Positions 1 through 64,000 of a stretch of 64,000 nt of DNA are shown here, in pieces. A program made the position numbers and the translations under genes. Below the pieces are notes generated by a model. The model did no database searches and was not told where the DNA came from. It was given only the letters and a program-made list of their open reading frames with translations. Numbering within the stretch: the stretch's first letter is position 1; each line of letters begins with the position of its first letter. Source of the stretch: Dipteris shenzhenensis (lineage: Eukaryota); the NCBI GenBank assembly GCA_047967505.1, contig CM106538.1; one strand, 5' to 3'.

Positions 1-1340
1 CCGTCACTCAGCCTCGCTCCCAGCACGTTTTCATTCCCCTTGCTCAGCTTTTAGCCTCCCGTTCAGGTCCCCCCATGTTCTGCCAGGTCCTCTAAACAAA
101 GCAAGGCCACCGCTCAGGTCATCATCGTCTCACCAGAGCTCTCTCAGCCCCTTCTTTTCACTCAGGCCTCTCCTGTCCGAACTGGTAGCAGGCTCCCACG
201 CGAGTGGAGGGACTGCGAGCGGGCTGAAACCCCCCAGCCCATCTCAGCGGGGATTAACTTGCAGGAGAGGGGTCTTTCGAATGTGCATAGGCCAACATGG
301 AGACTCCCAAGGTGCCCAAGCCAAGGCTTGCAACCCCGCCACCCCCGTGAAGCCCTTGAAGCCCATGTATTCATTTGTTGCAGGTTTTACCCCAACTCCC
401 ATCTCATATGCGAAAACCTATCACACGATGAAGCCCCCCGATCCACAAGAGCGTATCTATCACCTTGAACTTGAAGTCTGCAAACTCAAACTTCAGCTTG
501 GGCCATGATATGGAGGGGAATGGAAAGCAAGAGGTCATCAAGGAGGTGCTACAATGGGGAAATGCATCTCCCCCAACATCAAAAGTGAACAAAGTTGATC
601 TATACAGGGAAGTGAAAGAGCAGCAAACCAGAGAAGACAACAAGCAGATCTTGCATGGGGGGGGGGGGGGTACCAGAAGGTTGCCTTGATACAAAGGAGT
701 TCATAGAAGATAAGATCCATTGCCTAAAAGAGAAGATACCACAAGTGGAATGGGATCCAGATGCTATCTGGAATATTGAGCCGAGGGGAACACAAATACG
801 AATCACTCTCAGTGACAAGGCAGCCAAGACCAAGATTCTCCAAGAAACACACAAGCTCAAGAGGACGAAGATATGGATATCTGAGGAACTCACTCCGACA
901 CAAAAGCCAGGAAAGCAGGAAAGTGGGCAGTCTACCAAGATGGGATTGCACTAACTAGAGATCTCGTATCTAAACCTAAAGACCCTCGGTCTTAATCCGA
1001 TGTAATTAAGGCCATTTTTGATACAGTACTAGGACTTACACGCGTCCTAAATAATCTCAAGCTGAGTTGCCATGTCCACTCCTCGAATCTCTAAGTCTCA
1101 GAGATGCAGTAGTGACTCTTTTTGGTGTGTACTCTGTCTCATAGTCCCGTGAGGGCTTCTGAAGCTGTTAATATATCATTCTTTTTTTTATTTCTCTCTC
1201 TCTCTCTCTATGCTCCTCCTCTATACCTGTCCCATCTCATCTCCTAAAGGCACATATTAGGGTCAATAAGGCTTAACAAGGTACCCCTCTCTTGTGCTTT
1301 TTTTTGATAATTCGAATACTACTTCTCACTCTCCCTCAAT
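1..1340 (+). mobile_element. ORF1-only non-autonomous LINE-derived element, copy 1 (5' end cut by the window edge)
   Basis: Nearly identical to 20462-21950 apart from a few internal deletions. Frameshifted ORF1p-like ORF (coiled coil, then KIWISEELT...ARKAGKWAVYQDG), followed by a 3' hairpin at 1136-1175 and a (CT)n tail. Confidence 0.8.
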
Positions 1341-2427
1341 CAAGCTGCTGCGCATGTACAGTGGCTCTAATAAAGCACCAAACCCAAAGATACACTTCAA
1401 TGCAGCTTCCAAAATCATGCGAACTGCGAAAACTGTCCGTGACAGTCGATAACTCCCTATCTGTCAAGCCTCAGCCAAGGTAACGTTCTGATTCTTCCAA
1501 AATCCTTCTGGTTCCAAAACTCTGCGGCGTCTGCGCCATCGCTCAAGGCTATAGATTAAAGGATTGACAACCGGATTTGTGCCGTGCGCTGTCTCTCAAA
1601 GTCACCAACTTAGCTGCTGCTCCTCCCCGTGAGCTACTGCCCCCCCCTCTCCCTCTCTCAGCCAGCCCCCTCTCCCTCGCTGCCTCCCCTCTCCCCCCTT
1701 CGCTGCTCCTCCTCTCCCTCCCCTCTCGCCAGCCCCCTCTCCCTCCTCCCTCACCCTCCCTCTCCCCTTCCTCCTCCCCGCCCTCCCTCTCCCCCCCCGC
1801 TGCGCCCTACCTCTCCCTCTCTGCTGCCCCTACCTCTCCCTCCCCGCCCTACCTCTCCCCCACCCGTCAGCCCCCCCCTGCCCCCCGCCCCCTCCCCCGT
1901 CATCCCTCTCCCCCCCCGCTGCCCCCCTCCCTGCTGCCCCCTTCTCCTCCGCCCTTCCTCTCCCCCGCCAGCCCCCCCGCCCCTTTCTCCTCCCCCGCCC
2001 CCCTCCCTCGCCCTCCCTCTCCCCCCCCGCTGCTCTCCCCCTCCCCCATCCTTTCCTCACCCCCGCCCTCCCTTTCCCTCCCTCCTAACCCGCCCTCCTT
2101 TCCTCTCCCCCTCCCCCTCCTTCCTCTCCCCCGCCCTCCCTTTCCCTCCCTCCTATCCCCCCCCCCAAAAAAAAAAGAGTTTTTTTTATTTAAAAAAAAA
2201 ACCCTCCTCCCTTCCTCCCCGCCCCCTTCCTTCCTAACTCAGCTCCCCACGCCTCCCCCTCAGCCTACCTCCGTCTCCCCCTTCAGTCTATCCTCTCCTT
2301 CCCTTCCCCTCTCTCCTACCCTCTCTTTCTCCTTCTTTCTGCACCCGCGTTCAGGGCGTCCTGGGCAGTAGTTTCACGGACGGAGCTTTTTCAGTGTTGG
2401 AATCGGCCTTTTCACATCGATTGGCAA

Positions 2428-3936
2428 ATGGATCCCCATTCAACCAATCTCCGTCCACTTCCACTGGCCGCCAGAACCGTCATTTTTTCAGAAGACGAGT
2501 TGCAGCAGCTCAAGAAAGATGTGGAATTAGAGGGCTCCACATCACTTTTCGCCCGCATCTTTGGGTCACACCCTTCCAGATCACACGCTAGAGACTGGAT
2601 GCTGGCAGCATTACCAGGAGACCTCGCCCCACACCTCAGGGATATTTGACTTTTGGGATGTGGATTCTTCCAAGTGGTTTTCGACTCCCACGAGTCCACA
2701 TCCCTTGTTCTCAAAGCTAATCCCTTGGCTTTGGGTTCGAGGAGGATCTTTCTTTTACCCTACACCTTGGGCTTCGATCCGATCGAGGAGGACAGGCAAG
2801 TCAAATCACTGTTCATTAGATTTCATAGTCTTCCTCAAGTCTACCATCGACTGCTTGCCACTATCGGAGCCACATTCGGAGTGGTCACTGAGATCCCCTC
2901 CCTTCCTCGGCAAAGGCAGTCAGTGCAGACGAGGTGCCTCGTGTTAGGGTCATTGTCTCTGACCCTAACATCTCAGATGACCACATTATGCTTCAATGTC
3001 CAGACGGCTCTCTCTTTCGACAGAGAGTCGAGATTTCAGGTAGACACGACCAATGCAGGATTTGCAAGACCCTTGGGCACTTTGCTAGAGACTGCCCAAG
3101 GAAGATAAAAAGACCCAAGAGGTCTTCTGGTGTGGCTCCTTCACGTACTACCACGACTGCACCTCCCCAGCACCGTGTGCCATGCACTCCAGGACCACCA
3201 AGAGCAACAGGGCGCCCTGCTTTGCGCACCCCAAGACCACCAGGGACAGCAAGGCGCCCAATGCCCGCAGCACACCCAGTACCACGATGGAGAGCTATCA
3301 AAGCGGCTCCCTTACCTCAGGAGGAGACTTTTGATCCTGTTTAGACACACGCCTTCCAGCCTCCAGAGGTGGATGTTGCTACAGCCCCCGACACTACAGT
3401 TCCACATCAGGAGGGGCCTTTAGATCCACCAACCCCGTCACTTTGGTTTCTGACCCCTTGGTTTCTGACCACGAGGGGACTACAGGTACTTCTTCCCCGC
3501 AGATTGTTCCTGCCATAGTCAGGACAACCGAGAAAGTGCAGACGCAGATGAGGGCTCCTGATTCCTCTTCACCCCAACCACAGGCCTCCTCAACCCCCAG
3601 CTCCAGTTCTGCTAATAGAGGCCTGCAGGTCCTTCTGCTCCATCTTCCACGAGTGCAGGTCTTCTTCGCACTCCTCGGCCAGACTTGCTTATCAGGAATT
3701 CTTTTTCGGCATTGGCAAATTCGGCAACTTTCATGGATGATGAGGAGTTTGTGCCCTCCACCGTAGGGGTCCCGGTCATTGGGATTCCTTCTAACAGGGC
3801 CTCCCTTTCAGCAGGTGTGGGGATCCTTTCACCTATTGAGTTTCCTGCCTTCAGTAGGAGTGTTTTGGCCCAAGGGAAGCTGGTCTCCTCCACTAGGTCG
3901 GGTAAGCCTTTCCATCCAGCATCCTACTGTCGATGA
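2428..3936 (+). pseudogene. LINE ORF1 (DUF4283-like region plus CCHC zinc knuckle), disrupted
   Basis: LGCGFFQVVFDS segment and knuckle CRICKTLGHFARDC. Contains stops and frameshifts. Its stop overlaps the ORF2 start as ATGA. Confidence 0.85.
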
Positions 3937-6900
3937 GGATAGTCAGCTGGAACATACAGGGCCTAGGCAGAGTTCCACACCGTCGCCGTAGGCAGCTGAT
4001 CCAGAACCAGCTTCATCCAGGTGTAACTAGAGGTGCTATTGATATCCTTTTTATCCAAGAACACAAGCTGGATGCCAGTGATTGCTCTAAGTATGGCAAA
4101 CTGCTTTCAGGACATACCTTCTGGTCGCCTGCTATGGGCACAAGGGGAGGTACTTGCATTTCGGTCTCTCTTTCTATTCTCCCCTTGGTTGCTGGTCATG
4201 GTATTATCTCCCCTTCTAGAGCTCCATGGATCATTATTTTGATTGGAGGGCGTAAGATTGGTCTTCTCAATCTTTATGCTCCCAACAACAGAGGGCAGCG
4301 AATCTCCTTTTGGAAGGAGTTACTCTCTTGGGCCCCCATTGCAAATTCTTGGATCATTGGTGGCGACTTCAACATGGTTGAGTTGCCTTTAGACAAAAAG
4401 AAAGGCAGACAGGGTGGAATTCATTCTTTGGAGAGGGCAGCCTGGGATGCCTTCCTCTTTCAATTCAGTGGCAGGGACACTTGGTTGGATGATGTCTTTC
4501 ATATTATGCCACAGTCACTCCTGTACTCTTGGTCGAACAGGAGAATACACATGCCCATTCATGCACGAATTGACAGATTTTATGTAGACGATTGGACACT
4601 TGACAGAGGAGGATCTGTATGCATTTCTACTAGGGTTTCCGCCTCAGATCATTTTCCAGTGGTGTTGCAGATTCTTGAGCCTCATCGGAGAGGACGCTCT
4701 GCCAGTGTCACGATTCCGGATGCTTTTTATGCAGAGGAGAGCCTCACGGAGGATATTTTACAGATTTGGGTTTCACAAATAGGATGGAGCTGTCCACCCA
4801 TCTCAGATAGCTGCAGCCTTATCCGGAATTAGTGGCTATTATCATACAGGCGCTGATTCTAGGAGACGTGAGATTCTCAGATGTGAGATTGGTATACGCC
4901 AGCAGTTAGCGTCCCTTCAGAGGGAAGAGCAGAAGAGGCCCACAGATGCTTGGATTCAAGAGCGCCTTGCTGCAGCAAGGGCTCATTTGCAGACATTGTT
5001 GGATCAGAGAGCAGAAAATGCCTTTCATGCACGGGAATCCGTTTGGATTCAGATGGGTGGGAGGGTCAACAAACACCTTTTCTCTACTCATGGACCCAGA
5101 CATAGTAGAGATAGTGTTTCGCAGCTTGTTGACTCAGACGGGGTGTTACAGTCAGATCCTGATGCTGTCATGCGTGTAGCTTCAGATTTTTTTGCATCCC
5201 TTCTTACTGCAGATCCAGGCACACAGGCCATTGATGATGCCAGAGAGGTTATTTGGCAGTGTATCCTTGTATTGGTGAAGGATGAGATGTATGTTTCTCT
5301 GGATGCACCTTTCACCAATGCAGAATTCAAGACTGCATTACTTGCCCTTCACAAGGGCAAGTGCCCAGGTTCAGATGGACTTACCCCCTCCTTTTTTATT
5401 ACTTTTTGGGAGCAAATTGGTGATCACATTACATCAACCCTGCAGGGCATGTGGGACTCTGGTGAGATGCCGGACTCACTTACAGATGGTCTCATTCATC
5501 TCATCCCAAAGGGGGGTAATAGGAATCTTGTGTCTCAATGGAGACCCATCACTCTATTGGGCACTTTTTACAAGATTCTGGCGAAAGCCATTGATCTGCG
5601 CCTACAGGTTTTTCTTCCAGATTTGATTCATGACACGCAGACAGGGTTTGTGCATGGCAGAAGTATTTTTTATAATATTTTCTCATTTTAGGAGGCCTCA
5701 GAATGGGCCATGCAGAGCCGCCAAAGATTGGCCATTCTACTCTAGGACTTTGAGAAAGCTTATGACAGAGTAGACTGGGATTTTTTAGAGGGTACTCTAT
5801 CTCGCTTTGGTTTTTTAGATGCATGGATTAGAGAAGTATCCTCTCTCTACAGATCAGCCCATAGCCAGTTGCTCATTGGGGGGGTAAGAGGAGACAGGTT
5901 TCAGATTTCCAGATCCGTCCGCCAGGGATGTCCTCTTGCCCTATTTCTTTTTCTGTTTGTGGCAGAAGCTATGAGTATCTACATTAGATGCCAATGTCTA
6001 GCAAAAGGCTACAAAAAGAGCCTCTCCCAACCAAGGACATGGATTAGTGAACAAAAACAAGTGGCAATAAAACTAGCCAAAGAATTAAAAGGGAAGGCAC
6101 TTGCAGTAGACTTGCCAATGACACCACCTTTGGTTTTTCAATCAACCAAACCAAGGGAACCTTCAATAAGAAAGTCTCAACCAGAGTTGATTACTAGTGA
6201 GTACTCAAGCCCAAAAGTGATGGGAAACCTTCCATGCTATGAAGGTTAGTATTATTACAACAAAACTAATCTTGATTTCCCCGTATTGTAGAGAAATTGT
6301 TTTTGCAGTGGCTCAAAGTTGAAAAGAAACCACTAGATCTCAAGATTAGATCTCAAGCTGATATTTATGGGCTGAGGCTTGCTATCCGCCGGGAAGAAGA
6401 GCTCTTGGATAGTGAGTTGGCAGATGACACGGCTGTTTTTTTGGATGCCTCCCCCAGGACACTCACTTCCTTCCAGACAGCCTTGGATTTGTTTTGCACG
6501 GCTGCAGTTGCACACATTAATTGGCATAAATCCAATGGTTTTTGGATTTGCGAGGATGACACCCCGGATTGGGGTAATGATATTGGCTTCACTTGGGTAC
6601 AGAGGGGCGTCTCCATCAGATATTTGGGCTGCCAAGTTGGGGTGGGCATCTCTCCTTCACAACAGTTTGCTCCGGTGTTGGAAAGCATCAGAAGAAAGCT
6701 CCTTTTCTGGAGCTCAGCCAAACTTGACTTGGCCTCCAGGGTGGTGGTGGTTAACCACGTTTTTCTAGCCACAGCATGGTTTGTATGCTCTTGTTGGTGC
6801 CACTCTAGGGATTGTATCACTCAGCTTAAGAGGCATGTACGAAACTTTTTATGGAGTGGTCTAGATGGCACAACTGATGTTACAGCCAGGGTGGCTTGGG

Positions 6901-8631
6901 AGACCTTGATTCTTCCTACAAGAGAAGGGGGTTTGAATATCATCGACCCAGATCTACAGTGCAAAGCTTTACTCTGCGAGTTCGTTGTGAGAGGGCTTAT
7001 GCCAGGGCAAGAGCCTTGGAAGGATTTTTTTATCAGATGCATACAATCTCGCACACCCACTTCAGGAGAGGATTGGACACACAGTACTAGATGGGTTTTC
7101 ACCACAGCCCACCTCAGGTCTCCGTCTTCCCCTCTTATGGTTGCTATCCTGAAAGCATGGGCCAACTTCAGGAGTACTCTTCGCAGGATTCCCCCATCCA
7201 CCCGTGAAGAGATTGAAAGGCAGCCTATCATGTAGAATGACAGGATTTTGGATGAGCTTGGAAGACCACTTGGAGCTTCTCCTTACATGCAGTGGCCAAG
7301 ATGGGAGAGGAGCCCTGCATCTACAGTGGGAGCATGGAAAGCCTTCAGGAAGCTTCCTGCAGACCGATAGGCCCAGAGGGCTCTTAATCTCAAAGGGAGT
7401 GCAAGGAGAGTCCAACAGATTGATGCAGCCTTGCCCTTGGATTGGGTGGACACAGATGACATGCCTATTACTTGCTCCACCTGGATGGGGGCATTGGGAG
7501 TTCCTTTACAAGTGATTGCTTTTCTTGACACACATGAGGATGCCTTAGTTTTTTATGTTTCTTCGGGGGGCAGGCTGTCCAGATCCACAGACGATATCTT
7601 GTTGGAGGTACCGTTTCAGCCAGTCAGGATAGTGGGCTTCATGGAGCATGGCTCTCTTTCACAGTGGTACTTGGATCCTGACCCGCTTCTCCTCGCCCTT
7701 GGCTCATGGAGGCTGTGGCTCTATGGAGGTGTCCCAATTAAGTTTTTGCAGTGGGACCCTGGGGAATGGGAATGGATAGATGAAGGGCACCGAGAGAAGG
7801 GCATCCCCTTCTTTCGTTACACGGTCAGTAATGCCAGGAAATCCAGCTCAGCTGTAGGGGTTGGAGGCCCACCAAAGCTCATCATTGGGAGAACTTTCAG
7901 ATTCCTGCTGACTTGCAGAAATTTTTTTGGCAGAGACTCTGCAAATCCCACCGGAATAGAAAAATCACTCTCTTCTTTTGGCTTTCTATTCATGGTGGGA
8001 TAGCAGTAAACCATTGGAGATCCATGTTCGGAGCTGACCCTTCTTGCCCTCGCTGCCTTTCTGCTTTGGAGAAAATACAGCACTGCCTTTGGGATTGCAA
8101 ACAGGCGAGAATCATATGGAAGGGGATTGCAAGACTTTTCAGCATTTTCTTCGCCTACCTTTCTATATGACCTCGGGATCAGTGGCTTGGCTTACTCTTT
8201 CAAGGCCCCAGGCATTTTTTGAGAGACTTGATTCCTCTTGGGCTCTTCACATCCGACGACACCTTGTGGAGTCATGCTCTCTAGAGGATGTTCCGGCCAC
8301 TCTTTTCAGGGCTGCTCACTCCTCGGTCGACTCTCCATGGGAGATCCTAGCTAGCATTGCAGCATGGCACATTTGGAGAGCCAGATGCACTAAGGCTTTG
8401 GAGGGTTCTCAGGTTCACCCTTCTCAGATCTTGGCCAGTACTTGGATAGATACGATACACACTCTGATGGCCATTTGGGCGACCATGCAGGGATCATCTC
8501 GAGCAACCTCCTCCAGGAGAGTTACTTTTCTCAAAGATTGGAGAGACTCTCCCTTCTTTGCTAAGACTTCTACAAGGTTGAGATGGCATTTTCAGCCTCA
8601 GCCTTGGTTTCTTTCTACCTCATTCCTCTGA
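3933..8631 (+). pseudogene. LINE ORF2 (APE endonuclease, reverse transcriptase, zf-RVT), disrupted
   Basis: SWNIQG, QEHK, GGDFN, RIDRF, SDH; WRPITLL, QTGF, RQGCPL, ADDT; CPRC...EKIQHCLWDC. Many stops and frameshifts, plus an insertion at 5990-6344. Confidence 0.95.
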
Positions 8632-8748
8632 GGTGTTTTTTATTACATGCTTAGCATGATGTATTTCCGCACAAAGCTTGCTCTAGCGGGTTCTTTCTTA
8701 CTTAATAGAAGTCTCTTTTTTTGGGGGGAAAAAAAAAGTCACCAACTT

Positions 8749-9210
8749 CAATAGCCGCCTCCATCTTCATAGTCGCCTTCGTCAATTTGTAGCAGCCCGC
8801 AAATCGAGTCAAAGGCGCTCGAGATGGCACTCTAGTCGAAGGCAATCGACTATGACGGCGCAATTGATCACTCTACAGCCTCTACTGGTGATTTCGGGCA
8901 GCGCTCAAGCTTGTGCTTCTGTCTTCATCCTTCCATTCGTCATTGAACACGAATTCGAACCTTTAGGCTCTGATACCAATGTGACCTGACCTCAAAAAAG
9001 GGCTCTCTTTGATTCTCCACCCAGCCTCGATTCCAGAGTACTCCCTCTTGCATCCGTCTGTGAACTCCCCTTGAGTTCCCTCTCTTTCTTCCTTTTGTGG
9101 AGCCTCTCTCTAGAATCTCCCCTGAGCCCAATGCTTGCCACTTGGAGCCCAACTGAGTGCCACATGTTCATAAAGGACCTTAGTACCTTACTGCCCTTTA
9201 GGCCTTAACA
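8749..9210 (-). mobile_element. LTR retroelement fragment: 231-bp LTR (8980-9210), PBS and 5' leader; leader continues at 1341-1611 beyond the LINE
   Basis: TG...CA ends. GCTCTGATACCA at 8967-8978 is the reverse complement of the tRNA-iMet PBS TGGTATCAGAGC. The LINE TSD shows that 1611 and 8749 were once contiguous. Confidence 0.75.
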
Positions 9211-9272
9211 TTGCACTCCCCATTCTTGACTAGGCCTAGGATAGTTCCTAGTCCCCGACCCTCTAGGCTCGA

Positions 9273-12200
9273 GTACACTCCATAAAAAATTTCTGATTGG
9301 TCTAATGAGGTGAGTGATGCACTCTCTAGACCAGCACCAGCATGAACACACAAACCAGGCGGTGGCCAAGAGAACCTGGTTCACTACCACAACTCTAGAT
9401 GCAAGGTCAAGTTTGGCTAAGCTCCAGAAGAGAAGCTTTTTCCTTATACTCTCCAGTACTAGGGTAAACTGCTATGCTGGAGAGATGCCCAACCCTACCT
9501 GGCATCCCAAATATCTGACAGGACACCCCTCTGAATCCAAGAGAAGCCAATGTCAACTCCCAAGCCTGGAGTGTCCTCATCGCTAATCCAAAAGCCAAAG
9601 GATTTATGCCAGTTAATGTGTGCTCCTACAACTGAGCAAAAGATATCCAAGGCTGTCCGGAAAGCATCTAGTGACTGCGAGGAGGCCTCAATAAAAATGG
9701 TAGTGTCATTCGCCAACTCACAATCCAGAAGCTCCTGCTCCTGTCTCGAGGGCAATCTCAGCCCATATAAACTAACCTGAGATCTAAGAAAGATACTCAT
9801 AGCTTCAGCCACAAAAAGAAAAAGGAAGGGGGCTAAAGGGCATCCCTGACAGACTGATCTGGAAATCTGAAACCTGTCACCCCTTACCCCTCCAATCAAA
9901 ACATGGCTGTGGGCTGATCTGTTAAGGGAGGCCACCCCTCTAATCCAAGCATCTGAAAATCCGAATCGTAGAAGATTGCCCTCAAGAAAACCCCAATCTA
10001 CTCTGTCATAGGCTTTCTTAAAGTCCAAGAGTAGAATTGCCAACCTCTATAGCCCAGTCTAAGGCTTCCCAAAGGAAAAGATGTTATCAAATATGCTCCT
10101 GCCATGCACAAAGCCTGTCTGAGTATCATGGATGAGGTCTGCTGGAAGAAGGGGCTGCAATCTGATGCTGATCGCCTTGGCAAGAATTTTGTATAGAGTG
10201 CCCAAAAGAGTGATGGGTCTCCAATGGTATATAAAATTCATGTTGCCACCTTTCGGGATAAGGCGTATAAGTCCCTCGGTGAGTGAGTCGGGCATCTCAC
10301 CCGAGTCCCAAATGCCCTACAGGGCTGAAGTAATATGACCACCTATCATATCCCAAAAGGCTTTAAAAAAAGATGGAGTAAGACCATCTGAACCAGGGCA
10401 CTTGCCCTTATGAAGGGCGGAGAGAGCAGTCCTGAATTCTGTGTTGGTAAATCGTGCATCAAGTGAGCATATCATCTCTGGTGTGACCAACACAAGTAAA
10501 CGCTACCAAACCACATCTCTGGCCTGTGTGTTAGGGTCTGCAGAAAGAAGGGAGGCATAAAAATATGTCGCTAAGTGCATGACGGTATCCGAATGAGACT
10601 GCAACACCCCGTTAGAGTAAATGAGCTGCCTGACACTCTCTCTACTATGTCTGGGACCAAGTGTAGAGAAAAAGTGTTTATTGACTCTCCCTCCCATATG
10701 TATCCAAAAGACTCCTATGCATGGAAGGCATACTCTGCTCTCTCATCAAGAAATGTCTGTAAGTGAGCCCTTGCTGTAGCAAGGCGCTCTTGGATCCAAG
10801 CATCTGGGGGTCGTTTTTGCTCCTCCCTCTGCAGGGCTGTCAACTACCGGCAGATACCGAACTCCCGCTTGAGTACCTCACTTCGCCTAGTACTAGCGGC
10901 AGAATGATAAAAGTCGCTGATACTGACAAGTGATGTGGCCACATGTGAAGGTGCTGCCACCCCCCCCTGCATGTGAGAAACCCAGATCTCCAAGACTGCC
11001 TCTGTGAGAGTATCATCTGTGTGTAAGGCATCCGGGATCCTGATACTGGAAGAACGTCCTCTCAAATGGGGCTTTGAGATGGACAAAACTACCGAAAAAT
11101 GGTCGGAGGACACCAGGTGCAATGCAAATTGTCCCCCCTCTATCAAGAGCCTAGTCATCCACATAGAATCTATCAATCCGAGCATGGATAGGCATCTGCA
11201 CCCTACGGTTCAACCACAATAACAAGAGTGACTGAGACTGAATATGAAATGCATCATTAGACCAAACATCTCTACCACTGAATCTAAACAAGAAGGCATC
11301 CCAAGCTGCTCTCTCAAGGGAGTGAATCCCACCTTCTCTCCCCCCTTTTTTATCGGATGGTGCCTCAACCATGTTGAAGTCACCTCCAATAATCCAAGAA
11401 TCTGCAATGTCAGCCCATGAGAGCAACTCTCTCCAAAAAAGAACACGGTCCCCTCTGTTGTTCAGAGCATAGATGTTGAGGAAACCAACCTTACGTCCTT
11501 CAACCATAAGCAAAATCCACTGGGCCCTGGAGGGGGTGATGGTACCATGTCCAATGACCAAAGGGAGGATAGAGTCTGAAACTAATATGCAAGTACCTCC
11601 TCTGGTTCCCAAGGCAGGAAGCCAAAACGTCCGGCCTGAAAGCAGCTTACCTGACTTGGAGCAATCTATGGCATCTAGTTTGTGTTCCTGTAGAAAAAGA
11701 ATGTCTAAGGAACCACTGGACACACCTGGATGAAGCTGATTCCTTATCAACTGTCTGCGACGGCAATGAGGAATGCTGCCCAACCCCTGTATATTCCAAC
11801 TGGCTATCCTCATCGACGGGAGGAAGTGGGTTGGAATACCTTACCCGACCTGGTGGCGGAAAAAGAACCCTCTACTGGAGCTGACCTCCTGCCATACACA
11901 CGAGGTCCAAGGGGAGGAAAGTCCACTAGTGAGAGAGAGAAGGATCTCTCAAGGGGGAAGCCGATAACTAGCTCTCCGAAAGTAGAGGGTACAAAATCAT
12001 CATCTGGGAGGTCAGAGAGGTCCTCAAGAGCAGAAAAGGAATTCCATTGAGCCAGTCCTGGGGAAGGGGTCCGAAGGATTCCTACCAAAGCAGGGAAAGA
12101 ATGTAAGACCCCTTTCCCTCTATCAACAGAAGGAGGCACTTGTGCTGTGTCCTGATCACGAGATGCCAACAACCTGGGCTGCTGAAGGAGGCACAGCCTA

Positions 12201-13705
12201 ATCCTGTGGTGGAGCGGGAGAAGGCTCTTGAACAAAAGGCTCCAAAACGGTAGCCTCCCGAGGCTCCTGAGGGGTAGTCTTTGGAGCAACAGAAGTATGA
12301 TCTGAAGTAGAGGGCCTAACCGCAACCGGAACCCACTGGGGGCCACAGGTAGTGCGGTGTGTAGGAGGGACTCAGGCAGCCCTAGGAGGAGAGGGAGCCC
12401 ATGTCTGAGGCGGTGCGTGGAGCGCTAGGTCCTGCTCCTGGTCTCTGTCGTCGTAACCTAGTACGAGCTGGTTGCTTTTTTGGCCTCTTCTTCTTCTTTG
12501 GGCAATCTCTGGCGAACAGCCTGGAGGATCTGTCAATCCTACACTTGTCCTAAAGACTTGCAAACTCAAATCTCTAGCGAAAGAATGACCCATCGGGTCA
12601 CTGTAGCATGATGTGGTCATCTGAAATGTTAGGGTCCTCGACAAAGACCCTAACCCTGGGTACCCCATCCATCCTGACCGCCTCAGCAACCGACGAAGGC
12701 TCGCCACGAAGAGGGGGGATCTTTGCTACCACACCAAATCTCGCCAATAATTGAAAGAAGCCGGTGATAAACTGAAGGTAGACCAGGGAACCTGATGAAG
12801 ATGGAAACTCCGTGCTTGTCCTCTTCAACTGGGTCAAAGCCCAATTGAAACGGAAATAAAAAAATCATCCTGTAGCCTAGAAAGAGAAACCTAGTCTGTA
12901 GCAAGTCTCTAGTGATGTCCACGGAATCTGGGCACACCTGAAAGAAACCTTGTCCCAACAAACGTACATCCTTAAGGTGGGAAGCGAGCTCCTGAGGAAG
13001 TGCCGCATGCATCCATAGCCTGTGATTTGGAGGGGTGGGAGCCATAGATGCGTGTGAAGAGAGTCGTGAAACACTCATGCTCCAAATCCTTTTGCAACTC
13101 CTGCAGCTCGTCTTTTGAGAAAGTGACGGTTCTCGCGGCCTGTGTGTGCGGTAAGGGATGGACTGAATGGGTACCCATACGTCAATCAAGGTGGGAAAGG
13201 CCGACTCAAACACAAAGAAACTCCGTCCACCTTCCTGAAGCCCACGAGACCCCCAAAAAATAGGGGGTACACCTGATGAAGGGAGAGGGTGAAAGGAGGG
13301 AGGGAGACAAGATTGAGCAAGGAGGGAGAATGAATGAGGGGGAGGAGTCAGAAAGGAGAAAGGGAGGGCAGCAAGAGGGAGAGGGGAAGGGAAGGGGGCA
13401 GGAGGAGGAGAGGAGGGGAGAGGAGGGGAGGGGAGCAAAGAAACAGCGTGAGGAGGGGGGGGGGGGGGGGCTGTGCAGGCAGCAGCATGGGGGGAAGGGG
13501 GGGGCACGTAGGCAGGCAGCAGCGCGGGGGGGGGGGGCTGCACAGGCAACAGCGCGGGGGGGAGGGGCTCCAGCAGCGCACGGGGGAGGGACTGGCAGCA
13601 GCGCGGGTAGGGGCTGCAGCAGCGCGGGGGGTAGGGGAGGGGAGAGAGGGAGGGGAGGCGGGGAGGAGCAGCAGGTAGGGGGGAGGGGAGGGAGGAGGCA
13701 GCCCT
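9273..13705 (-). mobile_element. Second L1/Tx1-type LINE of the same family, 3'-truncated and decayed
   Basis: ORF2 starts at 11813 (MRIASWNIQGLG). WRPITLL, LDFKKAYDRVDW and QGCPLAP are colinear with the first LINE. ORF1 relic at about 11810-13180. C-rich 5' UTR on the minus strand. Confidence 0.93.
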
Positions 13706-13728
13706 CAAGGTTCTTCGACAATCTTACA

Positions 13729-14040
13729 ACCTGAGAAACTCACACGAGCTCAATTGAAGAACAAGGCAATGGAATTAGCCAAGGTTAAGGCTGCTAGGAA
13801 GGATGGAAAATGAGCGGTATACTGTGAAAGAATAGCAACTATCAAAGAGTTTAAATCCAAACCAAAGGACTCTCAGTCTTAAACTGATGTATGGCTGATT
13901 ATGTGAATTTTAGACTATTATGTAAATACTCTAAATAATCGGAGTTGCTTCTTGTACTCCTTGGGAGCTCCCATGCGCCCCTGTCCCATAGACCCATTGG
14001 TCTCCCATGGACATTAATAGACTCTCTCTCTCTCTCTCTC
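13729..14040 (+). mobile_element. 3' remnant of a diverged ORF1-only element
   Basis: Translates EKLTRAQLKNKAMELAKVKAARKDGK*AVYCERIATIKEFKSKPKDSQS*, homologous to the end of the 21325-21612 ORF. 3' hairpin at 13983-14019, then (CT)n. Confidence 0.75.
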
Positions 14041-14642
14041 ACCCGCTCAGCTCCCTCACCCGCTCAGCTCCCCCTCAGCCTCTCCCGCTCGCAACAGCTC
14101 CCTCACCCGCTCGCAACAGCTCCCTCACCCGCTCAGCCTCTCTCGCTCCAGCCTCTCTCGCTCGCAACAGCTCCCTCACCCGCTCAGCCTCTCTTCTCTC
14201 CCCTCGCAACAGCTCCCTCACCCGCTCAGCCCCTTCCCCCTCCGCCTCTCTTCTATCCCTCACCCACTCAGCCCCTTCCCCCTCCCCCTCCGCTTGCGAG
14301 ACGCCCCTTCCCCCTCCCCCTCCGCCTGCTGTCTCGCAACAGGCTCCTCGTGCCTCAGCTTCTCCCTCGTGCTCAGCCCCGCAACAGCTCCCTCGCAAGC
14401 CAACAGCTCCCTGCGCAAGCCTCTGTTGGAAGGGAAGTTTAAGGAAAGTCTTAAACTTCTCTCCCCCCCCGTGTGAATAGACTTACAGCAAGTGTCCTTA
14501 AAGCGCAGGAAAAACAGCGCAGAAAACAGAGCAGTTTTGAGGGCAAAAGGAGGCAGTTTTGAGAGCAGAGAATTCAGCAGCTCCACCATGGCCCTTAGAG
14601 GCAGTTTTGAGCAGAGAATTCAGCACTTCCAGGAGTAAGGAG

Positions 14643-16220
14643 ATGCCACAAACAAGGAGCTCCACCATGGCCCTCCAAGGAGCAAAAGTAGAGAAAGATA
14701 AAAGCATAGGCAGCAGTACAAGAGCCGAAGAGGTAAGTTCTTCTTTACCCTTAACATCTCCTTCCCCACCACCTCCAACGACCTCCCTTGCCTCCACCCC
14801 AACCCTTTCCTACCCATCTACTTTACTCAATCCTCCTGTGGCTCCGATCCCATCTCCTTTACTTCCATCTCCCCCATCACTTCCGGTCACCTCCCTTGCC
14901 TCAATCCCAACCCTTTCCTACCCACCTCCTCTACTCAATCCTCCTCCTCTCCCTCCTTCAGTCTCACCTCCTCCTCTTGCTCCCGTTCATTCCTCCCTAG
15001 CCCTTTCCCTTGCTTATTCCTCCCCTCTCCTAGTCCCTACCCATCCTCTTCCTTCCTCTTCCTCCCCTCCCCTAGTCCCTACCCATCCTCTTCCTTCCTC
15101 TTCCCCCCCTTCCCTATTCCCTACCCAGCCTCCTCCCTCCTCTTCTTCCCCTCCCCTAGTCCCTACCCAGCTTCTTCCCACCTCTCCCCACCGACCCTCC
15201 CTTTCAGCCCCTTCCTCCCCTAGTGTAGGCTCTTCTTCGGTCCCTGACTCCCTACTTCCTTCTACCGGATCTCTCTCTTCAGGACCTCCATTTTCTGCAC
15301 CCCTCCTTTACTCACCTTCTTACCCTCTTACCCCCTCATCCTTGTACCCCCTCTCCCCTTCACCAGCGGAAGCAGTCCTGGCAGATAATCTGCGATTGAG
15401 AGATTTAGTTATGCAGTGCATGGAGACTTGCAGACTTCAGGGCGCTGCGATTCAGTCTCTCACAGCACAGATACACACACTGACTGATCAGTTATCGACA
15501 GTTGAGAGTCATAGATCTGATCAGGACTCCCATATTCGCCAGCTTCATACCAGAGATATTGATCGGGATATCTAGTTACGGACACATGCTGAGCGCATAA
15601 TGCAGCTGGAGACACGTATTCAGGAGCATGTTGTGGCATGCGATGATCGCCTCCAGCAGCTGCATGTAGCTCCTCCAGCTAGTGCAGCAGTTGAGGAGAG
15701 GTTGGCCACACTGCAGACAGAGGTACAGAAGACCTCAGAGTGGGTGGACGTTGTGCATAGAGCCCCACAGGCCCAGCAGACCACAGTCTCTGAGACTATT
15801 GCCGAGAGTCAACGGCGAGCTCAGAAGGTCCTCAACATCCGCATCCGCGGAGTTGAGCGATCAGATACGAGATCAGCCATGGATCAGGCGACAGATTTCA
15901 TATCTGGGACACTCGGAGTTCAGGATCATGGCATAGTAGCTGCATATCGAGTGGGCCGGGATCCAGCACGGCACCAGCCACTTATCATCAGATTCAGAGA
16001 TGCTGAGGCCCGTCTCGCAGTATTACGAAGGAGATCCAGATTGAGGGACCATCCACAGATTCACATGGATGAGGACCTTACAGCTCTTCAGTGGGAGGAG
16101 CATAGACGTCTCATTGCACAGAGGGATGTTGCCCGTCGTGAGGGCAAGTGGGCCGTGATCAGAGAGGGCAGACTTTTGATAGGAGCTATGCGATCTAGAC
16201 CGGCTGGAGCCCACAGTTGA
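14643..16220 (+). pseudogene. LINE ORF1p: Pro/Ser-rich region, coiled coil, RRM/CTD (Transposase_22-like); one in-frame TAG at 15573
   Basis: NIRIRGVE...AYRVGR...PLIIRF...IHMDEDLT. The ORFs on either side of the TAG are in the same frame. Confidence 0.85.
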
Positions 16221-16259
16221 CGACACGAGGCCTATGGGACACGTAGTCTGCCAGATAGC

Positions 16260-19200
16260 TTGAGTTTCGCAGTTTGGAACTGTAATGGTTCCCTCACAGC
16301 TCAGCCTGGCAACTTACGAGAGGCCTTTTTTGATCAGGACATCGTCTTCTTTACAGAGACCCATGAGAGCCCAGAGAGAGGCTTGCCGCAGGTGACAGGG
16401 TATGCCTGGGAGTCTGTCTTTCGACAGCAGACTAGACGATCAGGAGGAGTCAGAGGATCTGGCGGTGTGGCAGTTCTTTATAGAGAGCATCTCAGATCGA
16501 TACTCACAGTCATGAGCAGAGACCATCGGGCCAGATATCTTTGGGTACGGATCAAGAGACCCCCCCTGAGAGACTTGTTTATTGCAGTATGCTACTTTCC
16601 CCCGAGACAGTCTCGTTATGCCTCAGATGGACCAAGACAGTCACCTTTTGAGGATTTGTCAGCCGATGTATTGGAGTACTCACGCCGCGGAGAGGTCATC
16701 CTTTTAGGAGACTTCAACGCGAGGACATCAGACAGACAGGCAGAGATTTTGGACTTTGCTGAGGATCCAGTCTTAGTCCCAGCTGCCCCAGATGAGAGTT
16801 TTCCACGCTTATCTTCAGATAGAGGGGTAGAGGTGACAGATCAGGGACATCGCCTATTGGAGCTTCTCTCATCGCACGGCATGGTCATTTATAATGGACT
16901 TCGACAGTGGCCGCATTCATCCACAGCCACATGTTTTCCCTTCGCGGGTGGTGGTACGAGCGTCATTGATTACGTCTTGGGTCCCCCGACTTTAATCCCT
17001 TTTGTACATAACCTCACAGTCGACCCTTTTATGCCTTCAGCCGATCATGCACGTCTGCACTTTATTCTTACCCAGATTCCTCATGCCCTCCCTTCTAGAC
17101 ATCATGAGCGTCAGCCATACTATGAGGTTCATTTTGACCACCAGTTTGATGATATTTATAGCCAGCACCTGAGTGGTCTTCTCCGTCCGCACCTTCTCGA
17201 TGCCCTACCCTCCACACAGGATCGGTGGGACCTTGTACATACCTCCATCATCTCAGCAGCCCACAAGTCCTTCCCCGTCACTTGCCACACATCCAGTCCT
17301 CCACCAGTCGGTCTTGTGCCTTGTAATGGATGGTATGATGAGGAGTGTAAAGAACTCCGCAGGAAGCTTCGCCTTGAGACACAGGAGAAGTCTCCCCTCC
17401 TCATTGAGACCAAGAAGAGTTACAAGCGTTTGGTGCGACGCAAAAAGTGCCAATTTCTAGCCCGGAATGAGGAGGAGCTGAGAAGTTTACTTTTCAGCTG
17501 TGATTCCAAGGAATTCTGGAAGAAATTCCTTCGCTTGAAATCTCAAACTCCTCTTACAGACCCGCAGGTTTGGCTTGCCTATACTTCCACTTTATATGAT
17601 ATTCCAGACCAGCCACAGATCGACTTATCCCATGTGCCTAGACCCACCTCCTCTGCCTTATTCTCATCCAATAGTGTCCGAGCAGCAGCTCATCGTTTGA
17701 AGACTGGGAGAGCTAAGGACCATGATGGATTGCAAGCGGAGTATGTAATCCATGGGATTGATGCCTTAGCTACAGTCCTCTCCCGTCTTTTTAACGAGTC
17801 CATTTGTACAGGTCTTCCACCTAGTTGGCTAGAAAATACCATAGTACCCATACACAAGTCGGGGGATCCTTTGGAGGCGTCGAACTACAGGACCATTATG
17901 ATTGGCCATGTCATGGCCAAGATTTATGCGACCATTCTAGAAGGACATATAAATGACCATGCCGAGGCGACAGGCATGAGAGCTAGAGGGCAGGCAGGAT
18001 TTCGTGCAGAGCACTCGACTCTAGATCATATCTTCACACTCAGGGCTTTGATTGAGGAGGCGAAGTCACGTAAGCAACGGCTCTATTGTTGCTTCGTGGA
18101 CTTCAGAAAGGCATTTGACACTGTGCCGCGTTTCAGACTCTTCCAGCGACTTCGTGACTTGGGATTCAATGGGGAGATTCAATGGGCGATCATGGCCTTG
18201 TATGAGAGAGTCACAGGTAGAGTCAGGACACGGGCGGGGCTGTCGGCGGAAGTACGCAGAGTACGATAGGGGTGAAGCAGGGGTGTCCTTTGTCTCCGAC
18301 ACTCTTTGGTCTCTATATCGATGAGTTAGAGATGTACATACAGACGATGGGTGGTACAGGTTCTTTACTGGCAGGATCCACGATACCGATTCTCCTCTAT
18401 GCAGATGACGTGGTTCTTATTTCTTACTCCCAGCAGGGTTTACAGGCACATCTCCATGCACTCCACAGCTTTTGTCAGGACAGAGGGTTGTCTGTAAACC
18501 TTGGGAAGACCAAAGTCATGGTCTTCAACACGTCATACCAGGTTTATAGGAGAGGCGAGTTCTCTTTCACATTTGATGGGCAGGAGGTGGAGCTAGTTAG
18601 GGAGTATACATATTTGGGTGCCACATTTAGAGGTCCAGTCTTCACCATGACGCATGCAGCACGAGATAGGATCAGTAGAGGGTATGCCGCCTTGGCTCTT
18701 CTCGAGAGGCAGTGTGCACAGTCACATTTTCAGCATCCCGACACGAAGTCCTTACTTTTTGATACGCTGGTGAGACCTGCAGTCATGTATGCTAGCCCCT
18801 TTTGGACAGGAGATCTCAGGGTTGCAGATTGGAGACGAGTAGAGAGGTTACAGATCATCATGTTCTCCAGATTGATCAGAGCGAAGCCCACGGTACCGCA
18901 TCAGATTACGTTCGCAGAGTTCGGAGCTACACCCCTAGCGCTAGATGCAGCATTTCAGTCAGTTACGTACTTGCATAGGATCAGGGCGCTCGGAGACTCA
19001 GCAGCAGGCAGAGCACGATTACCGTGGCTAGCACTGACATCCTCGCAGATGTTAGCGGAGAGAGGTCATACTTTTTGTTGGTACCACACACTCTCCACAT
19101 GGCTCACCTCGCTGGGCTTGGATATGGATAGGCTGCCACCATTTCGATACAGCATAGATGCCCCTCGCCTCCCTCTCACTCGACATGAGCTCAGCCAGGT

Positions 19201-20029
19201 TATCAGGGCAGATTTGTTGCAGCTACACACGTTTCGCACTTGGGTTCATCCCACGGAGCTTCCTACGAAGATGGCCACATATCGTGACCATTTTCTCAGG
19301 ATTTCAGAGGATGGCTTCATCATATCCCCAGGATATATCGGCGTTCATATGTCGCACTCACTCAGGATTGCCTTGGGCCAGCTCAGGGTATCTTCCCACA
19401 GATTAGACGTTGAGGCCGGCAGGATGCGTCGTACAGCTACCGGACATAGACCCAGGCGAGAGACTAGGATATGCCCTTGTTGCACTATGGGGGAGGTGGA
19501 GACTGAGGAGCACTTTGTTTGCAGATGCCCTTTATATTATGAGATCCGTGGCAGATTTCACTGTTTATTTAGGCACGGATTTGGACCTCTCTCTCGGATT
19601 ATGGAGTATGAGGATCAGTATTGCTTAGCGTTGTTCATCAGGGAGATCACCAGATACAGAGAGAGATTCCTCAGAGAGCACCGTCGCATCCCTGCCAGAG
19701 ACCTGGTTATTCATGAGGAGCAGGACGAGGCGCAGGACCATGAGCACAGAGATAGCCCATCTTGCCAGAGAGCACCGATGGTTCCACCCCGAGGATGTAC
19801 ATATGACATGATCCGGCAGCACCGCAGGATGATCTTACACAGAGGCCGTACCCGTCGCTTTATTTCTAGACGACGGAGGATGATGGCAGATTTTCGGAGG
19901 AGATTGCTCCATGGAGACTTGGCACCGCCAGCAGCCCATTTGACACTTGCCCAGATCTTCACACTCATGGCAGGAGGCATGGTCGATGGCCATGACTTCC
20001 ATCATTTCTTTGGATCACAGACCCCTTAG
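16260..20029 (+). pseudogene. LINE ORF2 (APE, RT, C-terminal CCHC); single frameshift near 18258
   Basis: WNCNG, ETH, LGDFNART, VIDY, SADH; NYRTI, QAGFR, VDFRKAFDTV, GVKQGCPLSP, YADD; SSHRLDVEAGR...RICPCC...ETEEHFVCRC. Removing 2 bp restores VRSTIGVKQG. Confidence 0.93.
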
Positions 20030-20275
20030 GGAAGACGATGTTCCTCATATTTCATATTTTACATTTTGTATCTAGGCAATTTTGGTACTCTATTTCATTT
20101 CATTTTGTATCTAGGATTTTTGTAGCCATTTTTGCCATCTTAGCGGTATTACGATGAGGCCACCTAGTTGGCGCATCGTTGATGATGTATTTTCCTTTCG
20201 GATGATTTTGTGTCCCATAGGCCATGTATGGCCTTCCGTGGACCTTTAATAAAATTTCTTTCTTTCTTCTTTCTT

Positions 20276-20315
<40 letters not shown>

Positions 20316-20318
<3 letters not shown>

Positions 20319-20432
20319 TGCTATCTTGTATGCAGAGTTCTTGATGTCCCATGGGCCCTTTTTGGCCTCTAGTGGACAATAATACACTTTCTTTCTTTCT
20401 TTCTTTCTCTCTCTCTCTCTCTCCCCCCCCCC
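20316..20432 (+). repeat. Extreme 3' stub of another element of the hairpin family, with (CTTT)n(CT)n tail
   Basis: GTCCCAT-GGGCC...GGCCT-ctag-TGGAC-aat-AATA followed by the microsatellite. Confidence 0.7.
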
Positions 20433-21950
20433 GGCGTAGCTCCTCACTCCGTCTCCTCACTCCGTCGCTCAGCCTCGCTCCCAGCAAGTTTTCATCCCCC
20501 TTGCTCAGCTTTTAGCCTCCCGTTCAGCCCATTTTTCCCCTCATTTAGCCCGTTTTCATCAAGCAGGTCCACCAAGGAGTTCACCGCAACACGCTCTCTC
20601 GTCTCAAAGAGAACAGAGCTGCCGCTCAGGTCCCCCCACATTCTGCCAGGTCGTCTAAACAAAGCAGAGCCACCACTCAGGTCATCATTGTCTTGCCAGA
20701 GCTCTCTCAGCCCCTTCTTTTCACTCAGGCCTCTCCTGTCAGAACTAGTAGCAGGCTCCCAGGTGAGTGGAGGGACTGCGAGTGGGCTGAAACCCCCCAG
20801 CCCATCTCGGGGGTTAACTTGCAGGAGAGGGGTCTTTGTGATCTGCACAGGCCAACATGGAGACTCCCAAGGTGCCCAAGCCCAAGGCTTTCAACCCCGC
20901 CACCCCCGTGAAGCCCTTGAAGCCCCTGTATTCATTTGTTGCAGGTTTTACCCCAACTCCCATCTCATATGCGAAAACCTATCACACGATGAAGCCCGCC
21001 CCCTGATCCACAAGAGCGTATCTATCACCTAGAACTTTAAGTCTGCGAACTCAGACTTCAGCTTGCAGCTTTGGAAAGGAAGGTCCACGATATGGAGGGG
21101 AATGGAAAGCAAGAGGTCATCAAGGAGGTGCTACAATGGGGAAATGCATCTCCCCCAACATCAAAAGTGAACAAAGTTGATCTATACAGGGAAGTGAAAG
21201 AGCAGCAAACCAGAGAAGACAACAAGCAGATCTTGCATGTGGGGGGGGGGGGGTACCAAAAGGTTGCCTTGATACAAAGGAGTTCATAGAAGATAAGATC
21301 CATTGCCTAAAAAAGATACCACAAGTGGAATGGGATCCAGATGCTATCTGGAATATTGAACCGAGGGGAACACAAATACGAATCACTCTCAATGACAAGG
21401 CAGCCAGGACCAAGATTCTCCGAGAAACACACAAGCTCAAGAGGACGAAGATATGGATATCTGAGGAACTCACTCCGACACAGCTCAAGCAAAGAGCCAC
21501 TGAACTCGTAAAGGTGAAAGAAGCCAGGAAAGCAGGAAAGTGGGCAGTCTACCGAGATGGGATTGCACTAACTAGAGATCTCGTATCTAAACCTAAAGAC
21601 CCTCAATCTTAATCCGATGTAATGAAGGCCATTTTTGATACAGTACTATGACTTACACGTGTCCTAAATAATCTCGAGCTGAGTTGCCATTCCACTCCTC
21701 GAACCTCTGAGTCTCAGAGATGCAGTAGTGACTCTTTTTGGTGTGTACTCTGTCTTATAGTCCCGTGAGGGCTTCTGAAGCCGTTAATATATCATTCTTT
21801 CTTTTATTTCTTTCTCTCTCTCTATGCTCCTCCTCTATACCTGTCCCATCTCATCTCCTAGAGGCACATATTGGGGTCAATAAGGCTTAACAGGGTACCC
21901 CTCTCTTGTGCTATATTTTGATAATTCGAATACTACTTCTCACTCTCCCT
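20433..21950 (+). mobile_element. ORF1-only non-autonomous element, copy 2 (more complete)
   Basis: Begins directly after (CT)n. Frameshifted ORF1p-like ORF ends KPKDPQS* at 21612. Hairpin at 21752-21790, CT tail, then a further 130 bp shared with copy 1. Confidence 0.85.
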
Positions 21951-23412
21951 CATCTGTCTATAAGCCAAAGGCCGCTGAGGATCTCGTTGATGTCTTCCCT
22001 GGTTTGCTTACATACTTGCACAAAACTGGTCAACAAATCCAATCGTCAAGCAGTATTTCACAAATGGCTGTTCTAGCCTCATCGTTTGTGTCTCAATCAT
22101 TTTATGGATGGGTGAATAAGGCTTTCACCAGCCCACAGACCAAAGGTGTTAAGGACAAGAAAATCTTGAGAGTTGGAATAAGAGAAACACAGTAAGAGTG
22201 AGTTTTGTAGGTAGACAAAACTCCTAATTGATGGCCCAAATTCCTGAATGATGGCACTAGCTCAAATTTGTCGATTCTCTTCAATCCAAATGAGACAACA
22301 AAGATAGATTGACCTTTCGGCCACAAAACAGACAGGAATCATTGTTTCAACCACATAATTTCTCAACAGGTAACTCAGGAGCCCGAAAACAAAACAGTAA
22401 AAACAAACAGGCACTCACTTTTCTGTCATTGATGTTGACAACAGAAACACTCTCCACAGCCTTGTCCCTACAAAGTCCCAAACCCTTAATGTGAGTAGGC
22501 CGCGTGGAAATCCAAGTACTGAAGCACACTTAGCTTGTCCAAACTTTTACTGCAGCACGTGTAGCTAAGAACAATCTTAACTAAAGAACTAAGATACCTT
22601 ACAACAGCCTCAGTCGAACAATTCGCTCCCGCAATTGAAGAGGCCCTTGACAGAAAATCCTGCAGCAAAAAAATTTGTAGAAATGAAAACTCCAGTCAAT
22701 TTGTATAGGCAAAAGCAATAAAGAGAATGGCCAGGTTATCTGCCAAATAATAATGACGTTTGTGAAAAAGGAGTTGCTTGAAATAAAGAAGTGCCTGCCG
22801 TGTCAGATCTGGGCATGATGGAAGGAAATTGAAAAAGGAGCGAGATGACAAGGCAAATTTGTGGAATGTGGGGTTAAAAGGCCAGCTCTGTTGGGAAGCA
22901 GCAAACATTGAAATAGAAACTGGTTGCTGAAGAAGATTTGTGGTTACTAGACTGATGGACGGTTATCCAGATTCAATCTTTGGGCTCTCTGATCAACTGC
23001 TTGGACAAACACATTGAAGCTAGACGGGCAGTCTAACATTGTTCAAGTTGCGAGCGACCAATGTCTACGGCCATCAAACGTTGAGTACGTTTCGTATATG
23101 GAACAAAAAGAGGACATAACTTCTAATCTTCCCTATGCTGGGAGGGCAATATGAAAAGATAAGAGGACTTGCCTTGAGCTTTTCAGAGAATTGTGCCTTA
23201 ATACCTTTGAAGCTGACAGTAGATAGATGAGCAAAAATACATACAGTTCTTTCTAGTGATTCTAGGTTCAGGAAGAACGAAACTGTCCTCTTGGGGGGGG
23301 GGGGGAGAACGAAACTGTGCCCACCAACTAAGGTTCGTCCATACTTTATCATTGGCGGAAAAAAGAGTCCTGCGATCAAACCGGTTATAGATATTAGAAC
23401 TGAGAAATAAAC

Positions 23413-23967
23413 CTGCTGCACTTGCACGACACGGGATTGGATTGCTTTCGCTCCCACTTGTAAAGATGAGGGAGGCTGATGAGTGGATTGGCCTTCAGCG
23501 GGGGCATCTGCGGTAATTTGCGCGCCACGACCTGGGTGGGTGGAAGCTTCTGTTGAGACTGAGACAAGAGGAAGAGAAGCAGTATGCCCGGATCCGGAAG
23601 GCACATACCCAAGCGTTTGATTCCTACCCTGTTGCTGCTGCATGGTAATTCTCGGTGATGCGAGATGATGAGAATTCGGCCTTTGATGCAGCTGTTGGGG
23701 CTGGAGTGGTACAGCCCTGGGAATTTGAGATTGCTGCTGAGACCCGAAATTTGCAACTACCTGTGCAGATGCAGAGCCAGAGCCGACCATACTCTGGGGA
23801 AGTGGGTTGGAATTACTTCTAGAGACGGGATGGATTTCGGCATTGTGCAAAACCCCCTGTTGATGGTGTTGCTGAATATGATGGTGCTGCTGCTGAGAAA
23901 ACGCTTCCGCAGGTGGTAGCTGAGGTACATGAGCAGGCAGCTGCAGGGCTGGCTGGTGATGCTGCAT
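23413..23967 (-). CDS. Putative first coding exon of an unidentified Gln/His/Pro-rich (disordered N-terminus) host protein
   Basis: Open frame MQHHQPALQL...SRVVQVQQ in CpG-retaining, non-TE sequence. Candidate donor CAG|GTTTAT at 23413/23412. No domain recognised; start and donor are uncertain. Confidence 0.55.
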
Positions 23968-24914
23968 GGAAGGAGCGTTAATAGCCAACTCAAAAAGGCA
24001 GAAAGGCTGTTCCTCTGTAGCCAACGCTGTGGCCAGATGTTGACGGCCTTAAGAAAATCCTCGAATTTACCCCTGCATAACGTCGAGAAAAATGCCCGTG
24101 AAAGCAATTGGCATCTGTTGCGTCTTCTGTAGAGATCATGTAGCCAGACAGATCCCCTGCTCTCCCAAGGATCGACCTCTACAGACGATGAAAAAGGGGA
24201 CCTAGGAGACCTTCCTAACCGACCGACAGCTTCCAAAGGATACTCCTAAAAGCAATTGCCTTGCTCCTGCTTCTGTACAGATTGCTTAGCCAGTTCGGAG
24301 TTCTCCTTAAATCTGGAGCGAGGATGCTAACTTCGTTAAGGAGAGGCTACGTGAAGAAACGCTGACGCTGCCTGCATCCATGGAGTACCTTTACGAGGTT
24401 CGAAGTTGGAGCAAATCTGCGAAATAAGAAGCAGGCTCGAACGGTTCGATTGGTTCGCAACATCGACGGAAGGAATCGGGGGCCGGATCTCTGCAATGGA
24501 TTGTCGGAAAGAGGCGGAAGATGATACGATGCAAAAGAGATCCCATTGGCGCAATCACCCATTTGAATTGCATCCCGTGGCTTTGAATTTTTGAATTTGT
24601 TTAGCAACAAATAGCTTCTTAATACTAGGCACCGTATATCCTCGGTGACCCCATCATTCACTATACAAGGTCTTTACACATTATGCTCACCCATCGTTCA
24701 TTGAATGCATCTCCGTTATCAACTCAACTTGGGCGAACAGTCTTGCTTGTCCTTGAATCACCGCCCGCGTTTGTAAACACTCTCAGATGCAAAGGGATTT
24801 GATTGGATCCCCTAGCACCACACATACAATGCCCATTTCATGTAACCAGCCCAGTCCAAATGGTGTCTCCTTAAGCCACATGTGCATGTAGGAACCGTTG
24901 GATTTTCTATGATC

Positions 24915-25111
24915 CAAGGGCTTTAGAGTACAGAATATGATACTTCCCATTGTCTTTTTGTCTTTCCATTGCTTGTTACAAACTACGGGCACCCATGCCT
25001 AACCATGGTGCATTGAATGCATTTGGGTCATGCGCTAGACATGGGCGGACTATCTTGCCCATCCATAAACCACGGGCATTCCCACAACAAGGTAGTTTGT
25101 AAAAACCCTTG
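24915..25111. mobile_element. Possible old hAT-type MITE upstream of the Gln-rich gene
   Basis: Imperfect TIRs CAAGGGCTTT...AAAACCCTTG; the TSD is only weakly matched. Confidence 0.35.
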
Positions 25112-25379
25112 GCTTGATTCGACCTCCTAGCACTAGACTTGCAATGCCATTACACATGAAATAAACACAACTCACCCTATCTGAGCAATGATGCACCTGG
25201 TACACAATAGATGCTTCGAACATAACATATGTGTCAATGTGAAACATTCTTAGATCAAATTTGCAACACAACACAAATACAATTAGAAGAGAACAGTCCA
25301 TGATCATTTGCAAAGTATAAACTCAGTGTTTCTATTACCCTTCCCATCAACGACACGAATTACATGAGGGATTGATTTG

Positions 25380-25505
25380 GACTAAAGGACAAGCAACCAA
25401 TTATCAAGGGAGTCCTTCCTTGAGCCTGCCCAACGTGTGATGCCAGACTTGAACCTCGAGCTTTAATCTTCCAAGCTACCTCATCATGGACTATTAGCCT
25501 CTAAG
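25380..25505 (-). mobile_element. Possible decayed tRNA-derived SINE
   Basis: B-box-like GGTTCAAGTC on the minus strand, with a weak A-box-like segment about 30 nt upstream. Confidence 0.25.
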
Positions 25506-25849
25506 ATATGTGAATGCAAGAAATGCATTATCTTTACACACCTACACATTGCATTTATACTATACGCTTTCATTCCTTAGGTCATGAGAAGACGATCTAG
25601 AACTGAGCTTTAATTGCCTTTGATTCTTGAATCACCTCCTCTCCCATTAATTAATTAATGTGAATCACCGCCCCACTAATTTGACTCTCCCCACTCGCTC
25701 CCTTATAGCTCTTAGCCTCATAGTTCTCCCTCTCCCCCCCACATACCCCCTCACTGTCCTCGCTCCCCCTCTCCACTGTCCTCCCTCTCCTCTCCCTCCC
25801 CTTCCTTCTTCTCCTTTCCCCTCTCCCTCCCCCTCTTTGATGAGCCCTC

Positions 25850-26509
25850 TGTTAAATTACACAGTGCAATGAAATAGAAACTGAACAAAGAATAGAGAGT
25901 ACACAGCAAACTGGAGACCAACGAAATTTTCCTTCAATACTGATGTAGTACAGATGATGGCTCCGTCCACCCGTGCGCTCCCACAGTGGAGCTTAGATGG
26001 CAATCTAGACGGATACTAGGCGAAGAGCTACTAGCTGGAAGATCTGGATCTGATCTGAACTAATACAATGGATTGGGAAGGTCACCTCTTTATATCTATG
26101 AGGGCGTTAGTCGGATCAACGTAGTCAGTGGAACCGACCAGTCAACCTAGAACCGACTAGTCGTCCCTGGAATATTCAAGGAATATTCCCTATACCCTCG
26201 CCTCGGGAGCTCTCGCCCCCACTGGCCCCCTTAGACCCCAACGAGAGTAAGGGGCTCCCACACACTCAAGAAAATGTGCTTCATTGTGCTATTAGCTTAC
26301 CTGCCCTACCTAGCCCATAGGCTAGACTCACATAGATCACCTTTCTACCATCAACGATCTCATTGATAGACCTCATCTAACATGCGAGTCAGGATCCATC
26401 CAGTGTCCCGGGCTCACACATGGCTTCTCCTCATATGGGGGCCTTACAACTTGAGCACCTTGGACCACTGGTGGATACCAGGAGGGTGGGGAATTGAGCA
26501 TATCTAACA
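25850..26509. mobile_element. Solo LTR (660 bp)
   Basis: TGTTA...TAACA termini and a perfect 5-bp TSD CCCTC (25845-25849, 26510-26514). Confidence 0.9.
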
Positions 26510-28271
26510 CCCTCCCCTCTCCCTCTACCTCCCCCTCTCTCCCTCGCTCCTCCCCCCTTTTCCCTCATATACCCATTAAGGGCGGCTAGAAACTTCTAGA
26601 ATCGAGGGCCCATCGATGCTTCTAGACTGACACCTTAATCAAACATTGCGCCCTGCAACTTAGGTTAATCAAACATTGCCCCCCCAACCAAAGTAATTAA
26701 TATGCTCAAATTCAATGTGGGGGTATCTATTTGTTACACCAACTAAGCAATCGAGGAAGATGACCAACATGTTTCTTACCAAGTTGGGAATAGCTCATGG
26801 CACAGCTCGCTATCCATTTAGCCTACCTTGTGACCCCAATTTTTCCTTTCTATGGCTAAGCTTGTAGAAGTAGGATAGAAACTAACAGTAGTACTTAGTC
26901 ACTCACTCACCTAAAAATATACAAAGGTTTTGTTGTGCAATTCAAACTCATGCACTGCAAAAGTATCCACTATTACCTTTGCATTTTAGTATTACGCAAC
27001 CTAGAAACACATATCCCTCAAAAATCCATCCTTAGAACACATTCAATAAAACCCACACAAAATATGTGCAAGATTTAGCTCTCTCGAGAATAACCTCTTA
27101 ATGCTCACATGTCTAAGATAGGTTGAGGAGTTCTCCCTCCTAAAGGGACTCTCCCCTAAAGGTACTCCTTGGAAACATTTGTGAGTTTTGCTCACAAATC
27201 TATCATGGCATCACTCAAAGCTCACTTCTCAAGCTTTCTCCTCACATATTTGCAAGCTACCTCTATACCTTGCTAAGCTCTTGCTTTAATCCTACATTCC
27301 TTCACCATTAGTGAGCCTTACCATGAACCTGCACAAATCTCTAAAACAAACCTCTTTAGTTGCTTCTCCATCTCGAAGGAGTTGAATATAAGGGTGCTTG
27401 CTATATATTCGTGATAAAAATCTTCTTCTTGAAGCAACCCTTAGCCATGCCATAACTCAATTGCTTGTCTATTTCACCTTTGCAAGTTATTCCCCTCTCT
27501 AGGCACTTTCCCAATTCATACAACCAGTCTTCTTCAATGCAACTAATCTAGCTCCTTTCATCTCATCATCTTCATTAAAAAAGATCAACCAAGCTACCTC
27601 CAAACTCGACCTAGATCTCACAATTCAAGAAATAAGTCCAAGCTTTAGTTCCTCCCCAACAATAATAGCAAAAATCCCCTACCTCTTCAAAGAAGGAAGC
27701 GAAAGGTTCCCCGATGCCCATAAGAGCACAACGAGTGGGTAGAAGAAGCCAAATCCATCAATGAATCTAACACCAAATTTATTCCACACTCAAGAAGCTC
27801 AAAAAAAAGAGAGAACTTATGCATAGCAACAACCAACCTCCTCACTACCAACCATGTAGGCCGTCCCCTCTCCTCAACCTCTACCAGGTCCACTATCAAC
27901 CTCAATTTTATCATCCCCTCTATAAATCTACACCTTGAAGGTTAGATCAACTTTGGAGTAGGTTCCAACTTGGAACCTCAAATACCCATAGGTTCCCATG
28001 CTCCATTAGACTCTCAGCATCCTTTCAAAGAACCCTTCCTTAGTTTCCCAGTCACTTTCTTGTTTTTTGGATGGTCTTGTGTGTTAGACTTGTGTACAGC
28101 GCACTCTAGTTGTGTAGCATGTATGCAGATAGGCAATAGGATGCATGGAACCACTAGAGACAAGCGATTTAGAGTTTTTTCATCACTTTTTGCTCGAGTC
28201 CAAAAGGTAGGATTTAAGTTCAAATGTATGAATTTATTGGCTTTGTAGGACTTTGTGTGGAATGGGATTCT

Positions 28272-31200
28272 TGTTAGAGACTCACTGTGCCCACCTGTGA
28301 GCCCCCATTTTGAGGGGACAAGGGGCACTGAGAGGTAGGAGGGCTGGGAAAGAGAGACCCAGGCAAACATCATAGGCAACCAGTACACGGGCTGGTTGCT
28401 GTCTGCAAACAGCAGAGAAATAGGGGGGGCCCTGTGCCTCCCTGGTCCCATGGACTGGCTGCATAGGGCACCCTTTTATAGGGGCCTGTGGCAGGGCCAG
28501 TCGGCCCAACCAGGGCCACTGACCAGGGCCGACCCTGGTCGGATTTCCAGAACAGTTTGGTCAGCCACCAGTCAGCTGACCCTACTAGTCGGCCAATCTA
28601 GAGGGCCTGGGCAGTGCCTATAAAAGGCCCACTCCTTCCTTCAATCCAGCATCCAGTGCAAGATAGAAAGCCTCCTTCATAGGCTGTGCTGTGCACTCAG
28701 AGCTGGTCCAGTCTAATAGAGAGAGTTCCATCAGTTCTCCTCAGCACTTGGCAGAGTTTTGTATTGCTCCCCTAGAGCCAGTTTTCTGCCCACCATCCGG
28801 TGGATGAATATATTCTCTCTCTCTATTTAAATTATCTCTGAGTGAGTGTTTATTGCATCTGTGATCGGTTATCTGAGTTGAGTGTCAAGAAGAGCGGGAG
28901 AGACCTTGGCTGGAGGTTTGAGTGATTCATTCCCTCCTATTTTTCAACATGGTATCAGAGCCATAGGCTCTCAACTCTTCCTCATCAAAGCACTCTTTGA
29001 AGGAAGGAGTCCCTTGGCAGTAAGGCGACTCTGTTTTCAGCTCAAGCTAGCACAGAAGGTCAATACATTTATTTCTGTTTCAGTTATTCAATTTTGCTAT
29101 TCACCGAGATGGATCAGCGTTCCCTCTACATCCATTGCTCATCCTTCCTCCTTCTCCAATCATCTTCCTTCTTCATTCATCCCCAATTTCAGTGAAGCTG
29201 GAAAGCTCGATGGAATGAACTATCCAATCTGGAAAGTCAAGATTCGAAGCCATCTGTTGGCACGGAGGTTGTGGAAGATTGTGAATGGGACCGAAGAGAA
29301 GCCGGAGGACATTGTGGACAAAAGAGGTGAAGTTTTAGTTGAAGCAGATGCAGATGAACTCTGTGCATGGGAGGAGAGGGATGCTCAAGCCTTAGCAATG
29401 CTTATAGGCACGATAGTAGCTGTGATTCCTCATATCCAATTGGCAAAGACGTCTTCAGAGGCGTGGGCCATACTAAAGGAGCTGTATGAAACCGATAATA
29501 CAGCTCATATCATTACACTTCAGCATCAGCTTTCTAATCTTGATATGAATGAGGGTGATAGTGTGCATGATCATCTGACAAAGGTGAAAGTTGTGCGGGA
29601 CCAGCTTGAGGCGATTGGTCAGAAGGTGAACACGAGTCAATTGGCGTTGCTCACACTCCACAAATTGCCACAGAGTTTCAAAAGTTTTGTGACTACGGTC
29701 AGCAGTGCGGGTCAACGGACTAAGCCGATCACCTTTGAGGAGCTTGGTCCACTCCTGCTTCAGGAGGAGGCTTGAGAGAAACTCTTTACGCAAACCGATG
29801 AGAAGTCATTAGTTGCCAAAGACAAGCCTGGAAAAGGCAAGCCAAAGGATTCCAAGAAATCAAAGGACGCTGAACGCAAGAAGAAAATGAAGTGCTTTTA
29901 ATGTGATGATTGGACAATTATTTTTACTCAGTGAACATTGTTCAGCATATGCACATGTCCAATAGAAGGACTTGGTTCAAAATCATGGAAAGTACACACC
30001 CGGATTCCAAAGTTTCTGTCGGGATAGCCGAAGATGTCCTATGAAGGGCATCGGTAGCATTCCTTTCATTACAATGGCGGGTGAGGAGAAGGATATCTAT
30101 GGAGTACTTTATGTACCCAACCTTTGCAAGAATTTACTGTATGTAAGTCAGATGGACAAAAACAACATGGTAGTTCTCTTTCAAGATGGCAAGGTCACTG
30201 TAACTTCCAAAGGCAATGGGCAGCTGGTGGCTCAAGGTGTTGAAGAGAATGGACTGTACCGTCTCAGTGCAATGTTGGTTCATGAAGACAACAGAAAGTC
30301 CAAACTTTGGCATGAGCGCTTCGGTCATGTCAGCTATGGAATCTTGGCTGAAATGTCAAAGTCGAAGTTGGTGGATGGACTTCCACCAATTACAGGCAAG
30401 GATGAAGTCTGTAGGGCTTGTCTAGAAGGCAAGTAGTACAGGGATAAGTTCCCACAAGAGGCCTCATTTCAAGCTAGCAAACCACTTGAGTTGGTTCACA
30501 CCGACATTTGTGGTCCAATGTCTATAGCATTGTGGGCAGGACCCAGGTACTCACTTCTCTTTGTTGATGATTTCAGTAGAATGACCTGGGTATATTGTTT
30601 GGCTAAAAAGTCTCAGGCTTTCGAGAAATTCAAAGACTGGAAGGCCAGAGTTGAAAAGGAGACAGGGGAGGATGTCAAGACATTCCGCATAGATAGGGGG
30701 GGAGAATTCACCTCAAGTGAGTTCAACACATTTTGTCGCAAGCATGGGATCAAGCGACAACTCACCACGGCACATACTTCTCAGCAAAACGGGGTAGCCG
30801 AGAGGAAGCATAGAACCACCATAGAGATAGGGCTTGCTATGCTCTGAGGGAGGAATCTTTCTAAAGCCTATTGGAGTGAAGCTATCAATACAGCCGTACA
30901 CATTCTCAACCGGACCAAGACGAAGGCCGTCAAGGACAAGACTCCATATGAGGCATTTTATGGTAAGAAGCCCTCTATCACTCATCTTCGCATTTTTGGT
31001 TCTAACGCATGGGTGCATGTGCACAAGGAAGACATGACCAAGCTTGATTCCCGGAGCAGAAAATGTATCTTTGTTAGGTATAGTGAAGAATCCAAGACCT
31101 ACCGCCTCTTCGACCAAGTAAAGAAGCAAATCCTTATCAGTCAGGATGTTGTCTTCTCGGAAAAAGAACCTAAACCCCAGGAGGAGCCTCAGATTGAGGA

Positions 31201-32300
31201 GGAGGAGATTGTTCAACCCCCAAACCCACCCCGTCCCAGGTTGACCATCCAAGAGGTGGCAAAATCAAAAGCTGATGTTCCACAAGATACTCAGGAAGAG
31301 CAGGATGTTCCAGAAGAAGTTCACGTTCCTCCTCCCACAAAGAAGCAAAAAATATTGCCCCAATGGTACCTACAGACATTGGAAGAGTCTCTGGTCACCG
31401 CATTACCTGAGAGTAGTAGTTCCGAATTGCGTCGATCTCAACGTCTTCAGAAGGCCCCATCCGTGAATTTTGCTTTGGTGGCTCAGCTTGATGAGCCAAG
31501 GACCTTCGAGGAGGCGAAGGACAATCCAGAATGGTAGGCTGTCATGAAGGCAGAGATGGATGCTATCCTGAAGAACAATACATGGGACTTAGTGGCTAGG
31601 CCCCTGCGATGGAAAGTCATCGGCACTAAGTGGGTATACAAACTTAAATACAAATCAGATGGCAGCTTGGATAAGTATAAAGCAAGGTTAGTGGTGAAAG
31701 GTATTGCTCAAATTGAAGGCATGGATTTTGATGAAACTTTTGCTCCCACTGCCTGCATGGTGACTATCCGGACAATGATTGCCCTTGCTGCCCAATTCCA
31801 GTGGCCTATTTTTCAAATGGATGTGAAGTCTGCATTCCTTGATGGAACCCTGGAGGAGAAGGTATACGTTGAGTAGCCACCGGGATTTCAAGATCCAGGG
31901 TCCCCATTAAAGGTCTGCAGGTTGAAGACGGCATTATACGGGCTGAAACAGGCCCCAGAGCTTGGTACCAAAGGATTGATATATTCTTTCAAAAGATAGG
32001 GCTCTCAGTTGGAGTCCTTCTGAGGCAAACCTTTACTTGTTCATTGAGAAGGGATTGCGACTGGTACTCATCCTCTATGTTGATGATCTTATCTTGACAG
32101 GTGATCATGTCAAGAAGATTTCACAGGTTAAGGAGCTACTCATGTCTGAGTTTGAGATGACTGACCTTGGGTTATTACATTACTTCCTTGGGATTGAAGT
32201 AAAGCAGGCCAAAGACAGGATCTTCATTTCACAGGAGAAATATTGCAGAGAAATTCTGAAGAGATTTCAGATGGAGGATTGCAGAACAGCAATCTATGGC
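28272..32300 (+). mobile_element. Ty1/Copia retrotransposon, 3'-truncated (5' LTR 28272-28949)
   Basis: TGTT...AACA LTR followed by PBS TGGTATCAGAGC at 28950-28961; Copia domain order. Confidence 0.93.
29109..32300 (+). pseudogene. Copia gag-pol (UBN2 gag, GAG-pre-integrase, rve integrase, RVT_2), multiple stops
   Basis: KLDGMNYPIW, LWHERFGH, VHTDICGP, DRGGEF, QNGVAER, KYKARLV, QMDVKSAFL, LYVDDL. Confidence 0.93.
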
Positions 32301-34464
32301 TAGAATCTCATGCTAGCAAGGGTGCCCAAGGGTCAAGGTTTACAAAAATGGGATAGACCCCCCAAATGGTTATCTCCCTTGCATGTACAAGGATTAATCT
32401 TAGGCCTTTATGTGAACCTAGTTTCTCATGTTTACAAGAGGTACCGTGGAGGAAAACACATATCACATGGCCTACATCATATGATGACTAGAGGTGATTT
32501 ACAAAAAGACTATAAGGATAAGAAAACATAACCAAGACATTCTTTTTGGAGTACTATTCCAGGCAGAGAACCTCAAAAATTGCCTACATGACCAAGTGGT
32601 GACTAAAGCTCAATATGTTGGACTCTAGGAAGCCCAATCTACCACAAAATTTGATTCTTCATTTGTTGATGGAATGCTCTCTTTAGCAAGATTTGCTTTG
32701 TTGTTGATGTAGCTCTTCTTCACATGATATACTTCATTCTCTTTGGAGTTGTAGTGGGAGTCATTCCTCTCCTCTTCTTGGGCTTGTTTCTTGGAGAGCA
32801 ATTGTAGTCTCTAGAAAACCTTTTTATGTGACAATACTCCATAGTATGATTCGGTACTCCACAAAAGGCACATATCTTTTTCTTGGTTTTCACCTTGATG
32901 AAATACTCACCATTACAGGGCTTTACTCTCCTTCTAGGCTTCTTTTGGAATGCTTTCCTCTAAGATACATAATCAATGTTAGAGGAACAACATGATGAAG
33001 GCATATTAGGAAGGTCTTACCAATAATGTGGCAATTTCTAGTCCCTTACAAAGAAGTCTCCTTCTCCACGAGTATAATTGGTTGGAGAGATAGTTAGATA
33101 CCCCAAACTCTTAACATAAAGGAAATACAATAGTACTTTGGTACTCCAAGATTGGGAGTTCTAATCTGCTACTGAATCACTCTCTTGGCTTGTACAAATC
33201 AAGCTTTGTATTTCTCACTTGATGAAGACAATCCTTGTTCTCATGTAGAGATTCCATAGTACATGTAGACAAGTATGCAAGCAATGTAAAGCTATATCTA
33301 ATCAAAGATACTCAACTCTCTTCTTGAAGACTTGGATTTCTTCACATAGTTCTCATTGGAAGAGCCACAAGAGCTAGTCATGGTTACAACTCAAATGCTC
33401 ATCAATAGTGAATGTGTATCATCTTCAAATCAAAGAATATACTCATAAAATGGAATAACATTGTATAAGATAGTGTTTGAACAAAAAATCCAGCATTAAC
33501 TGATAATATGCTGTCAATGAGTCATCCCTAAGCTTGCATCAAGCATTCCACAACCAAAAATGCCCAAAATTATAGAAGAAAAACATAGTAATTTGGAGGG
33601 CTTGATTCAAGCTCTATGAAGCATAACTAAAGGGGACATGCACAATTAACGATCTTATACTAGAGAATGTTCACTTAGGAGGACTGCCCAAAAAATGCGT
33701 AGAGTTGCTCATAAGAACAACGCCTTCTTCGACTGGTCTTTGTGTGATTTCTCCTCATTGCAATAGCTATTAGGAATTAAGCTTGGACATAAGATAGCTT
33801 GTAGTGTCGCCCACCCATGGCTAAGAGGGATTGAAGTATGGTTGAGGCGATGGATGGAATTACATGATAGGTTGGCGAGCAAAGAACGTGTTGGCACAAG
33901 CGACAAAAGCAAAATGTCAAGAAATGCTTTGAGCAAGAGGTGCACCCTAAGTGGAGGATACTTCAGCTCAGAGGGCTCTTGGAATGGTTGCATAATTGGT
34001 GGAGAACAGAGCTAAGTAAAAACTGATAGAAAAGGGGGCAGAAATGAAGAAGAAGGTGGAGGGTGGAGAAGAAGGTGATGAGGCAGCCTAGGAGTCTAAA
34101 AGCTCAAGGAGGATCATAGCTCTAATACCACATGTTGGAATGTAGGTGCATTGTGGCAAGAGGAGTGAGAACCCATAAGATATTGAAATGGGTGTTCTAT
34201 TAATTTGAGAGGGAAGTCCCTCTTTTATAGAAATGGAGAGAGGGTGTCCTAAATCAGTGCCACCTCCCCTACATCAATGGCAATTAGCCCTATATCATAG
34301 GCACCTCCCCATGTGGGGGCCTTTGTACTACATCACCACCTGTGTCATGGTCCTGACACATCATAGCACTAAGTGTGCTACACTACCTACGCACACTTAA
34401 ACATGTGATTGCTAGTGGATGCACACATGCACCTAGCAAGCCCTTGATCACACATATCCCAACA
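32301..34464 (-). mobile_element. Highly decayed LTR retrotransposon (Gypsy-like gag/protease relic); LTR 34133-34464
   Basis: LTR TGTTGG...CCAACA. PBS-like TGGTATTAGAGC (reverse complement of 34119-34130). Knuckle CAFCGVPNHTMEYC near 32830-32873 and an MLDS protease-like motif near 32620. Confidence 0.7.
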
Positions 34465-36180
34465 TCCTCATCCATGGCTTGTGTCCACTGTGGGTTCTTT
34501 AGTGCTTCCTTAAATCTCTCTAGCTTTTCTTCTTGCAGCACATTTGTCATATAAGCATGGTGTACTGCTGCAAATCCATTATAGGTGAGTCACTGCACAC
34601 CAAGTATCTAACACGAGTAGATTTATGAGGTAGATTACTCTTTGATGCACCTCTTTGTATGACCATTTGCTGCTTGAAGTCTGTAGTACCTGAAGTCACT
34701 GATTGATTGGGAACGTCATCAACAAATGAAGTGGGCTGATATGCTTCTATAATTTCAGCCATACCGTGTGCATTTTTGACCATCCTAGAGCCACCTGCAT
34801 GTGGTCTCTCCTAGACCATGGATTGCTAGAATCAAATGTTGTCATAAGGCTGTGATTTTTCCTCTTTGCTACAACATTTTGCTGTGGTGTATATGAACAT
34901 TAGACCTGCCTCTAAATTCCATCAAAATCCAAATAATTGGTGAACTCTTTGGACATGTATTCTCCCCCTCCATCTAAATGGATGGTCACTAATCGTTGCC
35001 CAGACTCTTTTTTTGCCATGGTATGAAAGAGTTTAAACTTCTCAAAGACTTCAGACTTATCTCACATGAAGTAAACCCAAGTTTTCCTTGTGTAATTGTC
35101 TTAAAAGGATACATAATACTTTAGCTGATTCATGCTAGGCTAAGATGCCATCCACACATCAATATATACAAGCTCCAATGCTCTACGAGCTCTCTTTCCA
35201 TCCTCTAAAAATGGCTTTCGTGCTTGCTTGGCAAACTAGTAAGCACGATAGACACATGACAGTGCTATGAACTTGAACGTTGGGACACTTGAGACAACAC
35301 GTGTTTTGGGAGTCCTTGTAGGCACTGAAAATTCAGTGACCAATCCTCTTGTGCCACATCTCTATGTCGAAAATTTCAGCACTAAGCATGGCCAAGTTCT
35401 CCTGCCTCTCCCTAGGCATAATGGCATCCAACTTAAAGATACGGCCAACCTTCTTGCTTTTGGCACCTACACACATGTTGTTATGTGTATCCAACCCCAT
35501 ACATCCATGCTTATTAAATAAAAACTTAAGCCCTCTCTCTATCATTTGGCCAACTAGGCACATACATCACACCACTGAGTGTTTGCTTAGTGCCACTGTT
35601 ACACTCGATATGGGCACATTAAAGGCACATTCCCAATATGCATAATTTCATGCTTGGTATCATCTCTAGTGTATACAAAAAATTCTTGAGTCATTCGCGT
35701 CATGCTCTCAAACCACCCATCATGAGGAGTCATTTGGTTAGATACACTTGAATTCACATACCACTCCTCATCAGACTTGTACATAGCACCAAAGACATGT
35801 TGCATGGCTAGGAAAACTCCACCATGCAAACATGCTGCAACGAAGTCATCATCATCAACTACGACCCCTATGCTACCAAGCTGGTTGGTAATGTTCTTGA
35901 TCTTCAAGACAGAGTCTTGAACGTCAGATGACTTCCACTCTACATCATGTAGCTTTTGTTTTAGCTATAGCTTACAAGCCTTAGTACTCCTCTCATTTAA
36001 CTTGGCAATTGCATCCCAAATATCTTAAGTAGTATCCTTGTCCTGGGCTCTGATTCCATGTTAAGAACTAGACAGATAGGCAAATATGGTGGAATAGAGC
36101 CCCTTGAGCACATTATTCTCTATTTCTCTCTAAGTGTACTTCAAATGAAAATGACTAAGGTGTGCCTTAGACATGTGTGA

Positions 36181-36239
<59 letters not shown>

Positions 36240-36359
36240 CGCTGACGGTGCAATATAGCTATGTGATATGGGTCTCACTTTCACTGTGCATTGAGACTCC
36301 ACCTACCCAAATGAGCTAGCCAATATAGTCTAGCATTGTGTGTGCCATACATATCAACA
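34465..36359 (-). mobile_element. Internally deleted Copia relic; LTR 36059-36359 contains (CA)n
   Basis: PBS-like TGGAATCAGAGC (reverse complement of 36047-36058). EWYVNS, MWHKRIGH, integrase remnants, and KEALKNPQWTQAMDE interrupted by the neighbouring LTR. Confidence 0.8.
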
Positions 36360-37607
36360 ATAGGCGATTAGTTTTTTGCCACATACAATCAAAATTAAAA
36401 AACACAAAAATTGATAAATGTACCCTAAATCATGAATATGGTCTCAGAGCAAGGATTACATTCACATTTTCACATTTGTGCTAATGGGTTATTAGCATTC
36501 ATTAATTACACTTTAAAGTAGCATGAAAACAACGTGATCACATTGTTTACTGAGAAAAATCTCCAAGAAATCAGATTAAACTATCATCGGTAGTATTCAT
36601 ATAACCAACGATAATGTGTAAATTACCAGCAGTAATATAACTAATACCGATGGTTTATATTACCAATGGTATTATAACCGATGATAATACTATATTACGG
36701 GTGGTGTTTTTCATATAACCACCGATATTATGGGTTGCAGATTCATAGTTTCTTGCATAGCCCAACACTATATATTGGTGAAAAGGGCAATAGAGGCTTG
36801 TCATTCGATCCAATTGTGGTTCATATCCTGATAAACCCTTTGGTAAGTTGGGAAAGAAAGTGAACCACAATTTAGATCTGAATAGTTGTAAGGATGAGTG
36901 GGGGAGGGTGAGTCAACATTCATTATACTTGTGGGTGTGGTTCACTACTCAGATTCCTTGCATTTTGGGGAAATTGTAGACCATCAATGTGAGGGCTAGT
37001 GGATGTGAGTGTTTGTTGTGTGTTCTTGAGGGTGGTTTATACTCCAACTCCTTGCGGTTTGGGGAACTTGTGGACCACGATCATGAGTGCCAATGAATGT
37101 GATTGTTAAGAAGGAGTCTTAAGCTAAGGCATGGAGAGAAGGGGGCAACGAGATGGCAATGATTTGAGCAAAAATAGGGCACGTGTCGTAACACAAAGCA
37201 ACTATAGTGGATGCATCTATAGGCATTGCTTGAATAGAGAAATTACGGGTGCATCTAATAGCATGTCTAACGGCTCGTCTATTTGCGCGTGTATTAACGT
37301 GTCTATTTGCACATTTACACTGAGATAATACGGGCCCATATAACATTGCATTTATCAGTGCGTCTATTAGTGTGTTTATACTAGAAATTAGACGCGTATT
37401 TAGATGCGTATTTAGATGCAAAATAGAGAATACAGAAAGTGAGATTTTGGTGTATGTAATCATTGCTTTCCAGACATTGCCCATGATTACCAAAGCACAT
37501 AACTTTAACAAAAACATCAATGCTTTTGTGCAAGCCCACATATACAAGAATTGAGGTGAGGAGAATGAGACAATATGTAAAATAGTTTTGCCAATATCAA
37601 TGATGGG

Positions 37608-40600
37608 CTACGGTTCAATCTCATCATTAATGAGATCAACCCTTGCCAAACTATCTACTTCAAAATCCAAACAAGTGTTTAGATCTACAAATACATTCAA
37701 CCCACTACTACTTGTGCTACTCATGTGCTCATCGAAATCAGCATCACCAATGGTAGGCTCATCCTCACGGGTAATGGCCTCAATATCTGTATCTCCTATC
37801 TCATGATCATCCTCCTCTCTCGTATCATGGTCATCATCACGTCCATGGCCATCATCATCCTCCATATGCTCCATATTAGTAAATGTACTATACATCACTT
37901 TGGAACATGGCATACTAGATATGACATGCCACCATCTATTATTATCCACCATTGGTTGATAGACAACCTAACTCAAACACAAATACAATCATGTTATTTT
38001 CCTTGCATCAAATATTTAAAAGCGAGTATTTTTATATGTGTGCACAGTACCTGTTCACATTGTTGCAGTAGTACTAGTGTGTCCTTCCTACTTTGCCAAA
38101 ACTTTGTGGAGTCAATAGTTACAAAGCCACTTGCATGGCATTTGATTGTTGCATTAGGGCCTCTTTCCACCATGTCCTTAAACCACTTTACATCCAAAAC
38201 ATACATAAAGAAGCATCGAAAGTCAAGCTTAATAATATCTTGGATTATGCCACATGGCTCCATTGGCTCCCTCAAAGCTAGCAATGATGCCACAATCTTG
38301 TGTGTTTCTCTTATCATCAATCCGTTGTGTTCAAAAGTGCTTGCCCTCACACCATATAGCATTGGACATAGTGCACTACACCACGAAAAAATCAATTAAA
38401 TAAGCAATCTAAATTATTGAAAGCTCCTAACTTATGCATAACATTCTAGATACCAACCTTGCTCATGCATCCCCTAGCATACTCCCATTCTTCCATTGTG
38501 ATATGCATCCCCTCATCTTTCTCTGCTTTCTCCATTTCATCAAGTAGCCAATCCACATGAATATCCTTTGGAAGTGCTCTTAGATACTAAGGGTATGGCA
38601 CATGAATCTGTGGTGTGTATGAAAGAGGGCCCTTTCTTCTTGTCTTCTTGCCTTTGCATGCTCGTATCTTGTCACCCATCTTTTCATCACATCACTATTA
38701 AGCACGCAATAGAGGTTGATACTATTATGCAACTCCGTGTCTATTACTTTGTTGCATCCTTTCCCTTGAGGCACAATAGAGGTCATCCTTAGGTCTTCAT
38801 CATCTCTCCATAGTCGTGGGAGAGAGCTATCCACATCAACAAGAAACTCAAAAATATATACAAGTGACTCTTGTACCAACCAACCCTCGGCCATGCTACC
38901 TTTGGGTCTTGCATTTTGTCTCACGAAGCCCTTCAAGGTCTTCATGAAGCACTCGAGGAAGAACAACCATCGTGCATGTATAGTACCACATATAGCAATC
39001 TCATCCACCAAATGCACTAAAAGATGTAGTTGGCTTGTGAGAATAGAACGTGGAAATGTCTCCTCCACTAAACAAACCACCTCCACTGGCATAACTCGAG
39101 CATTCTCAAGCATGGTGGGATCTATTTCCTTTGAGCTCACATACCTAGAAATGAAAAAGTACACCATATTAGCAATATGAACACCTTGCATGGAGCATTG
39201 ATACGCATCATATTTTGTATCATGTAAAGTACCTCACAAGCTCGCCCATCTTGTAAATACAATCTTTCATGTCCTTCGATGCACTACATGAAATGCTAGT
39301 AGGTAGTATGAACTGAACCCACAAGGAGGTGGTTGATTAGTTGCTTATAATTATTCACTCACAAATTTGAAAGGAAAAAGATATTATGCACATAAATACT
39401 TACTTGGAGCATCTTGTGCCAATCATGAGATTTCAAGCCATATAATTGCTCTAAGTCTCTTTTCTTGCTCTTTGTAAAGGCTCCCTTCAAACACCTCATG
39501 CATCCAGTGGGAGTACGAATTGTTATAGCGCGCTTCACTGCCGCCATCTCTAGCTTTGATAACCTCCACGGTGCACGAGGTAAAAAAACACACCCATTTG
39601 GTCTCTCTTGTGGCCAAGCTTCATGCATCCTCCCTATGGTACGTAGATCCTCCCTTATGCCTACGAAACCTCGTGTCCCATTCAAATGCTCCCAAATGGT
39701 AGATGCCAGATTCTTGAAGATATGCATGGGATCAAGCAGGTGATTGATATTGAGGTGGGACCAATATGGTAAACGATAAAAGATGGAGTATCTAAACAAA
39801 ATAAAGTGTTAGCGGGCAATCTTTATTTCCAGCCAATATAGCACACAATAGTTAGAAACCCTTACCGGCTCATGCCAAGTGGTGGAGGAGTCGTGGAACC
39901 ATCCCAAATTCTCATCCAATCTCCCACGGTGAGTGATTGTGGGAGGACTTCATTGCAGGGGGCACATATCTAGGATGATCAGGTCGGAGAAATCGATGGT
40001 GATTCTCATAGATGACCTTATTCAATGCATCTGCCTATGAGGCAACTAGTGAAGGACCACAAATAGGACATGCATGGTAACCCGATGTAGTGAGACCTGA
40101 ACAATAGATGCAATTAAGAGTTGAAGGTGTGTGTACCACATCCTTTCCCTATTCATAATTAGAAGTGCAATGCTTACCTGAATACTTGCCATAGCCTGGG
40201 AAGTCATGCATTATCCACATCAAGACTGCTTTGTAGTTGAAGTCTCGTGATGAGGGAGGCCTGCTCACATCATGCACCTCGATACCTCTCCAAAGTATCT
40301 CTAGCTCATCAATCAAAGGCTCCAAATAAACATCAAGATTTTTGACTTTATGTTTCCCTGGAATTAGAAGGGACAGCATAACATGTCCTTTCTTAATAGC
40401 CATAGAGGGTGGAAGATTATAATTCACCAATATCACCGGCCATACACTGCAAGAGGTGCTTTTGAGACCAAATGGGTTCACACCGTCCATACCCAATCCA
40501 AGTCTCAAGCTCCTAGGTTCTTCCTTGAAGCTTGGCCATGTGTCTTCAATATGCTTCCACGTAGGAGCGTCTGCGGGAGTTCTCCACTTGCCATCGGTTG

Positions 40601-41634
40601 ACCAATGGGAGGAATGCCATGACATGAGCTCTGCAATGGATTTGCACTTGAACATATGTTGGATGCGAGGGATTATGGGAAAATGTCACAGAACCTTACG
40701 AGGCACGTCCAAAGTTTTGAGATCTACTCTATATCTTGCCTCTCCACAAGTAGGGCACTCCCACATCCTTATGTAGGCCACAAAACAAAATGCAATCATT
40801 GATATATGCATGGATATGCTTGTAATATAATCCTCCAAGAGAGGTCACATGTTGCCTTGCCATATCTCTTGAGGTCGGTAATTTATTCTATCTTGGAAGC
40901 ATTTTACACAATAGCCTGCACGTGAAGACCATAAATGAGGAAAAGCATTCGAGTAATTGACCCACTAGCATAATTCACCATGTTTGCAAAATAGACTTTA
41001 AAGCTTACTTGAGTAATGCATTCAAACTTGCATTGCTCCATCCATAGATGGTTTGTCTGTTTAGTAACTCAAGGGAGGCACGTAGAACAGAGAATGTGTA
41101 CCCCTCAAACAATGGAGTCGATGCTATAGTAAAAAGGTCATCCTGCTCCATGCTATCATCCCTCCCTTGATGGACATATAAATCCCGCACCATATCATCA
41201 AACACCTCCTCCTCCATGGCTTCATGAGGTAATGGTGGAGGGCTACTATCACCATCACTCCATGCATCTGTAATGGTCCCTCCTGAAGATCCCACCTCAT
41301 ATCGCCGATGCTTCGCTTCCTCATGGCGAGCATAGGGCAACATATGCGGGTGTGGCACTGCAAACTGTATCAAATCAAAACGAGATCATAACTCAAACAT
41401 ATGAACACCCATAGGTATCTCAATCAACCTTAACTCTTTAACACTTACCATGTTTATGGTCGCATCCCATCCTCCATACTTTGAGATGTGATTGAGTGTA
41501 ATCCTGCATGCACGATACATGTTTCCTCGACATCGATCACACATACATTTGATTTTTTGCTCCAACCACATTTTGCAATGGTGGATACGGAGGGATTCAT
41601 CCTCACTGGAGCTACTTGTTGAAGATGAAGACAT
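37608..41634 (-). pseudogene. CACTA TnpD-type transposase (transposase-associated domain, Transposase_21, DUF4218, DUF4216-like), intron-containing
   Basis: CMCDRC...H; LGLGMDGVNPF, WPVILVNYNLPP, YLEPLIDEL, HDFPGYG; LDPMHIFKN; LKSHDWH; HLLVHL...WLFFLE; GTAAG donors between segments. Confidence 0.92.
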
Positions 41635-42469
41635 CCTACAAACAAACAACCCAAAAAAATTTGCTTTTCTTCAAATATTTAATTTTAAACTCTGTGGTGC
41701 GTCTAAAACCGCGTCTGTTTGTTTTGTGGTGTGCATCTACAAGCGCATCTAAAACTGCATCTGTCTGTTCTATGGTGTGCATCTACTAGCGCGTCTAAAA
41801 CCATGTCTGCTGTGTGTATTTAGATGCATTTATAGATGCGCTATTAGATGCGCCTATAGACGCGATTTTTAAATATGCTTTACGCGCGCTCGCTTTGCTT
41901 TTCTTCACATTACTTATACTTCGCGCGGCTTGCTTGCTTTGCTATTAGCAAATCCACAGTTTCGATGCTTAAGAGGAAGGCACCCACACTTACTTCCAAG
42001 CTTACACTTAAAAGGAAGGCACCCACACTTACTTCCAAGCTTAAAGGAGAAGAGGGTGAACAAGGAAGAGAAGCAACTTTGAAAAAGGAGAAGAAGCTTC
42101 CATACCTCTATCCAAGGTAAGTCTTTTTACAGTTGATCTTTTTTGGAAATTTTCTCTCTTTGGATTTGTCCTTTCTCGTATCCAAGAAACACATGATTTT
42201 GGTATCAGTGTTACGTTTTTGTGTTAGGCGCATGTCCTTTTCTACTTTTTAGAAAAGTCCGTTTGTTGAAGCACGTCTATAGGCACGTCTCAGAGCACGT
42301 CTAAAACCGCATCTACAGGTGTGTCTAGATGCACGTCTAGCCTATTTGTAGACACATACAACTGCATCTATAGATGCACTGTTATACACAAAAATAGATG
42401 CACTTCTTAGACGCATCTATAGACGCGCTCCGATAGTAATCTTTTCTTCCCTTCCTCTTTCTTCTCAGC

Positions 42470-43124
42470 TCATCAGTAATCGTCTTTTTTTCTTTTTTCC
42501 AGTTCACTGAGAGTCTATTTTTAGGGACTTATATAACCTTTTAGGGCACCCTCCTAGTCCTGCGGAGTTATACGGGTATATGACGGGTACTCTAAACACC
42601 CCCTAGGAGTCGGCACTACAGACTCCAAACCACCCCACACCAGTTGAGATTACCCCAGCGGAGTCAGCACAACCCAGTCGGCTACACTACCGAGGCCCTT
42701 CTCCCATGCCATCTTATGCCCCTTCCCCCATGCCGTCTTATGCCCCTTCTACCATGCCGTCTTATGCCCCTTCCCCCATGCCGTCAGGAGGTCCTTCTGT
42801 CTCGCAGAGCCATCGACGTACTCTTGTGAAGTCGAGACTCAGTTCTCCAGCTACAAGTGGTCCACGTAGTCCCGTGTAGTCTCCAACTACGAGTGGCCAG
42901 CGTACTAGCTCGACACGACACGATAGCAGGTGAAGTAGCAGGGAGAGCAGTGGGGGATGCATGGCACAGTGCTTTGGGAGGGGTGGTGGTGGGGACGATG
43001 ATGATTCAGATGATTTAGACATGCCTCCGGGTGATGGTATGATATTCTATGACATCACTCAGACAGGAGGCATCTTGATGGAAACTCCTAACTTCAGGCA
43101 ACCCACCATAGTTGAGAGCATCCG
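42470..43124 (+). pseudogene. Ser/Pro-rich N-terminal fragment of the putative second CACTA gene, with 21-bp tandem repeats (PSPMPSYA-like)
   Basis: Follows pyrimidine-rich splice acceptors and lies between CACTA repeat clusters and the hAT junction. Its position mirrors 56400-58006 in the second CACTA. Confidence 0.45.
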
Positions 43125-44920
43125 GCCTTCAAGATTTAGAGAATGCACAGTATGTACTTGGTAGATCTAGCTTGCGGTTAGGATATCCACTGGGTATGGT
43201 TGATAACGATGATATGAGAGCTACATGGAATTGCATTGCTAACTATGGACTAGTCAAGCCCCCTTCATACCACACATTGCATACAACATTATTAGACAAG
43301 GCATATGCAGAAGAGAAAGATCACATAAATCGCAGCATTTTTGAGCAACTGCATAATGTCGAATGCACAATTGTCTCAGATGGGTGGACAAGCAAAAAAC
43401 ACCATGCTTTATTGAATGTGATGGTTATATCACCACGTGAGGAGGCCTTCCACACATCAGTTGGTGCCTCATATGTAAAGAAGTTGGGGACATATATAGC
43501 TGGTGTATTATCAAAGGTTATAAGAGAGCTAGGCCCTGAAAGGTTGTGCAGGTTGTCATGGATAATGCAAAGAGTTGTAAAAAGGCAAGTAGAATATTGC
43601 AAAGGGAGTATAACAATCTATATGTATTTGCGTGTTGTACACATACTTTAAATCTTGCATTGAAATATTGGTATAAACAAGTGCCATGGTTCAAAGAGAT
43701 TGTTTGTGAGGCTCGAGATATCGTGAAGTTAGTACAATCGAAGCAACGTCTCGAAGCAATCTTTATATCTTGTGATGGTTCTACCATGTTGCGATTGCTA
43801 GCAACCACGAGATTTTCTATGTATGTCTACACTTCGCAATCCTTGGTGAAGAATATGAGTCTTCTTATAGAAGCATTTCATTGTGATACATTTGAATGAT
43901 GGATGTTAGACTTGACCGATAGGGCAACAAAGGAGAAACTACATGACCTAAAAAAAACATTAGGATACCCTGCATTATGGAAACAGTTTGAGGATGCTGC
44001 TAATGTTATGAAACCTATATTATATACACTTAGGGCTTTGGACTCAAAGGCTCCAATAATAAAAAAACCATGGATGTTTTTTTGGAGTATTGAGCAAGCT
44101 CTTATTTTGTGAGGAATCCCCCTACTCGCCTAGGCCAAGAGAATGAGAGAAGACCATTTCATGCTACAAAACACAAGGAATTGCGGCAATTGTTTAGGCC
44201 TCGATGGGAGCAAGCTCACAATCCCTTGCATAGTATTGGGTACCGTTTAGACCCCAAGTGGTGGAATATGAAGCCCAAAGAGATCCCAATTGTTATGCAT
44301 GACTTTCATAAGGTTGTGCGACAATATTATCCCAAAAACAATGAGTTTGCAAAGTGTTGTAATGAGTTAGCCACGTATCGATGCAAGGATGGGTTGTTTG
44401 CATCAAGCGATGTTCTAGCGTTGGTATCAAGCGATGTTCTAGCATTGGTAGAAACTACATTTGCTTGGAAATGATGGCTGATGAATGGTGGCATGTGTGA
44501 GCTTCTATGCCCAATTGCAATTAGGGTTCTTTCTTAGACATGCTCAAACTTAGGCTTAGAAAGAAAGTGGAGTCATTACAAGTACATTCATAGTACCTTA
44601 CAAAATAGACTTCTAGAGAATCGAGATGAGAAGCTAGTGTACATCTATGCCAATCATAAAATGCTGGAAACATTAGTAGATGTGGGATATGAGGAAAGTT
44701 TAAAAATGGACCTATGATATCCCACTTGATGCTATCTAGCGTGAAGCAGTCCCATTATTGCAGATACTAGAATGCCAAAAAAGAGGATGAGGAAGGTACT
44801 AATGGTACAACATCTGAGGAGGATAGCAATGAGGAGGATGAATTGGATGAAGATGAAGGAAATAATATTCACCTTCCACATGGGTCTGAAGACGAGGACA
44901 TTGATGAGACAAACATGATG
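43125..44920 (+). pseudogene. hAT transposase (DUF659 plus C-terminal dimerisation domain); N-terminus missing
   Basis: PPSYHTL, TIVSDGWT, QVVMDNA, CCTHTLNL, TRF, PLHSIGYRLDP, ERKWSHYKYIHSTLQNRL...EKLVYIYAN, acidic tail. Confidence 0.92.
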
Positions 44921-45337
44921 ACTCATGAATATAGTGACTCGTGAATTGTGGCAATGATGGCCATGATGATGATAGTGGGTTTTGAATATCTCATTGTGTT
45001 CTTGTTTATGATTGTAGGTCATAGGTTTAGGGCGGGATAAATTTTTCTCTCTCTCTATGGTATTGTCTCATCGTGCATTGTAAATGTCTTGTGTTTAGGG
45101 TTTGGGCTTTGAAGACATGATTCTTCTGTGTCGCCATCACATAGGCCTCTAGGTTGTAATGTTGATTGTAGTGCTCTTGACCATGCTCATTTGCTCAAGA
45201 GCATGCAAACTGGCATACCACTCGCCATCATATGCAATCAAAGGCTATGCAATGATGTGCAAAAGAAGCATATGCAAAGTGATATATTTATTCTCAATGG
45301 TAACATTCTTTTTGAATGAATTTTGAGATAAGTTTTA

Positions 45338-45340
<3 letters not shown>

Positions 45341-45413
<73 letters not shown>
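45341..45413. repeat. (GA)n microsatellite
   Basis: Perfect dinucleotide run between the convergent hAT and RING genes. Confidence 0.95.
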
Positions 45414-45414
<1 letters not shown>

Positions 45415-45809
45415 ATCCATGAAAAATACATTATTATTTAGCCTTAAATTTATATTTCAATGGCAAATAAAAAATGCTTTTTCATTTAGGTTTTAGAATT
45501 TTAATGCAAGATAGAAACCTACATGTTGTTTTAGGATTGCTAGTTTGCCAATTCGGATGGAATGCACATGTAAGTTCAAATACTTTAATTGCAAATGCTG
45601 AATGACTTTCCATTTAGTTGTGCATTTTGATTTAGAATTGCAAACTACTTTATTCTATAAATTTTAATTAGCTTATTACTTTATTCATTTATAATTGCAA
45701 CCATATAAGCTTGAAAGAACATATAACTTGAAACAAAGTCATATATTTCCATCATAGAGAATGTACACATTGTAAAGAGGTGAAAGTCATGGTTTGGGAT
45801 ACAGCTCTC

Positions 45810-47000
45810 CTAAGCCCAATACCATGTACTATGCCATTGATAGTTGGTCTTTACAAAGTGGACAAATAGTTCTAGTCGGAAAGTAATCTACTAGACAATA
45901 AATGTGAAATTTGTGACTGCAAGGTTGAGCATAATAGCCAGTTGAGTTATCAAACAAACACTGGCATATTGGGCACAAACAATTCTCTAGGCTATCAGAG
46001 GGAAGGGGTTGCATGGCATATGGTTGAGAAGATGGATGCCGACAAACAACAACTAATCGTGCCTCCATGCTCGCATCTCCGATTAGTGCTACACGTGCAT
46101 TGTGGGCTTCTTGTTGTAGCTATGTGTTGAGATCCTCTAGGCTCTTTAGATGGGCACATAGAGCTATAATCTCATTCTGTACCTTTGGCTCAGTTTGCGG
46201 TCTTTTGGTTTCTAGGTGTTGGACTTGCTCAAACCGGGCTTCATTCTCTTCACAGAGTTGTGCCACTTGTTGCTCTAGTGGTCTATGTGCACCCTCCAAT
46301 GCCTTGGAAAATTGTGACTAGGTGATCGTCACTTTAGTACGAGGGTATGCTTGTCCTTATAAGATGAGAAGTGCACTTGGATCTATCGTTTATAAAATGC
46401 ACGTACAAGAGCTTTGCAAAGTACATTGCCACTTCATTATGGTGTGGCACCTTCCCATATACCTCGATATATATTTGCTTGGCATTTTGCCAAATCCATT
46501 GGTCTCGGCAATTCGTTATCTTCCATCTCCGATGCTGTGGTCAAAAGCTTGGGTTGGGGTGCTTCCACCTCCCTTTGTTGTTCTTCTACGTCTCCTCACT
46601 TGGCTGCCTGAGGCTTCCTCTTCATCGGCCTCTAAGGGCTAGTTTGCCAAAAGCTCTTGTTTCGAGACAAACTTGTTCACTTCTTTCCATTGCATGCTTG
46701 CAAAACCAACACCCATGGTGTTGCTTGCTAGTTTGTATGTGATAATTATTGACAAAAGACCTAAGAAATGATCCATCTAATATTAGAAGCATGCAAAAAT
46801 TGAAATATTAAACATACATACCTTCAGGTTGAGCGTACATGGATGTACGTAGAATAGTGTCTGGCACATGCTCAGGCGCTACATTGGCAACCTTGTGTAG
46901 CCACTTGAAATGCAAGCATTGATGCTTGGGAGTCAGCATGTTGAGCCTCCTCTTGCATCAATGGACACTTGCCTGCTCTTCTAGAGCCTTCCTCCTCCTT
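45810..47000 (-). pseudogene. Coiled-coil plus C-terminal RING-H2 (putative E3 ligase) relic
   Basis: CPIC-x12-CSHKFHIYC-x10-CPLC (C3H2C3), preceded by an E/Q-rich helical stretch with stops. 5' boundary approximate. Confidence 0.75.
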
Positions 47001-47499
47001 GGGTGCCAAGGAGGAGTATCCTCTCCTTGTGACAGTCTCACAAGAAAGTATTGCTTGTTGTAGAGAGCGAAGTGCAGATGAATGCTTGGTGTGAGATAGT
47101 ATGCAAAGTCCTCGCAAAGTCTACATGCACCAAATTCAACATTTGTGAGGTAGCAATGTGTGACATAGGATGCAAGATGCAAATGTCACATGCAATCAAA
47201 TGCTTGATGCAAGATGAAGATGTTATATATCCCATGCAAGATGCAAACTGTTACATATGCTATGCAAAATAAGTTATAACAAGATTACTTTAATTTAACA
47301 AAATGCACATGTTACAATCTTTATTTACGTCGAATTGTACAAATTAAATTTTATTTTTGAACAAGAATTTCATTACAATAAGTTAGACACATAGAGGCCC
47401 AAAAATATTATAAGACAAAAAATGTGGCTTACGTTGCAAGCCTAAGGGTGAGGCTAATATCTTCCATAGGCCTCATAGCCAATTCTCCCTCACATTCTA

Positions 47500-49068
47500 C
47501 TCTTTTTAAGATATCATTGGTCTCTCCAGGTGGCTTTCTCTAATTGGCAATGCGATGCATCATTTGTTCTTTTGCATGACGCTTAATTGCATTAATGACA
47601 TGAGAAGGAGGCATTTTCCAATCATCCTCAAGATATCCCCAAGCATCTTCAAAAAATTGAATCATCTCAACAATGATCCATCCCAATGCATACATATCTG
47701 CATGGCATGTATATATGCCTTAATGCTACTTCTTGTAGCTTAGGTGCAAGCCATTTTTCTCACCCATGGAGTCTTCGGACCTCTTTCCTGCAAACTCGCT
47801 CAGCAAAGTCGGCATCTATCTCCAAAGACTACTTCTTCAGATGCTTGAATGCCTTTCGACTCTCCGAGAAGTCCATGGCCATCCCCTAGTCTACGATGCC
47901 TACTCAACATCTAGACTTTTCAACAAAATCCAATAAGATATTTCCCAGGTGTAGGTCTGTGTGCATCCACCTTCCAGCATGCAACCTTGCTAAACCATCC
48001 AGAAGTGCATGGATGATATGGAGGAGATTCTTACAAATGACATTGATTTGGACAATATCTTCCTTCTCCAATGTAGGTTGGACTCTCTCGGTTGCTATGG
48101 CCATTAGATCCGCTCCTCCACTTAAAACATGGTGGAAGTAGCATGTGAACTTGCCATGGTCCATTGGCAGAATTTGAAGGAACCGCAACAAGCTACCGCC
48201 ATTAAAGTATGGTGTGATGGTCTATAGAGGCTCTTCTTGGGTTACTGCGATCACATGTATAAGGACTGGGTGTAAAATCAGCAAGAGTTGTTCTCTCCTT
48301 GCTTCTTGTGTACACGTGCCAATATTGCCCTTGTACTTCTTTTCAGCATATTCCATGTGATATGGCAACCTTCTAGCTCCTACCAACTGTACTTTAAATA
48401 CAATGCCATGGGTGCCTGAGTTGATTTTCTTACCAACTTGTATCTCCCGAGTATCTCCCTCTCTGTGACATATGCCAAGTGTAACACTTTGACTATGTTA
48501 GTAGCAGGTGTTGTTCTCTTTAAACCTCATCACCTCTCAATGGTTGAGAGGGTGTAGAGGCTAGTTGCTCTTCACTTAGGGCCAGGGACGTAGCTCGCCC
48601 AGAAGGTGCTGCAGCCTTCTTGTCCTAGATCTTAGCCACTATCATAGGGCGATCTGATGCAAGGACCTTAATCTTGTGCTTGGCCCATACACCCACCCAT
48701 TGTGTTAACTTGAAGACATCAAAATCTTGTGCAAGAGTAGGTTGTACATTGCATGCTTCATTGAAGCGGGTCTCTGTATTCGCAATAAAGTTGTCAACAA
48801 ACCAAAGCATGGCATCTGTCTCCCATTGGATGTGGCTAGTAAGGTCACCATAACCTTTAGACTGCAAACTGCTCTTAGCATTACCAAGAATCCTCCTCTT
48901 CATAGTGTTGACTCCCTTTAGACTAGACATGGTTGATTCCATTTCACTCTCCTCCATGTTGCACACCCTAACAAAAAAGGCATCCCGAATGCTTCTCATC
49001 ACTCTCTTGTGCTTGCCCGTACTTAGCTCTTTCCCTACTTTTTGATTAGTGCTGGTAGTTGAGGCCAT
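47500..49068 (-). pseudogene. Protein kinase relic with an unrecognised N-terminal domain
   Basis: Hand translation: KKINSGTHGIVFKV (I), EYAEK (II), HPVLIHVI (IV), PYFNGGSL (V), HTDLHLGNILL (VIb), IVD*GMA (VII), WLAP (VIII), DMYALG (IX). Confidence 0.85.
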
Positions 49069-50989
49069 GCTTCTCCAATGCTTGCGAGCAGATCTTACTG
49101 TGTGTGTGGAAAGCTTTATCGCTTGACACTAACAAAGAGCTACATTGGCCACACAATAGTGAACAAGCAGGCATCTAACAATAACTAACACCCTATGCAT
49201 TCTTTATTTTTTTAATTACATGAAATGCAAATGAATTATCATGCATTGATGTAAAAGTTTGAAGACTTCCTAAAAGCTAATAACTTTCAATGCACAAATG
49301 ATTCTTTCAATGCATGCATGCAACAAATGACTCTTCCTCGATTCTTTCAACGCATGCATGCAACAAATGCTAAGTAAATTATTAAAAAATTTGACAAAAC
49401 AATCACCCCTTTATGTGGAGATCTGAGCTAACTTGGATCTAGGTTATTGCTCCAATTAGCCCCCTCTCCTATTCAAGAAGTGGGACCAGGAACTACTTCT
49501 TGGACTAGGCCCCTCTAAGACTTGGAGAGAGGAGGAGCCCGAGATTGTTGGCATATATCTTGGGCCGATAGTATTACTAGTGGTAATTTGTGTAATACCA
49601 CCACTAATAGTAGTACTAACGACAGTAGTATGTCAATTACCACCGATAGCAACACGATTCTTGGCGGGAATACTGCCACTAGCGGTGGTAATAATATGAC
49701 CAACGGTATTATATGCATACTACTACTAGTAGTATTGTGTTAAACTATCGGCGGTAATATACTACCACCGGTATATATCCGGTTTCCAAGTCACGGCCAT
49801 TTGATAGCGCAAAGACGTGATTGTGCTCGTGATTGCATGAAATTGGTCATCACGATAGGTAATTATAAGAAAATTCACGTGATTACATGAATATGCAATC
49901 CCAATCTCAGAGTCATGTATATCCTCCTCTAAGTGTCTCTAATGTTGACTGATTTGTTGCTATCTGCACCTCAAGTGGGGTTCTCTCAAAGGATTTTTGA
50001 GGAAGCAAGGAAATCAAACTTGGTTGTACTGATAGAATTTGTGCTTTTAAAACATTGAGGATTGCACTAAATTTCTCATTGCTCATCCTCTTGATATTTT
50101 CTTCCTCCATTTTCTAATGCAAAATTACACAAGCAACCTTGGTAATGCCCTTTTTTTTCCATGCCTTCAAATTATGAACCTCAAAGGAAAAAGCCAAAAC
50201 AATCATTCGACTCGATGGCTGATATAAAAAGGGACATGTTCTCTCAATCGAATTAGTGGAAAAAATTTACCCAATTTGGTTAGGTGTAGATCAAAGTTAC
50301 GGACATAAGGATAATAAAATTGAAGTCAAGAAGGTTTTCATATAGTACTAGGCACCTACTTGCAAAAAGACACAATGCACAAATTGAGGAAGTATATGAA
50401 AATTGCTGAAACAAGAATTGGATGAGCAAAAAAAGTGATCCTCCATGCTAGGAATGTGTTGATCCTAGTATATAGTCATGGGTTTCGAAATCTAAGAAGT
50501 GTTCTTGAAGAGCAACAACAAGGTGAAGATGCCATACATTGCATGCAAGCAAGCTTTATTTAATTTGTCCTCATAGAATGGATTTTGATTGAGATGCTAG
50601 CTCCACAATGAGTGAAGGTATTTGAAAAGTATGTGTTAGATCACACGGGTCATTTAATTAAATGCTCAAAAGTATTTTAGAAGGTATGCCACTTATCTTT
50701 TTTCTTTATCTTTTTCACAGACCATTCCTTCATTCATGGTTGCTAGTTTTGCACACTTGGCCAAATATCACAATTACTCTTAGACTATAAAATCCTCCAT
50801 CTTGTGAAAGGGTATGCAAAATTTAAAATCACGTTCTTACATGGCACCTAATGGCCCCTCAAGCTTTAAACAATCATAAGTCTGTTTAATCATTAAATAT
50901 GCTTGCAAAAGTACTCAATTAATGTTGAAAGCAGATTACTAGAAAAAACAAAAGAGAGGGAGATTAATCATTAGTTCTTGCAATTGAGC

Positions 50990-50992
<3 letters not shown>

Positions 50993-51035
<43 letters not shown>

Positions 51036-51517
51036 GATATGATTGTATTAATGTCCTCGTGAGACTTTTCAGGATCTATGGGACAGTGATCACTATCAAC
51101 AAGTAGTGATTATTTACATCCATTGACAGAAAATAGCATCAATAAAAGCATAAATGTGCTATGGAGTGAGTACTTGTTGTGCTAGCCTGTGTGCTAGACC
51201 AAGTACTTTGTTGCGATATTCTAAAATTTCCTTTATGTAGTTGCCTAGCTCTTTGGCTGGCCACTCCAGTAGGGATTTTAGGTTGCTTCTATTGCCCCCA
51301 TAACATTCTCTGATTTGCGCATATGCTCGACATGTTAGGAGTACATGCTGCTCATTTTCTACTTCTCCTGTGGGGCAGATTTTACATAGTCTTTCCTCTC
51401 TTGGTACCCTGGGTCTTGCCCATCTTCCCCTCTCCACCTCGAGATCATGTGACCTGGTTCTAATTTTATAGATTAAATGCCTTTCAAATATTGATATGTC
51501 TTCCTTGAGGTGTTTCT

Positions 51518-51558
<41 letters not shown>
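50993..51558 (-). mobile_element. 5'-truncated RTEX-like LINE fragment flanked by (GA)n on both sides
   Basis: SHDLEVERGRW...REERLCKIC...ENEQHVLLTC matches the ORF2 C-terminus of 14041-20315; family 3' hairpin at 51046-51084. Confidence 0.88.
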
Positions 51559-51560
<2 letters not shown>

Positions 51561-52047
51561 TTGAAAAACATAAAAGGCAAAATTGGCTATTCTTAGATAA
51601 TAATTCAGCAATAGTTTGATCTGCTAAAGTCACCCATAAACTAATTTATGGATTAACAATGTTAAAAAAAAAAGGGCCTGAGCATACACTAGATAAGGGT
51701 AGCCCACTAAGAATGCAACTCTCACACATGCTAATTGGTGTTGCTAGTTGTGTTGGTGGGGTAATAGTAGGGACTTCTTATTGTTCCCATGCTCAATCTT
51801 GAATCTTATCCCAAAATTCTAGTACTATGTCAATATCGGTCCGGGTTGAAGGCCAATCTAACGAGCATTGTGGTGCCCAAAGGTTTTGATAGCATGTAGC
51901 TCTCTTGTCATCATTAACCACCATGACAAGTTGCTGACATCTCAGTGCTTGAGTGCAACTTCCTAGCATTCTCAAACTAGCGCCTACAGTTTTTATGCTC
52001 AACCCTAGTGGAGCTATAAGCGATCATGTGGGGAATCGCTCTAAGAG

Positions 52048-52081
<34 letters not shown>

Positions 52082-52169
52082 CTCTCCCTCAACTAGTAGA
52101 GACATAGAGAAAAGAATAAAAATTCACTTATATGAGACCTCTAATGAAAATCCATGAAAATGTGCATAT

Positions 52170-53500
52170 TTTACTGCGTTTAGATGACGTGGGAGGCGAG
52201 CCAGGGGCGTGAAAGGCGGACACGGTGAGACGTGTCCAGCTGTGCGGCATAGATCCACTCCATCCTCCAAACGTGTTTCGGTGTCGACCAGGCTCCACGT
52301 GGCGGAGCGATCCCCACGGGGCAGTCGGCACGGACGGGTCACGGGAGAGTGCGGCCCTTTCGGTTCGTTCCACAAATCCAGCACGATCTTTCAGGCTGTC
52401 GTCCCAGATTGTCAATTTATTCGAATCTTCGTTACTTTGTTAGAGAGCGGAGTATCCTTTTTGCGACTCACCTCCTCACCTCTAGTATTATATATACGCT
52501 AGTATTATTATATATACGATAGGATCCAACTTCTAAATCTTATTACAGTATGATCTAAAGATCCATCGTCACATCACCCGGCCAGAGATATCACCCATGA
52601 AGCCAGTTAGTGACGGTTAAATTCCTACTACGGTTTCACGTGAAAAACCAACTGAGGGATAACCTGCACGTCCAGTAGTCCAGTGCTCCTGGGATCATGA
52701 AAGCGAAGCACTGAGCGGCGAAGTGTTTCTTGTTTACTTATATTTTGGAGGCGTATCACCAATAATTAATGTCGCGAACAAGAGACGCCAACGCACCTGC
52801 ACCTCGAAGTCGAACTCATTGAGAAATGAAGGCTACACGTGATTTGACGAAGGAAAAGCTGCACGACCAATCTACGGAAGGCCAGAAAATATGAACCCAA
52901 TTGATCTTGTAGTACGTTACATCTAAGCACGTCCGGAGGACCGAACACTCAACCACAGCGAAGCGACCTTCCCATTCGTTAAACTCCGGGCTAATATTAT
53001 GGATAATGGAAGAATTCAATCTGATGTCCGTTGAATCAATTTGCAACGGACGGTTTGATGTCTGTCCGTTGAATTAATTTGCGTAAAACCTTCTTTCTGA
53101 CTCGTGAGGTTCTCGCTGGCAACATAAATTATCGGATGTTGTTCTCCAGGCTGAGTTGACTTTAGGCATTTTATGTCAAGATAGACTGCAATAGCCACAC
53201 GCCAGGCTCCAGCGCCTGAAATCTGGATGTCCCTTTTTACGTCCTTTAGAAGCTGCGCGGCCACGGTGATTGGTTTTGCGTCGTCTCGAAGGTGTGCAGA
53301 TATGGTGATTGGTCTGTTATCACATACCCAGGGCAAGTCGCGGCGATCTTGTACCTCTTTTCAAAATACGTGAAAAATCGAAATACGCTACATATACGTC
53401 GTCATCATTTCTATGGGAGCTTCGAAGTTCGCATTTTCATCCTTGATTTCATGAACGATCTACAACCGCTTGAAGTTATAAGACATGGTTCTATTCTTCT
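52170..53500. promoter_or_regulatory. CpG-retaining non-TE island with clustered ACGT-core (G-box/ABRE-like) motifs
   Basis: TGACGTGG, GACGTGTC, CCACGTGGC, TTTCACGTGAAA, ACACGTG; no convincing ORF. Confidence 0.4.
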
Positions 53501-53615
53501 TAGTTAGGTAATGATACGTACACAAATCTTTTGTTCTTTTCAAATCAGGTTTCTATATGAGTAAAAGAAAGTTACGATGTAGAATTTCAAGGAAATAGAA
53601 TTAGGTATTTCAAGA

Positions 53616-54149
53616 TGTAAGGGGAGGTTTTAATGTATGTAATGCTTTAAGGAAAATGTCCATAAAACAATACACCTTGTGATGTAAAGGAATTAATGCC
53701 ATTTCTCATGTAATTGTCTTCTCATGTGACTTTTCTTCTATTGATGTGACAATTTTCCCACTTTGGAGCATTTGATTTTTGGAATATGGAAAGCTAAATT
53801 CTATTGGTGGTAATTGTATTGCATGGAAAGTTCAATCATTTGTGAAAAGTAATGTGAGTTTGAAATGTTGCATTGTAAGTTGTAAAATGGATTGAGAATT
53901 AATTATTGGGGTATAAGGATTATGAAATACTCCATTGCTAGATTAAGGATTAAGGAATTATTATTTAGCACCAAATGTGAATTGCATTTTGAAGTGCAAG
54001 CACTATATTGCTTGTGGAGCTTGCTCCATTACTAAGACAATGAATAATGAGGTTAAATTGGGAAATTATAAGCAATCTATCTATCATGCTTGTTGAGAGT
54101 TTGCTATAGGTTTGCTCAGAGTGATTGAGGAGATCTAAGGGGGCTTACA
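53616..54149. mobile_element. Probable old LTR
   Basis: TGTAAG...CTTACA inverted termini; no TSD found. Confidence 0.45.
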
Positions 54150-56399
54150 ATGACTAAATGAATATTAGGAGGGGACTTCCATTTATATTGGTCATAGCCT
54201 CTCATCTTTTTCAATGGAGCTCATTGTCACACCAACATGGCCCCATACTCTTAAATCTTTAATGCATAAACCAATCGTGGTTAAGAAAGTAGTTTATTTT
54301 TGTCAATTTTCTCTTGTTGCTTGTCTTTTTCTCCAAAACTAAATGTTTTTTATATTTTACGCCTTCTAAAGGCTAGCAAGTTTTATAAAACTCTCAGGCT
54401 CTAAGCCCTCATGGTCTATTCAACGATTTGTGCCATTAAATATTTACGATGTATTAAGTATCACAAATGTGCCATGTCCTCGACTATGGCATCCAGTCTC
54501 GTTTGTGGAGGCAATCTTAGGTCCTTAAAATGAAGGCTCTAACATAAGTTATTTGATATAAGTACCAAAGAGATAACAAGAAAAAGTTACCAAAATTGCA
54601 TATTGTATAGTGAAATAGACACCTTGTAAAATAAACCAACTACCAACTCTCGTCTATCGTTACCACTAATTAACCAAAGTAATGATCATGGGGTAAACAT
54701 TCAAGGTGGTATCCACGTTGTAAGTTCTAAACATTTCTAGAAAAGTTTCAAGGGTCTATATTATTCCAAAAGTAGCAAAATCCAAAGTTAAAGTAGCACT
54801 TGCCTACATGGCTTCCAATCAAATGAGCTAGAGCATTTGGGCCTATTGAAGGTCTTAATGGGTTTGTAATTGAGGAACAACCAAAGCATTTATTGTGGCC
54901 AATAAAAGCTATTCCTAAGTCCACCTTTTTTGCACTTGAGCCATAAAAACAAAGTAATTGTTGTGAGCATAGGATAATTAATCCATAGTGGTAATGGAAA
55001 ATAAGAGTGGTGTAAGGTTAGCGGTAAGGGCACCTTTGCCAAATTGGAGCCAAATTGATTGAGGCAATAGGTATATAAAATTACCCAATCACAAGGCTAT
55101 TTTGACAAATAGCAAAGGAGCCATTCTGAGTGATATTTAGAAATGGCACCATTGTCCTATATTATGGAAGCATATATGCTTTTTGCTAATCAAGAACAGT
55201 TCTATCCCTTCTAAGCTCTAATTGAGATTATAGTTAGGAGTAGTTCTATCCCTTTGAAAGAGAATAGTCATTACTAGAGTGGGTGTTAAGGACATTCTTT
55301 AGAATATTGTCCAATGCATGAGCCAATGCAATGTGCTCTTCTTGCATTCGACCTAGGAGCTTGAACTCGATCATCATTGCCATTGCCTTGCCCATCAACT
55401 TATAGAGGGGGCCCAATCCTTAATGTTATTGGATTAGCTTGGATAAGCTAAAGCTCACATGAACGAAGAGTAACATGTGTTGCTCATAAAGAGGGGGCAC
55501 AGATCCCTTGTTATTGGACTATGTTAAGGTCTTTAGCAAGACCTCCTTTAATTATTTCCAATTACATAACCCTATGCAATGCAATTTTGCCTTAGAGTCA
55601 TACTTAGAGTCATATTGCATACTAAATGCTCAAGTTTCCATTTTTGGAATAGTCTATGAAGCCTTGGTAGCCTCTTCCAAGATTGGTTTATTACCCATAA
55701 GTTTGGTAAGAAGTTGAGTCCCTTGTCCCCAGTCTTGATCTACCGAGGGAGCATTCTTGTGCGTTTCATGAAGATGTGGCAAGAGGAGCATTAACTTTGA
55801 TTGGAATTCATTATGATCTTCTCATTGTCATCCTTTACCCTTTTGGTTGGGTTTTCTTATATGGCAAGCACAACCTAAAAATTGATTAGAATATTAAAAA
55901 TTTATGGTCTCTACCCTCTTAGCTTTATGTCCTTCAATAAGAATTCAAGGTATTGTCTTCGTCTCACTATAAGGCATAGGTCCTTTTCTGACAAAAATAC
56001 TGATCTTTTTTACACTAAAAAGTTTTTTTTTGACGGGCACAAAGGTCGTTATTTATGTCGCGATAAGCGTCGGAAAAGAACGGTCGCTATATAAGTGTCA
56101 CTATATAGCAACACGGGTAAATGTCACTATATAGCGACGATTAACAAAAGCTAAAAAAAACATTAATGGGGCTAAACAGGGCCACAGCAAGCCCTGTTTT
56201 GCCCCACTAATGTTTTTTATTTAGTAATTATAAAAGAATGTTTTTTATTACAAAATTTTCCTTGTGGAAAAGATGATATAAAATTGCTCAAATGAACCGA
56301 GTGACATAAGCATATACATGTTGAAGATATACAATATTGTTTGTTATAAAATTACCCTTTCGAAAAGGGTGATGCAAAATCGCTCAAACGAGCCGATAT

Positions 56400-58006
56400 A
56401 CAAAAGCATATATATGGCGAAGTATATGCAAACTACTACTACTACTACTATTGCTCATCCGAATCATCGTCATCATCCTCGTGCTCATCTTGTTAGCCTG
56501 ATCCTTGGCCCTCGTGAGCTGCGTCTAATCCCTAGCCCTCGTGAGCTGTGCCTGATCCCTGGCCCTCGTCGAAGTCATGTAAGCCTAATCCCTTATCATC
56601 ACTGCTCACCTCTGCTGATGGGACGTTCGAGCTTTGATTCTAAGCATGAAACCATATTAATTGGAAATTAGATTAGAACTTAAAGAATAAAACAGTTTAA
56701 AAAGTGAGATTACAAGTAGGAGTAAACTCATACCATGCGAGCAGCCACCTCAGCCCAATCGACCGTTGCTCCCAATGCCTCCTGTTCAATAAACCACGGC
56801 TTTGTTCCTACGCGAAATGCCCATCTCGTCTCTACGTCTATAGAAAGGCGACCCATCATAGCTTGTTGTGGGTCCAATTTACGAGAGTTAGATAAAGTGC
56901 ATGCAATATGTAATAAAACAAATAGAACAATACATTAAATGAGAAGAAGTAGACTTACCACGGTTGCCTTGAATGCCAACCGTCCGCTTGCACCAAAGTG
57001 CGAAGTACCTACGGAGTCCAGCCGTCTCCTCGCAGCCCTCCTCTGACCCTCGAACATTTCGGGATGGTCCCTGTTCTGCTTCTTGAAAAACTTCCAATCA
57101 GATTTGTCTGCCTAGCTGGGTTTAGCCTTTCCCTTTGCGATGGAAGTACACAAGGTTGACCTACGATGCTTCAAGGCCAAACCCACGCATGTAATTCTCA
57201 TTGAACTCCCAATTTGGGGGGTTAGGGTATTTTCTTTTCAATTCATCGATGACTGCCTGCTTCTTTTAGTCATCTTGGTATCACCAGTCAGTAGCTATGC
57301 CGCTCCTGAAGTGGTGAGCCTCATGGTGGCCATCATTGCTACGTCCTTTTTATCTTCTATTATCTCTCCAGCAGTTATGATTTGATAGGACAGGTCGTCG
57401 ACCAGGTAAGGAGGACTCATGGTAGTGGTAGAGTCAGAGCGAGTGGTGTTTGTGCGAGCGCTTCCAGGGTGAGGAGTAGCAGTGGAAGTAGGAGAGGGCA
57501 AGGGACCTGATTGGTACTGGGTCTCGGGACCAAGTGGAGACCTGTAGGAATGTGAGTATGCTGACTCATCTACATCTCCCGAGTCAGCACAACATAAGCA
57601 ACCCCTCCTCTTCCTTCCCTTACGATGGCCGGCACGCCAAGTGATGACCCCTCAGTCGAAGGGGCTAGAGGAGATGGTTAGATAGTAGGTCCAGCCGTCG
57701 GTGTAGGAGAGAGATTTGCTGAGGTCCTTTGGGATAGCAGAGAGAAGAATGTCGCTACCTCCGCATCGGTCATCTGTGCGACAAACTCGTCTCAGGACTC
57801 CCAACAAACCCATGGGCTACTAGCAAAGAAGTTCCCTGACGGGTAGTCACAGTGCTACGTCCGAGAGAAGTCGAGCAAGGGGTAGTCATAAGGGCAGGCT
57901 CATGAGGTGTCGCTTGAGTGGAATCAAAGTTCTCTGGAGAATAGAGATCATGATGTCTCCTCCTATGAGGGTTTCCATACTCATCGGACATGCGGCGTGT
58001 TTCCAT
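56400..58006 (-). pseudogene. Putative CACTA second gene (TnpA/Ptta-like), decayed, with introns
   Basis: Ser/Thr/Pro-rich N-terminus (METRRMSDEY...) and exon end QRRAARRRLDSVGTSHFGASGRLAFKATV|gtaag, resembling the basic-H-x-G motif of Ptta/EnSpm proteins. Confidence 0.5.
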
Positions 58007-58074
58007 GTCTAATTTGGGGGGATTGGACAAAGTAGACACAAACACAAAAACAAAAAACAAAAAACAAGAGCGGG

Positions 58075-58620
58075 TAAGAAGCGAAAAGCATATGAGGGAA
58101 AGCATATGCATAAGAGAAGAAGAAGCAAGAGAGAAGGAGAGGGGAAAAAAAGAGAAATAAAAGGGGAAAAGAGATTGAAAGAGGGGAAAAGAACCATATA
58201 TGCTTAAAGAGAAAAAAGAGAAAAAGCATATGCATAAGAGAAAAAGAGAGAAAGCATATGCTTATGCTTATGCATAAGCATATGAGCATATGCTTATGCT
58301 TATGCATAAGCATATGAGCATATGCTCATGCATAAGCATAAGCATAGGCAAATACATATGCTTATGAAAAGAGGAGAAAAAGAGAGGAAAAAAGAGTGTG
58401 AAAATTAAGAGAAGGAAGAGGGAAAAAGAGATTGAAAGAAGGGAAAAAGATGAGGGGAAAAGAGCATGTAAGCATAAGAGAAGGAAAAACATATGCATAA
58501 GAGAAAAAGAGAGAAATATTATGCTTATGCTTATGCATGAGCATATGAGGGAAAGAGGGGGGAAAGAGAGAGGAAAAGAGAAAAAGAGGGGAAGAAGAGG
58601 GAATAAGAGAAGAGGGGAAG
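58075..58620. repeat. Purine-rich tracts interleaved with palindromic AAGCATATGCTT / TTATGCATAA units
   Basis: Read directly from the sequence; units recur in imperfect tandem blocks. Confidence 0.85.
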
Positions 58621-59518
58621 ATAGGGTTCCTACGCCCATCACTGCAGCTAGCGCATAAGGCACTAGCTGTAGGCCAATGCAAATAACGAAAATAACAAAA
58701 GGAAAAAAGAGGAAGCACTTTCTTACTTGGAAAAGTCCCGCTCGGTGTTTCGTGGACTGGCCCTACAAAAGAGAGGAAACATACCATTTTTCAGATAACT
58801 AGTTAGAGAAAGGAGGAGTTTAGAGAAGCAACTTCTCAAAGGGATTATATTAAGGAGACAAGGATAAGCCTACAAACAAGGAGAAAGAGGAGGTTGAGAA
58901 ATACCAAAAAAAGAAAAGGTGAGTCTTCTTTCTTTTACCAAATCTCGTTTTTTGTCCTTAATCCCTGAAAATCAAGCATGAAAATTAGCACATAGCCTTA
59001 GCAATACAAGAAGAAACATGCTTCAACACTCACAAAACAAAATCTCACAAAAAATGAACCTACATTGCTTAAAGAGACTCACCTTCTTGAAAAACTTCCT
59101 TTCACACATCCAAAGAGGGAGAAGGGTGGAGAGGGAGCACAAGTGTTGGGAGAGGGGCTGGGTAGGGGTGAGGAGTGGGGAATAGAGAGAAGGAAAGCGA
59201 GGTCGTCCAATATAAGGTGGGAGGAGAGATTTTTGCTTTTCCCACAGTAGAGATGTGAAAGACGGTGTCACACGGGGTTTCGGGTTTAAGCCCCCAGCGT
59301 CACTATATAGCGACGTTTATATCCAAAAAGCATCGCTATATAGCGATGGAACAGAGAAAAGCGTCGCTATATAGCGATGGTTCAGGGCAAAGCGTCACTA
59401 TATAACGACAGTTCATGCCACTTATTGTCAGAAGAGAGAAAAGGAGCTCATGGGTGGCCATTTTTTGGATCTTAATAGATTTCCTTGCAACTCATGTTGT
59501 GATTTTGGAAGTGTGCAG

Positions 59519-62109
59519 ATGGAAGGGACAAGTGGAAGCTCTTCAGATGATGCGCCAATGCCTGGGAGCGCAGAGTGGCTTATGGAGAGGTTGTATTGTC
59601 ATTGCATCCATTGCAAGCGAGAAGTATGACATCAACGTCATATTGTCATGCGCCACTTGCAGATGTATGGGGAGGAGGAGCTCGAACTAGTACTCACCGT
59701 TGGTATTACACGTGGTGATGGATCATCGGTAAGTCAATGCTATTTGAGTTCGTGATTAATATTGGATACCATTATGACACAAAACCTTGAGACAAGATCT
59801 TATATTTACATGAAATCTTGAGACAGGATGAGGAGGGTGGCGAGGGTGCGCATATACCTTCACACTTTGAGCAAGACTATAGTCTCCTGGATGTGCCAGA
59901 TGATGACGAGGATATGCTGGATATGATGAATTCTATTTTCAGGGGCACTACATCACATGTACACGTGATGTCACAGTCTAACGTCAATATGCGAGAGTTG
60001 CAATCAACACAGTTGTACGAGGGTCCTAGGATGTCTAAACTACGGGCTTGTCTCTCAATCTTAAATCTGCAAGCAACGTATGGGTGGTCGGATATAAGTG
60101 TCTCGGCCTTAATGAGGTTAGCTCCCGCATTAATTTGACTCATTATTTGGATATTGTATGTTTTGAGAATCATCATTATTCGAAGCCTATGTATGTTTGA
60201 ATTGTGACTCTCTTTTATTATTCTCTCTTTTATCCTCTCTTTTTGTCTCTTTTCTCCTCTCTTTTTCTCTCTTATCTCCTCTCTTTTTCTCTCTTTTTCC
60301 TCCTCTCTTTTCCTCTATTTTTCTCTCTTTTCTCCTCTCTTTCCTTCTCTTTTTTTCTCTTTTATCCCCACTTTTTCTCTTTTCACTTTCTCTCTTTTTC
60401 TCTCTTATCTCCTTTCTTTTTCTGTCTTTTTTCTCCTCTCTTTTCTCATTTTTCTTCTCTCTTTTTCTCTCTTTTTTCTCCTCTCTTTTCTTGTCTCTTA
60501 CCTTCTCTCTTTTTCCCCACGTGAAGCTTCAATAGCCTACCATTGAGCAAACAAATACAAACTTGTGTCACTCTGATTCAAAGAATGCAGGAGCCTATAA
60601 ATGTTTGCTCAATCTCAGGCTGTAGGATTCTAAGCTTGCCCAATGTCTTACAGTTATTCTAAGCTGTAGGATTAGTGACATGACTTCTTTGTTGCTTTGA
60701 AAGAGGGGAAAAGAGAAAGAAAAGGGAAAAAGAGAGGTGAGAATCATCACGTGTGTTTGAGAATCATCATTATTCGAAGCCTATGTATGTTTGAATTGTG
60801 ATAGGTTGCTCGAGAAGATGTTGCTTGCACCAAATACCATGCTCGCATCAAGAGATGAAGCGAAGAAGATGCTAACATCGGTTTGAATGGAGAGGAACGT
60901 TCTCATGGTATGAAGAGGCTATCGATCTTTCATGAGCTTCCATATGGGGTCAGTTACAAATCAATCATCTCTTGGACGCCATGCATATCTTCAAGAATAT
61001 GGGGGCTACTATTTGGGCACACTTGGTTGGTTCCAAAGGCTCGAGAGGAGTGCGAGAAGACTTGTGTGCTATGAATAGGATGTCTCATTTGTGTCCCCAA
61101 GTGTGTGCTTCAGGAAAAGTTATCCTCCTGAAAGCAACATGGATCCTCTCCACGAGAGAGGAGGCAGCGGTCAAGGCAGACATTGCCTCTTTTTCGAACA
61201 CCCACAAGGTACATGCATTGCTTGAAAGGAGCATTTTCAAAGAACAATAACTCAAGTCCCATGATTGGCACAAGGTCTTACAGGTATTCTAAGCTGTAGG
61301 ATTAGTGTACCGATAATCGTGATGTGTTAGTGTAATTATTATTATGTTATACTATTGACATGACTTCTTTGTTGCTTTGATAGTTCATCCTCCCAATTAC
61401 AATAAAAGGGTGCTTTTACAAGAAGATGTTAGAGATGCTATATTCAAGATCAGTGGTATTGTGAGGTATGCTTACTATCAAATCGCATTGATTGCATTTT
61501 CTTCAATTTAATCTGAATAATCTATAGACTGATTATGAATATATCTTACATGGGCATGTGAAATAGGTGGATATCTCAAAAAGAGATCTCCATATCGATC
61601 AGCATCGAGAAGGCTAGTGTGGAATCCATCAAAGCCGTATGCTTGCTTGAGAAGCACTTTCCCTCGAGCATTATGACAACTCAAGTGCACTTGCTTGTGC
61701 ACATAGTTGATGAGGTGGCCATTGTAGGTACCGTTCATAGTCGATGGATGTTTTTTCTCGAGAGGTTTATGAAAACTTTGAAGGGATTTGTAAGACAAAG
61801 AGCAAGTGGCATAACAAGGATGATGATTGCATCGTTGGTGAGGTTCCCCAAGGAAAAGGGATTGAAAGAAAGATGAGCGAAGAGCAAATGGAGAAATTCA
61901 ATAAGTTCCTCAATAGCAAAGAGATACAAAAGTGGATTGAGAGATATGAAGCGGCCAAAGCAGAAAGAATAAATACAAGGACGATATTCAAAGTAATGTA
62001 CAGGCGATCGCAACCATATCCACGGGATCTCGCCCTTCTCCCAACTTACATATCACTTGATTGGCCACAACTGGCTCTACGTAAAATGGTTCAAAATTCA
62101 ACAACATGA
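59519..62109 (+). pseudogene. CACTA transposase relic with the central Transposase_21 region deleted
   Basis: LYCHCIHC...H, LNLQATYGWS, DAMHIFKN, KSHDWHK, HLLVHIVDE...WMFFLERFMKTLK; colinear with 37608-41634. Confidence 0.9.
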
Positions 62110-62123
62110 ATTTCATACATGTG

Positions 62124-62175
<52 letters not shown>

Positions 62176-62206
62176 GGAGAGAGAAAAGGAGAAGAGAAAG
62201 GGGAGG

Positions 62207-62239
<33 letters not shown>

Positions 62240-63310
62240 GATGACGAAGTCATTAAATGCATGCATTAAAGCCTCTTACAAGGAGCATGCTTGGACCAAT
62301 CACCTTAAAATAAAAAGAAATATCTAAAAAATATCTATTTTACCAGGGGGAAGCGAACTAACCTTCCCTAAACCCTTCGTAAGGAAGGGGAAGAAAGAAG
62401 AAAAGGTGTTCCAAAATTTTGGAGAAAAGTTGAAAATTCGAAAATTAGCTTCCTATTAAAACTAGATGAGGGGATAGCTTAGAATTTGAAGTCCGAGTAG
62501 TAGTGTGTGTGTGGGGGGGGGGGGGAAGGGGGGAGGTAGTCTTCACATACAGACTGAATGATATGTGTTATGGGGCCCGCCGTTTTTAATCACCAGAAAT
62601 CTGGCCCCTTGCTCTTGCTCTTGCTCTTGGTCTTGCGTTGCTGCTTCTTTTGTGGCCGAACTCTTTCGAATGATCCCAATTCCATCTTCCTCCTGGTATT
62701 CCCCTCTCTCTCCCTCCTTTTCGTTCCCTGCCTCCTCCCATTCTTCCACGCCATCCCCGCTTCCATCCCTTTTTCTCTTCTCATCCCCCCCCCCCCCCCC
62801 CCCGGCTCATCGCCTCCTTCGCCCTTCTTACTAGAACGCGCACAGCATCCCCCGCTCCCTGACTCGACTTTCATTATTAGTCTCAGGAAAACTGCAGCAA
62901 ATCTCGCGGCTTGTCCCGTTGCAAGGCTTTTGTTAGCTTGCTGAGAAGCCAACCTTTTCTATATGAATTTTTGCCGAATCTGCTGATGGCATGACTGGAA
63001 TAAGAAAAAAGCTTGCCTTCGACGCAAAGTTCCGAGGCTCTGGAATCGGGATTGCGTGAGCTAAACCTTGTACAGAATGCGCAACGGCGAGCGTTTTCGA
63101 TAAAGTCGGACAGATCTGAAGAATGTTAGGGAGTGCAAGCGATTTTGTCTCGCCTTTGCCTTTCTTAAGCTTTGCGCTCGGAAACGTAGAAACCCTAATT
63201 GCTATAGGCGCGTAGAAGCCGATCGTAGAATTTGTACGTCATTTCTATCTGATACAATTCTGAACCGTATGATCTTTCTGATGTGTTGTTTTCCAAATTT
63301 CTGAAAAGGC

Positions 63311-63838
63311 ATGGCATCGTCGTCATCCAACTCGCCGTGCGCAGGCTGCAAGTTTCTACGACGGAAATGTACACCTGAGTGCGTTTTTGCGCCATACTTT
63401 CCGCCCGATAATCCTCAAAAGTTCGCAAACGTTCACAAGATTTTCGGAGCAAGCAACGTTACGAAGATCCTGAATGATTTGCCCGTGGAGCAGAGAGACG
63501 ATGCCGTCAATTCTCTCTCCTATGAGGCAGATGCCAGAGTTAAAGATCCTGTATACGGATGTGTGGGAACAATATCAGTTCTGATGCGACAGGTGCAGCA
63601 GTTGCAACAAGAACTTGTACTTGCTCGACAGGAGCTCGCCAGATACATGACGACGAGCGTAGGAGTCGGAGCACATCAGGCCTTGCCCTCGCCCTTACTG
63701 TCCATAGGAATGGGACAACCAAGCGGTTCTTCCAGAGATCAACACATGCAACAGATGTTGCAAGACTATGCAGCTAGACAGGACGCGCAGTTCGAAAGAC
63801 AGCAGCTCTTAGACATCGCCGCCCCGAGAGGGAGCTAG
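63311..63838 (+). CDS. LBD: LOB-domain (LBD/AS2-like class I) transcription factor
   Basis: C-block CAGCKFLRRKCTPEC (CX2CX6CX3C), GAS block FANVHKIFGASNV...DPVYGC, leucine-zipper-like coil; uninterrupted ORF. Confidence 0.97.
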   Translation: MASSSSNSPCAGCKFLRRKCTPECVFAPYFPPDNPQKFANVHKIFGASNVTKILNDLPVEQRDDAVNSLSYEADARVKDPVYGCVGTISVLMRQVQQLQQELVLARQELARYMTTSVGVGAHQALPSPLLSIGMGQPSGSSRDQHMQQMLQDYAARQDAQFERQQLLDIAAPRGS

Positions 63839-64000
63839 TGAAGGCACAAGTGCGGCCGGAGGCGGACAAAGCTTTTCTCCACCATGAGACAGCGATATAT
63901 ACTCATTGCCGTTTCAGACAAAGGAATAGCACACCGGCTACATTGCAGAAGCCATTTTCAGTTTTGCTCACCATGGTCTAAATAAGCTTATCATCAGATC

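Follow-up and report, generated by a model that had tools for sequence, protein, structure and literature searches.

What links two LINEs to the elements encoding only ORF1 that lie in the same stretch of Dipteris shenzhenensis DNA? A hairpin common to their 3' ends had been proposed from the letters of the window, meaning the whole 64,000 nt analysed here (assembly GCA_047967505.1, contig CM106538.1). The hairpin is a genuine retroposon 3'-end element. It probably serves a stringent-type, RTEX-like clade of LINEs in cis as the 3' signal for template recognition, and would let the ORF1-only elements be copied in trans. Tests of RNA choice by LINE proteins cover few clades, and this type of signal, already known, is here seen in a little-studied LINE group; as the principle is not new, the surprise is moderate.

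Hairpins and elements in the window

All six hairpin sites proposed were found (Table 1). The element measures 40-45 nt and reads GUCY-YAU-[5-6-bp stem, 2-4-nt loop]-3 to 6 nt-RGAC-N-UUAAUA. Its strict pattern has four occurrences in the window, where 100 dinucleotide shuffles give an expectation of 0.01. Two helices surround an asymmetric internal loop, rather than forming a single stem, and the terminal loop is the most variable part, taking 16 forms, 2-4 nt long, in 31 rows. On both counts it departs from an L2-type tail, with its single stem and family-specific conserved terminal loop. A further T/G-N pair beyond the outer stem is not conserved, being paired in 14 of the 31 rows.

Several details of the sequence-only reading required revision. 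Only 2 nt would remain for the loop if the stem at 20212 were AGGCCAT/ATGGCCT, as proposed; the fold has 6 bp and a 4-nt loop. An outer stem of the GTCC/GGAC type is predicted at four sites, with outer-pair probabilities of 0.64-1.0 and folding z of -1.8, -3.3, -1.9 and -0.2, but not at 1136 and 21752, where pair probabilities fall below 0.1 and z is about 0; the outer stem at these two sites is GTCT/AGCY, with a compensatory U-A at pair 4 and a U.C mismatch at pair 2. The succession of AATA and (CT)n is close only at 13983, while elsewhere (CTTT)n, (CATAT)n or a T-rich repeat intervenes. Identity between the 1136 and 21752 copies is 94%, and about 130 nt past their tails are common to both, so that six sites represent at most five insertions rather than six elements: two RTEX-like LINEs, three ORF1-only copies (two with the common flank) and one 100-nt stub. 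Judged by that flank, H1 and H2 may be duplicates of one insertion, or carriers of a 3' transduction.

Table 1. Retroposon features of the window and their 3' hairpins
Feature	Position	Strand	Description
ORF1-only element H1	1-1209	+	5' end beyond window; broken ORF1 remnant ~297-995
H1 3' hairpin	1135-1174	+	Degenerate outer stem; T-rich/(CT)8 tail to 1209
Post-tail flank of H1, ~130 nt	1210-1338	+	Common to 21824-21952
H0, 3' fragment of second ORF1-only family	13733-14039	+	ORF1 C-terminus 13733-13882, 100-nt UTR, hairpin, (CT)9
H0 3' hairpin	13982-14019	+	Outer GTCC/GGAC, inner AGACC/GGTCT
LINE A, RTEX-like, apparently full-length	14040-20314	+	Begins directly after (CT)9 of H0
LINE A ORF1	14643-16220	+	Pro/Ser-rich N-terminus, coiled coil, L1-ORF1p-like part
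LINE A ORF2	16221-20029	+	APE endonuclease, reverse transcriptase, C-terminal Cys/His motif
LINE A 3' hairpin	20211-20251	+	Then (CTTT)n(CT)17 to 20314
3' stub, ~100 nt, other family of uncertain class	20315-20422	+	Between two CT arrays; hairpin 20345-20384, GGGCC/GGCCT
ORF1-only element H2, ~1.4 kb	20433-21823	+	Broken ORF1 ~20857-21612, ends TAA; 140-nt UTR; no ORF2 remnant
H2 3' hairpin	21751-21790	+	Degenerate outer stem
LINE C, RTEX-like, 5'-truncated	50993-51520	-	Flanked both sides by (CT)18-19
LINE C 3' hairpin	51046-51085	-	Then (CATAT)n(CT)18

LINE A is matched at no less than 99% identity by contigs of all four runs, two of which extend to 20250. The window copy carries an in-frame TAG in ORF1 (15573-15575) and one frameshift in ORF2 (near 18221-18269), and its ORF2 has no in-frame ATG ahead of the endonuclease WNCNG motif. 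At five of five junctions, TGA-CGR (TGA-CGA in LINE A) connects ORF1 to ORF2 without a change of frame, which suggests stop-codon readthrough; plant RNA viruses use UGA-CGR in this way. The RTEX architecture was found, with APE endonuclease and reverse transcriptase in ORF2, a substantial ORF1 and a microsatellite tail, and the reverse transcriptase region has only 25% identity to the L1 of the window. LINEs A and C, whose ORF2 C-termini are 38% identical, are presumably RTEX, a label taken from the C-terminal motif and the architecture rather than from a tree with reference RTEX elements.

Rfam gave no match at E<=1 across 13500-22500. A covariance model trained on the six window hairpins did not match the ends of the two L1 elements in the window. 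A pattern scan of viral contigs returned five tailless matches, taken as chance (best E 0.76 under the model).

Covariation of the paired positions

Pairs were counted on sequence-anchored and model-fitted alignments, since plain MAFFT misregisters the variable loop. The former holds 28 distinct rows, decayed copies included, and the latter 26, with some 14 weak, mostly chance matches of a larger version excluded. That stem letters change while pairing is kept is true of the window to the extent that two of nine pairs change on both sides, but the case for covariation comes from the outside loci. In this larger, protein-selected set, base pairs do covary. By MI-APC on the 28 rows they hold ranks 1, 2 and 7 among 703 column pairs, the top two (outer-stem C-G/U-A and inner-stem A-U/G-C) belonging to different helices, and ranks 3-6 are column pairs that do not pair, which shows a phylogenetic signal. 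The 26 model-fitted rows have 97% of cells paired, where slid registers give 12-57%. Their double-change cells number 10, against 2.0 after shuffling (none of 500 shuffles reaches 10); on the same alignment RNAalifold recovers both helices. Double changes fall at only three of nine pairs, a spread reached by 55 of the 500 shuffles. Across the 28 rows, 14 double changes and 23 one-sided changes, the latter mostly to wobble pairs, are kept and 17 are broken.

These counts bear on the proposal that the motif is one of sequence, inherited or swapped between tails, with incidental pairing and covariation that reflects relatedness. In keeping with it, most pairs are nearly invariant, unpaired columns covary at the ranks given above and two window copies do not fold. 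The wobble pairs that one-sided changes mostly retain, the two helices represented by the two leading column pairs, and the RNAalifold result all speak against incidental pairing, which is judged improbable. At outer pair 4, the two branches on which one side changes are also those on which the other does; a pair of columns with two changes each would share branches by chance with a probability of about 0.01 for one pair and about 0.1 over ten, computed without the row of the 100-nt stub. Deep nodes of the tree have support of 21-41, and tail swapping could spread a single historical change. Covariation is therefore below R-scape-grade proof, few independent changes lying behind the signal. 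The paired structure is nevertheless conserved between LINE families whose remaining 3' UTR does not align.

Position in outside loci and relation to CT arrays

The outside set comprises 75 metagenome loci, retrieved solely through ORF2 protein with a narrow ORF2 C-terminal alignment as query, a broader version having no usable conserved stretch. At the threshold of E<=0.001, the covariance model gave 22 matches in them. The expected location at element 3' ends was confirmed, as 19 of the 22 lie downstream of an ORF2 end: 17 are found 162-597 nt downstream of the retrieving ORF2 match on the same strand, two follow a second ORF2 end, and the other three are separate stubs. A CT-rich repeat, judged by eye, follows 20 of the 22. 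In the window, all six hairpins stand at the element's 3' terminus, immediately ahead of the terminal repeat. Counting against the recognition reading, many loci lack the motif: of the 43 with no less than 700 nt downstream, 15 have a match (11 of them at E<=0.001), as do seven of the 11 with an intact full-length ORF2-end match.

New elements often begin just past a hairpin and its tail (14040, 20315 and 20433 in the window; L006, L015 and L028 outside), as they would if the motif were a DNA target site beside which elements insert and not part of the element. This idea is largely refuted and very improbable: the motif comes in every case after the end of ORF1 or ORF2, or after a stub, at a distance characteristic of the family, a stub has carried the hairpin into unrelated ORF2 sequence in L056, and LINE C and L021 begin after bare (CT)n without a hairpin. 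The hairpin belongs to the mobile unit.

The (CT)n is partly target DNA and not tail. CT arrays stand at four of four insertion junctions in the window and at 3 of 42 rough 5' boundaries outside (1.9% at random), many of which are not true junctions. CT targeting appears to be a preference that is not clade-wide, with L056 as a clear exception. Strict clade-wide (CT)n specificity is unsupported by these outside boundaries and by L056.

The ORF1-only elements

The proposed link between LINEs and ORF1-only elements holds at the level of sequence, with the 45-nt motif as the sole common 3' part; upstream of the hairpin, the UTR of LINE A does not align with the others (p 0.24-0.55). Derivation of the ORF1-only elements from the adjoining LINE A by internal deletion was rejected: they have an ORF1 from a clade of its own, itself diverse, and a 3' UTR whose match to the LINEs is limited to the hairpin. 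From ORF1 stop to hairpin, H0 and H2 measure 100-140 nt, with no ORF2 remnant. The H0 hairpin agrees with LINEs C and A at 30 and 29 of 35 positions, and with its ORF1 relatives H1 and H2 at 23 of 35.

The elements answer to the description of HAL1-like retroposons, encoding only an ORF1p homolog and ending as LINEs do. They are not HAL1 proper, which is of L1-clade origin: their ORF1 aligns with RTEX-like ORF1, whereas the L1 ORF1s of the window are of the DUF4283/zf-CCHC type. The best PDB matches of the ORF1 profile are to human LINE-1 ORF1p and weak (E 0.01), and Pfam does not recognise this ORF1. The window copies are broken, H1 and H2 being possible duplicates, and diverged relatives occur in contigs; the contigs that match the window leave the ORF1-only hairpin uncovered. 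An intact 265-aa homolog, P0068, lies on a 1524-nt contig and is known at the protein level; the ESM Atlas returned only unnamed clusters for it.

Proposed mechanism

By analogy with L2-clade LINEs, ORF2p would be the reader of the hairpin. It would bind the two helices, with contacts probably made to the AU that is invariant in the internal loop and to the UAAUA further downstream, and not to the terminal loop. The repeat, (CUUU)n, (CAUUU)n or (CU)n, would then pair with the nicked, (AG)-rich target strand and prime reverse transcription. Such priming would favour insertion into (CT)n arrays, including the tails of earlier elements, and repeated tail insertion could build the nested array at 13.7-21.8 kb. 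The ORF1-only elements would retain the signal to borrow ORF2p in trans.

A conserved RNA structure with another task, such as ORF1p packaging or 3'-end formation or stability, would account for the structural and positional evidence equally well, with ORF2p choosing its template through the RNP or the terminal repeat. Elements with the hairpin all encode the same type of ORF1p, the terminal loop, an ORF2p-specificity determinant in ZfL2, is not conserved here, and UUAAUA resembles an AU-rich cleavage/polyadenylation element. Yet the location directly before the priming repeat matches that in tested stringent LINEs, no poly(A) was seen after the repeat tails, and the H0 hairpin tracks the co-resident LINE families over its own ORF1 lineage, as expected under a trans-acting LINE protein. 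Another task is accordingly a minority reading with a real but lesser chance of being right, and template recognition is preferred.

A wider scenario is tentative. An old, diversified ORF1-only lineage might live on several RTEX-like LINE families simultaneously through a signal of two-helix shape, with the terminal loop irrelevant and the tail renewed to match the active LINE. The hosts might make ORF2 only as a UGA-CGR readthrough fusion, and the ORF1-only elements may supply free ORF1p to mixed particles or compete with it.

With a covariation-supported 45-nt candidate that has natural variants, a young carrier LINE family and a non-autonomous partner, stringent recognition in RTEX becomes testable. 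The covariance model offers a practical marker for annotating such 3' ends in non-seed plant genomes.

Comparison with known systems

RTE-X has been annotated in Marchantia and Ceratopteris, and the accessible portions of these papers mention neither a 3' hairpin nor readthrough for it, nor any ORF1-only partner (PMC3905857, PMC3747384, bioRxiv 10.1101/827881, PMC6890710). As far as those portions go, the present LINEs resemble RTEX in being RTE-related, with a substantial ORF1, an ORF2 of APE and RT, and a microsatellite tail; the green-algal tails given there comprise (CA)n, (CAA)n, (CCAT)n and (ACAATG)n, as well as (CTTGTAA)n, none of them CT-rich. The ORF1 differs, being L1-ORF1p-like here without an esterase hit. 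A search of the openly accessible literature found no RTEX study of RNA choice, and such families may already be described in Repbase Reports, subscription papers or supplements. Known LINEs that insert into CT-rich microsatellites belong to another clade and have strict target specificity, in contrast to the apparent preference here; a microsatellite-specific LINE (Kibi/Koshi-like) places more than 20% of its insertions in one repeat type.

In the excerpts available, the stringent L2-clade LINEs UnaL2, ZfL2-1 and ZfL2-2 share a 3' stem-loop with SINEs, and the terminal loop confers specificity in ZfL2 (PMC4176376). The likeness to them that had been drawn stands as regards a stem-loop before a tandem repeat, shared with non-autonomous partners, but not as regards the specificity loop, which is variable here. 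Judged from the same excerpts, the clade also differs, the fixed unpaired letters here lie in the internal loop and 3' flank, the partners code for protein where those are tRNA-headed SINEs, and the present signal is known from sequence alone. Closer in kind of evidence are two plant pairs, monocot L1 LINE1-1_ZM, which shares a hairpin with its non-autonomous partners ZmSINE2/3 (PMC3472496), and RTE-1_STu with TS SINE (PMC3747384). As the consulted parts of these sources present them, they too have a conserved terminal 45-50 nt with compensatory changes and were recognised in the same way. They differ in belonging to the L1 or RTE clade and in having a single stem with a conserved CGAG flank and UCU loop.

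Mammalian HAL1 relies on relaxed, poly(A)-type L1, whereas the partner here shares a structured signal. Like HAL1 (L1), HeT-A (Jockey) and Ag-Sponge (CR1), as far as the available text describes these ORF1-only LINEs, the present elements encode ORF1p only, carry the 3' end of a LINE and depend on ORF2p in trans (PMC5786205, PMC3627910, PMC5753468). The origins recorded in that text are Jockey, L1 and CR1, not RTEX, and RTEX-like elements would be added to the clades from which ORF1-only partners arise.

Elements Carrying the 3' Hairpin

All six hairpin sites claimed by the sequence-only reading are present in the window, where the strict motif occurs four times against 0.01 expected. Two nested helices form in four of these copies, with outer-pair probabilities of 0.64-1.0 and shuffle z-scores of -1.8, -3.3, -1.9 and -0.2, and the outer helix does not form in the copies at 1135 and 21751; at 20212 the site stands, with an inner stem of 6 bp in place of the 7 bp first assigned. 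The claimed sharing also holds, as the hairpin is carried both by the RTEX-like LINEs A and C and by the ORF1-only elements H0, H1 and H2, and a model search found no match in the window's two L1 elements. The RTEX label is our assumption, based on architecture. LINE A is matched at at least 99% by contigs from four runs, two of which reach 20250, where its tail starts, so its family is young.

Positions of the hairpin-bearing elements and associated features
Feature	Position	Remarks
LINE A (hairpin 20211)	14040-20314 (+)	hairpin at 3' end; ORF1 and APE-RT ORF2 with C-terminal Cys/His motif
LINE A ORF1, N-terminal part	14760-15370	long, Pro/Ser-rich, repetitive; contains a 42-nt tandem repeat
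ORF2 C-terminal extension	19690-20029	basic, Arg-rich; past the Cys/His motif in A-type ORF2s
LINE C (hairpin 51085)	50993-51520 (-)	hairpin at 3' end; 5'-truncated; ORF2 end 38% identical to LINE A's
H0, H1, H2 hairpins	13982, 1135, 21751	100-140 nt past ORF1-homolog stop; no ORF2 between
Stub hairpin	20345	3' end of a 100-nt stub of uncertain class
Upstream short inverted repeats	~13960-13975, ~20153-20180, ~21706-21722, ~51110-51088 (-)	by eye
Stretch common to H1 and H2	1210-1338, 21824-21952	opened by a TGTCCCAT-like word; motif not completed there
Nested arrays	window 13733-21823, 50993-51558; L006 start; L015 825-1726; L021; L028 1150-1450	new elements begin in CT arrays or at ends of earlier same-clade elements
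In-frame TGA-CGR junctions	window 16218-16223; L006 1340; L012 752; L030 2074; L014 1	
L1-type elements	~1340-8740 (+), 13739-9276 (-)	diverged pair (66-75%); DUF4283/zf-CCHC ORF1
copia remnant	28882-31537	
CACTA-type transposase remnant	38580-40685	
hAT-type transposase remnant	43112-43651	
LOB-domain gene	63305-63838	intronless

The copies at 1135 and 21751 are 94% identical and have about 130 nt past their tails in common, after which they diverge; they are therefore probably one duplicated insertion, and the common stretch is either a local duplication or a 3' transduction. H0, LINE A, H2 and LINE C each have short inverted repeats of unrelated sequence just 5' of the main hairpin, possibly a second, non-conserved stem. 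Neither LINE C nor distant homologs carry the Arg-rich ORF2 extension.

Most of the window, which is plant nuclear DNA, consists of transposons, namely remnants of L1, copia, CACTA-type and hAT-type elements. It also has a LOB-domain gene whose nearest named relatives are from liverworts (64-67% identity), which makes a non-seed land plant the probable, if tentative, host. The two L1-type elements lie in head-to-tail-opposed orientation, the plus-strand one ending in a short A run and the other adjoining the truncated 5' end of H0.

Occurrence in Outside Loci

The six window copies served to train a model, which was run on 75 metagenome loci retrieved with the ORF2 C-terminal protein only and yielded 22 matches at E<=0.001. 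Seventeen lie on the same strand, 162-597 nt downstream of the retrieving ORF2 match, two more come after a second ORF2 end, and the remaining three are separate stubs. With 19 of 22 downstream of an ORF2 end and 20 followed by a CT-rich repeat (by eye), the placement at element 3' ends proposed earlier is borne out. The loci are partly related (L006, L008 and L011 are at least 97% alike) and represent an estimated 10-12 families. Of the 43 loci that extend 700 nt or more downstream, 15 have a match (11 at E<=0.001), as do 7 of the 11 whose ORF2-end match is intact and full-length; the miss in L017 is interrupted by an antisense element, and the model search found no motif in the readable 3' UTRs of L030 and L048.

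Covariation of the Base Pairs

In the model-fitted alignment (26 distinct rows, nine base pairs), 97% of cells are paired, compared with 12-57% in slid registers. Double-change cells number 10 against 2.0 in shuffles, with 0/500 shuffles as high, and are confined to three of the nine pairs, a count reached by 55 of 500 shuffles. A second alignment was anchored on sequence alone, avoiding fitting (31 rows, 28 distinct). Among its 703 column pairs, MI-APC ranks inner pair 6 (A-U/G-C) first, outer pair 4 (C-G/U-A) second and inner pair 3 seventh, while the non-pairs at ranks 3-6 indicate phylogenetic background. On the ORF2 tree, whose deep nodes are weak, outer pair 4 changed twice, both sides together each time; computed on 18 tips with the stub row dropped, the chance of this pattern is ~0.01 for one pair and roughly 0.1 when ten pairs are considered. 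A single historical change could have been spread by tail swapping. The covariation anticipated for a larger alignment is present, and the structure is well supported, though by no more than a handful of events. We regard incidental pairing as quite improbable.

The ORF1-only Partners

H0 and H2 are collinear across ORF1 and UTR (59% over 352 columns). The LINE A UTR 5' of the hairpin aligns with no other element's UTR (p 0.24-0.55), and the LINE C UTR aligns weakly with that of H0 (p 0.05). The best PDB match of a six-ORF1 profile is human LINE-1 ORF1p, a weak one (E 0.01). A tree of 38 ORF1 rows, of which 32 were chosen from 115 database matches, joins H0 and H2 to 16 proteins that are mostly compact and no longer than 269 aa (support 70; 98 including one longer protein); the four LINE-linked ORF1s fall outside this clade. 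These 16, known from protein sequence alone, may all be ORF1-only; P0068, an intact 265-aa relative, lies on a 1524-nt contig. The compact 230-270-aa proteins (P0068, P0189-P0214) form a diverse clade that includes the window's ORF1-only elements and has no Pfam family.

The H0 hairpin is identical to that of LINE C at 30/35 positions and LINE A at 29/35, but to H1/H2 at only 23/35, and the H1/H2 hairpins agree with the U-A type found in outside LINEs at as many as 29 positions; the tail thus follows LINE partners rather than ORF1 descent. A role of the hairpin with ORF1p or in 3' processing seems unlikely, if far from negligible. In the accessible part of Kojima 2018, Jockey, L1 and CR1 are the only origins given for ORF1-only elements (PMC5786205).

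Terminal Repeat and Insertion Target

The elements themselves encode a (CTTT)n, (CATTT)n, (CATAT)n or (CAAAT)n repeat, at which the L006 family often stops without (CT)n. CT arrays adjoin 4/4 identifiable 5' junctions in the window, one via a C run, and (CT)18-19 stands on either side of LINE C. L006, L015, L021, L028 and one contig likewise have elements that begin beyond a CT array or the end of an earlier element. In outside loci, just 3 of the 42 rough 5' boundaries have CT repeats nearby, and the L056 stub is inserted in non-repeat sequence. In terms of target-primed reverse transcription, CT insertion is probably a preference that arises as the RNA repeat pairs with the target. That the hairpin motif is instead a DNA target site is hardly credible.

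The ORF1-ORF2 Junction

ORF1 and ORF2 share a frame, with TGA-CGA or TGA-CGG between them, at all five available junctions, a candidate for programmed readthrough; UGACGG is the type II viral readthrough context (PMC13517186). ORF2 may instead be reached by reinitiation, which, from the accessible text, is used by LINEs tested so far (PMC5972666): the other four junctions besides LINE A's have an in-frame ATG 2-12 codons on, so reinitiation could still serve them, whereas LINE A ORF2 has no in-frame ATG ahead of its endonuclease motif. The stop codon of the window's ORF1-only elements is TAA.

Probable Template Recognition and Known Systems

The hairpin lies at element 3' ends, belongs to the mobile unit, keeps its pairing and is shared with ORF1-only elements. 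It is rather likely the template-recognition signal for ORF2p, and the original proposal of RT recognition is probably right in outline. ORF2p would bind the hairpin, reverse transcription would be primed at the terminal repeat, and ORF1-only elements would be mobilised in trans. The hairpin gives a testable target for template recognition.

The openly accessible literature searched describes neither this hairpin nor, for RTEX, any ORF1-only partner or readthrough. Annotations of RTE-X exist for Marchantia and Ceratopteris. Read 5' to 3', the consensus has GUCY and YAU, then a stem of 5-6 bp capped by a loop of 2-4 nt, and, after 3-6 unpaired bases, RGAC and UUAAUA; YAU is kept in 31/31 rows and UUAAUA in 22/31. 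In ZfL2 LINEs, as the available text has it, specificity is set by the terminal loop (PMC4176376), whereas the loop here takes 16 different sequences in 31 rows and cannot set it; we therefore infer recognition through the internal loop and 3' flank, which, if true, would permit cross-mobilisation between families. Plant LINEs and SINEs are already known to share stem-loops that show compensatory changes (PMC3472496, PMC3747384); the kind of signal is known, and the features added here are an old ORF1-only lineage and a probable readthrough.
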